DNA from: an uncultured Thermoplasmatales archaeon
GTDB lineage: Archaea > Thermoplasmatota > SW-10-69-26
NCBI GenBank assembly: GCA_964492585.1
Contig: CAZBKU010000002.1
Coordinates: 1 to 30,560 of the forward strand
DNA: 30,560 nucleotides
Direction of reading: 5' to 3'
Part shown: positions 1 through 30,560 of the stretch, in pieces
Layout: the number at the start of each line of letters is the position of its first letter
Numbering within the stretch: position 1 is the first letter of the stretch
Notes under the pieces: generated by a model
The model's database searches: none
Seen by the model: the letters and a program-made list of their open reading frames with translations, nothing else
What the model was told of the DNA's origin: nothing
Program-made: the position numbers and the translations under genes

Positions 1-161
1 TCCGAGTCGGGTTTGAGGATCGGTTCGTCCTGGCTCAGCACGGGCCCCAGGTCGGGGCCACCATCACCGCCGCCGACCACCGCTTGGGTCAGCGGGACGA
101 TCGCGAGCAGGATGCTCATGAGGACGAGGCCTAGGGTTGGGATGTTTCCTTGGTCTGGCAT
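1..161 (-). CDS. N-terminal fragment of a putative secreted/membrane protein, truncated by the window edge
   Basis: Hand translation from ATG 161: MPDQGNIPTLGLVLMSILLAIVPLTQAVVGGGDGGPDLGPVLSQDEPILKPDS..., open to base 1, with a signal-peptide-like hydrophobic stretch. Confidence 0.5.
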   Translation of the reverse strand, partial: MPDQGNIPTLGLVLMSILLAIVPLTQAVVGGGDGGPDLGPVLSQDEPILKPDS

Positions 162-338
162 GTGACAGCCTCCAAGCCACCAGGCCAGTAGCGTTCCACG
201 TCATAAAATCCCATGCTATGCAACCACGTGGTTGCCTCCTGATCGGGGTCCGGGACGGGCCGGTCCCTGCGACGGGCTCTGTGGCGTCCACCCCCTTGAA
301 ATAGCAGCACCCTATCCTTGAGCTGAGAGGTAACTGAC

Positions 339-1514
339 ATGGTGGTCTCCTTCCAGCCGACCGAAGAGCAGGAGATGATCCGCAAGACGGCCCGCGAGTT
401 CGTGGCCAAGCACGTCGACCCCCACGTCGACCAGTGGGAGGAGGAGGGCGATATCCCCGACGACGTCGTCCTGGAGGCCGGCAAGGTCGGCCTCCTGGGC
501 GCGCCGATCCCGACCGCGTACGGTGGCTCGGGCCTGGACGATCTGACCTACGCCATGGTGACCGAGGAGATCGGCAAGGGCTGCTCGTCCCTGCGGACGA
601 CGTTCAGCGTGAACACCTCCCTGTTCGGCAACAACATCGCCTTGTTCGGCAGCCAGGAGCAGAAAGAGCGCTACCTGCCCCAGATCTGCACCGGCGAGAA
701 GCGCGGGGCCTGGGCCCTGACCGAGCACCACTCGGGCTCGGATGCCAAGGCCATGCGCACCACGGCCACCCCGGACGAGGACGGCTACCGGCTCAACGGC
801 AAGAAGATGTGGATCAGCGACGGCGACCGCGCCGACCACATCGTCGTCTTCGCACGGGTCGGCCCTCCCGGCGAGTTCGACCCCAAGAAGAAGGAGGAGA
901 ACCTGGCCTGCTTCGTGGTCCACAAGGGGGACGACGGCTTCTCCACCGGGACCGTGATGGGCAAGGGCAAGCTGGGCTTGCGCGCCAGCCACACCGCCGA
1001 GCTCATCTTCGATGACTGCTGGATCCCCGAGGACCGCCTGGTCGGCGAGGTCGGCCAGGGCTGGGAGATCGCCGAGGCCATCCTCCAGAAGGGGCGCCTG
1101 TCGGTGGCCGCCGGGGCCGTGGGCATCGCCCAGGCCGCCTACGAGGCCGCCGTCGACTACGCCGGCGGGCGCGAGGCCTTCGGCCGACCGATCGGCGACT
1201 TCCAGTTGGTCCGCGAGCACCTGGCCTACATGCACAAGCAGATCCAGGCCAGCCGCCTGCACGTCTGGAAGGCCGCCTGGATGTCCGACCAGGGCTTGGA
1301 CAACAGCCTGGAGGTCTCCACGGCCAAGCTGGATGCCGCCGAGATGGTCATGGACGTCACCGAGCGCGCCGTCCAGATCCACGGTGGTAACGGGTACAGC
1401 GACGAGTACCCGGTCGAGCGCTACTTCCGCGACGCCAAGATCTGCGGCATCTACGAGGGGACCAACGAGGTGCACAAGGTGATCATCGGTGGGAAGGTGC
1501 TGGACCGGCGCTGA
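339..1514 (+). CDS. Acyl-CoA dehydrogenase
   Basis: Family motifs ALTEHHSGSD, LNGKKMWIS, KLGLRASHT, QIHGGNGY and IYEGTNE (catalytic Glu position). Confidence 0.95.
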   Translation: MVVSFQPTEEQEMIRKTAREFVAKHVDPHVDQWEEEGDIPDDVVLEAGKVGLLGAPIPTAYGGSGLDDLTYAMVTEEIGKGCSSLRTTFSVNTSLFGNNIALFGSQEQKERYLPQICTGEKRGAWALTEHHSGSDAKAMRTTATPDEDGYRLNGKKMWISDGDRADHIVVFARVGPPGEFDPKKKEENLACFVVHKGDDGFSTGTVMGKGKLGLRASHTAELIFDDCWIPEDRLVGEVGQGWEIAEAILQKGRLSVAAGAVGIAQAAYEAAVDYAGGREAFGRPIGDFQLVREHLAYMHKQIQASRLHVWKAAWMSDQGLDNSLEVSTAKLDAAEMVMDVTERAVQIHGGNGYSDEYPVERYFRDAKICGIYEGTNEVHKVIIGGKVLDRR

Positions 1515-1552
1515 ACCGCCCGATGCTTTAGGGTCCAGGGGCATGCACCCCC

Positions 1553-1999
1553 ATGCCCCGGGTCGTCGAGCGCGCCCACATCGCCGCCTCGCCAGAGGAG
1601 GTCCACGCGTTCATCCAGGACCTCGACCGTTACCCTGAGTGGATCCCTTTCGCCGACGAGGTCACCCGCGTCGAGCACCCCGAGGACGGTGGGGTCGTCG
1701 GCACGCGCTACTGGGAGCAGGGCACCGGGGGCGAGAGCTCCTGGGAGATCATCGCTTACGACGAGGGGGAACGCGAGGTCCACGAGGGCGACATCGGCAT
1801 CGCCACCGTGCGGATCGAGATGGAGATGGCGCCCGACGGGGACGGCGGCACCGACTACACCCACCGCATCGCGTACGATCCCAAGCTTGGCCCGGTGGGC
1901 TGGCTCGTCGACAAGCTGGTGCTCGGGCGCAAGATGCGTACAGGGACCCACGAGCTGGTCGCCAACCTGGAACGGATCATCGAACAGGAGTCGTCCTGA
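1553..1999 (+). CDS. SRPBCC (polyketide cyclase/START-like) family protein
   Basis: N-terminal HIAASPEEVHAFIQDLDRYPEWIP and C-terminal helix LVANLERIIE typical of the fold; TATA-like CTTTAG about 22 nt upstream. Confidence 0.8.
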   Translation: MPRVVERAHIAASPEEVHAFIQDLDRYPEWIPFADEVTRVEHPEDGGVVGTRYWEQGTGGESSWEIIAYDEGEREVHEGDIGIATVRIEMEMAPDGDGGTDYTHRIAYDPKLGPVGWLVDKLVLGRKMRTGTHELVANLERIIEQESS

Positions 2000-2114
2000 G
2001 GGGTTTCCCCGACGGGTCCGACCCCGTGGTCCGTCTGCAGCATCGGTCCCTCGACGATCCCTCCCGGCCCACCCTTTTAACCCGCGACCCGTTTGCCTGT
2101 CCTGGGTGAACCTG

Positions 2115-2549
2115 ATGCCGACAAAGAAACGAACGGCCAACGCGATCTGGAACGGTGACCTGAAGAACGGGAAGGGCACGCTCTCCACCGAGAGCGGCGC
2201 CCTCGACGAGGTCCCCTACAACTTCACAAGCCGCTTCGAGGAGGGCCCCAACACGAACCCCGAGGAGCTCATCGCCTCGGCCCACGCCGGGTGCTTCTCC
2301 ATGGCGCTTGCCAACCTCTTGGCCGAGAACGGTCACACGCCCGAGACCATCGAGACCGAGGCCACCTTCCACCTGAACCTGGACGATGGACCCAAGCCGA
2401 CCAAGGTGGCCCTGGTGACCCGCGGCAGGGTGCCCGGTATCGACCAGAGCACCTTCGAGAAGTTCGCCACGGACGCCAAGGAGAACTGCCCGGTCTCCCA
2501 GTCCCTGGCGGCCCTGGACATCACCGTCCAGGCCACCCTCGAAGGCTGA
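2115..2549 (+). CDS. osmC: OsmC family peroxiredoxin
   Basis: NPEELIASAHAGCFSMAL and NCPVS two-Cys motifs. True start is ATG 2115 after a GGTGA site, inside ORF 1689..2549. Confidence 0.93.
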   Translation: MPTKKRTANAIWNGDLKNGKGTLSTESGALDEVPYNFTSRFEEGPNTNPEELIASAHAGCFSMALANLLAENGHTPETIETEATFHLNLDDGPKPTKVALVTRGRVPGIDQSTFEKFATDAKENCPVSQSLAALDITVQATLEG

Positions 2550-2588
2550 AGCCGGAGGGTCCAAGAGAGGCCGGTGGTTTGACCGGCC

Positions 2589-3665
2589 GTGGCCCTTGGC
2601 CTCCGCCTGCGCCGGATCGCCCCCTTCATGGCCTTGGGCCTCGTGGTCCCGGTCCTGTGGTCCCTTGTCGTCGTCGGTCTGCACGACGATCGCCTGGCCA
2701 CCGTAGAGGACCGGCTCGTGGTGGAGGGCCTACCGGGCCCCGAGGTCCGCCGGTTCTCCGACGACGAGCCGGTGCTCAACGTCACGGTCCGGGCCATCGA
2801 GCAGGCCCCCGAGGGATCCAACGTCTCCACAGGGGACACCCTCCAGGTGGTCCTCCCGTCCGAGGCCACCGGCCGGCACGACGTGTCCACGAGCGATGAG
2901 CCTCTGTGGCTCGCTTTGGTCCCCGCCGAACGCTTGGGTGGACCCAACGGCTCGGCGACCTGGGAAGGCTACCGACTGACCGACGCGAAGGCCGGCTGGA
3001 CCTGGGCCTTGCAGGACCAGGCACTTGTCGGCGCCCTCATCCTGGCCCTCCCCAGTGTAGGTGGGGCCCTGCTGGTGGGGTACGCCCTGGGCCTTCCCCG
3101 AGGGATCCGAGCCCTGATCCCCGACATCGATGCCCCGCCAGCGGTAGCCGGTGTGCTCTTGGGTGTCTTCCTGGGTGGGGTGATGGCCACCGGTGGCACC
3201 GGCACGAACGCCATCCTGCCGCGGGCCTCGGCCGGGGTCCCGCTTCCGGGAGCCCTCGGGTTCGCGCTCCTGGCCATGGCAGCCGTGGGCGCGCTCTGGA
3301 AGCGGCCCCGGGTCTTACCCAACGGTGGCCGGACCGCGACCGTGGGTGGGCTGGCCCTCCTGGTCTCGATCCCCGTGGCCCTGCTCCTCCTTTGGGAGGG
3401 GCGCCTGGCCCCGGAACGCTTGCTGCTCGATGAGATCCAGCTCACCGCCGCCGTCGGTGCCATCTCCGTGCTCACCGTGGCCGGGACCCGGTGGCTGAAG
3501 CTTCGGTGGGCCCGGCTGGCCGCCGGTCTGCTCCTCCTGGTCCCGTCGGGCTTCCTGCTGGTGACCAGCCCGATCTTCCTGGCGGTGTCCCTCCCGGTAG
3601 CGATCGTGGGCCTGGCTGGGGCCCGCGACCTGTTCGGACCGGCCTTGGTAGCCTCAGAGGGCTGA
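2589..3665 (+). CDS. Hypothetical polytopic membrane protein
   Basis: One N-terminal hydrophobic helix, a ~120 aa soluble segment, then several hydrophobic helices; fills the gap between neighbours; no family recognised. Confidence 0.6.
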   Translation: MALGLRLRRIAPFMALGLVVPVLWSLVVVGLHDDRLATVEDRLVVEGLPGPEVRRFSDDEPVLNVTVRAIEQAPEGSNVSTGDTLQVVLPSEATGRHDVSTSDEPLWLALVPAERLGGPNGSATWEGYRLTDAKAGWTWALQDQALVGALILALPSVGGALLVGYALGLPRGIRALIPDIDAPPAVAGVLLGVFLGGVMATGGTGTNAILPRASAGVPLPGALGFALLAMAAVGALWKRPRVLPNGGRTATVGGLALLVSIPVALLLLWEGRLAPERLLLDEIQLTAAVGAISVLTVAGTRWLKLRWARLAAGLLLLVPSGFLLVTSPIFLAVSLPVAIVGLAGARDLFGPALVASEG

Positions 3666-3716
3666 TCTGGGCGTTCCGAAAACCACGAACCCCACCGGAC
3701 CCCTTACCCGGATGCG

Positions 3717-4118
3717 ATGAGCCGCTACACCCCCACCCACAGCATCGTGGCCCGCAGCGTCGGCCTCCTGCTGCTCTTCTTCGCTGCCCTCGGCGCTTGG
3801 GGGTCCAGCCTGGTCGGTCCCCCTGGGCTCGATCCGATCTTCACGACCAGCGACTGGCTCAACCTGCTGACCGTCGTGGCGGGCCTGGGCTCCTTGGCCG
3901 TCGGGACCCTGGGGGACGACGAGCACGCCCGGGTCTACAATCTAGCCTTGGGCACCGCGCTGGTCGGGCTGTCGACCCTGGCCTTGGTCGCCGAGGATCT
4001 GACCATGGCGGCCCTGGCGTTCAACCGGGCCGACGCGTTGCTCGACGGGGCGATCGGGCTGGTCCTCCTGGCGGTGGGGGCCAGGGCCGATCCGATGGCC
4101 CCGTACCCGACGGCCTGA
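3717..4118 (+). CDS. DUF4383-like membrane protein (diverged paralog)
   Basis: Aligns by eye along its length with 4453..4818 (SIVARSVG/SLVAKTFG, RVYNLALG/KMYNVGFG, FNRAD/LNTAD). Confidence 0.65.
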   Translation: MSRYTPTHSIVARSVGLLLLFFAALGAWGSSLVGPPGLDPIFTTSDWLNLLTVVAGLGSLAVGTLGDDEHARVYNLALGTALVGLSTLALVAEDLTMAALAFNRADALLDGAIGLVLLAVGARADPMAPYPTA

Positions 4119-4133
4119 TCCACCAGGGACCAG

Positions 4134-4382
4134 CTAGGCCCCGACCGACGCCGGGCGGCGATAGCGCTGGATGAGGAACACGATCGCCCCGATGATCGGC
4201 AAGAGGAGGATCGCGGACAACCAGGCCACCTTCGACCGGGTGTCGAGGTCGCCGTCGAAGAGGAGCACCCCGGCCAGCGCGTCGAGGATGATCGCGACGT
4301 TGAGCCCCACGTTGGCGACCGCCCCGAGGACCCCGTGGTCGGGCAGCAGGCCGTGGAGCAGCCAGGGTTGCGGTTGCATCAT
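4134..4382 (-). CDS. Small membrane protein with PLDc N-terminal (PLD nuclease N-term) domain
   Basis: RSKVAWLSAILLLPIIGAIVFLI matches the K..W...I...P..G...Y/F pattern. ATG 4382 preferred over GTG 4403. Confidence 0.75.
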   Translation of the reverse strand: MMQPQPWLLHGLLPDHGVLGAVANVGLNVAIILDALAGVLLFDGDLDTRSKVAWLSAILLLPIIGAIVFLIQRYRRPASVGA

Positions 4383-4452
4383 CCCCCTATCGTTCGTGGT
4401 CACACAAATGATTTATGGTACATCCAACGATGGGGGAGATGGAGCGTGAACC

Positions 4453-4818
4453 ATGCTCAAGCAATCCCTGGTCGCCAAGACGTTCGGCTTCGTGTTCCTG
4501 GCTGTGGGCCTTCTCGGCTTCGTCAACGACCCGATCCTGGGTCTCTTCGAGGTTAACCCGCTGCACAACATCGTCCACCTGCTCTCCGGGCTCCTCGCTC
4601 TGGGGGCCGGGTACGGTAGCGAGGCGTACAGCAAGATGTACAACGTCGGCTTCGGTGCCGTCTACGCCTTGGTCACCCTGCTCGGGTTCATGGGGGTCGG
4701 GTTCGTCGTCGACCTGTTGGAGCTCAACACGGCCGACAACGTGCTCCACCTGCTGATCACCGTGGCCCTGTTGGGTGCTGGCTTGAGCCTACCGACCGAC
4801 GAGCCAGGGGCAGCCTAG
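4453..4818 (+). CDS. DUF4383 family membrane protein
   Basis: Signature NPLHNIVHL and NTADNVLHL motifs in a four-helix protein. Confidence 0.8.
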   Translation: MLKQSLVAKTFGFVFLAVGLLGFVNDPILGLFEVNPLHNIVHLLSGLLALGAGYGSEAYSKMYNVGFGAVYALVTLLGFMGVGFVVDLLELNTADNVLHLLITVALLGAGLSLPTDEPGAA

Positions 4819-4844
4819 GTCTGCCTTGCGCCGCGGGATGGGAC

Positions 4845-4875
4845 GACCGTTCAACGTCTCATCGAGACCGTTCAA
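4845..4875. repeat. Perfect 10-bp direct repeat GACCGTTCAA with 21-bp period
   Basis: Copies at 4845-4854 and 4866-4875 flank a GTCTC-ATC-GAGAC inverted repeat, 25 nt upstream of ATG 4900. Confidence 0.6.
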
Positions 4876-4899
4876 GTAGGAGCAGGGCAAGCGGGGGGT

Positions 4900-5109
4900 A
4901 TGCGCGACCCTCGGCGGACCCGGCTGCCCCTGGCAGCCCTGCTCTTGGCCCTCCTGGCCGTCGGCGGGACGCTTGTCGCTGCCGGCGGGATCACCCGGTT
5001 CCCGGTGGCCGCCCGAGGCCTGGGTGCCGTCCTGCTGGTCCTGGCTCTCGTCCTGGGGGCCCTGGTGGCCGGCGGGCCCTTGAGCGCGCCCAGGTCCGAG
5101 GGTGCCTAG
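4900..5109 (+). CDS. Small two-helix membrane protein
   Basis: 69 aa with two hydrophobic segments, converging on the rtcB stop. Confidence 0.55.
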   Translation: MRDPRRTRLPLAALLLALLAVGGTLVAAGGITRFPVAARGLGAVLLVLALVLGALVAGGPLSAPRSEGA

Positions 5110-5110
5110 G

Positions 5111-6568
5111 CTACCCCTTGATGACGCCCATGGGCGCCAGCTTGACGACCTTGTTGGAGATCCCGGCACCCTGGCAGACGTCGACGACGTTGCTGACGTC
5201 CTTGTAGGCCCCCGGGGCCTCCTCGGCGGCCACCCGGTTGCTGGCGGCCTTGACGATGATGTTCTTCTGGCTGCGCAGGTCGCGGACCAGATCCTCGCCT
5301 CGCCAGGTCTTCTTGGCCTGGGTCCGGCTCATCTGGCGCCCGGCACCATGGCAGGTCGAGCCGAAGGTCTGCTCCATGGCACCCTCGGTGCCCGAAAGCA
5401 GGTAGCTGCAGTTCCCCATATCGCCGGGGATGATGACCGGCTGACCCACGCTGCCGTAGTCGGCCGGGACATCTGGCTGGCCGGGGCCGTGGGCCCGGGT
5501 GGCGCCCTTGCGGTGGATCATCAGCTCGCGACGCTCGCCGTCGACCTCGTGGGTCTCCTTCTTGGCGATGTTGTGGGCCACGTCGTAGACGATCTCGATG
5601 CCCATGTCCTCGGCGTCGCGGCCGAAGACCTTCTCGAAGCTCTTGCGGACCTGGTGGGTGTGCACCTGCCGGTTGCAGAACGCGTAGTTGATGGCCGAGC
5701 ACATGGCCCCGTAGTAGTCCTGGGCCGGCTGGCTGTCGATGGGTGCGCAGGCCAACTGCTTGTCGACCAGCTGGTCGGTGAAACCCCGGTCGCTGCGCTC
5801 CATGGTCTTGAGGAAGTCGGTGCAGATCTGGTGCCCGTAGCCGCGCGACCCCGTGTGGATCATCACGCACACCTGGCCCTCCTCCTCGATGCCGTAGGCC
5901 TTGGCGGCTGGCTCGTCGATGATCGCCTCGACGCGTTGGACCTCCAGGAAGTGGTTGCCGCCACCCAGCGAACCGATCTGCTTCTTGCCGCGATCTTTGG
6001 ACTTCTGGCTGGCCTTGTCCGGGTCGGCCTCGGGGTGGACGCCACCGTGCTCGATGTGCTCGGCGTCGCGCTCCCAGCCGAAGCCGTGCTCGATGAGCCA
6101 GGGGACCCCGTGCTCGAGGACCTGGTCGAGCTGGCTGTGGGAGAACTTGACCCGGCTTGCGGTCCCGACGCCCGAAGGGCAGTTGTCGAAGAGGACGTCG
6201 GTGAGACGGTCGAGCTCCGGGGCGACCTCGTGGGCGGTCAGGTCCGTGCTGAGCAGCCGGACCCCGCAGTTGATATCGAAGCCGACGCCGCCGGGGCTGA
6301 TCACACCCTCCTCCATGTCGAAGGCAGCCACCCCGCCGATGGGGAAGCCGTAGCCCCAGTGGATGTCCGGCATGGCCATGCTGGCCTCCACGATGCCCGG
6401 CAGGGTGGCCACGTTAGCGACCTGCTCCATGGCGTTGTCCTCGAGGATCTGGTCGAGCATCGCGTCGTTGGCGTAGATCCGACCAGGGACGTTCATGCCC
6501 TGCTTGTAGCTGGTCGGGATCTCGTAGGTGAACTCCCCGGTCTTGTCCAGCGGGCCGTCCCAGGTCAT
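5111..6568 (-). CDS. rtcB: RNA-splicing/repair ligase RtcB
   Basis: Motifs MPDIHWGYGFPIGG, GFDINCG, LGGGNHFLE, HTGSRG, HNIAK, HRKGAT, STCHGAGR and EEAPGAYK are all present; no intein-sized insertion. Confidence 0.98.
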   Translation of the reverse strand: MTWDGPLDKTGEFTYEIPTSYKQGMNVPGRIYANDAMLDQILEDNAMEQVANVATLPGIVEASMAMPDIHWGYGFPIGGVAAFDMEEGVISPGGVGFDINCGVRLLSTDLTAHEVAPELDRLTDVLFDNCPSGVGTASRVKFSHSQLDQVLEHGVPWLIEHGFGWERDAEHIEHGGVHPEADPDKASQKSKDRGKKQIGSLGGGNHFLEVQRVEAIIDEPAAKAYGIEEEGQVCVMIHTGSRGYGHQICTDFLKTMERSDRGFTDQLVDKQLACAPIDSQPAQDYYGAMCSAINYAFCNRQVHTHQVRKSFEKVFGRDAEDMGIEIVYDVAHNIAKKETHEVDGERRELMIHRKGATRAHGPGQPDVPADYGSVGQPVIIPGDMGNCSYLLSGTEGAMEQTFGSTCHGAGRQMSRTQAKKTWRGEDLVRDLRSQKNIIVKAASNRVAAEEAPGAYKDVSNVVDVCQGAGISNKVVKLAPMGVIKG

Positions 6569-6596
6569 GGTATACGGGCTAGGCTAGACCCGGGCC

Positions 6597-6603
6597 CTTT
6601 ATG
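6597..6603 (-). promoter_or_regulatory. TATA-like element for rtcB
   Basis: CATAAAG on the minus strand about 29 nt upstream of ATG 6568, with no SD, as expected for a leaderless archaeal mRNA. Confidence 0.45.
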
Positions 6604-6607
6604 GGCC

Positions 6608-6898
6608 TTATCCCGACACCGGGGCCGACGGGTGGGCGGCGTGGTCACGCCGCAGCCGCTGGAGCAGAGGGCGAGCCGGGCGCTCGACCCGCTTGAGGCC
6701 CACCAGGCCGGTCGTCCAACGGATCCGGTTCTCGAGAGCTTGGATCCGGGCAGCATCCTCGGCTTCGACGGCCACGATCAGATCGAAGCTCCGGTCCTTG
6801 TCCCGCACGACGCTGAAGACGCCGGTGTGCTTGCCGACCGCTGTCTCGACCGACCGCTCGAACCCCGGGGCCGCGTTGATCCGGAAGACCGCTTTCAT
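6608..6898 (-). CDS. Stand-alone Lrp/AsnC ligand-binding (RAM) domain-like protein
   Basis: MKAVFRINAAPG...GVFSV...FDLIVAVEAED...IR...G follows the RAM beta-alpha-beta pattern; no HTH. ATG 6898 follows an SD-like GAGTGA. Confidence 0.6.
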   Translation of the reverse strand: MKAVFRINAAPGFERSVETAVGKHTGVFSVVRDKDRSFDLIVAVEAEDAARIQALENRIRWTTGLVGLKRVERPARPLLQRLRRDHAAHPSAPVSG

Positions 6899-6929
6899 GC
6901 GTACATCACTCGCCTGGTATCCCATCGGC

Positions 6930-7299
6930 GGTCAGCAAGCATGGTGTTTGGCTCTGCTAGTTACGTGCAGATCCGGGCCAACATCGCCCAACCGGACGGA
7001 GCGTGGAGCCGCGATCCCGGGAGGAGCCCTGGCGAACCACGAAGTGGGTGTAGGCGCAGCAGAGGTCTGTGCTGGCCGGCACCACGGTACGGCCAGCACC
7101 CGGGCCATGGGACGCTCCTGGCCGGCTTTCTTTCCGCAACAGCTTCCTTTGGCCGGGATGGGAGGCCGCAGGGAACGGCCTACGTCCGTGCTCGGCGCCA
7201 GCCGAGCATCCGAGGCATGGAGAGCTCGTCGGCCCGTTCTCTTTCGCAACCGTTTCTCTTGCGGGCCGACGAGGCAACGATGCCTCGACCAAGAGAAAG
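6930..7299. ncRNA. Candidate structured non-coding RNA, unassigned family
   Basis: Five consecutive hairpins: 7069-7078/7090-7099, 7116-7123/7151-7158, 7163-7168/7176-7181, 7189-7196/7201-7208, and 7211-7218/7280-7287 with inner 7225-7236/7262-7273. No credible ORF in a ~400 bp gap of an otherwise compact genome. Confidence 0.55.
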
Positions 7300-7301
7300 G
7301 G

Positions 7302-7706
7302 TTAGATGTCGAAGATGACCTCGACCAGGGCCGGGTCCTCCTCGATGGTCAGCGCGTGGTAGGTGGTGGCCTTGATCTCCATGAGGTAGCCGTGGCGATC
7401 CTCGTCCCACGTCTCGCCATGGAGCCTGGCGGTCAGGTGCCCGTCGCCGAGGTCGACCTCCGCGTCGACGGGGATGAAGCCCTCCATCTGGTGGAGGAAG
7501 TTGAGCTCGTCGAGCAGGTCGACCACCAGATCATCGACGGTGCCGGCCTTGATCTCGATGATCTCCAGGTCACGGGCCTCGACCTCGCCGTCGGGGCAGA
7601 CCAGGTGGCCGAACGCGGCCAGGAGCTCGGCCAACGCGTCCTCTAGATCATCGCCGGTGGCTCGCAGGCCGACATCAGCGGTGTGCTCGAGGACCTCCCA
7701 CGGCAT
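7302..7706 (-). CDS. Archease (RtcB activator)
   Basis: EHTADVG at the N-terminus, IKATTYH and terminal VIFDI. ATG 7706 preferred over GTG 7718. Confidence 0.95.
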   Translation of the reverse strand: MPWEVLEHTADVGLRATGDDLEDALAELLAAFGHLVCPDGEVEARDLEIIEIKAGTVDDLVVDLLDELNFLHQMEGFIPVDAEVDLGDGHLTARLHGETWDEDRHGYLMEIKATTYHALTIEEDPALVEVIFDI

Positions 7707-7817
7707 GGAGGCCGGCACCGGGGGCTTGCTTGAAGGCCTTTGCCCGCCGACGGCGCAGCCTCACCGCCGAGCCTAGAGAGCACTGGCCTCAAGTAGGCGG
7801 TCGCGTTGTCCCGTCCG

Positions 7818-9023
7818 ATGCGACGGGCGCTCCTCCTGGTCGGCCTGCTCCTTCTGGCAGGCTGCACCAGCCAGCCGGCTCCCACCGACCAAGACCAGCC
7901 GGCCTACGCTTGGAGCTCGACCAGGGTGGATCTCGACGGCGACGGGCGCTACGACCACGTCAACCTGACCCTGGTGGCCAGCCAGGCGCCGGTGGCCAGC
8001 CAGGAGGTCGAGGTCCTGATGGATGGCTCGCCGGCCGACCCGGTCCAGGGGTTGGGCGGGGGCCCCTGGCGGCCCGGCCAGGGCCTCCTCTTCACGTGTC
8101 CAGAGGGGATCCACGAGTACCAGGTGCTGATCGACGGCGAGCTGCGCAAGCTGGTCGTCCACGAGTGCGGGGTCGAGGTCCCGGTGGCGCCCCCGTCCTT
8201 CGAGGGGCGCGTGGTGGATGGGGACGCCGATGGCCGCAAGGACGCCGTCCAGCTCAGCCTGGTGAGCGGGGGACCGATCGATCCCCGCAGCCTGTCCGTG
8301 ACCGTCGACGATCGTGAGGTCCGGGTCTACGCCACCGCTTTGAAGAGCCGGGTCGCCGGGGAGCCGCTGGGCAACGGGTCGCGGGTCTACACGCCCTGTT
8401 GGCCGGGTGCCAACCAGGTGAACGTGACCTGGCGAGAGAACGCCCTGCCCGGTCTGCAGCTCTCAGGGTGTCAAGCTCACATCCCGGGGGTCGACGCCCC
8501 ACTGGTCGTGGACCAGCTCGATGTGGACGACGATGGTGTCCAGGATGGCTGGCGGTTAACGCTGGCTGCCCCCAACGACGGTGGTTTCCCGTTGGAGAAC
8601 CTGAACGCGACCTGGGACCGGACCCGCGCCCAGCTCAACGGGTCGGTGGGCCTGACCCCGCCACCCGAGCGGTGGGAGACCGGTGAGGGCCTGGTGGCGT
8701 CGTGCCCGGCCGACGGGAGCCACGCCTTCGCCCTGGCCATCGGACCCACGCCGGTCTTCCAGGGCCTGACGACGTGCGAGGCCCCGCCTGGTCGACCGTT
8801 GCTCGAGCTGGGCCTAGCAGCCGAGGACGACATGCTGAAGGCCACCCTCCTGCTGACCCGGATCGACCCCCTCAACGCCAGCCGGCTGGTGACCGCGGAT
8901 GGGGAGACCGTGGGCCAGGGGAGCTGGGGGGTCGGAGAGGAGCGAGTCATGGGCTGTCCCGGTGGGAACCTGACGCTGGTCTACGAGGACCGGCTGGCCT
9001 ACCGTGGGCCGGTCCCCTGCTAG
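7818..9023 (+). CDS. Putative surface lipoprotein with four internal repeats
   Basis: Lipobox LLLAGC, repeated DxDxDG and W..G...CP.G units, seven N-x-S/T sequons. Confidence 0.75.
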   Translation: MRRALLLVGLLLLAGCTSQPAPTDQDQPAYAWSSTRVDLDGDGRYDHVNLTLVASQAPVASQEVEVLMDGSPADPVQGLGGGPWRPGQGLLFTCPEGIHEYQVLIDGELRKLVVHECGVEVPVAPPSFEGRVVDGDADGRKDAVQLSLVSGGPIDPRSLSVTVDDREVRVYATALKSRVAGEPLGNGSRVYTPCWPGANQVNVTWRENALPGLQLSGCQAHIPGVDAPLVVDQLDVDDDGVQDGWRLTLAAPNDGGFPLENLNATWDRTRAQLNGSVGLTPPPERWETGEGLVASCPADGSHAFALAIGPTPVFQGLTTCEAPPGRPLLELGLAAEDDMLKATLLLTRIDPLNASRLVTADGETVGQGSWGVGEERVMGCPGGNLTLVYEDRLAYRGPVPC

Positions 9024-9027
9024 CGGT

Positions 9028-9228
9028 TCAACCCTCGGACCTCTCATCAGCGGCCTGCTCGCGGGTCTCCTGCTTGAGCTGCTCGAGATAGTGCTCAGCG
9101 AAGTCCTCGAGCGGGACCAGATCGAGCAGACCGTTGATGAGGTCGTCGTAGGTCGCCCGGCCCATCTTGTAGCGCGTCAGGCGCTCGTGGGTCTCGGGCT
9201 TGACCGGGATGGTCTTCCAGTCACCCAT
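9028..9228 (-). CDS. Small ribbon-helix-helix/antitoxin-like DNA-binding protein
   Basis: KTIPVKPETHERL...K...TYDDLI..LL pattern of archaeal RHH/VapB-like proteins; AT-rich promoter upstream. Confidence 0.65.
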   Translation of the reverse strand: MGDWKTIPVKPETHERLTRYKMGRATYDDLINGLLDLVPLEDFAEHYLEQLKQETREQAADERSEG

Positions 9229-9249
9229 GTTTCAACTGGAGTTCCAAAC

Positions 9250-9266
9250 GTTATAACAGTTATAAG
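9250..9266. promoter_or_regulatory. Tandem GTTATAA boxes (TATA/operator)
   Basis: GTTATAAC palindrome at 9250-9257 and GTTATAAG at 9259-9266, 22-38 nt upstream of ATG 9228. Confidence 0.55.
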
Positions 9267-9328
9267 GTTGTCTGAAGACGGCTGACGTTCGGTCGACAGG
9301 GCGGGGGCTGAACACCATGAACTGCCGC

Positions 9329-10204
9329 TTAGGCTCGCCCCTTGGTGCCGCGGCCAACCGAGCCCCGCCAGATCAAGACCTCGCCGAGGACCAGCGTCGG
9401 GAGGCCGGCGGCGACCATACGCCAGTGGTAGCTGGAGCGTCGGTCCTCGGCCGCCTCGACCCGGTCGGCCTGGCTCTCGGCGCTCGGTGATACGTGGGCC
9501 TCCCAGACCTTCTCCCGTTCGACCAGGGGCTTCTGGACGGTCCACGGCACCGGGATCCCGTCGACGGTGGGGTAGATCTCCTTCCAGAGCACCTCGTAGG
9601 TCTGGTGATCGACCACGGTGCCGGTCACCGGTTCGACGTGGACGGTCCGTTCGACGGCGCGGTACCAGGTCAGCCCGTCCTCTGGATGGAAGAACTGGTT
9701 GCCGTGGTAGGCCTCGTAGACCAGAAGCTCCAAGCCTCCCCGCTCGACGCTCCCCGTCAGGGTGAGGTTGTCGTGAGCGCCGGCATAGACGCCCTCCTCA
9801 AGCTCCCAGGGCACGGCTAGGTAGATGTTGCGGGGGGCCTCGCGGAGGTAGGGGGTCGGCGGGAAGCCGGTGCGCACGCCCTCTTCCTCGGTGAGCTCGT
9901 AGTCCTCGTGGATGGTGAACGTGAAGCGGTCGCCGCGGGGCGAATGGGGTCCCTCGACGGTCTGTTCGAACCTCAGGTCCTCGCCGGCCTGGGCCAGCCG
10001 GACCCGGTCCGTGCGGGTGGCCTGCTGCCAACCCTCCCCGGGGGACCAGTAGCGGATCGCCTCCTCGGTGGTGTGTTCCTCGCCGGCCTGGGGCCCCAGG
10101 GACTGGGGCACGATGGCGAACGCCAGGGCGCCGGCTCCTGCGACCAGCAAGACGCCGATCACGATCTGGCCGGCCCGGAGGGCCAGCGGCCACGTACCAC
10201 GCAC
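9329..10204 (-). CDS. DUF3068 (PorA family)-like membrane-anchored protein
   Basis: RTVHVEPVTGTVVD motif; hydrophobic helices at both ends. Start uncertain (GTG 10204 or TTG 10231). Confidence 0.6.
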   Translation of the reverse strand: MRGTWPLALRAGQIVIGVLLVAGAGALAFAIVPQSLGPQAGEEHTTEEAIRYWSPGEGWQQATRTDRVRLAQAGEDLRFEQTVEGPHSPRGDRFTFTIHEDYELTEEEGVRTGFPPTPYLREAPRNIYLAVPWELEEGVYAGAHDNLTLTGSVERGGLELLVYEAYHGNQFFHPEDGLTWYRAVERTVHVEPVTGTVVDHQTYEVLWKEIYPTVDGIPVPWTVQKPLVEREKVWEAHVSPSAESQADRVEAAEDRRSSYHWRMVAAGLPTLVLGEVLIWRGSVGRGTKGRA

Positions 10205-10307
10205 ACCTGGTTGGTGGAGGGGCGCCTTCAAGAACGTTGTGGCGGGCCCCTTGACCGACCCAGTCTAGAGTTAAGACGCCAGCGAGGGTTGACGGCTTAG
10301 GGATACC

Positions 10308-10733
10308 ATGACCGACTGCCTCTTCTGCAAGATCGTGGCCGGCGAGATCCCGGCCCAGACCGTCTACCAGGACGACGACGTGGTGGCCTTCCTGGACATC
10401 AACCCGCTGGCCAAGGGCCACATCCTGGTCATCCCGACGACACATGCCTCCCGCCTGGGCGAACTCGACGACGCGACGGCGAGCACCTACTTCGCCAAGA
10501 TCCCGGCGATCACCCAGGCCGTCGAGGACGCCGTCGGTGCAGACGGGGCCACCCTGGCCTGGAACGACGGACCCGCCGCCGGGCAGGAGGTCGACCACAC
10601 CCACCTGCACATCGTGCCACGTTGGACCAGCGACGCCCACGGCCCGATCCACGCCCTGTTCGGTGGCACTGAGGACCTCAGCGACGAGGAGCAGGCCAAG
10701 GTCCAAGAGGCGATCCGGGACCGGCTGGGATGA
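10308..10733 (+). CDS. HIT family nucleotide hydrolase
   Basis: CLFCKIVAGEIP start, FLDINP, and the histidine triad HTHLHIVPR. Confidence 0.95.
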   Translation: MTDCLFCKIVAGEIPAQTVYQDDDVVAFLDINPLAKGHILVIPTTHASRLGELDDATASTYFAKIPAITQAVEDAVGADGATLAWNDGPAAGQEVDHTHLHIVPRWTSDAHGPIHALFGGTEDLSDEEQAKVQEAIRDRLG

Positions 10734-10866
10734 CCAGGTTGTGAAGCCCCCACCCATGGCTTCATAGGGCTTGGCTTCCCGCCGGTCAATCATTCATAAT
10801 TCACGGAGAAAACCTAATAACGGGGTCTTCGCTGCTGCGGCCGTGACCGGTCCAACCCGTCCACGT

Positions 10867-11766
10867 ATGGTCTCGGCGGCGACCCTCCTGCTCGCCGGCC
10901 TGGCCGTGGCCCTGCTGCTCTCCCCTGCAGCCATCGCCCAGGAAGGCAACCACACCGCCGGCGAGGACGGCCACGGGCACCGCGCCTTGGAAGCCGGCGA
11001 GGACGTGGACATCCGGCTGGTCGCCGCTGTCGCCGGGGGAGCCGCTCTGGTGACCTTCGGTGGGGGCATGCTGGTCCTGACCGGTCGCCAGGTCAGCGAC
11101 CTGCGCATCCACCTGCTCCTGGGGATCACCGGCGGCCTTCTGCTATCGATCGCCTTCGTCGACCTGCTGCCCGCCGCACTTGAGAGCGATCACGGCACCC
11201 GGTGGACCATGGCCCTGGCCCTGCTGGGTTTGCTGGGCTTGCACCTGGCTGTCGGCGAGCGCCACGGTCACGACCACAGCGGGCACGAGGCCCACGCCCA
11301 CCACGAGACCAGTCCCGTGCACTCGGGCCAGCTGGCCCTGGTGGCGTTCCTGGCCCTAGCCGTCCATCGCTTGGTCGACGGGCTGGTCCTGCCCGCCGCC
11401 TTCGCCGCCGACACCAGCGCCGGGCTGGGTGCGGCCGGCGGGATCCTGCTCCACCAGCTGCCCGATGGCATCGCCGGTGCCTCGCTCTTCGTGGCCGCCG
11501 GCTGGTCGAAGGGCGACGTGGCCAAGGGGCTGGCCACCCTTGCCCTGTTCACCCCGCTCGGCGCCGGGGTCGGGCTCTTCCTCACCGGGATCTCGGGCAT
11601 CCTGCCGCACTTGATCGGCCTTGCGGCCGTCACCTTCATCTTCGTGGCCTTGGCCGAGCTGCTTCCCGAGCTCGAGAGCCCCCGGTACCGGTGGGTCGTG
11701 GCCGGCGGGTTCGTGATCGGCTACGGCCTGCTGGTGCTCCTCGAGCTGGCCACCGGGCACCTCTGA
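10867..11766 (+). CDS. ZIP family metal transporter with N-terminal extension
   Basis: GGLLLSIAFVDLLP, His-rich loop HGHDHSGHEAHAHH, metal-site helices HRLVDG and HQLPDG, and FVALAELLPE. ATG 10867 preferred. Confidence 0.85.
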   Translation: MVSAATLLLAGLAVALLLSPAAIAQEGNHTAGEDGHGHRALEAGEDVDIRLVAAVAGGAALVTFGGGMLVLTGRQVSDLRIHLLLGITGGLLLSIAFVDLLPAALESDHGTRWTMALALLGLLGLHLAVGERHGHDHSGHEAHAHHETSPVHSGQLALVAFLALAVHRLVDGLVLPAAFAADTSAGLGAAGGILLHQLPDGIAGASLFVAAGWSKGDVAKGLATLALFTPLGAGVGLFLTGISGILPHLIGLAAVTFIFVALAELLPELESPRYRWVVAGGFVIGYGLLVLLELATGHL

Positions 11767-11828
11767 CCCGGCGCTGACCCATGCACCTCCCGAAAGAGCC
11801 AAGTGGGACCACGCCGCCATCCGCTATC

Positions 11829-12119
11829 GTGGTCCTCGACTTCCTGAAGAACCTGTTCGGCGGCGACGAGATGGACCCCTACGAGCGCCAGGTCCTCGAA
11901 CAGGAGCACCGCAAGCTGGGCGGCAAGATCGCCGCCAAACGTGACGAGCTCTCCGGCGTGGAGACGACCAAGTCCAAGAAGAAGATGAACCCTCGCGCCA
12001 AGCAGATCATGGCCGAGATCGACCGGATGAAGAAACGGCAGCGGGAGATCGAGAAGCAGTTGGGCGGCAAGCCCAGCGGCCAGACCAAGTCGCGGCGCAA
12101 GCGGCGCTCGAAGCGCTGA
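11829..12119 (+). CDS. Small Lys/Arg-rich coiled-coil protein, unknown function
   Basis: MVLDFLKNLFGG... with a KSRRKRRSKR tail. GTG 11829 preferred; ATG 11781 is in frame. Confidence 0.65.
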   Translation: MVLDFLKNLFGGDEMDPYERQVLEQEHRKLGGKIAAKRDELSGVETTKSKKKMNPRAKQIMAEIDRMKKRQREIEKQLGGKPSGQTKSRRKRRSKR

Positions 12120-12121
12120 GG

Positions 12122-13144
12122 CTACAACCAGCCACCGATCGTCGGCAGGTCGAAGAAGTCCGGCTCGTACGCGGCGGCCAGCCATCTCTTGTCAGCGGGC
12201 ACCCTCTCGGCCTCCAACAGCGGGACCCGCAGCGCGATGCCGGCGGCCACCTCGGCCAGCAGCTGCTCGACGGCTTCCTCGATCGGTAGCGAGTACTCGG
12301 AGGCGTCGACCAGGTCGAAGGCCGAACCCATGAAACATTCCAGCCCCACCAGGCGCTCGAGCACGTCCCTGGCCGGTCCCTCCAGGCGCGGGGGTGGTTC
12401 GGGGATCTGGACAGTGTCAAGCGCCTCGGCGGCACCGTCCTCCTCGAACCGGAGCCGCCGGATCCCCTCGTCCTCCCGCTGCCAGAGCCGCCAGTCGAAC
12501 CCCGGGCCGGGGAGGACCATGGTCGGGACCACGGCCAGGTCGCCCTCGAAGGCGGCCAAGGCCTCGTCCCAGGCCGCCTCGGTGATGACCGGGTCCTCGA
12601 GGGCCTGCTGGCGCGCTTCGTCGGGATCGTGCCAGACGCCGGCCTGGCGGGCCAGGCGCTCGAACTCGGCGTGAGCGGCGGCCGCCAGCTCGGCGTGGTC
12701 GGCCAGCTCGACCGGTGGGACGGTCCGGGCGGCCAGACGCAGGGCCTGCGGGATCGGCGACGGTTGCAAGCTCTCGCCAGTGGTCTCTGGGTCCAGGCCG
12801 GGGCAGACCCGGTCGGCGTAGACCTCGACCCGCCGGCCGAAGTAGACGTGGAACGGGAACAGGCGGCAGTGACGGGGCCGGTTCTCGTAGGAGGTGCACG
12901 CCCGATCCTCCAACAGGACGCACCCACCGCAGCCTCCCTGCAGCGGCAGCCGACGTCCCCCCTGGGGGTCGACGCCGACCTGGGTCAGGCCGGTGTCCTC
13001 GTGGATGGCCTGCCACTCGGTGGGGGTCACGTGGGGCGGGTAGGTGCAGCAGAAGCCGCAGCCAGGTAGGCAGGCGAAGGCCTCGTGATCGAAGGCCAGG
13101 GTCGCGTGCTCCTGGAGCCAGGCGGCCGCGTCGGTCGCCGTCAC
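12122..13144 (-). CDS. YkgJ family cysteine-cluster protein with long C-terminal region
   Basis: CLPGCGFCC...CVLL...CTSYENRPRHCRLFPF...CPG signature. Start uncertain (GTG 13144 or TTG 13222). Confidence 0.85.
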   Translation of the reverse strand: MTATDAAAWLQEHATLAFDHEAFACLPGCGFCCTYPPHVTPTEWQAIHEDTGLTQVGVDPQGGRRLPLQGGCGGCVLLEDRACTSYENRPRHCRLFPFHVYFGRRVEVYADRVCPGLDPETTGESLQPSPIPQALRLAARTVPPVELADHAELAAAAHAEFERLARQAGVWHDPDEARQQALEDPVITEAAWDEALAAFEGDLAVVPTMVLPGPGFDWRLWQREDEGIRRLRFEEDGAAEALDTVQIPEPPPRLEGPARDVLERLVGLECFMGSAFDLVDASEYSLPIEEAVEQLLAEVAAGIALRVPLLEAERVPADKRWLAAAYEPDFFDLPTIGGWL

Positions 13145-13314
13145 AGGAGGCGCTTGACCGGCCAGGGCTAAGTAGCTGCCGGTCAGGGAGGCCCTGGCTA
13201 AGGAGGGACCACGAGGACCCAAGAACCCTCGAGTGAGTTATGAGTAGTTATCATATCTTGATATCTCTTCCTACATCTTCGTATCCTCCGGGGTCTGGTC
13301 CTTCGGGGCCAGGG

Positions 13315-14187
13315 CTAGGTCTCACCGAGGGCCGTCTCGATCTTCTCCCGCTGCTCTTCCAACCACGGCGGCAGGACGAGCGAGCCGCCCAGAGCGTCGG
13401 CGGGCTCATCGGCCATGAACCCAGGACCCGGGGTGGCCAGCTCGACGATGTGGCCGCCGGGGTCGCGGCTGTAAACCGAGCGGAAGTAGATGCGATCGAT
13501 CACCTCGGTGGCGCGGTGGCCGGCGTCGTGGAGCGACGTCTGCAGGGTCAGCTGGTGGTCGTCGTCCTGGGTCCCCAGGGCCACGTGGTGGACCGCGCCC
13601 GGACCCATCCGGGCCGGGTCCGGCGAGCCAGGCAGGAGCAGCAGCACGGGTCGGCCGTCGGGAGCGAGCACGCGCGCCGGTGCGCCATCGGCCTGCTCCA
13701 CGGTCAAGCCCAGGACCTCCTGGTAGAACGGGAGACGCTGATCCACGGCGCCGTAGATCCCGGCGTGGTGCAGGGCAGGGCCCTCGCGGTCGCCCTCGTA
13801 GAGCCGGAGGTGGAGGCCATCCGGATCGATGGTCTCCAAGCATGGGCCGTAGACGTCCCCGGTCTGCTGGACCGATCGGTCGTGGCCGGTCAGGCGCTCG
13901 GCTGCCTCGTCGAGGGGGAGGTCGGCCGGGAGGTTGAGCCCGACGTGCTGGGCGCTGTCGATACCGGGTCGTCCGGGCCGGGGGCTTGGCCACTCGAAGA
14001 AGGTGATCGTCGTGCCGGGCGTGCCCTGGGCATCGGCGTGGTAGGTGTGCCGGGACTCTGGTGCGTCGTGGTTGACGGTGTTCTTGACCAACCGGAAGCC
14101 CAGGTCGGCGTAGAAGCCCGTGGTCGTCTCCCAGTCCTGGCAGACACAGGTGATGTGGTGGAGGCCCATGGGCGGCGCCGGTGGCAT
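13315..14187 (-). CDS. VOC/glyoxalase family ring-cleaving dioxygenase (MhqO-like)
   Basis: GLHHITC, LVKNTVNHD, ITFFEW, GAVHHVA, VIDRIYFRSVYSRDPGGHIVELAT and LPPWLE. Start ATG 14187 or 14169. Confidence 0.88.
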   Translation of the reverse strand: MPPAPPMGLHHITCVCQDWETTTGFYADLGFRLVKNTVNHDAPESRHTYHADAQGTPGTTITFFEWPSPRPGRPGIDSAQHVGLNLPADLPLDEAAERLTGHDRSVQQTGDVYGPCLETIDPDGLHLRLYEGDREGPALHHAGIYGAVDQRLPFYQEVLGLTVEQADGAPARVLAPDGRPVLLLLPGSPDPARMGPGAVHHVALGTQDDDHQLTLQTSLHDAGHRATEVIDRIYFRSVYSRDPGGHIVELATPGPGFMADEPADALGGSLVLPPWLEEQREKIETALGET

Positions 14188-14194
14188 CGCTACC

Positions 14195-14474
14195 CTAGCA
14201 GCGGCCCGGACGAAGAGGTTGACGGAGCCCCTTGCCACCGGACGTAGGCCTCGGTGTTGTGCTCGGGTGGCTCGGCCGGGGCCATGCGTGGGGCCGGTGG
14301 GTGCGCCCGACGCCCCCGAACCGCTCGCGGACGTCGTCGATGTCGACGCCGGGGCCGTCGATGTGGACCACGTCCCCACGGGCGACCTCCCCTGGTTCCA
14401 CGCGGAGTTGGAACACGCCGGCGGTGCTGTCAGACCCCGGGGATCAGGCGACCGACGCGCCGTTCACGGATCAT
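14195..14474 (-). pseudogene. Possible frameshifted small beta-barrel protein gene
   Basis: MIRERRVGRLIPG (ATG 14474) joins SDSTAGVFQLRVEPGEVARGDVVHIDGP if one base is removed in the CCCCGGGG run at 14435-14442. Confidence 0.25.
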
Positions 14475-14655
14475 CGCTGTGTGTCTCGGAGATAAGACGA
14501 TGGTTCTTTATCAAAATGTCGAAGCTCCGTTCCATCTCTTCATATGTCGATATACTGACGTATCAGGGTCGGGAGGGGGTCGCCCGGCTGATGGATGCCC
14601 GGCAAGGGCCCTCACCGGTAGAAACCCTTAGGGTAGGGGCTCCTTTGGAGGCGTC

Positions 14656-15936
14656 GTGCGCGTCCACGTCGAGGTCCACGGTTGTGCCACCACCCAGGCC
14701 GAGGGGTCCACCCTCCGGGCCCTGGCCCAGCGCGCCGGACACGCGCTTGTGGACCAGCCGGCCGACGCTGACGCCGTGGTGCTTGTCACGTGCACCGTGG
14801 TGGACACCACCGAGCGCCGGATGCTCGAGCGGATCGGTGACCTCAGCCAGCAGGTCGACACCCTGGTCGTCAGCGGGTGCATGGCCTCGGCCCAGGAGGC
14901 CCGGATCCAGGAGGCCGCCCCGCACGCGCTGATCCTCCCGCCGGGCAACCTGGACCAGTTAGGCCCCTTGCTTGAGGAGGGTCGCTTCACGCCGGCCCCG
15001 GTGGACAAGGCCGGCCTGCCGCGCACCATCGAGGACGGGATCGCCACCATCGTGATCAACGACGGCTGCCTGTCCAAGTGCAGCTTCTGCATCACCAAGC
15101 TGGCCCGTCCAGGCCTGCGCTCCTACCCGGTCGAGAGCATCGTGGATGCCGTCCGGGAGGCCACCGAGCGCGGCGCCACCGAGGTCCGTCTGACCAGCAT
15201 GGACACCGGCGCCTACGGTCGCGACCTGGGCAAGACCCTGCCCGACCTGCTCCAAGCGGTGGCCGAGGTGGACGGAGACCACAAGGTCCGCTTGGGCATG
15301 CTCAACCCGTTCCTGGGCATCCCGTTCCTCGACGAGATGCTTGAGGTCCTGGCCGGCCCGACCTACTACGACTTCCTGCACATCCCGGTCCAGTCCGGCT
15401 CGGACACGATCCTGGACGACATGGACCGTCACCACACCGTCGAGGACTTCGAGCACGTCTGCCAGCGAGCCCGCGAGGTGCTCGACGAGCCGACCCTGTC
15501 CACCGACGTGATCGTGGGCTACCCCACCGAGACCGAGGAGGACCATCAGGCCACCGTCGACCTGCTGGAGCGCACCCGGCCCGGGCACGTCAACGTGACC
15601 CGCTTCTCGCCCCGACCCGGCACGCCAGCCTTCCGGCTGGAGGAGATCGACGGGTGGCGGGTCAAGGAGCGCTCCCGGGAGCTCTCCAAGGTCCGTGACG
15701 AGCTGCAGAACGAGCACCGGGCGCGCCTGATTGGCCGCACCGTCGAGGTCACCGCTGTCGAGCACATCGTCGATGGGACCACCCAGTGCCGGACCGACGC
15801 CTACGACCCCGTGGTCATCCCGGCCGAGCTGCCCGTCGGCACGCGCCTGGTGGGCCAAGTGACCGGGGCGACCAGGGCCCACGCCGAGGCCGAGCTCGTC
15901 GAGGTCCTCGAGCCTGGTCCGCGGGCTGTGGCCTGA
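14656..15936 (+). CDS. Archaeal MiaB-like tRNA methylthiotransferase (t6A37 C2-methylthiotransferase, CDKAL1/e-MtaB type)
   Basis: UPF0004 N-terminus (HGC, VTCTV, SGCM), radical-SAM CLSKCSFC, HIPVQSGS, FSPRPGTPA and a C-terminal TRAM-like region. Confidence 0.92.
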   Translation: MRVHVEVHGCATTQAEGSTLRALAQRAGHALVDQPADADAVVLVTCTVVDTTERRMLERIGDLSQQVDTLVVSGCMASAQEARIQEAAPHALILPPGNLDQLGPLLEEGRFTPAPVDKAGLPRTIEDGIATIVINDGCLSKCSFCITKLARPGLRSYPVESIVDAVREATERGATEVRLTSMDTGAYGRDLGKTLPDLLQAVAEVDGDHKVRLGMLNPFLGIPFLDEMLEVLAGPTYYDFLHIPVQSGSDTILDDMDRHHTVEDFEHVCQRAREVLDEPTLSTDVIVGYPTETEEDHQATVDLLERTRPGHVNVTRFSPRPGTPAFRLEEIDGWRVKERSRELSKVRDELQNEHRARLIGRTVEVTAVEHIVDGTTQCRTDAYDPVVIPAELPVGTRLVGQVTGATRAHAEAELVEVLEPGPRAVA

Positions 15937-15989
15937 AGCCCCCTGTTCCGACCAGGAAGGCTCTAGTAGACCCATGAGCCTGGACTCAT

Positions 15990-16301
15990 GTGAACATCCA
16001 TTCACTTGTCCGGTGCCTCGCCGATGAGACCCGGTTGACCGTGATCCAGGAGCTGGCCACCGAGGAGGAGCTGTGTGTCTCCGATCTGGTCGACCGGACC
16101 GGTAAGGAGCAGACCAACGTCAGCCACCATCTGGCCGAGCTGCGGACCTGCGGCCTCGTCGAGGGGCGCCAGGAGGGCCGGTTCGTCAACTACCGTCTGG
16201 CCCACCCGCGCCTGGGCAACGTCGTGGCCGACCTTGAGGCCTTGGCCGAGCACATCGCGTGCACAGAGCCTGAGGTCTGCCTGACCCAAGGGTGCTGCTG
16301 A
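15990..16301 (+). CDS. arsR: ArsR/SmtB family repressor
   Basis: LADETRL, CVSDL, VSHHLAELR and GRFVNYRL winged HTH; C-terminal C...C...CC; heads the ars cluster. Confidence 0.9.
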   Translation: MNIHSLVRCLADETRLTVIQELATEEELCVSDLVDRTGKEQTNVSHHLAELRTCGLVEGRQEGRFVNYRLAHPRLGNVVADLEALAEHIACTEPEVCLTQGCC

Positions 16302-17038
16302 TGACAGCCCGGCTCCCGGGAAGCTGGCGCCCCGAGCTGGCCGAGGCCATCGCCACCTTCTCCCTGGTCCTGGCGGGCTGCGGGGCGATCGTCGTCGACA
16401 GCCTGACCGGCCAGCTCGGCCACCTGGGCATCGCGTTGACCTTCGCCCTGGTGATCTGCGTGATGGTCTACGCCACCGGGCACGTCTCCGGGGCCCACAT
16501 CAACCCGGCGATCACCGTGGCATTCGCCGCCACCGGACACGTCCCCTGGCGTCGGGTCCCCCGATACATCGGGGCCCAGGTGGCCGGCGGGATGGTCGCC
16601 GCTGGCATCCTGCGCAGCTTATGGGGGGCCACCGCCCTGCTAGGGACCACGACCGTGGCCCCGGGGTTGGGGGTCTGGCAGGCCGTGGTGCTCGAGGTCC
16701 TGGCCACGGGCTTGCTGGCTTTCGTGATCGCCAGCGTGGCCACCGACGCTCGCGCCCAGGCTCCGGCTGCCGGTCTGGCCATCGGTCTGGCCGTCGGGGC
16801 CGGCTCGCTCTTCATCGGGCCCATGACCGGCGGCAGCCTGAACCCCGCCCGCTCGATCGCCCCGGCCCTGGTCTCCGGCCAGCTCACCCACCTTTGGCTC
16901 TACCTGGCCGCCCCGGTGGCTGGTGCGGTCGTCGCCATGGGGCTCTACGAGGTCGTCCGAGCTGGGACCAGCCCCCACGTGGGCCGGATGCAGGAGACCC
17001 CAGAAGCGTCCGCAGAACCCGTCGAGGTGACCCCATGA
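16301..17038 (+). CDS. MIP/aquaporin channel, probable arsenite efflux (AqpS/AqpN-like)
   Basis: Two NPA boxes (SGAHINPA, GGSLNPARS); TGATG overlap with arsR. Confidence 0.9.
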   Translation: MTARLPGSWRPELAEAIATFSLVLAGCGAIVVDSLTGQLGHLGIALTFALVICVMVYATGHVSGAHINPAITVAFAATGHVPWRRVPRYIGAQVAGGMVAAGILRSLWGATALLGTTTVAPGLGVWQAVVLEVLATGLLAFVIASVATDARAQAPAAGLAIGLAVGAGSLFIGPMTGGSLNPARSIAPALVSGQLTHLWLYLAAPVAGAVVAMGLYEVVRAGTSPHVGRMQETPEASAEPVEVTP

Positions 17039-17466
17039 CCGAGCAGGCCGGTGACGACCCGGTCCGGATCTACTTCGCCTGCGTCGGGAACAGTTGCCGT
17101 AGCCAGATGGCCGAGGGCCTGGCCCGCCGGATGGGCGGGGAGCAGGTCGAGGTCAGGAGCGGTGGCTCGCGGCCTGCCGGCCGGGTCTCACGCAACGCCG
17201 TCACCGCCATGGCCGAGATCGGCATCGACATCAGCGACCAGACCTCCGATCCCCTAGACAACGACTGGGTGGCCGGGTGCGATCTGGTGGTCACCATGGG
17301 CTGCGGGGAGGATGCCTGCCCGGCCTTCCACGAGGTCGAGCTGGAGGACTGGCCACTGGAGGACCCGGTGGGCCAGGATCTGGCCACGTTCCGGGAGACC
17401 CGGGATGAGATCGGCCGACGGATGCGCGGGCTCTTCGACCGGTTGGGGATCGCCACGAGGACGTAG
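17035..17466 (+). CDS. arsC: Arsenate reductase, LMW-PTP fold
   Basis: P-loop CVGNSCRSQMAEG, TMGCGEDACP and WPLEDP; GAGGTGA SD and ATGA overlap with the aquaporin gene. Confidence 0.9.
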   Translation: MTEQAGDDPVRIYFACVGNSCRSQMAEGLARRMGGEQVEVRSGGSRPAGRVSRNAVTAMAEIGIDISDQTSDPLDNDWVAGCDLVVTMGCGEDACPAFHEVELEDWPLEDPVGQDLATFRETRDEIGRRMRGLFDRLGIATRT

Positions 17467-17477
17467 GGCCCATCGGG

Positions 17478-17753
17478 CTAGGAGGCATGGGGGGAACCAG
17501 CCGCGTGCCGACCGGTGAGCTTGATCGCCAGGACCAACCCCCAGAAGACGGTGGCCAGGACGTTGATGGCCAGGAACGCCCACTCCTCGATCACCCAGCT
17601 CCGGACGCCGAGGAAGGCCAGACCGAGGACGTTCATCCCGGTGAACGCCCAGCCGAAGTCGCCGGCTTGCCGGGTGCGCAGGAGCTGGACGGCTTGGGGC
17701 AGCGTGGCCGCACCCAAGAGCGTGGCCCCGGCGATGGCTAGGATCTCGCTCAA
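17478..17753 (-). CDS. PQ-loop / SemiSWEET-like three-helix membrane protein
   Basis: AATLPQAVQLLRTRQAGDF motif followed by two more helices; start uncertain (TTG 17753). Confidence 0.75.
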   Translation of the reverse strand: MSEILAIAGATLLGAATLPQAVQLLRTRQAGDFGWAFTGMNVLGLAFLGVRSWVIEEWAFLAINVLATVFWGLVLAIKLTGRHAAGSPHAS

Positions 17754-18025
17754 CGACGCCCGCCCTCCGCGCCGAGATTCGCCGGCGTCGAACACCGAGC
17801 GGCGGTGGAGGTGGCCTGCCACCGATCGAGCGGCGTGCCGGGGACCCGGCGGCGCTTGGCTGCCTCCTGGGGTCGGACCCGGCTGATCAGCTCGGCGATG
17901 ATCGCCTCGCGATCGTCGACCAGCATGTCCAGCGAGCCATGGAACGTGGATCGGCCATGGAACATGGATCGCACGTGCCTCGGCCTGGGGTGCCCTGCCC
18001 GGACCTCAGATCCAAGGGAGTTCAC
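17750..18025 (-). CDS. Possible small hypothetical protein
   Basis: 91-aa frame containing RSMFHGRSTFHG and helix-like MLVDDREAIIAELISRV; its stop overlaps the PQ-loop start. Confidence 0.3.
   Translation of the reverse strand: MNSLGSEVRAGHPRPRHVRSMFHGRSTFHGSLDMLVDDREAIIAELISRVRPQEAAKRRRVPGTPLDRWQATSTAARCSTPANLGAEGGRR
17936..17971. repeat. Tandem 18-bp repeat (17/18 identical)
   Basis: GCCATGGAACGTGGATCG at 17936-17953 followed by GCCATGGAACATGGATCG at 17954-17971. Confidence 0.8.
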
Positions 18026-18119
18026 GGCCAGACCTCCTGGTATCGAGAGGGGCCTGGCCAAATCAGTCCGAAGGCGGGGTCGCTGCCGAGCTTCGACCGG
18101 TCGGGTGCCTCGATGGGCG

Positions 18120-18923
18120 TCATGATCGAACCTCGTGGAGGGGGTGACTGATGCCGACGGCCTGCTCGACATCGGTCCATGTGCGCACGCGCAGAGGGTT
18201 GCTGCGCGCTGGCACGTCTTTGTTGTACGGGTGATCCATCAGAAGGCTCATCGAACCGTCCGCGGCGGCCATCAGGACATTGTGGGGCGAGTCGTCGATG
18301 AGGAGGTCGTACCCGAGCTTCCGGGAGGCCTCCATCACGAGCTCGTGGTGCGGGATGTCGTGGCGCTCGAGGAAGAGCTCGGTGACCTCCCGGCTCTGCT
18401 CCCCACGGGCGGTGACCACCTCGACCCGGTGCCCGGCGTGGACCCAAGCGGCCATGACCTCGGCAGCTTGGGGGTCGCGCGGTGGCCGCCGGTGGAGGAC
18501 GGGGTCGGTCTCGATGTCGTCGAGGACGTCCCGCACGCAGCGCCACGTCAGGTCCTTCTCCCGGACCGCCCTGTACTGGAAGAAGTCCCAGTATCGTAGG
18601 CCCTCCTCGGCCAGGTCGATGCCGTGGGCATCGCGGAAACCTCGCAGGATGTAGGGGATGTGGTCGAAGAGGACCCCGTCGAAGTCGACAGCGATGCGCA
18701 GAGAGGTCTCAAGGGGACGAGCCTCTCCGGGAGGATCCACGCCGGTGGTGGGGCCACGGGCTGGCTCGTCGGTGCCTTGGCCGCGATCGCGGCGAGACGT
18801 GGGAGGAGCGTCGGCTCGGCGCGTGGGGCCGGCCCGGCGGACCCGGTCGACGGGGTGCGGCCCGAGCCATGTGCCGAGCCCGCTCACCCCGTTACCTATC
18901 TGCTCTCGGTGGTTCTGTGTCAT
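18120..18923 (-). CDS. HAD phosphatase, 5'(3')-nucleotidase NT5C-like (paralog 1)
   Basis: IAVDFDGVLFD, VVTAR, LIDDSPHN and DHPYN motifs. ATG 18923 gives a ~70 aa low-complexity extension; TTG 18712 is an alternative start. Confidence 0.85.
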   Translation of the reverse strand: MTQNHREQIGNGVSGLGTWLGPHPVDRVRRAGPTRRADAPPTSRRDRGQGTDEPARGPTTGVDPPGEARPLETSLRIAVDFDGVLFDHIPYILRGFRDAHGIDLAEEGLRYWDFFQYRAVREKDLTWRCVRDVLDDIETDPVLHRRPPRDPQAAEVMAAWVHAGHRVEVVTARGEQSREVTELFLERHDIPHHELVMEASRKLGYDLLIDDSPHNVLMAAADGSMSLLMDHPYNKDVPARSNPLRVRTWTDVEQAVGISHPLHEVRS

Positions 18924-18951
18924 GCAGGCTGACACTGGACCTGCTGGACCA

Positions 18952-18988
18952 TCTATACTTTCGATGGAAAATATAGAGGCCTCTATAT
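18952..18988. promoter_or_regulatory. AT-rich promoter with perfect 18-bp palindrome
   Basis: ATATAGAGGCCTCTATAT at 18971-18988 and TCTATACT at 18952-18959. Confidence 0.65.
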
Positions 18989-19013
18989 CTCCTTGAGAGG
19001 GTCGCCGCCCCGG

Positions 19014-19619
19014 TCACCGTCGCCGGCCCGATCCTCGGCCCCCCGCCACTTCGGCCACCACCTCCTCGGCATGCGCCCAATCGCGGACACGCAACGGGTT
19101 GTCCTCGGCCGGGTGGTCCCGGTTGTAGGGCTGGTCGAACAAGAGGGCCCTGCAGCCCGCGTCCACGGCCCGGTCGACGTTGATCGGCAGGTCGTCGACG
19201 AGCACATCCCAGTCCGTCTTGTGGTGGACGCCCATGTGGATGTCGTGGTGGGGCACGTCGTTGTGGTCCAGGAAAAGCTCGACGCTCTCCCGGGCACGGG
19301 TCGGCCGGGAGGTGACGATGTGGACGATCAGACCCTGCTCGTGCCACCCACCGAGCACATCCAGGGCGTAGGGATCCAGCGGTCGGGTCCGGTGGATGGG
19401 CTCCTGGACCTCCAGGTGACGGAAGACCTCCCAGATCTGATCCTCGGAGAGCCCGGCCTGGCGGACGGCCGGATGCTCGGAGAGGTTCCACTGCCAGCTC
19501 TCCACCGGCGAGATGTCCACGCCGTGGAGCTCCTGGAACCCCCGGATGATGTGGGGGACCTGGTCGAAGAGGACACCATCGAAGTCGATGGCCAACCTCA
19601 GGGCGTCGCCGTCGGTCAC
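19014..19619 (-). CDS. HAD phosphatase, 5'(3')-nucleotidase NT5C-like (paralog 2)
   Basis: LAIDFDGVLFD, IVTSR, LVDDLPIN and DQPYN motifs. Confidence 0.85.
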   Translation of the reverse strand: MTDGDALRLAIDFDGVLFDQVPHIIRGFQELHGVDISPVESWQWNLSEHPAVRQAGLSEDQIWEVFRHLEVQEPIHRTRPLDPYALDVLGGWHEQGLIVHIVTSRPTRARESVELFLDHNDVPHHDIHMGVHHKTDWDVLVDDLPINVDRAVDAGCRALLFDQPYNRDHPAEDNPLRVRDWAHAEEVVAEVAGGRGSGRRR

Positions 19620-19680
19620 GGGGGTTGGTAGCTGGTCCTCCTACTTGAGCCACGGGGACGCCTCCCGAAGGGACCGGCGG

Positions 19681-20400
19681 CTACCCGTTCTCCTCATCGA
19701 TCGGCTGGAACCAGGCGTCCAAGAGGTCGTCCAGGGTGGCGTGGCAGGCCTCGAACCGGTCAGGCTGGGAGAGCATCTCCTCGAGGGTCTGGATGTAGGG
19801 CCCGTCCTGGCCCAGGTCCCCGGGGCTGGCCTCGCCTAGGTGTTGGACGTCAGCCTGGTCCATCTCCAGGTGGAACTGGAGGCCCAGCACGTGCTCCTCG
19901 TAGGCGAAGGCCTGGTGCTTGCAGGCCTTGCTCCGGGCCAGGTGGACGGCCCCCTCGGGCAGCTCGACGGTCTCGGCGTGCCAGTGGAGGACCTCCTGGC
20001 CGTCCTCCAGGTGCCGACCGACCGGGTGCTCTGCGGCCGCCGGCGTGGTCTGGATCGGTGCCCAGCCGACCTCGGGCTGGTCGGCCTCGACGACCGTGCC
20101 GCCGAGGACCTCGGCGATCAGCTGGGCGCCCAGGCAGACCCCCAGGGTCGGGATGCCAGCCTCGATGGCGGCCTCGATGAGGCTCCTCTCGCCGGGCAGC
20201 CAGGCGTGCTCCTGCTGGTCGTGGACGCTCATGGGCCCGCCGAGGACGACCAGCCCATCGACGTCGTCCAGCTCGGGCAGGGCCTGGTCCTGGTAGAGCT
20301 GGGTCCGGGCGAGCTTGATATCGTTCTGGAGGGCCCACCAGCCGATGTGCCCTGGACCCTCGAAGGGCACGTGCTGCAGGACGTGGAGACGCCGGTCCAT
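19681..20400 (-). CDS. Class I glutamine amidotransferase (GMP-synthase-like, stand-alone)
   Basis: QHVPFEGPG, LGGPMS, GVCLG nucleophile elbow and QFHLE His-Glu; ATG 20400. Confidence 0.92.
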   Translation of the reverse strand: MDRRLHVLQHVPFEGPGHIGWWALQNDIKLARTQLYQDQALPELDDVDGLVVLGGPMSVHDQQEHAWLPGERSLIEAAIEAGIPTLGVCLGAQLIAEVLGGTVVEADQPEVGWAPIQTTPAAAEHPVGRHLEDGQEVLHWHAETVELPEGAVHLARSKACKHQAFAYEEHVLGLQFHLEMDQADVQHLGEASPGDLGQDGPYIQTLEEMLSQPDRFEACHATLDDLLDAWFQPIDEENG

Positions 20401-20437
20401 GGCAGGAGAACGTGGCTGGGGCTCTTGAGTCCAGCTA

Positions 20438-21145
20438 TCAGAGCGCCGGCCCGATCCAGGCATCCAGAACGTTCTGCAGGCGCTGGTGGGCCTCCCGGAA
20501 CCTCTCGGGCGGCTCGATCATCTCGGAGACCGGCTGGACGAAGGGGCTGTCGGTGCTCAGGTCCTCCGGCCGGGCGGCAGCCAGACGGGAGACGTCCGAG
20601 GGACCAAGGCCCAGGTCGAACTGAAGCGCCAGGACGTTGTCCCCGTAGCTGAACGCCTGATCCGAGGCCATCTCCGCGGTCGCCAGCTCCGTGGCCGCCG
20701 GAGGGATGTCCAGGACCCGGGTCGACCAGTGGAAGCCTTCGAACACCGACGGGAGGAAGGAGACCGCGTGATGCTCGTGGCCGGCCTCGGTGAGCTCGAC
20801 CGGGAACCAACCGACCACCGGGGCCTTGGCACGGTCGGTGCTACCGCCGAGAAGGTGGGCTAACAGCTCGGCCCCCCGGGCGACGCCAAGGACCGGCAGC
20901 CCGTCCTCGATGGCCTGTGTGAGGAACACGCGCTCGTCCTCGAGCCAGGGATGGGTCTTGTCGTCGTTGGGCACTGGGGGAGCCCCGATGACCGCCACGG
21001 CGTCCAACGTGCCCACATCTGGGAACTTGTCGCCTTGGTCCGGGATGGTGCCTGCGACGTCCATCCCCTCCCGCAGGGCCCACCATCCGATGTGCCCTGG
21101 CTCGGTGTAGGGCAGGTGCTGGATGATGTGCAGACGAGGGGGCAC
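20438..21145 (-). CDS. Class I GATase paralog lacking the catalytic triad
   Basis: Collinear with the neighbour, but GVARG replaces GVCLG and QFDLG replaces QFHLE. Confidence 0.85.
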   Translation of the reverse strand: MPPRLHIIQHLPYTEPGHIGWWALREGMDVAGTIPDQGDKFPDVGTLDAVAVIGAPPVPNDDKTHPWLEDERVFLTQAIEDGLPVLGVARGAELLAHLLGGSTDRAKAPVVGWFPVELTEAGHEHHAVSFLPSVFEGFHWSTRVLDIPPAATELATAEMASDQAFSYGDNVLALQFDLGLGPSDVSRLAAARPEDLSTDSPFVQPVSEMIEPPERFREAHQRLQNVLDAWIGPAL

Positions 21146-21268
21146 GCCTACCGGTTAGAAGCTCAATGCCCATAGTCGTAGTGTGGCACGGGACCCCGCG
21201 GGAGCGGCGTTCGGTCCATCCCGAACGGCTCTAGAAGGACCTTATACGCTGCCGGGTACCTGGGACCG

Positions 21269-22090
21269 ATGAGAGCTACCCCCGGTCTCATACCCTTGGT
21301 GCTGAGCCTGACGATCCTCTCCGTCGCCGGTCTTGCCTTGGCCGACGGTGATGCCTCCACAGCCCAACAAGCCCACGGCGACATCTACCTCACCGCCCGC
21401 GAACCGACCGACGAGGTCCACGACCCTTGGAACACCACGATGGAGGCCCTCAAGGCCGACCACTCACCGGTCGTCCGGGCCCTCCAGACGCCGGAGGAGG
21501 CGGTGGCGATCACCCAAGAGGAGCACGAGGCCATGCGACCCTTCTGGGACACGATGAGCGACCACGACGCGCTCCTGATCGAGGGTGATCACTGGGAGAT
21601 CCTTCTCATCATGGAGGGCCACGGTGACGGTGATGACGACACCGCGGCCCGGCCCGTCTCCGGGGACGCCAGCTCGGGGACCGCGGGCCAAGCACCTATG
21701 CGCATCGTGGCCAGCCACCCCCCGCCTGGCGAGCCAGCCACCCCGGCCCTGGTGCTCACCCGCGCAGAGCTCCAGGAGCGCTACCCGCCGGCGGCCCTGG
21801 CCCTGGAGACGCCCGAGCGCCTGGTCGAGGTCCCCGAGGGCCAGGAGGCCCACATCCACCAGCTCTACGAAGACCTCGAGGCCGGTGGGTACGCGGCGTT
21901 CGAGATCGACGGCGAGGCCTGGATGGTCTCCATCGCCGAGGCCGCCCCGGGCGTGCCCCCGTCGGGCGACGCCGCGGCCACCGGCGACGTGGACGCCCAA
22001 GGCGAGGCCACCAGCGACGCCAGCTTCCTGGGCCTGGCGGTCTTCCTCGGGGTCTCCGGCATGGCTGCCCTGGTCTGGCGGCCCCGCTGA
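21269..22090 (+). CDS. Secreted, C-terminally anchored acidic protein with a duplicated domain
   Basis: Signal peptide, two similar ~75 aa units, and a terminal hydrophobic helix plus WRPR; CTTATA box at 21241-21246. Confidence 0.75.
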   Translation: MRATPGLIPLVLSLTILSVAGLALADGDASTAQQAHGDIYLTAREPTDEVHDPWNTTMEALKADHSPVVRALQTPEEAVAITQEEHEAMRPFWDTMSDHDALLIEGDHWEILLIMEGHGDGDDDTAARPVSGDASSGTAGQAPMRIVASHPPPGEPATPALVLTRAELQERYPPAALALETPERLVEVPEGQEAHIHQLYEDLEAGGYAAFEIDGEAWMVSIAEAAPGVPPSGDAAATGDVDAQGEATSDASFLGLAVFLGVSGMAALVWRPR

Positions 22091-22179
22091 GCCTCACGAT
22101 GACCAAGGTCCGACCGTCGAGCCGTTCCCCACGCGTCGCCTCCCATCCTGGCCCCGACGGCTCGGACCTCGGCAACACC

Positions 22180-22203
22180 CCCGGGAGGGGCAACCCTCCC
22201 GGG
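22180..22203 (+). terminator. GC-rich hairpin between convergent genes
   Basis: CCCGGGAGGG-GCAA-CCCTCCCGGG, a perfect 10-bp stem with a GNRA loop on the plus strand, followed by a pyrimidine tract. Confidence 0.5.
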
Positions 22204-22213
22204 CCTCTCCTCC

Positions 22214-22909
22214 TCACCCGATCGTCACCCGTTCACCCTCGACCATGTAGTGGATCTTCTCGGCCATCTTGCAGACGTTGTCGGCGCACCGCTCGAGGTA
22301 CCGGGCGATCATCATGTAGTAGGCGTAGGCCTCCAGGTGCTGGGGATCCTCGGCCATGTGGGTCAAACACTCCCGGAAGATCGACCACCGGAGGTGGTCC
22401 ATCTTGTCCTCCCATTCGATGAGCTGGTCGAGGTCGAAGGTCGCCTCGTCGTGGTAGGCCTCGAGCACCAGGGCAAGCATCCGGGCGGTCGTCTCGACCA
22501 TCTCGGGGATGTGGACCAGGCTGTGGAAGTGCTCGTCGTACCTCCACTGGGTCGTGATCTGGGCCAGGTCCTTGCCGTACCGACCGACCCGGTTGATGTA
22601 GGTGATCAGCTTGAGCGCGGCCCCGATGGCCCGCATGTCCCTGGCCATGGGCTGTTGGCGAGCGACCAGGAGCAGGGCCTCCTGCTCGATCCCGTCGTCT
22701 AGGTCGGCCAGCTCATCCTTCTTCCTCAAGACATCGTTGGCCTTGGCCTCGTCGAGCTCGACCAGGGAGGTGGCCCCTTCCTGGAGCATCCACTCGGCCA
22801 GGTCGGCCATCTCGTTGACCCTGGCTTTCAGGTCGGCCAACTGCTCGTCGAAAGCTCGGCGGGCCCGGGTGCCCGGGGCCACGTTACGCGGGGAGGGATC
22901 CTCGTCCAT
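22214..22909 (-). CDS. phoU: Phosphate signalling protein PhoU
   Basis: RQQPMARDMR, INRVGRY, D...E...D repeats and RYLERCADNVCKMAE; last gene of the pst operon. Confidence 0.95.
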   Translation of the reverse strand: MDEDPSPRNVAPGTRARRAFDEQLADLKARVNEMADLAEWMLQEGATSLVELDEAKANDVLRKKDELADLDDGIEQEALLLVARQQPMARDMRAIGAALKLITYINRVGRYGKDLAQITTQWRYDEHFHSLVHIPEMVETTARMLALVLEAYHDEATFDLDQLIEWEDKMDHLRWSIFRECLTHMAEDPQHLEAYAYYMMIARYLERCADNVCKMAEKIHYMVEGERVTIG

Positions 22910-22927
22910 GGTGTCAGTCTCCTGGGG

Positions 22928-23782
22928 TCAGCCGAAGCGGCCGGTGATGTAGGCCTCGGTACGGTCGCGACGGGGGCTCTCGAAGATCTGCTCGGTCTGG
23001 CCGAACTCCACCAGCTCCCCCATGTAGAAGAACGCGGTGTAGTCCGAGATCCGGGCGGCCTGTTGCATGTTGTGCGTGACGATGGCCACGGTGTAGTCTT
23101 CTTTGAGCTCGACGATGAGGTCCTCGATCTTCCCGGTGGCGATGGGGTCCAAGGCCGAGGCGGGCTCGTCCATGAGCAGGACGTCGGGCCTCACTGCGAT
23201 GGCCCGGGCGATGCACAGGCGCTGCTGCTGGCCGCCGGAGAGGCCTGTGGCCGGGTCGTCCAGCCGGTCCTCGACCTCGTGCCAGAGATGGGCGGCCTCC
23301 AGGGCGGCCTTGACCTCGGCGTAGAGCTCGTCCTTGTCCCATCGCTTGTCGAGCTCGAGGCCATAGGCGACGTTGTCGAAGATCGACTTGGGGAAGGGGT
23401 TGGGTTTCTGGAAGACCATGCCCACGTGCCGACGGAGCATGACCGGGTCGACATCCGGTCCGTAGATGTCCAACCCACCCAACCGGACGTCGCCCTCGAT
23501 CCGGGCGCTCTCGATGAAGTCGTTCATCCGGTTCAGGCACCGCAGGAAGCTGGATTTCCCGCAGCCGGAGGGACCGATGAACGCGGTGACCCGTCCCTTG
23601 GGGACCTCCAGGCTGAGGTCCTTGAGCGCGTGGTTGTCCCCGTACCAGAGGTCCAGACCTTGGATCTCGAACACGGTTTGTTCGGTGGGTCGGTCCATGG
23701 CCGTCTCGATCCTGCCGGTGGGCTCGACAGGCGGGGGCTGGCGGGCGTCGGTGCCGGGACTGGCTTGGGTGGTAGGCGTCAT
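22928..23782 (-). CDS. pstB: Phosphate ABC transporter ATPase
   Basis: [44 protein letters not shown] and YITGRFG. Start ATG 23782 or GTG 23788. Confidence 0.97.
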
Positions 23783-23784
23783 GG

Positions 23785-24669
23785 TCACCACGGGGATCGA
23801 TCCTTGAAGCGGTTGCGTATCAGGATGGCCACCAGGTTGAAGCTGAGGGTCAAGAGCAGGAGCACGACGGTGCCGGCGGCGGCCAGGTCCCGGAACTCGG
23901 GCTGGGGGTTGGCCGCCCAGTAGAAGGTCTGCAGCGGGAGGGCCGAGTAGAGGGACATGGGCCCGTCGGGCAGGAAGAAGACGGCCGTGGCGCCGCCGAC
24001 GATGATCAGGGGCGCGGTCTCCCCGATGGCGCGGGCCAGGGCCAGGATGCTACCGGTCAGGATGCCTGGCAGGGCCGCGGGGAGGACGTGGTCTTTGACG
24101 ACCTGCCACCGGCTGGCTCCCAGACCGAAGGCGGCGTCGCGGACAGAGCGGGGGACCGCCTTGAGGGCTTCCTCGGTGGAGACGACGATCATGGGCAGGC
24201 TGAGCAGGGCCAGGGTGCACGCCCCGGCCAAGAGGACCTGGCCCCAGCCGAACCAGCGGACGAAGATGACCAGGCCCAGCAGGCCGAAGACGACGCTGGG
24301 GACGCCGGCCAGGTTGGCGATGGCCGTCCGGATCATCCGGTTGAGGCGGGTCGGCTTGGCGTACTCGTTGAGGTAGATGGCCGCGCCGATGCCCAGGGGC
24401 AGCGTGAGGCCCAGGGTGAGCAGGCCCAACCAGATCGAGCCGACCAGAGCCGACTTGATCCCCGCCCTGGCTGCGTCCCGGGCAGGGAAGCTGGTCAGGA
24501 AGCCCCAGTCGACGTAGGGCAGACCGATGGCAGCGGTGCGCCACACCAGCCAGCCAAGCATGAGGGCGGCCAGGCTTGAGGCCACGGCGAGCAGGCCGCG
24601 GCCGATCCAGCCCTTGAGCTTGCGTTCGGTCGAGAGCTCCTCGAGCTCGATGGCACCCGGATCGGTCAC
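23785..24669 (-). CDS. pstA: Phosphate ABC transporter permease PstA
   Basis: [29 protein letters not shown] and ALPLQTF. Confidence 0.95.
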
Positions 24670-25610
24670 TCGTAGACCTCCTGGTAGCGCCGGATGATGC
24701 GTTGGGCACCCACGTTGATCACGAACGTGATGACGAACAGGACGAGCCCCACGGCGTACAGGGAGTAGAACCGGGGGCCCGCCTGGACGATGTCGCCCTG
24801 GGCGGTCTGGGCGATGTAGGCGGTCATCGTCTGGATGCTGGCCAGGAAGTCGATGGCCATGCTCGGTCGGGCGCCGGCAGCCAGGGTCACGGCCATGGTC
24901 TCACCGATGGCTCGCGCGAACCCCAAGAGGGAGCCGGCGATGATGCCGGAGAGCGCGGCCGGCGTGGTGACCTTGGTGGCCACCTCCCACTTCGTGGCTC
25001 CCAGGGCAAGGGCGCCGTGCTTGAGCTCCTCGGGCACCGCCGAGATGGCATCCTCGGCGATCGAGGTGATGATCGGGAGGACCATGAAGGTCAGAACGAT
25101 GACCGCGTTGAGGGCGTTGAAGACCTCGGCCCCCAGGTGTTGCTGGAGGATCGGCGAGATGACGACCACGGCGAAGAACCCGAACACGATGCTAGGCACG
25201 CTGGCCAGCATCTCGATCGTGGGTTTCAGGACGCCGCGGACGCGCCTGGAGGCGAACTCGCTGAGGTAGATGGCCGTTGCCAGACCCAGGGGGATGGCGA
25301 AGAGGGACGACCCCACGGTGACCATGAGGGTCCCGTTGATCAGCGGGAGGATCCCGTAGATCCCGCTCACCGGCTCCCAGTTGGTGCCCGTGAGGAAGGC
25401 GATCACGCTCACGTCCTCGAAGAACGTCAACGAATTGGTGAGGAGGACGTAGAAGATCGCACCGGTCACGACGATGGCCAGGAAGGCCGCCAGGAAGAGG
25501 ACCCCTCGGATGGCCATCTCCTTGTAGCGGGCGACCTCGCGACCCACGCCTGAGGACAGCTTCTCCTCTAGCGTAGGACCGCTGCCGAGGCTCTCTGCGG
25601 CACCGGGCAT
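24666..25610 (-). CDS. pstC: Phosphate ABC transporter permease PstC
   Basis: AIYLSEFA, LASVPSIVFG, EDAISAVP and ARAIGETMAV. ATG 25610 preferred; ATG 25721 is in frame. Confidence 0.95.
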   Translation of the reverse strand: MPGAAESLGSGPTLEEKLSSGVGREVARYKEMAIRGVLFLAAFLAIVVTGAIFYVLLTNSLTFFEDVSVIAFLTGTNWEPVSGIYGILPLINGTLMVTVGSSLFAIPLGLATAIYLSEFASRRVRGVLKPTIEMLASVPSIVFGFFAVVVISPILQQHLGAEVFNALNAVIVLTFMVLPIITSIAEDAISAVPEELKHGALALGATKWEVATKVTTPAALSGIIAGSLLGFARAIGETMAVTLAAGARPSMAIDFLASIQTMTAYIAQTAQGDIVQAGPRFYSLYAVGLVLFVITFVINVGAQRIIRRYQEVYE

Positions 25611-25739
25611 CAGGGCTCGCCCCTGGAAGGTCGCGCGGAGAGGGGCGATCGACGCCGACCCCCTTGCAAGCCAAGGCGCTTGGCCGACAGCACGATCCAG
25701 ACCAGACGTTCGCCTCCGCATACCCCTTTCCTACTGATG

Positions 25740-25775
25740 CTCTATAGTGATATAGAGACTACATAGAGTATAGAG
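25740..25775. promoter_or_regulatory. AT-rich promoter/operator between pstS and pstC
   Basis: Inverted repeat CTCTATA-GTGA-TATAGAG (25740-25757) plus further CATAGAG (25762) and TATAGAG (25769) units. Confidence 0.65.
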
Positions 25776-25801
25776 AGGAGTGGATGGCAGCCACGTCAGC
25801 G

Positions 25802-26743
25802 TCAGTCGGTGGCCCCGCCGCTCAGACGAGCCCGCTGCTCATCGAGGGTCGCCTCGTCCAAGGAGACGTAACCGACCTCGGGGACCAGCTCCTGGCCATC
25901 ACCCATGGCGTACTCGAAGTACGTGTGGAGCGGCGTGCCCGGCGTGGGGACCCCGTCGGTGACCATGAAGATCGGTCGAGAGAGCGGGGTGTAGCTCCCG
26001 TCCCCGATGGTCGCCTGGGAGGGCGTGACGGGGTCGCCTTGGCCGTCCTTGATCGGGACGACCTTGAGACGGTCCCGGTTCTCATCGTAGTACGCGAACC
26101 CGAAGTACCCGAGCGCATCCCGGGATTGGGCCACACCCTCCACCAGGACGTTGTCGTCCGCGCTGGGGGTGTAGTCCTGCCGGGGGGCGGCATCTTCACC
26201 GAGGATCTCCTCGACGAAGTAGTCGTAGGTCCCGGAGTCGGAGTCCGGGCCGAAGAGGGTGATCTCGCGATCGGGCCACCCCTCCCTGACGTCGCTCCAC
26301 GTCTCGGCCCGGTCGTCTGGTCGCCAGATATGCTCGAGCTCTTGGATGGTGAGGTGGTCGACCCAGTCGTTCTGGGGGTTGACGGCGACCGTGATCCCGT
26401 CGAAGGCCACCTCCCAGGTGATCGGTTCGATCCCGTTGGCTTGGCAGGTCTGGATCTCGCTCTGCGTCAGCTCCCGCGACATGTCGCCGATGTCGATCTC
26501 GCCGGCGCACAGCTTGGAGGCGCCGGCCCCGCTGCCGCCGCCGGCGACGACGACCTGGATGCCCTCCTTGGACATCTCCTCGGCCCATGCCTCGGCGACG
26601 GGGAAGACCGTCGACGAGCCGGCCTGTTGGAGGACCTGGCCGCCGCCGTCTCCGGCGCACCCAGCCAGGGCCACGCTGGCCATCAGGAGGGCAGCGAGGA
26701 CGAGCCGTCCCGGAACGGTACCGACTTGCACCTTATCGCTCAT
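25802..26743 (-). CDS. pstS: Phosphate-binding lipoprotein PstS
   Basis: Lipobox ALAGC, AGSSTVFP, GGGSGAG, DSGTYDYF and YTPLSRPIF; ATG 26743. Confidence 0.95.
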   Translation of the reverse strand: MSDKVQVGTVPGRLVLAALLMASVALAGCAGDGGGQVLQQAGSSTVFPVAEAWAEEMSKEGIQVVVAGGGSGAGASKLCAGEIDIGDMSRELTQSEIQTCQANGIEPITWEVAFDGITVAVNPQNDWVDHLTIQELEHIWRPDDRAETWSDVREGWPDREITLFGPDSDSGTYDYFVEEILGEDAAPRQDYTPSADDNVLVEGVAQSRDALGYFGFAYYDENRDRLKVVPIKDGQGDPVTPSQATIGDGSYTPLSRPIFMVTDGVPTPGTPLHTYFEYAMGDGQELVPEVGYVSLDEATLDEQRARLSGGATD

Positions 26744-26835
26744 GTCGTGCGCGAGGGTTCGTCGTGACACGAACCGCCGAGGCCACCGGCACGACTAACC
26801 CCTTTCCCACAGAATCTCCAACCCCTCCATAGTAA

Positions 26836-26853
26836 TCTATATTCTATGTAGAG
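26836..26853. promoter_or_regulatory. AT-rich element in the divergent pstS / AbrB-PhoU promoter
   Basis: TCTATATTCTATGTAG (26836-26851) is 15/16 identical to the reverse complement of 25759-25774. Confidence 0.65.
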
Positions 26854-26890
26854 CCTAAATATACAACAGACAGGAGCGTGTTGGACAGAT

Positions 26891-27901
26891 ATGGAGCTCC
26901 GCAAGGTCCAGCTCACCGGCGGATCAAGCCTCACCGTCACCCTCCCCAAGACCTGGGCGGACAAGGCCGGCCTTGAACCAGGGGACGTCGTCGGTTGCAC
27001 CGAGCAGCCCGACGGCAGCCTGGGCATCCAGGCCCACGCCAAGGGGGACCGGGCCGTGACCCGCTACCGGATCGATGCCGCGGGAGTCACCAGCGAGTAC
27101 CTCTTCCGCAAGATCATCGCGGCCTACCTGATGGGGTACGACGCGATCGAGGTCGACGCCAACAAGCCCCTTTCTGCTGAGGCGCGCCAGTCCATCCGAC
27201 GGGCCGTGACCCGGATCATGGGCTTGGAGGTCATCGAAGAGGACATGACCTCGGTCACGGTGCAGGACTTCCTCGACCCCAAGGAGTTCCACGTCGACAA
27301 GGCCCTTCGCCGGATGGACATGCTGACCCAGGCCATGCAGCAGGAGGCAGAGATCCTGCTCAAGGACCCTGAGACCTCCACGAGGGACTCCCTGCGGGAT
27401 CGCGACGACGAGGTTGACCGGCTGTACTGGCTGGTCAACAAACAGTTCCACGCGCTCTTGCGAGACGTGAGCTACGCCAGCAAGATGGAGCTCTCACCCA
27501 GCCAAGCCCTGAACGTCCTCTTGGTCGCGCGGATGACCGAGCGGACGGCCGATCACGCTGACCGGGTGGGCCAGGAGGCCGTCGAGCTCCCTAGGACCCG
27601 GGAGCGCGACGTCTTCATGGAGGAGCTGGCCGAGGCCTGGCGCCGGGCCAGCGGGCTGTTCGCCGACGCCATGGCCACCTTCCGCAAGCGCGATTCGGCC
27701 GAGGCCGATGAGATCATCGAGAAGGCCAACCGCTTCCAGGACGACCAGGCCGCCTACCTCAAGAAGGCCACCGACTTCGGCTCTGAAGCCGTGACCCACC
27801 TGGCCTTCATCATCGAGTCGATCGGCCGGACGGCCGCCTACGCAGCCGACATCGCCGAGGTGGCGATCAACCACAAGGTCGCCAGCACCGACGACGCGTG
27901 A
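26891..27901 (+). CDS. Archaeal phosphate uptake regulator (AbrB/SpoVT DNA-binding domain fused to PhoU repeats)
   Basis: RKVQLTGGSSLTVTLPKTWA N-terminus, RKIIAAYLMGYD, DDEVDRLYWL and ERTADHA. Confidence 0.92.
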   Translation: MELRKVQLTGGSSLTVTLPKTWADKAGLEPGDVVGCTEQPDGSLGIQAHAKGDRAVTRYRIDAAGVTSEYLFRKIIAAYLMGYDAIEVDANKPLSAEARQSIRRAVTRIMGLEVIEEDMTSVTVQDFLDPKEFHVDKALRRMDMLTQAMQQEAEILLKDPETSTRDSLRDRDDEVDRLYWLVNKQFHALLRDVSYASKMELSPSQALNVLLVARMTERTADHADRVGQEAVELPRTRERDVFMEELAEAWRRASGLFADAMATFRKRDSAEADEIIEKANRFQDDQAAYLKKATDFGSEAVTHLAFIIESIGRTAAYAADIAEVAINHKVASTDDA

Positions 27902-27955
27902 GACGCCCACGAAATATTCATACCTCAGCATCCGATGGCGGCGGTAGGTGCATCC

Positions 27956-28582
27956 GTGGGCCTGAAGGAATGGATCATCCCCCAGGACGACAAGTTCTTC
28001 GACATCCTGGATGAGATCGCCAGCAACGGGGTGGAGGCGGCCGCCGCCCTTGAAGAGCTCCTCCAGGATGGCGGTGACGCCCGGGTCCGCTACGAGAAGA
28101 TCAAGGAATACGAGCACCATGGCGACGAGCTTGTCCACGACATGTACGAGCTCCTCAACCGCTCGTTCATCACGCCCATCGACCACGGGGACCTCGCCGA
28201 GATGGTCAGCGGGCTGGATGACTTCGTCGATTACATCGACGCGTCGGCCAGCCGCATCACGCTTTACAAGGTCGAACCCACCGAGGGCATGCGATCCATG
28301 GGATCGTTGATCCGCCGTCAAGCAGATCATCTTCAGGACGCCGTGCACGCGCTGCGCGATCTCAAGGAGCCCAAGGCGGCCGAGCGGGCCACCATCGAGG
28401 TTCACTCCCTGGAGAACGCGGCCGACACGATCCTCAACGAGTCGCTGGCCACGCTCTTCGAGGGGGATGATGCGATCCACATCATCAAGCACAAGGAGGT
28501 CTACGAGAACCTCGAGACCGCCACGGACGCCGCCGAGGAAGCCGCCAACATCATCGGCGACATCCTCATGAAGAACGCCTGA
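27956..28582 (+). CDS. DUF47 phosphate transport regulator (PhoU-like)
   Basis: IKEYEHHGD, FITPIDHGD, LDDFVD, LENAAD and KEVYENLETATD. GTG 27956 preferred; ATG 27935 is in frame. Confidence 0.9.
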   Translation: MGLKEWIIPQDDKFFDILDEIASNGVEAAAALEELLQDGGDARVRYEKIKEYEHHGDELVHDMYELLNRSFITPIDHGDLAEMVSGLDDFVDYIDASASRITLYKVEPTEGMRSMGSLIRRQADHLQDAVHALRDLKEPKAAERATIEVHSLENAADTILNESLATLFEGDDAIHIIKHKEVYENLETATDAAEEAANIIGDILMKNA

Positions 28583-28595
28583 ACCGGGGACCTCG

Positions 28596-29774
28596 ATGGC
28601 TTTCGAATGGTGGATGACCGTCGTCGGACTCGCCCTGCTTTTCGACTTCTTCAACGGGGTCAACGATGCGGCCAACAGCGTGGCCACCATCGTGGCCACC
28701 CGGGTCCTTACCCCCGTGTCCGCGGTCGCGTTGGCCGCGGTGATGAACCTCGCGGGACCCTTCCTCTTCGGGACCGCGGTGGCCAAGGCCGTCGGATCCG
28801 GCCTGGTCGACGTGAACATCCTGACGACCAACGTGCTCGCCGCCGCCGTGCTCGGGGGCATCTTCGCCACCGCTCTGGCCACGGCCTTCGGGCTACCGAT
28901 CTCGGTCTCCCACTCCTTGGTCGGCGGCCTTCTAGGCGCCGGCTTCGCGGCGGCCGGGGTCGGCGCTCTGCTTCTGCCGACCGCCGGTTCCCTTCTCGTC
29001 GCCGGCGAGTGGATCGTCGGGGGTTTCGTGGCCGGTGGCCTGCTCGGTGTGGTCGGGGGGTCCCTGTCCGGCTCCGAGCAACTGCGCATCCCGGGCTTCG
29101 TCGCAGGGGCCGTGGGGGCCACCTTGGCGCTGGTCTACGGCATCGCCACCGGTGCCGTAGCGCTCAACAAGCTGGGGGCCACGCTCATCTTCATCGTCTT
29201 CTCGCCGTTCATCGGGTTCCTGGGCGCCTTCGCCCTGGGCACCATCATCATCTGGATCTTCGGTGGTGCCGACTCGCGCAAGGCCAACTGGTGGTTCCGC
29301 AAGCTCCAGCTCCTCTCGGTCTCGGCCTTCTCGCTCTCCCATGGGACCAACGACGCGCAGAAGACCATGGGCATCATCGCAGCCCTGCTCTTCGCCAACG
29401 GGGTCATCGACACGTTCTTCATCCCGACCTGGGTCATCATCGCGGCGGCCGTGGCCATCGCGCTGGGGACCTTCATCGGTGGATGGCGCGTCGTCGAGAC
29501 CGTCGGGCACCGTCTCACCAAGCTCGAGCCCTACCAGGGGTTCAGCGCCGAGACCGCCGGGGCCAGCGTCCTCTTCTGGATGGCCAGCCTCGGGGTCCCC
29601 GTCTCCACGACCCACGCCATCACCGGGTCGATCATGGGCGTCGGCGCCACACGCCGCCTGACCGCTGTCCGCTGGAACGTGGCTCGGCACATCATGGGCG
29701 CCTGGGTGCTGACGATCCCGGTGGCCGGTGCGGTGGCCTGGATCGTCTACGAAGGCATCATCTACGTCCTCTGA
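28596..29774 (+). CDS. pit: PiT family inorganic phosphate transporter
   Basis: Paired signatures NGVNDAANSVAT and SHGTNDAQKTMG, plus PVSTTH. Confidence 0.95.
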   Translation: MAFEWWMTVVGLALLFDFFNGVNDAANSVATIVATRVLTPVSAVALAAVMNLAGPFLFGTAVAKAVGSGLVDVNILTTNVLAAAVLGGIFATALATAFGLPISVSHSLVGGLLGAGFAAAGVGALLLPTAGSLLVAGEWIVGGFVAGGLLGVVGGSLSGSEQLRIPGFVAGAVGATLALVYGIATGAVALNKLGATLIFIVFSPFIGFLGAFALGTIIIWIFGGADSRKANWWFRKLQLLSVSAFSLSHGTNDAQKTMGIIAALLFANGVIDTFFIPTWVIIAAAVAIALGTFIGGWRVVETVGHRLTKLEPYQGFSAETAGASVLFWMASLGVPVSTTHAITGSIMGVGATRRLTAVRWNVARHIMGAWVLTIPVAGAVAWIVYEGIIYVL

Positions 29775-29825
29775 GCCAGCAGGTTCGCCGGACGAGCCGC
29801 TCCCCACCCCTAAGGACGCTACCGC

Positions 29826-29831
29826 TTTTTT
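29826..29831 (+). terminator. Oligo-T tract after PiT
   Basis: T6 about 50 nt after the stop, the only such run nearby; matches archaeal oligo-U terminators. Confidence 0.45.
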
Positions 29832-29879
29832 ATCGGCTAGATGGGGACGCTAGCTCCGAACCATCAGGGACGTAAATTC

Positions 29880-29916
29880 TTTATAGAAGTTTGAACACAT
29901 GTAGGAAGCGAGGTGA
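29880..29916 (+). promoter_or_regulatory. TATA box and SD for hsp20
   Basis: TTTATAG at 29880-29886 and GAGGTGA at 29910-29916 before ATG 29923. Confidence 0.7.
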
Positions 29917-29922
29917 CGAACC

Positions 29923-30444
29923 ATGTTCGGTAGAACCCCCTTCGGAAGCTCGTTCGGCGACCTGTTCCGCGACGTCGAGAAAGAGTTCGATCGTATGGAC
30001 CGCCGGTTCGAGCAGTTGCGAGAGGCTGCCAAGAAGCAGCACAAGGGCGACGGCCCCATGGTCTACGGCTGGACCATGAACATCGGCCCCGACGGTGTGC
30101 CTCGCATCCAGCGGTTCGGCAACGTCGGCGACTCCGAGGGTGAGCTCGAGGAAGGTTGGCGCGAACCCTTCGTCACCAGCTTCCTCGATGAGGACAAGAA
30201 CCTCGTCCGGTTCACCGCCGAGCTGCCCGGTGTCCAGAAGGAGAACATCGACATCGAGGCCTTCGACAGCGGGCTCAAGCTCGAGGCCACCGGCACAGAC
30301 CGTCGGTACAAGACCACGGTCCCGGTGGACCACCTGCTCGACCCGGCCACCGCCGATGCCAGCTACAACAACGGCATCCTCGAGGTGGCCATCGAGCTGG
30401 CCGAACCGATCAAGCCCGAGGGCAAGAAGGTCGACGTCCGTTGA
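29923..30444 (+). CDS. hsp20: Archaeal small heat-shock protein Hsp20
   Basis: PMVYGWTMNIGPDGVPRIQRFGNV, AELPGVQKE and ASYNNGILEV alpha-crystallin motifs. Confidence 0.95.
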   Translation: MFGRTPFGSSFGDLFRDVEKEFDRMDRRFEQLREAAKKQHKGDGPMVYGWTMNIGPDGVPRIQRFGNVGDSEGELEEGWREPFVTSFLDEDKNLVRFTAELPGVQKENIDIEAFDSGLKLEATGTDRRYKTTVPVDHLLDPATADASYNNGILEVAIELAEPIKPEGKKVDVR

Positions 30445-30459
30445 CCCCACCGATCCGGC

Positions 30460-30521
30460 CCGGGGCGGCGCGCCCCGGACCGCGCCGCCCTGGTCCCGCG
30501 GGAGGGCCCCACGGCCCTCCC
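30460..30521 (+). terminator. Two GC-rich hairpins downstream of hsp20
   Basis: 30460-30472 pairs with 30481-30493 (13 bp, one G-U); 30500-30508 pairs with 30513-30521 (9 bp); a C-tract follows. Confidence 0.45.
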
Positions 30522-30560
30522 GATCACCCTCCCCCCCCCGGTATGTGGTGCTGGCGAGAT

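What the first reader, a model, noticed from the sequence alone, without database searches (positions are those of the whole stretch)
6899..7301. Candidate novel structured RNA embedded in the archease-rtcB RNA ligase locus
Seen: ~400 bp with no credible ORF where most gaps are under 100 bp. From 7069 to 7287 it is tiled by five hairpins (10 bp; 8 bp; 6 bp; 8 bp; 8+12 bp around a 6x6 internal loop). Extra long-range complements: 6952-6958/7058-7064, 6999-7005/7112-7118, and 6930-6942/7280-7290 (end-to-end closure, with G-U pairs only on the minus strand). I could not find RNase P, SRP, tRNA or C/D-box signatures. Known: archease activates RtcB, and some bacterial rtcB loci encode non-coding Y RNAs with Ro60. 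Inference: an archaeal RtcB/archease-linked ncRNA (partner, substrate or circularised product), or a structured leader for the downstream RAM-domain gene. Orientation is unresolved because G-U asymmetry points both ways.
Basis: partly seen in the sequence, partly recalled or inferred. Interest (0 to 1): 0.88.

Follow-up and report, generated by a model that had tools for sequence, protein, structure and literature searches.

The report
Archaeal RNA pseudoknot with triple helix
The gap after the archease gene holds a conserved, previously undescribed RNA fold, most likely read antisense to archease, in which two U-rich loop strands clamp a nearby A-rich tract into a long triple helix of the kind that protects RNAs such as human MALAT1, a kind not yet reported in archaea.

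Summary
The 403-nt gap is real and has no Rfam, tRNA or Pfam match. Only part of it is a conserved structure.

The core is window 7211-7301, preceded by the hairpin at 7188-7209. It recurs directly after the archease stop codon in every close relative whose contig reaches that far (archease 55-87% identical). It does so whether or not rtcB is adjacent.

The core has two stems, P1 (7-8 bp) and P2 (12-14 bp), around a conserved 6x6 loop. Both stems covary strongly. The 25-nt P2 loop carries two U/C-rich strands that mirror each other. The 3' strand is the exact Watson-Crick complement of an A/G-rich tract 30-34 nt downstream, which makes a pseudoknot. The 5' strand matches that tract in parallel register (U over A, C over G). 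All three strands change together across seven sequence variants. That is the signature of a U.A-U / C+.G-C major-groove triple helix of 8-10 layers.

G.U wobbles and triplex chemistry favour the window + strand, antisense to archease and rtcB.

7100-7185 is a decayed second copy.

I propose an ENE-like self-capping stability element. Transcription, RNA ends and function are untested.

The parts
7211..7218 (+). P1 5' strand (CGAGGCAU)
   Evidence: Pairs with 7280-7287. RNAalifold predicts 7 pairs of this stem on an unsupervised alignment. In the 8-pair hand alignment, 7 pairs show changes on both sides.
7219..7224 (+). Internal loop, 5' side (GGAGAG; family consensus G-S-R-N-C-G)
   Evidence: Always 6 nt, with conserved G at the first and last positions. 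The topology requires a sharp turn here (inference).
7225..7236 (+). P2 5' strand (CUCGUCGGCCCG)
   Evidence: Pairs with 7262-7273. P2 is 12-14 bp in all relatives; 11 of 14 alignment pairs show changes on both sides and 97.9% of cells are paired. RNAalifold predicts it independently.
7237..7245 (+). H strand: U/C-rich 5' loop strand (UUCUCUUUC), proposed Hoogsteen third strand
   Evidence: It matches the A-tract in parallel register: 9 of 9 positions here and 72 of 81 over nine modules, against 56% or less when slid. It swaps U.A to C.G at all four variable positions. Parallel fits better than any antiparallel register.
7246..7252 (+). Cap loop (GCAACCG) joining the H and W strands
   Evidence: 4-7 nt and variable in relatives, often with a GNRA-like tetramer (GCAA, GUGA, GCGA) on this strand.
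7253..7261 (+). W strand: U/C-rich 3' loop strand (UUUCUCUUG), Watson-Crick partner of the A-tract
   Evidence: Exact complement of 7290-7298. This is the pseudoknot helix: 97.8% of cells are paired and 11 pairs show changes on both sides. It is 9-16 bp long in relatives.
7262..7273 (+). P2 3' strand (CGGGCCGACGAG)
   Evidence: See the P2 5' strand.
7274..7279 (+). Internal loop, 3' side (GCAACG; family consensus R-C-N-N-C-G)
   Evidence: Always 6 nt, with C and G at positions 5-6 nearly invariant.
7280..7287 (+). P1 3' strand (AUGCCUCG)
   Evidence: See the P1 5' strand.
7290..7301 (+). A/G-rich tract (CAAGAGAAAGGG), the purine strand of the proposed triple helix. Its complement on the minus strand is the U-rich tract directly after the archease stop codon.
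   Evidence: Three-way covariation with W and H. The distance from W to the A-tract is constant at 30-34 nt. The tract lies 0-4 nt from the archease stop in all loci.
7188..7209 (+). Hairpin B (GUGCUCGGC-GCCA-GCCGAGCAU), one nt 5' of P1; part of the repeated unit
   Evidence: z -5.05. Equivalent GUGC/GCGC hairpins precede the modules in L003 (three times) and L006.
7069..7099 (+). Hairpin A (10 bp, loop GCACCACGGUA), which precedes the decayed second module
   Evidence: z -4.0. The stem is identical in L005 and L003, so there is no covariation.
7100..7185 (+). Decayed second copy of the module. H-like strand at 7126-7135, W-like strand at 7143-7152, A-like tract at 7170-7175. P1 is lost and P2 is interrupted.
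   Evidence: CM hit at 7109-7170 scores only 15.5 bits. Fold z -0.46. L003 has an intact copy at the same place (103 bits).

Best explanation
SHOWN (comparative evidence):
- Window 7188-7301 is a self-contained RNA unit, most likely transcribed from the + strand (antisense and convergent to archease).
- A short hairpin is followed by an H-type pseudoknot. Stem P2 (12 bp) carries a 25-nt loop made of a U/C-rich strand (H), a short cap, and a second U/C-rich strand (W) that mirrors H.
- W pairs by Watson-Crick with the A/G-rich tract at 7290-7301.
- H matches the same purines in parallel register, as expected for Hoogsteen pairing in the major groove. This gives about eight stacked U.A-U and C+.G-C triples on top of P2.

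INFERRED:
- The strand that returns from P2 to the A-tract is itself base-paired (P1). P1 must therefore fold back alongside P2 through the conserved 6x6 loop.
- The most likely function is a genomically encoded triple-helix cap, like ENE plus A-rich tract. It would make the RNA's 3' region resistant to 3'-to-5' exonucleases and so stabilise a non-coding RNA that ends tail-to-tail with archease.
- The complement of the A-tract on the other strand is the U-rich run directly after the archease stop. It probably serves as the archease terminator, so one stretch of DNA would do two jobs.

My confidence in the fold is about 0.7. My confidence in this function is about 0.35-0.4.
For: Conservation: the module sits 0-4 nt from the archease stop in the window, L002-L010 and L066. 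It is found nowhere else in the 30.5-kb window and in none of 54 loci with distant archeases.

Stems: RNAalifold on an unsupervised MAFFT alignment predicts P1 and P2, with 17 of 19 pairs compensated. On the structural alignment, 96.2% of 366 cells pair against 72.7% in shuffles (0 of 500 reach it). 29 of 38 pairs change on both sides. Slid controls reach at most 62%.

Pseudoknot: W and the A-tract are perfectly complementary over 9-16 nt through seven different tract sequences.

Third strand:
- 72 of 81 positions (89%) are Hoogsteen-compatible in the one register fixed by the top of P2. Slid registers give 56% or less.
- Exchanging A-tracts among modules reaches the observed value in 9 of 20,000 trials.
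- All four variable positions swap U.A to C.G: 97.9% against 75.9% in shuffles.
- The parallel register beats every antiparallel register (89% against at most 74%). Most A-tract G's face a C in H, and most C's in H face a G.

Chance: a generic H/W/A triad scan of 637,602 nt finds triads only in these modules, plus four viral loci that had been selected with that same pattern.

Strand: 11 G.U cells against 2 A.C cells on the + strand. The + strand hairpin folds better than the - strand (z -5.8 against -4.65).

Chemistry (from my own knowledge): long natural RNA triplexes are of the pyrimidine motif, and RNA strands are reported to be excluded from purine-motif triplexes.
Against: - There are no expression data. 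No promoter or 3'-end signal was found for a + strand RNA.
- The H and W strands of some relatives contain T5 runs. These could terminate archaeal RNA polymerase before the A-tract is made.
- The strand call rests on only about 4-6 independent internal G.U events against 1.
- Only about nine independent modules exist, all from one narrow lineage, and alignment A5 was built by hand to fit the model.
- The H strand is imperfect: a G or an extra C appears at positions 7-8 in L003, L006 and L010. L007 has G.C-G at one layer.
- One copy (L003:954-1047) lies about 40 nt upstream of a gene on the same strand, which is not where a 3'-end cap would be expected.
- P1 can only be accommodated if the 6x6 loop makes a near-180-degree turn. 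That is plausible but unproven.
Confidence: 0.5

Rival explanations
1. The functional RNA is the minus (sense) strand. In this view the module is the 3' UTR of the archease mRNA. The U-tract after the stop pairs with the first purine-rich loop strand to form a pseudoknot. That pseudoknot stabilises the mRNA 3' end or controls read-through into the small ORF and rtcB.
For: All flanking genes are on the minus strand. The module starts 0-4 nt after the stop codon in every locus. P1, P2 and the pseudoknot can also form on this strand, with z -4.65. There is one sense-only G.U, in P1 of L007/L008.
Against: On this strand, 11 wobble cells become A.C mismatches. The mirror symmetry of the two loop strands would require a purine.purine-pyrimidine RNA triplex, which is not known as a stable RNA structure (my own knowledge). 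Otherwise the symmetry has no explanation. The U-tract is T5 in most relatives and looks like an archaeal terminator, which would end the mRNA before the module. A spacer of 0-4 nt is too short for a recoding pseudoknot. L010 and L065 show that the region persists between convergent genes.
Confidence: 0.2
2. The fold is as proposed, but it is a sensor rather than a stability cap. In this view it is a riboswitch-like or pH/Mg-responsive pseudoknot, with the conserved 6x6 loop as a ligand or protein pocket. The C+.G-C triples would make it pH-sensitive.
For: The known triplex pseudoknots of prokaryotes are riboswitches (SAM-II, SAM-V, preQ1-II, guanidine-III; review PMC13541005). The internal-loop nucleotides are conserved. 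Modules occur in tandem, as some riboswitches do. One copy lies about 40 nt upstream of a gene on the same strand (L003:954-1047).
Against: Ten of eleven copies have no downstream gene on their strand. No expression platform is visible. There is no Rfam riboswitch hit. The triplex is much longer than in any riboswitch.
Confidence: 0.1
3. The feature works at the DNA level. Possibilities are a mirror-repeat (H-DNA) or cruciform element acting as a bidirectional terminator, insulator or recombination hot spot, or a small non-autonomous mobile element that duplicates locally.
For: The units have duplicated in tandem together with the last ~15 nt of the archease coding sequence. In L003, a unit was also copied upstream of archease, bounded by 25-nt direct repeats. 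Four of 14 contigs end inside the module. Both strands carry T-rich runs.
Against: H-DNA needs only the mirror repeat. It does not need a third matching tract on the same strand at a fixed 30-34 nt distance. Compensatory changes and the G.U asymmetry in P1 and P2 point to a single-stranded transcript. There are no dispersed copies in about 75 kb of same-lineage DNA or in the window. No transposase or integrase gene is nearby.
Confidence: 0.08
4. This is the first reader's reading: an RtcB/archease-linked RNA that is a ligation substrate, a circularised product or a Y-RNA-like partner, or a structured leader for the downstream small ORF.
For: The genomic linkage to archease is conserved in all close relatives, and rtcB is usually within 0.4-2 kb.
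Against: Bulge-helix-bulge candidates occur at chance frequency (1-4 per 500 nt) and at non-conserved positions. There is no tRNA, Y RNA or other Rfam family hit. The module persists without an adjacent rtcB (L010). The small ORF is absent in L003 although the modules are present. The preferred strand is opposite to the ORF.
Confidence: 0.05

Closest known systems
ENE plus genomically encoded A-rich tract at the 3' ends of MALAT1 and MEN-beta (also KSHV PAN ENE, and ENEs and double ENEs of viral and transposon RNAs)
   Same: Two U-rich strands held by a stem clamp an A-rich tract into stacked U.A-U triples interrupted by C+.G-C. The 5' U-strand is Hoogsteen and parallel, and the 3' U-strand is Watson-Crick. 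The A-tract is encoded in cis, as in MALAT1. Modules can occur in tandem, like double ENEs. The length of 8-10 layers is comparable to MALAT1.
   Different: The U-strands lie in a hairpin loop closed by a 4-7-nt cap, not in an internal loop beneath a stable upper stem. The A-tract is tethered through an extra helix (P1) and a conserved 6x6 loop, which gives an H-type pseudoknot topology. The host is archaeal and the element sits in a G+C-rich frame. There is no sequence or Rfam similarity. No tRNA-like 3' processing signal follows. A stabilising function has not been shown.
Triplex-containing H-type pseudoknots: telomerase RNA pseudoknot; SAM-II, SAM-V, preQ1-II and guanidine-III riboswitches
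   Same: The topology is the same: stem 1, then a U-rich loop 1 lying in the major groove of stem 2, with stem 2 formed with a downstream purine strand. U.A-U triples are present. Of the known examples, only these classes are prokaryotic.
   Different: Those have 3-6 triples, whereas this one has 8-10. Loop 3 here is itself a helix. No ligand is known, and in most copies no regulated gene lies downstream. No Rfam model matches.
Bacterial rsr (Ro60)-Y RNA-rtcBA loci
   Same: A non-coding RNA gene is conserved next to RNA-repair and ligation genes.
   Different: There are no Y RNA (YrlA/YrlB) family hits. No tRNA-like domain is found. The linkage is to archease rather than rtcB. The fold is different.
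Archaeal oligo-U intrinsic terminators
   Same: The minus-strand complement of the A-tract is a U-rich run directly after the archease stop, where archaeal terminators usually lie (my own knowledge).
   Different: A terminator needs no matched mirror-repeat strands and no covarying stems downstream.

Membership tests
ENE / ENE+A triple-helix stability elements | Two U-rich strands held by a flanking stem | tested here: met
   The H and W strands flank the cap on top of the covarying stem P2 in all 11 complete modules. However, they lie in a hairpin loop, not in an internal loop with an upper stem.
ENE / ENE+A triple-helix stability elements | An A-rich partner strand that is Watson-Crick to the 3' U-strand and Hoogsteen (parallel) to the 5' U-strand | tested here: met
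   Met at the level of sequence covariation only. W:A has 97.8% of cells paired. H.A is 89% compatible in register, against 56% or less when slid and at most 74% antiparallel. Physical triplex formation is not testable with these tools.
ENE / ENE+A triple-helix stability elements | Match to the Rfam covariance models of known ENE or triple-helix families | tested here: not met
   No such family appears even at E<=10 in 6700-7500, or at E<=0.5 in six related loci.
ENE / ENE+A triple-helix stability elements | Located at or near the RNA 3' end, where it protects against 3'-5' decay | not testable with these tools
   No transcript ends or decay data are available. One copy lies upstream of a gene on the same strand.
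H-type pseudoknot with major-groove triplex (telomerase / SAM-II type) | Order stem1-5', loop 1, stem2-5', stem1-3', loop 3, stem2-3', with loop 1 pyrimidine-rich and matched to the stem 2 purines | tested here: met
   The order P2a, H, W, P2b, (loop+P1b), A-tract holds in all modules.
Riboswitch | Sits in the 5' leader of a regulated gene on the same strand, with an expression platform | tested here: not met
   Ten of eleven copies face the 3' end of archease, with no gene downstream on their strand.
Y RNA / Ro60-associated RNA | Match to the Y_RNA, YrlA or YrlB models, and a tRNA-like or Ro-binding stem | tested here: not met
   No Rfam hit and no tRNA-like element.
Archaeal BHB intron / circular RNA (EndA + RtcB substrate) | A bulge-helix-bulge motif (3-nt bulges around a 4-bp helix) at conserved boundaries | tested here: not met
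   There are 1-4 minimal candidates per ~500 nt, at different positions in each locus. They agree only between the near-identical window and L005.
RNase P RNA, SRP RNA, C/D or H/ACA sRNA, tRNA | Match to the family covariance model or to ARAGORN | tested here: not met
Protein-coding gene | A conserved reading frame or a family match | tested here: not met
   No Pfam hit for the four ORFs in the gap. Relatives differ by indels that are not multiples of three, and by compensatory stem changes.

The most novel reading that the evidence does not exclude
This would be the first ENE-like element found in Archaea. It would be a genomically encoded A-rich tract clamped by two U-rich strands into an 8-10-layer U.A-U / C+.G-C triple helix, within a new pseudoknot architecture that folds back on itself. 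It would cap a non-coding RNA transcribed convergently to archease. That RNA also carries repeated copies of the antisense of the last archease codons, so it might regulate archease, and through it RtcB-dependent RNA ligation.
Probability: 0.4. Interest if true: 0.85.

Novelty: new variant of a known kind. Interest (0 to 1): 0.78.

Why it matters
Long major-groove RNA triple helices that protect RNA ends are known from vertebrate lncRNAs, some viruses and eukaryotic transposons. In prokaryotes only short triplexes in riboswitches and group II introns are described (review PMC13541005).

An archaeal example with clean three-way covariation would have several consequences:
- It would extend this stabilisation principle to a third domain of life.
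- It would give a compact natural model of about 115 nt for triplex folding. The model includes several C+.G-C layers, so it should be pH-sensitive.
- It would provide a new search template (mirror U-strands plus an A-tract at a fixed distance) for finding such elements in prokaryotic genomes.
- It would point to an unstudied RNA partner of the archease locus.

Tried and rejected
- Rfam at gathering score and at E<=10 on the window, and at E<=0.5 on six related loci, found nothing real. ARAGORN found no tRNA.
- Coding potential: there are no Pfam hits for the ORFs in the gap. The frame after the archease stop stays open for 47 to about 130 codons in several loci. I read this as G+C-rich chance. 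The conserved 48-nt block in L007/L009/L010 shows no third-codon-position pattern (read by eye).
- Stop-codon read-through or frameshift pseudoknot: the spacer of 0-4 nt is too short, and all three stop codons are used.
- Bulge-helix-bulge intron or circular RNA: candidates are at chance level.
- H strand as an alternative Watson-Crick partner of the A-tract (a two-state switch): every fixed antiparallel register fits worse than the parallel one, and the C/G positions do not fit.
- Dispersed repeat or MITE: there are no other copies in the window or in the same-lineage loci.
- Viral relatives: a pattern scan of IMG/VR gave four A+T-rich coding matches without stems and with no CM score, so these are chance matches.
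- Distant archease loci: none of the 54 metagenome loci with 27-40% identical archease has the module. Of the more distant members of the clade, L065, L067 and L068 lack it.
- The genome-contig scan gave only one relative, and its contig ends 13 nt after archease.
- Promoter search: no A+T-rich box lies in the window gap apart from the triplex strands themselves.
- 'RAM domain' label of the 96-aa ORF: no Pfam or PDB sequence match.
Full report
LOCUS. All genes around the finding lie on the minus strand: archease (7718..7302; Pfam PF01951, E 1.8e-30), a 403-nt gap (7301..6899), a 96-aa ORF with no family match (6898..6608), and RtcB (6568..5111; PF01139, E 1.3e-171). G+C is 61-70% across the stretch.

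OBSERVATION. The gap is real. The ORFs inside it have no Pfam match. Rfam gives nothing at gathering score for the whole window and only noise at E<=10 for 6700-7500. ARAGORN finds no tRNA.

As a whole, the 403 nt fold only marginally better than dinucleotide shuffles (z -2.1 on the minus strand, -2.3 on the plus strand). Piece by piece the picture is sharper:
- 7211-7289 has z -5.8 on + and -4.65 on -.
- 7186-7211 has z -5.05.
- 7069-7099 has z -4.0.
- 7100-7185 has z -0.46.

RELATIVES. Archease homologues of 49-87% identity exist only in a small set of metagenome contigs. Where named, they are labelled Thermoplasmatota or Thermoplasmatales. I fetched 14 such contigs.

In every close relative whose contig continues past archease, a non-coding stretch of 196-531 nt follows the stop codon. 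This holds for several gene arrangements:
- rtcB follows directly in L003.
- A small ORF then rtcB follows in L005.
- A 247-aa gene then rtcB follows in L006.
- An ABC transporter then rtcB follows in L007/L008.
- rtcB follows again in L009.
- A convergent acyl-CoA dehydrogenase follows in L010, with no rtcB.

The conserved linkage is therefore to the 3' end of archease, not to rtcB.

THE MODULE. Alignment of these stretches shows one block conserved in all of them, starting 0-4 nt after the stop codon. I describe it on the window + strand, for reasons given under STRAND:

| Part | Coordinates | Sequence / size |
|---|---|---|
| P1a | 7211-7218 | |
| 6-nt loop | 7219-7224 | |
| P2a | 7225-7236 | |
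| H | 7237-7245 | UUCUCUUUC |
| cap | 7246-7252 | |
| W | 7253-7261 | UUUCUCUUG |
| P2b | 7262-7273 | |
| 6-nt loop | 7274-7279 | |
| P1b | 7280-7287 | |
| linker | 7288-7289 | 2 nt |
| A-tract | 7290-7301 | CAAGAGAAAGGG |

The reverse complement of the archease stop codon follows at 7302-7304.

A covariance model built from ten modules scores 82-103 bits on the relatives and 85.9 bits on the window. It found three further things:
- An intact second copy in L003 (103 bits).
- A divergent third copy upstream of archease at L003:954-1047 (51 bits).
- A weak hit at window 7109-7170 (15.5 bits).

It found nothing elsewhere in the window, and nothing in 54 loci with distant (27-40% identical) archeases. 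Of the more distant clade members, L066 has the module (cut by the contig end), while L065, L067 and L068 lack it.

STEMS AND PSEUDOKNOT. RNAalifold on the unsupervised MAFFT alignment predicts P1 and P2 by itself, and 17 of 19 pairs are kept through changes on both sides.

I also built a structural alignment of 13 modules by hand. It was N-padded, and MAFFT left it ungapped. On it, the 38 pairs of P1, P2 and the W:A-tract helix gave the following:
- 96.2% of 366 cells are paired, against 72.7% in column shuffles (0 of 500 shuffles reach the observed value).
- 29 pairs have changes on both sides.
- At most 62% are paired when the partners are slid by 1-3 columns.

W is the exact complement of the A-tract over 9-16 nt in every module, although the tract itself differs among them. 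The tract variants are:
- AAGAGAAA
- AAAGAAAAA
- AAAGAAGAG
- AAAACAAAAA
- AAAAGAAAGG
- AAAAAGAAAAA
- AAGGAAGG

THIRD STRAND. H is not a direct copy of W. It is W's mirror image. Read from the top of P2, position i of H carries U where A-tract position i+1 is A, and C where it is G. This is the parallel, Hoogsteen-type relation of a pyrimidine-motif triplex (U.A-U, C+.G-C). The evidence:
- In this single register, fixed by the structure, 72 of 81 positions (89%) fit, against 47-56% for registers slid by 1-3.
- Dealing the A-tracts out among modules reaches the observed total in 9 of 20,000 permutations.
- With the pair-counting tool, the four variable layers all show U.A to C.G exchanges: 97.9% compatible against 75.9% shuffled, and at most 72% when slid.
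- The flanking layers are invariant U.A and so uninformative.
- The alternative, that H is a second Watson-Crick partner of the tract, fits worse in every fixed antiparallel register (at most 74%). It would also put U, not C, opposite most G's.

A generic scan for such H/W/A triads was run over 637,602 nt, covering both strands of the window and all 72 fetched loci. It finds them only in these modules and in four viral loci that had been picked with that very pattern. Those four are A+T-rich coding DNA without stems and do not score with the model. The W-to-tract distance is constant at 30-34 nt.

Mutation does not generate mirror repeats. Selection for a triplex is the simplest explanation.

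STRAND. The complementary strand would show the same symmetry as a purine.purine-pyrimidine triplex. Two things favour the + strand:
1. There are 11 G.U cells that would be A.C mismatches on the minus strand, against 2 cells of the opposite kind. Counting only internal, independent events, the ratio is about 4-6 to 1. This is suggestive, not decisive.
2. From my own knowledge, natural extended RNA triplexes are of the pyrimidine motif, and RNA strands are reported not to form purine-motif triplexes.

The RNA would therefore be antisense and convergent to archease.

TOPOLOGY (inference). P2 is stem 1 and W:A is stem 2 of an H-type pseudoknot. H is loop 1, lying in the major groove of stem 2.

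Loop 3 is the 6-nt loop plus P1b plus the 0-4-nt linker. It must run from the bottom to the top of the 12-14-bp P2. Because P1b is paired with P1a, the 7-8-bp P1 helix has to lie alongside P2. The two conserved 6-nt strands (G-S-R-N-C-G and R-C-N-N-C-G) would then form a U-turn. The lengths are mutually consistent across relatives.

THE REST OF THE GAP. Each module is preceded by a short G+C-rich hairpin that starts GUGC or GCGC. In the window these are 7188-7209 before the intact module and 7069-7099 before the decayed one. L003 has three such hairpins and L006 has one.

The repeated unit is therefore hairpin plus module, about 115-150 nt.
- L003 has two intact units in tandem downstream of archease. 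It also has one unit, plus the 3' remnant of another, in a roughly 190-nt insertion upstream of archease, bounded by 25-nt direct repeats (one search compared).
- The duplications carried along the last ~15 nt of the archease coding sequence.
- Window 7100-7185 is such a second unit in decay. P1 is lost, P2 is interrupted, and the W-to-tract pairing is down to 6 bp.
- Window 6899-7068 is conserved only with the near-identical L005. Towards its end it carries the probable promoter and start region of the downstream genes.

FUNCTION. The fold is shown by comparison. Everything about function is inferred.

The closest analogue is the ENE plus A-rich tract of MALAT1 and MEN-beta, together with the viral and transposon ENEs. 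In those, the triplex shields the RNA 3' end from decay. I therefore propose a self-capping stability element on a non-coding RNA that ends tail-to-tail with archease. The complement of its A-tract would serve as the U-rich terminator of archease.

The weak points are these:
- There is no expression evidence.
- No promoter or 3'-end signal was found.
- T5 runs inside H or W of some relatives could terminate transcription early.
- One copy lies upstream of a gene on its own strand.

For the last, a bulge-helix-bulge scan found only chance-level, non-conserved candidates.

NOVELTY. There is no Rfam family for this element. Full-text searches found no archaeal ENE-like triple helix. A 2026 review of RNA triple helices lists only riboswitch and group II intron triplexes for prokaryotes. 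Searches on archease with antisense or non-coding RNA found nothing relevant. I class the element as a new variant of a known kind: a triplex pseudoknot or ENE-like element with a new architecture in a new domain of life.

CAVEATS.
- The family is small, about nine independent modules from one lineage.
- The structural alignment was built to fit the model, although RNAalifold and the register controls are independent of that step.
- The shuffle controls ignore phylogeny.
- Neither the strand nor the function has been tested experimentally.

Noticed in passing
L001 (contig end 13 nt after archease), L002:5405-5476, L004:4738-4843, L066:3420-3478: Four of 14 contigs that carry this archease end inside or just next to the module. 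L004 ends in a run of G. Likely causes are assembly breaks at the tandemly repeated units or poor sequencing through the structure.
   Followed up: partly
L003:954-1150 compared with window 7719-7805: L003 has a roughly 190-nt insertion between archease and the divergent lipoprotein-like gene. It holds one full unit and the 3' remnant of another, bounded by 25-nt direct repeats (NACCGATGGCTCYACCCAAGGAAGG). This shows that the unit can be copied to a new site.
   Followed up: partly
L007:4512-4570, L009:4524-4580, L010:1704-1760 (locus + strand); L003 between the modules and before the third copy: Copies of the archease 3'-terminal coding sequence (GATCTTCG / CATCTTCGAC) recur next to the modules in places that do not overlap archease. 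They are conserved across lineages without a codon-position pattern. On the proposed RNA they are antisense to the last archease codons.
   Followed up: partly
L007:4600-4680, L010:1950-2060, L065:3500-3600 (approximate): A second conserved non-coding block, consisting of an A+T-rich box followed by GGCNGCTGTCTCGTAG...CTACGGGCG, lies between convergent genes in L010 and L065. L065 has this block but no triplex module. It may be the promoter or 5' part of the same RNA, or a separate small RNA. It has no Rfam hit.
   Followed up: partly
window 6896-6975, minus strand: A 15-codon upstream ORF (ATG at 6942) ends in an ATGA overlap with the ATG at 6898 of the small ORF. A box GTAACTAG lies about 25 nt upstream of that ATG. 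L003, L009 and L067 have CTAG or CTTAAG boxes at the same distance from the rtcB ATG. This suggests leaderless transcripts that start at these ATGs.
   Followed up: no
The ORF is present in L005 and absent in L003, where rtcB follows the element directly.
   Followed up: partly
window 6957-7304, minus strand, and the same region in L003, L006, L007, L009, L010: The reading frame stays open in phase with archease for 47 to about 130 codons after the stop codon in every locus examined. This is probably a G+C-rich chance effect. The extension is not conserved as protein.
   Followed up: partly
window 7326-7339 with 6927-6939, minus strand: A minimal bulge-helix-bulge-like pairing spans the whole gap in the window and in the near-identical L005. 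It is absent in L003 and in other relatives, and I judge it to be chance.
   Followed up: yes
window 7806-10733; L002, L004, L009, L067: The neighbourhood upstream of archease is syntenic across the lineage. It holds a ~400-aa protein with a signal and lipobox-like N-terminus and no Pfam match, a 57-66-aa DUF7557 protein, a PorA-like protein and a HIT-family protein.
   Followed up: no

Follow-up and report, generated by a model that had tools for sequence, protein, structure and literature searches.

A conserved module with a predicted pseudoknot and a candidate third strand next to the archease stop codon in Thermoplasmatota-related archaea

Introduction

Extended triple helices are known in few RNAs, namely some from eukaryotes and viruses and some riboswitches, and none was found described in archaea or beside RNA-ligation genes; likewise, literature searches returned no report tying archease or RtcB loci to an element such as the one presented here, and none of an archaeal triple-helix RNA. 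This element was found just past the stop codon of an archease gene in the window, which is the whole stretch of 30,560 nucleotides that was analysed. It comprises a long hairpin whose terminal loop holds two mirror-related tracts, and a further tract, complementary to one of them, near the foot of the stem. The loop tracts are pyrimidine-rich when read on the plus strand and purine-rich when read on the minus strand, which carries the flanking genes.

In the ENE elements of KSHV PAN, MALAT1, MEN-beta and transposons, two stem-held pyrimidine-rich tracts clamp an encoded purine tract, and the plus-strand reading of the present element shares this arrangement, with a purine tract a few nucleotides 3′ of the stem and 8–9 potential triples, C+.G-C included, a length comparable to that of MALAT1. 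If the plus strand is the transcribed one, the covarying complementary purine tract located 2–4 nt 3′ of the stem would correspond to the ENE tail, and protection of the RNA end would be a likely role for both. The preliminary description of this DNA had drawn attention to this ENE-type likeness. It does not, however, extend to membership of the family, since the curated ENE models gave no Rfam 15 match at the gathering score in the window and seven homologous loci, and the host is archaeal, without poly(A) biology. Moreover, the tracts of the element enclose no more than an 8-nt linker, in which 2 bp at most can form, and therefore belong to a terminal loop, whereas those of ENEs face each other in an internal loop between two stems. 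The element also differs in its lower stem of ~21 bp with a conserved 6×6 internal loop and, on the gene strand, in an inverted polarity, in which a purine clamp would hold a U-rich tract.

A second group for comparison is formed by the H-type triple-helix pseudoknots of telomerase RNA and of the SAM-II and preQ1-II/III riboswitches, in which a flanking single strand pairs with the loop to give a helix stacked on the hairpin stem, and the remaining loop nucleotides line this helix as a sequence-matched third strand, as proposed below for the element. The latter is much larger, with a stem of 12–13 bp, an additional fold-back stem (P1) and a linker of 6–12 nt, and it is placed 3′ of a coding region, unlike the known examples, which reside in 5′ leaders or RNP cores; it has no homology to them in sequence or model.

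Polypurine reverse-Hoogsteen hairpins (PPRHs) are synthetic DNA reagents, and the gene-strand reading resembles them in having two antiparallel mirror purine arms that a short loop connects and one of which is Watson-Crick paired to a pyrimidine target. The same reading recalls the purine.purine-pyrimidine triples of the tRNA D-stem; in natural RNAs, such triples are known as isolated ones, not eight or nine in a row. Type III antitoxin RNAs (ToxI) also consist of tandem RNA units with a triplex-cored pseudoknot, but their units measure ~36 nt against ~140 nt here, where usually one functional unit is present at a position fixed to the archease stop codon; no ToxN/AbiE-like toxin or defence gene was found among the neighbours, and PADLOC returned no hits. 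A mirror repeat of the kind that forms H-DNA is present as well, with arms of only 8–9 bp, and here a third tract and the flanking stems covary in addition.

The Archease Locus and Its Host

The window has a GC content of 68% and is most likely of archaeal origin, since the nearest relatives of its archease (87–50% identity) come from uncultured Thermoplasmatota/Thermoplasmatales assemblies and neighbouring proteins match PF24434 (DUF7557), PF25212 (HVO_A0114) and PF24038/PF24037 (DUF7347/DUF7346), families that we take to have been defined on haloarchaeal proteins. The host thus looks like a Thermoplasmatota archaeon of 68% GC. The element is housed in a non-coding gap of about 380 nt (6899–7301) between two minus-strand genes. 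One of them encodes archease (7302–7718, minus strand; Pfam PF01951, E = 2e-30), with a probable ATG start at 7706, and the other is a small ORF of 96 aa (MKAVFRINAAPGFE..., 6608–6898, minus strand), which separates the element from the next gene, RtcB (5111–6568, minus strand; PF01139, E = 1e-171). A 405-aa protein of unknown family completes the neighbourhood. The small ORF gave no Pfam, NCBIfam or PADLOC match; an ORF of 94–96 aa is kept in the closely related contig L067 (1287–1571) and is missing from the other lineages. Between this ORF and the element, a 40-nt non-coding block (window 6938–6975; CCGGATCTGCACGTAACTAGCAGAGCCAAACACCATG on the minus strand) is almost invariant relative to L067, and may serve as a promoter, either of the small ORF or, divergently, of a plus-strand RNA, or of both.

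BRE/TATA-like boxes were observed 22–31 nt before the ATG, with separate ones for archease, for RtcB and, in L005, for the gene that follows the element. These boxes are lineage-specific, with GGGCAAAGGCCTTCAAGC before archease and GGTAAC-N-CCCTTAAG or CCCATAAAGGGCC before RtcB, and were located at 7728–7745 and 6575–6600 of the window (both minus strand), 1155–1185 of L003, 3690–3735 of L008 and 2995–3040 of L066. The box-to-ATG distance of 22–31 nt suggests that the mRNAs may be leaderless. Runs of at least four T or A number only nine in the whole 30.5-kb window, and runs of T4 or more only three, one of which falls within 70 nt after a stop codon (that of the gene at 28596–29774); oligo-T is not used after the window's other 33 genes. 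Since such runs are extremely rare and post-stop oligo-T tracts almost lacking, this organism does not use the classical archaeal signal for transcription termination.

Anatomy of the Element

All parts of the element were described on the gene strand, that is, the minus strand of the window. The hairpin at 7211–7287 and the tract at 7290–7298 are, as judged from their conservation, one module of ~90 nt, in which the archease stop codon is followed, from 5′ to 3′, by 0–4 nt, a tract S1, a spacer of 2–4 nt, the 5′ arm of stem P1 (P1a), an internal-loop strand J, the 5′ arm of stem P2 (P2a), the terminal loop composed of tract S2, a linker of 6–12 nt and tract S3, then the 3′ arm P2b, the second internal-loop strand J′, the 3′ arm P1b and, usually, a further hairpin, H2. 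In the window, S1 (7290–7298, minus strand; UUUCUCUUG, or CAAGAGAAA on the plus strand) starts 3 nt past the archease stop and is the Watson-Crick partner of S2. Stem P1 pairs 7211–7218 with 7280–7287 over 8 bp, and stem P2 pairs 7225–7236 with 7262–7273 over 12 bp, the two being set apart by a 6×6 internal loop. The 5′ arm of P1 (7280–7287, minus strand) reads CGAGGCAU and covaries among lineages (GAGGCAU, GGCCCCU, GGGGCCU, GGGGGCU, GAGCCAU), as do both 3′ arms, P2b (7225–7236, minus strand) and P1b (7211–7218, minus strand), whereas the internal-loop strands are conserved, J (7274–7279, minus strand) being CGUUGC with the consensus CGNNGC and J′ (7219–7224, minus strand) CUCUCC with the consensus CGNUSC. 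The 5′ arm of P2 (7262–7273, minus strand) is CUCGUCGGCCCG. S2 (7253–7261, minus strand; CAAGAGAAA) occupies the first 9 nt of the loop, directly stacked on P2; the linker L (7245–7252, minus strand; CGGUUGCG), with a possible 2-bp mini-hairpin, joins it to S3 (7237–7244, minus strand; AAAGAGAA), which mirrors S2 in a fixed register and is the candidate third strand. The module is followed by the conserved 9-bp hairpin H2 (7188–7209, minus strand), which has equivalents in L003, L005 and L067, by unit 2 (7100–7187, minus strand), a degenerate tandem duplicate of the module, and by the conserved 10-bp hairpin H0 (7068–7099, minus strand), which closes unit 2.

On the plus strand, the loop of the module (loop 2) reads TTCTCTTT-CGCAACCG-TTTCTCTT at 7237–7260 and is a perfect 8-nt mirror, while that of unit 2 (loop 1) reads TTTCTTTC-CGCAACAG-CTTCCTTT at 7127–7150, a mirror in 7 of 8 positions; 7 of the 8 linker positions are identical between the two loops. 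The plus-strand purine tract at 7290–7298 is a 9-bp Watson-Crick complement of 7253–7261 and, in parallel orientation, matches 7237–7245. The mirrored tracts, the linkers and the complementary purine tract had been reported in the preliminary description, and every sequence and coordinate proved correct, as did the nearness of the purine tract to the stem, which it approaches to within 2 nt of the base of P1. Tracts of this kind are scarce in the window: among the 13 AT-rich homopurine/homopyrimidine tracts of at least 8 nt in 30.5 kb, four lie inside 7126–7260.

Distribution among Relatives

The contigs carrying 12 close archease homologs were compared with the window. The module was found after the archease stop in the window, L067, L003, L004, L005, L006/L007, L008 and L063, and is truncated where the contigs of L002 and L065 end; L064, L066 and L068 do not have it. 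It thus occurs in about nine related lineages, in which it starts 0–4 nt past the stop codon. A covariance model (R1) built from nine module copies gave 72–103 bits for the full post-archease copies and recovered the truncated copies of L002 and L065, as well as an extra copy of 44.9 bits upstream of archease in L003; it detected nothing elsewhere in the window, in viral contigs or at 54 loci of distant archeases, and a metagenome scan yielded only distant archeases, all of them devoid of the module. In L063 the module follows archease though RtcB is not downstream, and the module is therefore tied to the archease 3′ end and not to RtcB. We regard it as a real, new and narrowly distributed RNA motif, whose structural principle is known while its architecture, host and gene context are not.

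Covariation of the Stems and of the Three Tracts

The two stems are well supported, with compensatory changes on both sides in 16 of the 20 pairs of P1 and P2. Lengths are also held within narrow limits across lineages (P1, 7–8 bp; P2, 12–13 bp; S1–P1 spacer, 2–4 nt), and in almost all units the first nucleotide of the loop is also the first of S2.

S1 and S2 form 9–16 strict Watson-Crick pairs in spite of their different sequences in the several lineages: UUUCUCUUG : CAAGAGAAA in the window and L067, UUUUUCUUUG : CAAAGAAAAA in L003 and L004, AUUUUUCUUUG : CAAAGAAAAAU in L005, UUUUGUUUUC : GAAAACAAAA in L006/L007, GAAGACCUUUCUUUUC : GAAAAGAAAGGUCUUC in L008 and CUUCCUUGG : CCAAGGAAG in the upstream copy of L003. 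Ten of 12 pairs were altered on both sides, and 90% of the S1:S2 cells were paired against 69% in shuffled alignments, none of 500 shuffles equalling the observed value. As the alignment was register-anchored and fitted to the proposed pairing, sliding the strands against each other by 1–3 columns is a fairer control than shuffling, and pairing then fell to at most 66%. Covariation thus shows that the hairpin loop tract S2 pairs with the flanking strand S1, the arrangement of an H-type pseudoknot.

The relation of S3 to S2 was examined in one fixed register, in which position i+1 of S2 corresponds to position i of S3, counted from the 3′ end of the loop. In the mirror reading, 61 of 72 positions were identical, against a column-shuffle mean of 49.3 and with none of 20000 shuffles reaching 61; the figures for the three tracts rest on only about four or five independent pattern changes. 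A direct-repeat reading was rejected, since its best register gave 48/72. At the informative non-A positions, 9 of 16 matched where 4.4 were expected, and the informative base shifts jointly in S2 and S3, from A2-G-A-G in the window to A3-G in L004/L005, A4-G in L008 and A4-C in L006; in L006/L007, S1 has a G and S2 and S3 each have the corresponding C. Beyond the end of S3, the duplex of L008 goes on as mixed sequence, whereas the stretch that S3 covers is homopurine/homopyrimidine in every case. Such a composition is not required for Watson-Crick pairing as such and points to a triplex, with S3 as a putative third strand in the groove of the S1:S2 helix. The S1:S2 duplexes are also weak (−6.5 to −12 kcal/mol, L008 and the upstream copy of L003 excepted), so that a third strand would matter. 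The three-tract triplex logic proposed earlier, for which three-way covariation in homologs had been named as the test, was thus supported by both comparisons, and the mirror and purine-tract observation is well beyond chance.

Duplication, Decay and Selection

The two units of the window have had different fates. Unit 2 is without an S1 of its own, its P2 is weakened, and it scores only 9.7 bits with R1. When the window is compared with L067, identity is 98.9% in unit 1, 96% in H2 and 94% in H0, about 85% in the surrounding non-coding DNA and 84% at the third codon positions of archease, while unit 2, with 79%, falls below the latter; furthermore, the L067 loop of unit 2 (AACGGAGAG ... GGAAGAAA) is no longer a mirror. 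Loop 1 therefore belongs to a decaying duplicate, which drifts at or above the neutral rate, and the gene-proximal unit 1 is under strong purifying selection. Units were likewise duplicated locally and have decayed in L003. It had been stated that loop 1 has no partner in cis and might therefore clamp a target in trans. The former was confirmed by a search of the window, in which four matches with at most one mismatch were found where 6.7 were expected, the only exact one being the loop itself; the latter is rejected, as loop 1 is part of a decaying duplicate that lacks S1.

GC-rich hairpins (GGUGC...GCAC) stand after each unit, at 7068–7099 and 7188–7209 of the window, 1846–1880 of L003 and 1068–1100 of L067. 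The stem arms of H0 are identical in the window, L067 and L003, only two loop bases being different, and in view of this conservation the conserved RNA may reach far past the clamp. Upstream of the archease promoter of L003 lie sequences resembling S1, P1a, J and P2a, which look like a copy of the element joined to that promoter.

Which Strand Is Transcribed

The fold is formally possible on both strands, and the signals from wobble pairs, tetraloop motifs, folding energy and promoter search are conflicting. The gene strand is favoured by its context, since both flanking genes lie on it and S1 begins 0–4 nt past the stop codon in all nine gene-proximal copies; in a search of the loci for BRE/TATA-like signals, no promoter for an antisense RNA was recognised. 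As oligo-T is no general terminator in the window, S1 is not a routine termination signal. The window S1 (TTTCTCTT) is no oligo-U terminator, and T5 runs occur in the S1 of most other lineages, where a contribution to termination is conceivable.

Other signals favour the plus strand. A.C or C.A oppositions on the gene strand, which are G.U on the plus strand, occur in L005, L003_A, L006/L007 and the H2 of the window, while the one clear G.U on the gene strand is in P1 of L006/L007, the tally being 3–5 G.U on the plus strand against 1–2 on the gene strand, and the ratio of mismatches of the two kinds roughly 4–5 to 1–2. The RNAalifold consensus energy was −44.5 kcal/mol for the plus strand and −34.2 kcal/mol for the gene strand, single-sequence folds were equal or better on the plus strand (window z-scores of −5.3 against −3.6), and the latest stem substitutions (L006 versus L007; window versus L067) both leave a G.U on the plus strand. 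In addition, the triples that the plus strand would form, U.A-U and C+.G-C, are established RNA triplex chemistry (review PMC13541005).

The preliminary description had taken the plus strand for the RNA, and the wobble pairs, energies and triplex chemistry do agree with it, but gene context and abutment to the stop codon make a sense transcript at least as likely. Our estimate is that the sense strand has an even chance or slightly better of being the RNA, that an antisense RNA is possible though doubtful, and that other explanations have little room. On the sense strand, a pyrimidine (U-rich) tract of the 3′ untranslated region would be held in a clamp formed by two purine tracts.

Proposed Explanation and Its Rivals

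The explanation that we put forward, tentatively and, taken as a whole, with slightly less than an even chance of being right, is that a conserved, cis-folding, three-stranded pseudoknot starts the 3′ untranslated region of the archease mRNA. S2 would extend the P2 helix by pairing with S1, as the covariation shows, and S3 would run back antiparallel to S2, with the same sequence, to enter the groove of the S1:S2 helix as the third strand; the mirror covariation suggests that the triples on the gene strand would be of the A.A-U and G.G-C type. P1 would fold back beside P2 and deliver S1 to the loop, so that the knot could close within one molecule. The 3′ end of S1 would then be placed at the top of P2, at the start of S2, with 2–4 nt leading on to P1a, while J/J′ link P1 with the bottom of P2. 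With standard A-form dimensions, P1 of ~7 bp (~20 Å), to which J and J′ add 3–4 nt each, would span the gap set by P2 and two extra pairs (~14–15 bp, ~40 Å), provided that the conserved internal loop turns sharply, and closure in cis would explain the conserved lengths of P1, P2 and the spacer. For this reason, the earlier conclusion that S1 is too far from its own loop, and docking hence intermolecular, does not follow; the conserved spacings make docking in cis sterically plausible.

Regarding the role, the best guess is a lock of the 3′ end against exonucleases that would be coupled to translation. The knot may act as a compact 3′ cap halting 3′-to-5′ exonucleases at the end of the archease coding region. 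As S1 would be covered by a ribosome that has reached the stop codon, termination would require the knot to be unfolded each time, although it may re-form between ribosomes, and the fate of the archease mRNA would in this manner be linked to its translation. Unit 2, as a decaying duplicate, would have no role. The chemistry counts against the sense strand: in vitro, RNA strands disfavour the purine-motif triplex, and we know of no natural precedent for an all-RNA purine-motif triplex of 8–9 consecutive triples. That the sense strand holds the first such natural triplex, of 8–9 A.A-U and G.G-C triples, acting as a translation-coupled 3′-end lock on the mRNA of an RNA-repair cofactor, is in our judgement rather unlikely.

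The RNA may instead be the plus strand, that is, a non-coding RNA convergent with archease and folded as a classical H-type pseudoknot, a reading that we consider possible but would not expect to prevail. Its stem 1 would be P2 and its stem 2 the purine tract 7290–7298 paired with the 3′ half of the loop (7253–7261), while the U/C-rich stretch 7237–7244 would lie parallel to the purine tract in the major groove, with U.A-U and C+.G-C triples, and the 3′ end of the RNA would be buried and protected as with ENE elements. The covariation of P1/P2, S1:S2 and S2/S3 fits this strand equally well, and loop 1 of such a pseudoknot would occupy the major groove of stem 2 without special pleading and by established RNA chemistry (PMC13541005), as in the telomerase RNA, SAM-II and preQ1-II pseudoknots and by the logic of an ENE with its A-rich tail; the wobble counts, consensus energy, z-scores and latest substitutions set out above are on its side too. 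Nevertheless, neither promoter nor terminator was recognised for such a gene, its transcript would continue as antisense into archease, and the loop tracts, which in most lineages are T5 runs on the plus strand, would be potential archaeal termination signals inside the RNA. It also offers no reason for a purine tract ending 0–4 nt from the archease stop in every lineage, and in L006/L007 the purine strand is broken by a C, which would require a non-canonical G.C-G triple. It appears improbable that the S1:S2 helix and the P1–P2 hairpin do not come together in a compact monomer, being instead alternative states between which co-transcriptional folding, terminating ribosomes or a factor would switch the RNA, or that S1 docks into the loop of another molecule, in dimers or oligomers. 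S1 is indeed only 2–4 nt from the base of a ~21-bp stem, nested folding programs always build P1–P2 and leave S1 free, and the S1 of unit 2 in L003 fits the S3 of unit 1 (UCUUCUUU:AAAGAAGA) better than its own S2; however, the conserved lengths of P1, P2 and spacer and the start of S2 at the first loop nucleotide are predicted by a monomer of fixed geometry and not by trans or alternative pairing, and most lineages have a single unit.

Least probable, and in our view very much so, is that the element is no functional RNA at all and instead represents H-DNA or a cruciform, a bidirectional oligo-T terminator or insulator, or a selfishly duplicating hairpin repeat. The loop is formally a mirror repeat of the H-DNA type, but its arms of 8–9 nt are short for H-DNA, which requires no further covarying tract and no covariation of the stems on either side. 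The T-rich motif of S1 is also that of the complement of S2, one for each direction of transcription, yet independent terminators would not covary base for base over 9–16 nt, the mixed-sequence extension of L008 included, and oligo-T is not employed by the other 33 genes, nor does the window S1 have a run longer than T3. Local duplication followed by decay, seen in unit 2 of the window and in two extra copies upstream of archease in L003, would suit a reading of this kind, as would the four contigs ending in or just after the element and the occurrence of both G.U and A.C mismatches; against this, the gene-proximal copy is strongly selected, and copies occur only next to archease.

Whichever strand is the RNA, its three strands carry natural compensatory "mutants" in about nine lineages, and the module is thus directly testable in vitro. 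If it is the plus strand, clamp-type protection of 3′ ends exists beyond eukaryotes and their viruses; if it is the sense strand, a triplex chemistry that RNA was believed not to adopt exists in nature. In either case, the fixed site at the archease stop suggests that the machinery of tRNA splicing and RNA repair in archaea is under a post-transcriptional control not recognised so far.

Other Candidates and Minor Observations

Several other identities were considered for the element and set aside. Rfam gave nothing credible at the gathering threshold in the window and in seven homologous loci, matches with E up to 10 being at chance level, and no tRNA or tmRNA was found. A C/D-box or H/ACA guide was rejected because inspection by eye revealed no C/D boxes and no ACA box at the right spacing, as was a K-turn in the internal loop, where no G.A pairs were seen by eye, and a BHB splicing motif, no 3-4-3 bulge-helix-bulge being visible. 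The frame past the stop codon is open in the window and in L003, but a coding extension, readthrough or frameshift was dismissed since loop and linker lengths differ by non-multiples of three and all three stop codons are used. The repeated ATCTTCG(AC) could hint at a transposon with target-site duplication; however, the archeases of L064, L066 and L068, which have no module, end in the same FDV-stop, and the archease stop codon is therefore native. Finally, the L004-type loop resembles the BRE/TATA boxes of its lineage, but a promoter in the loop was discarded, as the linkers of the window and L006 are GC-rich and the stems covary.

Three lineages, the module-less L064 among them, have a conserved non-coding block, GTAGCA(A/G)T...(C/T)ACGAGACAGC(G/C), downstream of archease, at ~3640–3670 of L006/L007, ~1950–1980 of L063 and ~3018–3050 of L064, without a match in Rfam. 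Four independent contigs stop in or just past the element (the end of L001, L002 at 4476, L004 at 4591 and L065 at 2978), that of L004 in a poly-G run; tandem units, tract-length polymorphism or sequencing trouble at the hairpin are possibilities. The motif (A/C)TCTTCG(AC), which encodes the C-terminus IFD of archease (window 7305–7316), recurs in the non-coding DNA after each unit, at ~7040–7050 of the window, 1730–1740 and 1075–1085 of L003 and 3517–3545 of L006, and in the loop linkers of L002 and L008, and is possibly a trace of tandem duplications that included the end of the gene.

Follow-up and report, generated by a model that had tools for sequence, protein, structure and literature searches.

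A short palindromic box at phosphate-gene promoters of a soil Thermoplasmatota genome, a candidate archaeal Pho box probably read by an AbrB-PhoU protein

To our knowledge, archaea lack PhoR/PhoB, and archaeal switching of phosphate uptake is known only in outline, from the 'pho boxes' of one haloarchaeon and a widely annotated 'PhoU-type' regulator. According to PMC6560208, induction of the pst operons of Halobacterium salinarum requires pho boxes (Furtwangler et al. 2010), and their assumed binders are 'PhoU' transcription factors. HVO_2374 is likewise a predicted DNA-binding PhoU adjoining pst1 (PMC6267482). The locus described here resembles the pst1/pst2 boxes of Halobacterium in that archaeal cis-elements lie in promoters of the Pst phosphate ABC transporter, are linked to 'PhoU'-type regulators with a DNA-binding domain, and occur without PhoR/PhoB. 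It differs in phylum (Thermoplasmatota), the likeness described is one of genomic setting, activation was established there by reporter assays whereas the evidence here is comparative alone, and the box described here is also present in front of a nucleotidase gene and at a putative promoter internal to the operon, before pstC.

Bacterial PhoB/PhoP boxes are built from CTGTCAT-N4-CTGTCAT in E. coli and from 11-nt direct repeat units in Streptomyces (PMC2275107, PMC4415409). They share with the present elements short repeats about one helical turn apart, several units to a promoter, a place at pstS and phosphate-scavenging promoters, and a regulon of transporters and phosphatase-type enzymes. 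However, the unit sequence here is unrelated to the CTGTCAT and TTAACA types and the core is palindromic rather than made purely of direct repeats; the box is not a PhoB/PhoP Pho box in the bacterial sense. In place of an OmpR-family winged-helix response regulator, a one-component AbrB-PhoU fusion is proposed as the reader, and its point of action would be TBP/TFB instead of sigma-70 RNA polymerase.

SpoVT/AbrB-fold regulators (AbrB, MazE/VapB, MraZ) possess a dimeric swapped-hairpin DNA-binding head, commonly autoregulate, and read palindromes or arrays of short repeats that are often AT-rich and of loose consensus. The protein considered here joins its AbrB domain to a PhoU bundle and a middle alpha/beta domain, and its proposed targets are archaeal promoters; TCTATATAGA was not found as a motif of AbrB, MazE/VapB or MraZ proteins in the literature searched. 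Archaeal regulators working at BRE/TATA elements, whether repressors (MDR1, LrpA, Phr) or activators (Ptr2, TFB-RF1), similarly have sites beside or over TATA/BRE, and the expected mechanism is therefore control of TBP/TFB or RNA polymerase recruitment. The protein family differs from all of these, and a single central site apparently acts for two divergent core promoters, with about 32 bp between their TATA-like boxes.

The window, meaning the whole 30,560-bp stretch of DNA analysed, holds the phosphate gene cluster listed in Table 1. Pfam bore out the genes named in an earlier sequence-only reading (pstS, pstC, pstA, pstB, phoU and an AbrB (MazE/SpoVT)+PhoU fusion), and the absence of PhoR/PhoB that it had claimed agrees with the scan of cluster genes, in which neither a histidine kinase nor a response regulator was found. 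Comparison with two related loci (L161, L001) suggests that pstS probably starts at GTG 26770, where a conserved V-x-R-R is followed by the lipobox LAGC. On the opposite strand, abrB-phoU is separated by a 33-nt gap from a PhoU_div/DUF47 gene and then a PHO4/Pit gene, a gene order which recurs in L007, L008, L009, L011 and L165; both genes are probably co-transcribed with abrB-phoU from the divergent promoter, site A.

Table 1. Genes and candidate regulatory elements of the phosphate cluster in the window
Feature	Position	Strand	Evidence or remark
NT5C/HAD-type 5'-nucleotidase	18120..18935	-	Pfam NT5C, E 1.8e-10; Arg-rich N-terminal extension
Palindrome ATATAGAG-GC-CTCTATAT	18971..18988	no strand	upstream of NT5C/HAD nucleotidase ORF
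phoU	22214-22909	-	Pfam
pstB	22928-23791	-	Pfam
pstA	23785-24669	-	Pfam
pstC	24666-25721 (or start at 25610)	-	Pfam
Promoter-proximal element copy 2 (GAGCATCAGTAGGAAAGGGGT)	25722..25742	-	abuts pstC ATG directly; 81% identity to copy 1
Split palindrome CTCTATA-N4-TATAGAG	25740..25757	no strand	centre ~27 bp upstream of pstC ATG
Site B 16-mer TCTATACTCTATGTAG	25759..25774	-	pstS-pstC spacer, -53..-38 from pstC ATG at 25721
pstS, phosphate-binding protein	25802..26770	-	Pfam PBP_like_2, NCBIfam TIGR02136
Promoter-proximal element copy 1 (TTGGAGATTCTGTGGGAAAGGGGT, pstS strand)	26798..26821	-	between pstS TATA-like box and 5' UTR
CTCCATAG unit (CTATGGAG on pstS strand)	26825..26832	-	TATA-like box, pstS side
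Site A 16-mer TCTATATTCTATGTAG	26836..26851	+	mid-point of divergent pstS/abrB-phoU promoter, -55..-40 from abrB-phoU ATG
Palindromic box TCTATGTAGA	26843..26852	no strand	site A core, one mismatch from consensus TCTATATAGA
TAAATATA	26856..26863	+	probable abrB-phoU TATA box, -35..-28 from ATG, function inferred
abrB-phoU, candidate regulator	26891..27901	+	336 aa; Pfam and structure model
PhoU_div/DUF47	27935-28582	+	Pfam
PHO4/Pit	28596-29774	+	Pfam

The 16-mer TCTATAYTCTATGTAG has two copies in the window, TCTATATTCTATGTAG at site A and, as the reverse complement of site B, TCTATACTCTATGTAG; direct sequence comparison gave the 15/16 identity noted earlier, and a search of all 30,560 bp at up to 3 mismatches returned no matches beyond these two. 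Such a match is improbable by chance, as had been supposed, with 0.02 expected in dinucleotide shuffles of the whole window and, under a stricter null in which the two AT-rich islands alone were shuffled, a match of at least 15/16 on either strand in 1 of 3000 trials. The other elements described for site B are also present: the split palindrome reads CTCTATA-GTGA-TATAGAG, and ATAGAG units start at 25752, 25763 and 25770, thereby giving 11-bp and then 7-bp spacing. The 11-bp spacing was observed just once, and unit arrangement varies in general, with spacings of 7, 9 and 11 bp and both head-to-head and tail-to-tail pairs.

The 16-mer is composed of TCTATA-type half-sites, and its 3' portion, TCTATGTAGA, is the 10-bp palindrome wCTATATAGw short of one match. 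Both copies have a like orientation and distance to the downstream ATG, a TATA-like box comes 4 nt after each copy, and a second element is shared as a direct repeat (25722-25742 against 26798-26818, 81% identity). The repeated 16-mer is genuine and is a local copy of a short archaeal palindrome, roughly TCTATATAGA, the conserved unit being the palindrome of about 10 bp together with its half-sites and not the 16-mer as such. The reading held here with moderate confidence, from sequence comparison, is that the 16-mer represents a locally duplicated archaeal 'Pho box' (wCTATATAGw plus TCTATA/CTCYATA half-sites), the reader of which is probably AbrB-PhoU.

Site A is located in the pstS/abrB-phoU interval, with TATA-like boxes at a distance of 3-4 nt, inside a conserved 70-bp module (26794-26863) which aligns without gaps in 11 lineages. 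An exact CTATATAG stands at the position homologous to its box in L161, and 16 of the 26 shared pstS/abrB-phoU promoters among the homologue loci have the box with at most one mismatch. On the pstS side, 3 nt separate the CTCCATAG unit from the 16-mer, and the orthologues have ATATATAG-type boxes at the aligned position; on the abrB-phoU side, the orthologues carry TACATATA where the window has TAAATATA, and this is the most conserved block of the alignment (mean column identity 0.82). The first copy of the promoter-proximal element is similarly free of gaps in 11 lineages (block identity 0.79), and in L015 this block stands before DUF47-pit. Site A would be a compact bidirectional promoter, serving pstS in one direction and abrB-phoU-duf47-pit in the opposite one, and since the box has TATA-like boxes 3-4 nt away to either side, it is predicted to overlap both BRE positions.

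Site B displays a similar architecture in the pstS-pstC spacer. Its units are conserved in L161 and occur in a variant form in L162, and the site is kept in relatives with AbrB-PhoU proteins 92% and 82% identical to that of the window. Between the window and L161, intergenic cores are about 85-95% identical as against just 51-60% at 4-fold synonymous sites, and the palindrome arms at pstC are unchanged while the spacer alone differs (TCAC to TGCC), a comparison from which we infer that site B is under purifying selection. The second copy of the promoter-proximal element is identical at 20 of 21 positions in L161, where the in-frame pstC ATGs at 25721 and 25610 are both conserved and the spacing within site B is 9 bp, compared to 7 bp in the window. 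The pstS-pstC site looks like a lineage-specific internal promoter, combining the box-4 nt-TATA geometry of abrB-phoU with the TATA-to-start element of pstS, and CTCTATA-N4-TATAGAG is a candidate TATA/operator overlap for a pstC transcript that is probably leaderless. The genes pstCAB-phoU (22214..25721, minus strand) would then be additionally driven from site B on a leaderless or near-leaderless transcript. As the sequence was found in soil DNA runs only, with no RNA runs containing the organism, the predicted transcription starts and the internal promoter are derived from geometry alone.

The earlier claim of a separate pstC promoter is upheld in part: architecture and conservation in L161 and L162 favor it, but the site is specific to its lineage and is lacking in six orthologous loci inspected (L002, L004, L006, L011, L164, L166). 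In pstC upstream regions elsewhere a near-box was seen in only 1 of 40, and the exact box was found in none of 162 regions upstream of internal pst genes. With most orthologues lacking the site and 15/16 identity possibly denoting a recent copy, site B could instead be a functionless duplicate of site A, or an intercistronic RNA element, i.e., a hairpin or processing site setting the pstS:pstCAB ratio within one pstSCAB-phoU transcript. CUCUAUA-N4-UAUAGAG is able to form a 7-bp hairpin, and binding-protein genes in bacterial ABC operons often precede stabilising hairpins. These possibilities are considered unlikely, however, as the spacer has an unremarkable folding energy (z = -0.75, equalled or bettered by 38 of 200 shuffles), the stem would be a weak A/U one without a T-run or an Rfam match in a 65% GC genome, and units also occur in the non-transcribed divergent promoter DNA and at the NT5C gene. 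A functionless copy would further have to accommodate the purifying selection in L161, the presence of the site in L162, the reproduction of both promoter halves, and an element whose end coincides exactly with an ATG that both species retain in frame. No Rfam family was significant across 18700-27000. The inverted repeats flanking pstS were also considered as the ends of a mobile or invertible cassette, which was rejected given that a recombinase is absent, the arms lie within promoter modules, and the units recur at NT5C and in orthologues with site A alone.

A third cluster of units, which the sequence-only reading did not include, is located at 18952-18988 upstream of the NT5C/HAD nucleotidase gene and contains, in addition to the palindrome of Table 1, a half-site TCTATAC at 18952-18958. 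NT5C genes adjoin abrB-phoU or pst in L002, L009, L085, L086, L089 and L166, and G/C versions of the palindrome occur upstream of abrB-phoU in L089 (ATATGGAGGCCTCCATAT) and in L086 (CTACATAGGCCTCCATAT). The half-sites change symmetrically, TATAGAG-GC-CTCTATA in the window corresponding to TATGGAG-GC-CTCCATA in L089. The nucleotidase is a candidate member of the Pho regulon, before which another box-controlled promoter would stand; its gene may in reality start some 200 nt downstream of the cluster at 18952-18988.

In the sequences compared, the half-site 7-mer is confined to phosphate genes. TATRGAG/CTCYATA occurs 7 times in the window (30.5 kb), in three phosphate-related AT-rich islands, and is absent from the other seven AT-rich islands. 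Six copies are intergenic (the divergent pstS/abrB-phoU promoter, the pstS-pstC spacer and the 5'-nucleotidase upstream region), and the seventh (26890) spans the abrB-phoU start codon; this TATGGAG was rejected as a motif copy, being a coding by-product that overlaps the ATG-GAG (Met-Glu) start and has an unconserved upstream T. Across 30 clade loci, 21 CTCYATR and 11 CTATATAG sites fall in AT-rich islands at pstS, abrB-phoU, NT5C and pit, with 7 further CTCYATR copies between pstS and pstC in the window and in L161. Neither motif appears in 48 other AT-rich promoter-like islands of these loci, which bear TTTATA-type boxes. The earlier reading had named occurrence at most promoters, as plain TATA/BRE, as the outcome that would count against it; with 0 of the 48 non-phosphate islands carrying the motif, it behaves as a phosphate-specific cis-element rather than a generic TATA/BRE.

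Motif discovery relied on k-mer counts by number of loci, as an EM motif finder run on 30 upstream regions collapsed onto TATATATA. An extended 12-mer, TATRGAGAATCC, was rejected as the main motif and kept as a lineage variant because, while specific to phosphate promoters, it is found at only about 12 of 30 loci. Strong additional conservation was not seen in the flanks of the 7-bp units within the clade, and in L171 a variant, GGATTCTCCGGA, is common to the abrB-phoU, pstS and pit promoters.

The box also extends well beyond this clade. Among 142 distinct AbrB-PhoU loci, which are not phylogenetically independent, 49 have CTATATAG at most 200 nt upstream of the homologue, against 1.1 expected (shuffle maximum 5), and at up to one mismatch the box occurs in 97 of the 142 upstream regions versus 23 in shuffles. 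The top 9- and 10-mers found de novo at these loci were CTATATAGA and ATCTATATAG. The groups with CTATATAG upstream are Thermoplasmatota, Methanosarcinales/ANME, Bathyarchaeia and one Asgard MAG, a spread that makes the tie to the AbrB-PhoU gene far firmer than in the earlier sequence-only reading. In 1.31 Mb of sequence, 54 of 84 occurrences lie within 200 nt upstream of abrB-phoU, a space making up 2.4% of the total; beyond these windows there are just 30 boxes in 1.28 Mb, of which at least 6 are at pit promoters. The exact box is present at 5 of 14 pit promoters separate from abrB-phoU, in some as arrays (CTATATAGGCTATATAGTCTATAT), and pst or pit lies within 6 kb at 67 of 111 homologue loci of at least 6 kb. 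It is tentatively proposed, at a confidence slightly short of even, that wCTATATAGw is a general archaeal Pho box and the AbrB-PhoU operator from Thermoplasmatota to Methanosarcinales, Bathyarchaeia and Asgard archaea, the module having been copied into internal promoters. It would then be a counterpart of the PhoB box that competes or cooperates with TBP/TFB on TATA-like sequence, and lineages would have copied the module to make new internal promoters, here yielding the leaderless pstCAB-phoU transcript.

The units themselves resemble TATA boxes, and at NT5C, pstC and pstS one unit is situated about where TBP should bind. Measured from the start codons, the pstC palindrome and CTCTATAT of NT5C fit the place expected of a TATA box, which is centred about 26-27 bp upstream of a transcription start, while the 16-mers do not and are found upstream of a separate TATA box. 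Operator and TATA box may partly be identical DNA. This resemblance could be taken to mean that the boxes are a special class of TATA box, a palindromic TATATA suited to bidirectional transcription and read by TBP/TFB only, with phosphate control residing elsewhere. Such a view draws on the TATATA core, on the CTCTATAT unit of NT5C, which precedes a GTAT initiator-like site by about 27 bp, on the similar position of the pstC palindrome centre relative to its ATG, and on Methanosarcinales loci, in which the box is just 17-26 nt from the predicted start. It also draws on the hsp20 promoter, the only other place in the window with TCTATATAGA at up to one mismatch (TCTTTATAGA). It is nonetheless judged quite improbable: promoters have three or four units, with arrays at pit; 4 nt farther downstream, close relatives possess a distinct and more highly conserved TATA box (TACATATA); conservation extends to the flanking C/G and W positions, which TBP does not require; and TTTATA-type boxes serve the 48 non-phosphate islands. 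Furthermore, box frequency is independent of GC content, the same 8-mer being kept in upstream regions from 14% to 62% GC.

The favored reader of the box, AbrB-PhoU, has an N-terminal SpoVT/AbrB domain (Pfam PF04014, E 2.5e-9, residues 7-44), a middle alpha/beta domain, and a C-terminal PhoU six-helix bundle recognized in two stretches (PF01895, E 4.9e-15). The AF2 model (pLDDT 87.7) places beta strands at residues 3-48, and Foldseek aligned the protein to the PhoU structures 1t72, 1t8b, 4q25, 1xwm and 2i0m with TM 0.72-0.78 (about 0.77 to 1t72 and 4q25); this fold search was more informative than a PDB sequence search, which gave a weak PhoU match alone. The sequence RKVQxTGGSxxxxLPKxW is invariant in the homologue alignment, and conservation within the protein is highest in the AbrB domain (49% identity versus 30% in distant homologues), as expected if its DNA target is conserved. 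The box is most likely bound by the adjacent AbrB-PhoU, at or beside TATA/BRE elements.

A true phosphate operator could still be bound by a different transcription factor, with AbrB-PhoU merely a regulon member acting, for example, through protein-protein contacts. Enrichment upstream of abrB-phoU marks the gene as a target and not its product as the binder, and bacterial PhoU acts without binding DNA. Binding data for the AbrB-PhoU family were absent from the literature searched, in which a full-text search found no DNA motif described for these proteins, and CTATATAG was encountered only in a study of Sso7c4, where it served as an arbitrary oligonucleotide. This alternative is judged to be of low probability, as AbrB-PhoU has a SpoVT/AbrB DNA-binding domain that is its most conserved part and is the sole regulator-like gene common to all loci. 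Palindromic or arrayed operators are moreover typical of AbrB-fold proteins such as AbrB, MazE, VapB and MraZ. The TK2245 homologue, in addition, was recovered from a chromosome-associated protein fraction (PMC7325993).

With AbrB-PhoU as the reader, the box would mark phosphate-regulated promoters and would organise four of them in this soil Thermoplasmatota genome. Two AbrB domains are proposed to form a two-fold symmetric DNA-reading head that fits the palindrome, with the PhoU bundle signalling phosphate status and box occupancy governing the access of TBP/TFB. The present analysis leans towards repression under plentiful phosphate, since most members of the AbrB family repress and, at pstS, pstC and NT5C, the units fall on the TATA-like boxes; activation, by analogy with haloarchaeal pho boxes, is the alternative.

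The locus offers the AbrB-PhoU family a candidate DNA target, the 10-bp palindrome with its half-sites, together with a matching protein and a small predicted regulon comprising pstSCAB-phoU, abrB-phoU-duf47-pit and the NT5C nucleotidase. The internal pstC promoter, if true, shows a promoter module copied inside an operon. As several archaeal phyla have the box in front of the regulator gene, any one tractable archaeon would be informative for the whole family, and if the operator reading is true, the box could predict Pho regulons of uncultured archaea from sequence alone. It is a testable candidate for the DNA switch which, in archaeal phosphate control, replaces the bacterial PhoR/PhoB system.

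Site A, the 16-mer TCTATATTCTATGTAG at 26836-26851 (+) in the divergent pstS/abrB-phoU promoter, and the reverse complement of 25759-25774 in the pstS-pstC spacer (site B), TCTATACTCTATGTAG, are identical at 15 of 16 positions, which confirms on reading both sites the repeat that the sequence-only reading had put forward as a candidate phosphate operator common to two pst promoters. They are the only two matches with up to three mismatches on both strands of the 30,560-bp window, where dinucleotide-preserving shuffles give 0.02 expected. Because both copies sit inside AT-rich islands of sequence that is about 65% GC, shuffling was also restricted to the two islands, and at least 15/16 was then reached in 1 of 3000 trials, so that the earlier view of the match as unlikely by chance is upheld. 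Site B also holds, as first described, a split palindrome CTCTATA-GTGA-TATAGAG at 25740-25757 and ATAGAG units at 25752, 25763 and 25770. The 7-mer TATRGAG/CTCYATA has seven copies in the window, all within three AT-rich islands, the copy at 26890 overlapping the ATG-GAG start of abrB-phoU and probably being a by-product of coding; the window's seven remaining AT-rich islands have no such units and carry TTTATA/TTATAA-type boxes. A second element (GAGnnTCnGTrGGAAAGGGGT on the gene strand) is common to the pstS and pstC upstream regions, 26798-26818 and 25722-25742 being 81% identical in direct orientation.

Genes of the phosphate cluster, NT5C paralogues and AT-rich islands bearing the 7-mer
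Feature	Position	Strand	Basis or location
phoU	22214-22909	-	Pfam
pstB	22928-23791	-	Pfam
pstA	23785-24669	-	Pfam
pstC	24666-25721	-	Pfam
pstS	25802-26770	-	Pfam
SpoVT/AbrB + PhoU fusion (abrB-phoU)	26891-27901	+	Pfam
PhoU_div/DUF47	27935-28582	+	Pfam
PHO4/Pit	28596-29774	+	Pfam
NT5C/HAD 5'-nucleotidase, tandem paralogue	18120-18935 (start approximate)	-	
NT5C/HAD 5'-nucleotidase, tandem paralogue	19014-19619	-	
Island 1	26811-26890		pstS/abrB-phoU divergent promoter
Island 2	25724-25785		pstS-pstC spacer
Island 3	18942-18999		directly 5' of NT5C/HAD-type 5'-nucleotidase ORF

The 16-mers lie in identical orientation at -55..-40 (abrB-phoU) and -53..-38 (pstC) from the downstream start codon, with a TATA-like box 4 nt beyond each (TAAATATA at abrB-phoU, TATATCAC at pstC). 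Towards pstS, CTATGGAG (pstS strand) stands 3 nt from the site A 16-mer. Site A is therefore a compact bidirectional promoter, in which TATA-like boxes that diverge and lie about 32 bp from each other flank a central box, and this central box overlaps the BRE position on either side. The probable start of pstS is GTG 26770 (-), and the PstS N-terminus V-(S/P)-R-R-(T/N), kept in the relatives L161 and L001 and followed by a lipobox LAGC (region 26743-26770), suggests a twin-arginine-exported lipoprotein.

Site B is a composite of the abrB-phoU promoter's upstream half and the pstS promoter's TATA-to-start element, and it ends exactly at ATG 25721. Both this ATG and ATG 25610, 37 codons downstream, are retained in L161 in frame without indels, and the codons between them have weak coding character; pstC could therefore be translated behind a 111-nt leader or, carrying a short N-terminal extension, from an mRNA that is leaderless, the positions being read off the sequence and the transcription starts inferred. 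The 37-codon stretch (25610-25721, -) has about 30% protein identity to L161 at equal length without indels, a GC3 of 0.68 vs 0.92 in the remainder of pstC, and runs from the ATG adjoining the promoter element to the conserved pstC start, MPGAAE.../MASATT...; it could be either the leader or a fast-evolving extension.

The NT5C island contains the palindrome ATATAGAG-GC-CTCTATAT at 18971-18988. The nucleotidase is plausibly a phosphate-scavenging enzyme, and NT5C genes stand beside abrB-phoU or pst in L002, L009, L085, L086, L089 and L166; those of L085, L086 and L089 have Arg-rich extensions, and the window's downstream paralogue has a 60-75-residue Arg/Pro-rich N-terminal extension of non-coding-like codon composition. 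Between the units 5' of NT5C lies a quasi-palindrome, TTTCGATGGAAA (18959-18970), also seen in L011/L084 (5888-5899) and L014 (2460-2471); in L011 and L014 it takes the place of the promoter-proximal block in the pstS/abrB-phoU intergenic region.

Across 30 non-redundant loci of the clade with 80 AT-rich islands in total, the 30 islands adjoining pstS, abrB-phoU, NT5C or pit hold CTCYATR 21 times and the 8-bp palindrome CTATATAG at 11 sites, and the window and L161 add seven further CTCYATR copies in their pstS-pstC spacers. The other 48 islands hold neither motif and have canonical-looking TTTATA boxes. The motif being just the genome's ordinary TATA/BRE, which had been named beforehand as the outcome that would refute the operator reading, is thus not what is observed. 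A pure TATA-class element would account for the TATATA core of the box (a ~10-bp palindrome, wCTATATAGw) and for some units lying where TBP is expected to bind; this explanation is weakened by several units per promoter, the conservation of the box flanks, the presence of a conserved TATA box apart from the box itself and the specificity for phosphate genes.

Among 172 related loci collected, L161 is the closest relative (AbrB-PhoU 92% identical by BLASTP, 90% by global alignment) and has both sites. Four-fold synonymous sites are 51-60% identical between window and L161, and the site A core and the 3' 45 nt of site B about 85-95%; the site B palindrome keeps its arms around a changed spacer (TCAC vs TGCC), and one unit has shifted from 7-bp to 9-bp spacing. 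From this comparison, purifying selection is seen to act on the units and on the layout as a whole and not on the 16-mer letter by letter. Such selection and the promoter-like composite weaken the alternative that site B is functionless or an RNA-level element, and for the latter folding energy is ordinary (z = -0.75) and no Rfam match was found. The proposal that pstCAB-phoU has its own promoter at site B stands in part: site B is present in L161 and, in variant form, in L162 (82%), whose contig ends within the variant, CCCTATC-TTCTCCATAA-TCTCCGGAGG, but spacers are short or plain, without the site, in L002, L004, L006, L011, L164 and L166, thus marking the internal pstC site as a lineage-specific acquisition.

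The divergent promoter was aligned over 11 lineages of 67-92% protein identity, in which a 70-column stretch (26794-26863) has a single 1-nt gap, in L015. Mean column identity is 0.79 in the promoter-proximal block, 0.68 in the unit region and 0.82 in the abrB-phoU TATA box TACATATA, with 0.39-0.46 in the flanks. In L015 the promoter-proximal block stands before DUF47-pit, not pstS, and is therefore a portable promoter module. L171, a 64%-identity relative, has ~120-nt direct repeats rich in GCCTCCAAGCCTCC 5' of pit (10955-11501) and then tandem CCGGATTCTCCGGATTCTCC, with GGATTCTCCGGA also 5' of pstS and the variant CGATTCTCCAGA 5' of abrB-phoU, apparently a form of the phosphate motif particular to that lineage. 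Its pst operon is followed (3334-4499) by genes for a MIP channel, a low-molecular-weight phosphatase (ArsC-like) and an ArsR-type HTH protein, an order suggesting linked arsenate and phosphate handling; the window has a MIP-family channel at 16292-17038 (+), near the phosphate cluster.

The 8-bp palindrome is not confined to the clade of the window: word counts over 156 archaeal loci (1.31 Mb; AbrB-PhoU homologues of 28-69% identity) found CTATATAG 84 times, 54 of them within 200 nt 5' of abrB-phoU starts, a span making up 2.4% of the sequence; start codons in metagenomic loci are estimates. With duplicate promoters removed, the exact box occurs in 49 of 142 upstream regions (shuffles: mean 1.1, maximum 5) and with at most one mismatch in 97 vs 23 expected, counts that lack phylogenetic independence even as box flanks differ widely. 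The top de novo 9-mer and 10-mer of these regions are CTATATAGA and ATCTATATAG; the bases next to the box are always W rather than G or C, and box frequency is equal in AT-rich and GC-rich regions. Source taxa are Thermoplasmatota (including the DHVE2 group, Methanomassiliicoccales and Proteinoplasmatales), Methanosarcinales/ANME, Bathyarchaeota and one Promethearchaeota MAG. The box is also found in 5 of 14 pit promoters located away from abrB-phoU, some with arrays at ~9-bp spacing (CTATATAGGCTATATAGTCTATAT), and the 162 regions upstream of internal pst genes all lack it. In the window, the 3' part of the 16-mer, TCTATGTAGA (26843-26852), has one mismatch to the consensus TCTATATAGA, and L161 has the exact box at the homologous place. 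Scanning with up to two mismatches returned site A, two matches in site B and, as the sole non-phosphate near-match, TCTTTATAGA in the promoter of hsp20, which adjoins the phosphate cluster. The conserved hsp20 promoter word TTCTTTATAGAAG (29876-29888; TTC...GAA symmetric), also seen in L163 (1528-1571), L002 (7145-7181), L165 (3581-3632) and L015 (906-953), may be a separate operator of its own.

The candidate regulator AbrB-PhoU, whose nearest homologues are from uncultured Thermoplasmatota of soil and sediment (sequencing runs containing the window sequence are soil metagenomes), is modeled by AF2 with a pLDDT of 87.7 as N-terminal beta strands (3-48), a middle alpha/beta domain (58-126) and a six-helix PhoU bundle with TM ~0.77 to bacterial PhoU structures 1t72, 4q25, 1xwm and 2i0m (Foldseek). 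The middle domain, beta-alpha-beta-alpha-beta-beta in order, is covered by no Pfam family and weakly matches Alba/Sso10b-type DNA/RNA-binding proteins and SepF (E 0.2-0.9, target TM 0.56-0.69). In distant homologues, identity to the window protein is 49% over the AbrB domain and 30% over the other two domains, which fits a conserved DNA target; in 67 of the 111 long loci, pst or pit lies within 6 kb. A palindromic site suits a dimer of AbrB domains with two-fold symmetry, and both half-sites have changed symmetrically between the window (TATAGAG-GC-CTCTATA) and L089 (TATGGAG-GC-CTCCATA), as expected of a dimeric protein site; in regulators of this fold (AbrB, MazE/VapB, MraZ) sites commonly form arrays or vary in how their half-sites are arranged. 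A different transcription factor reading the box would explain the same data but leave nothing for the conserved AbrB domain to do. The literature searched describes no binding motif for AbrB-PhoU, the family appearing only as predicted factors in the P. furiosus repertoire (PMC6316755) and next to pst1 in H. volcanii (PhoU2/HVO_2374; PMC6267482), as a chromosome-associated protein (TK2245; PMC7325993) and as assumed readers of Halobacterium pho boxes (PMC6560208), which may be related to the wCTATATAGw-type box.

AbrB-PhoU would bind boxes that coincide with or adjoin the TATA/BRE in box-bearing phosphate promoters, box occupancy would govern TBP/TFB access, and the PhoU bundle would report phosphate status. 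AbrB-fold regulators are for the most part repressors, and because of this and because the units coincide with TATA-like boxes of pstS, pstC and NT5C, we lean towards repression in phosphate excess. Activation instead would suit a box just 5' of the BRE at abrB-phoU, non-canonical TATA boxes and haloarchaeal pho boxes reported as necessary for induction (PMC6560208). The evidence throughout is comparative, and its newest part is that the box is found across archaeal phyla.
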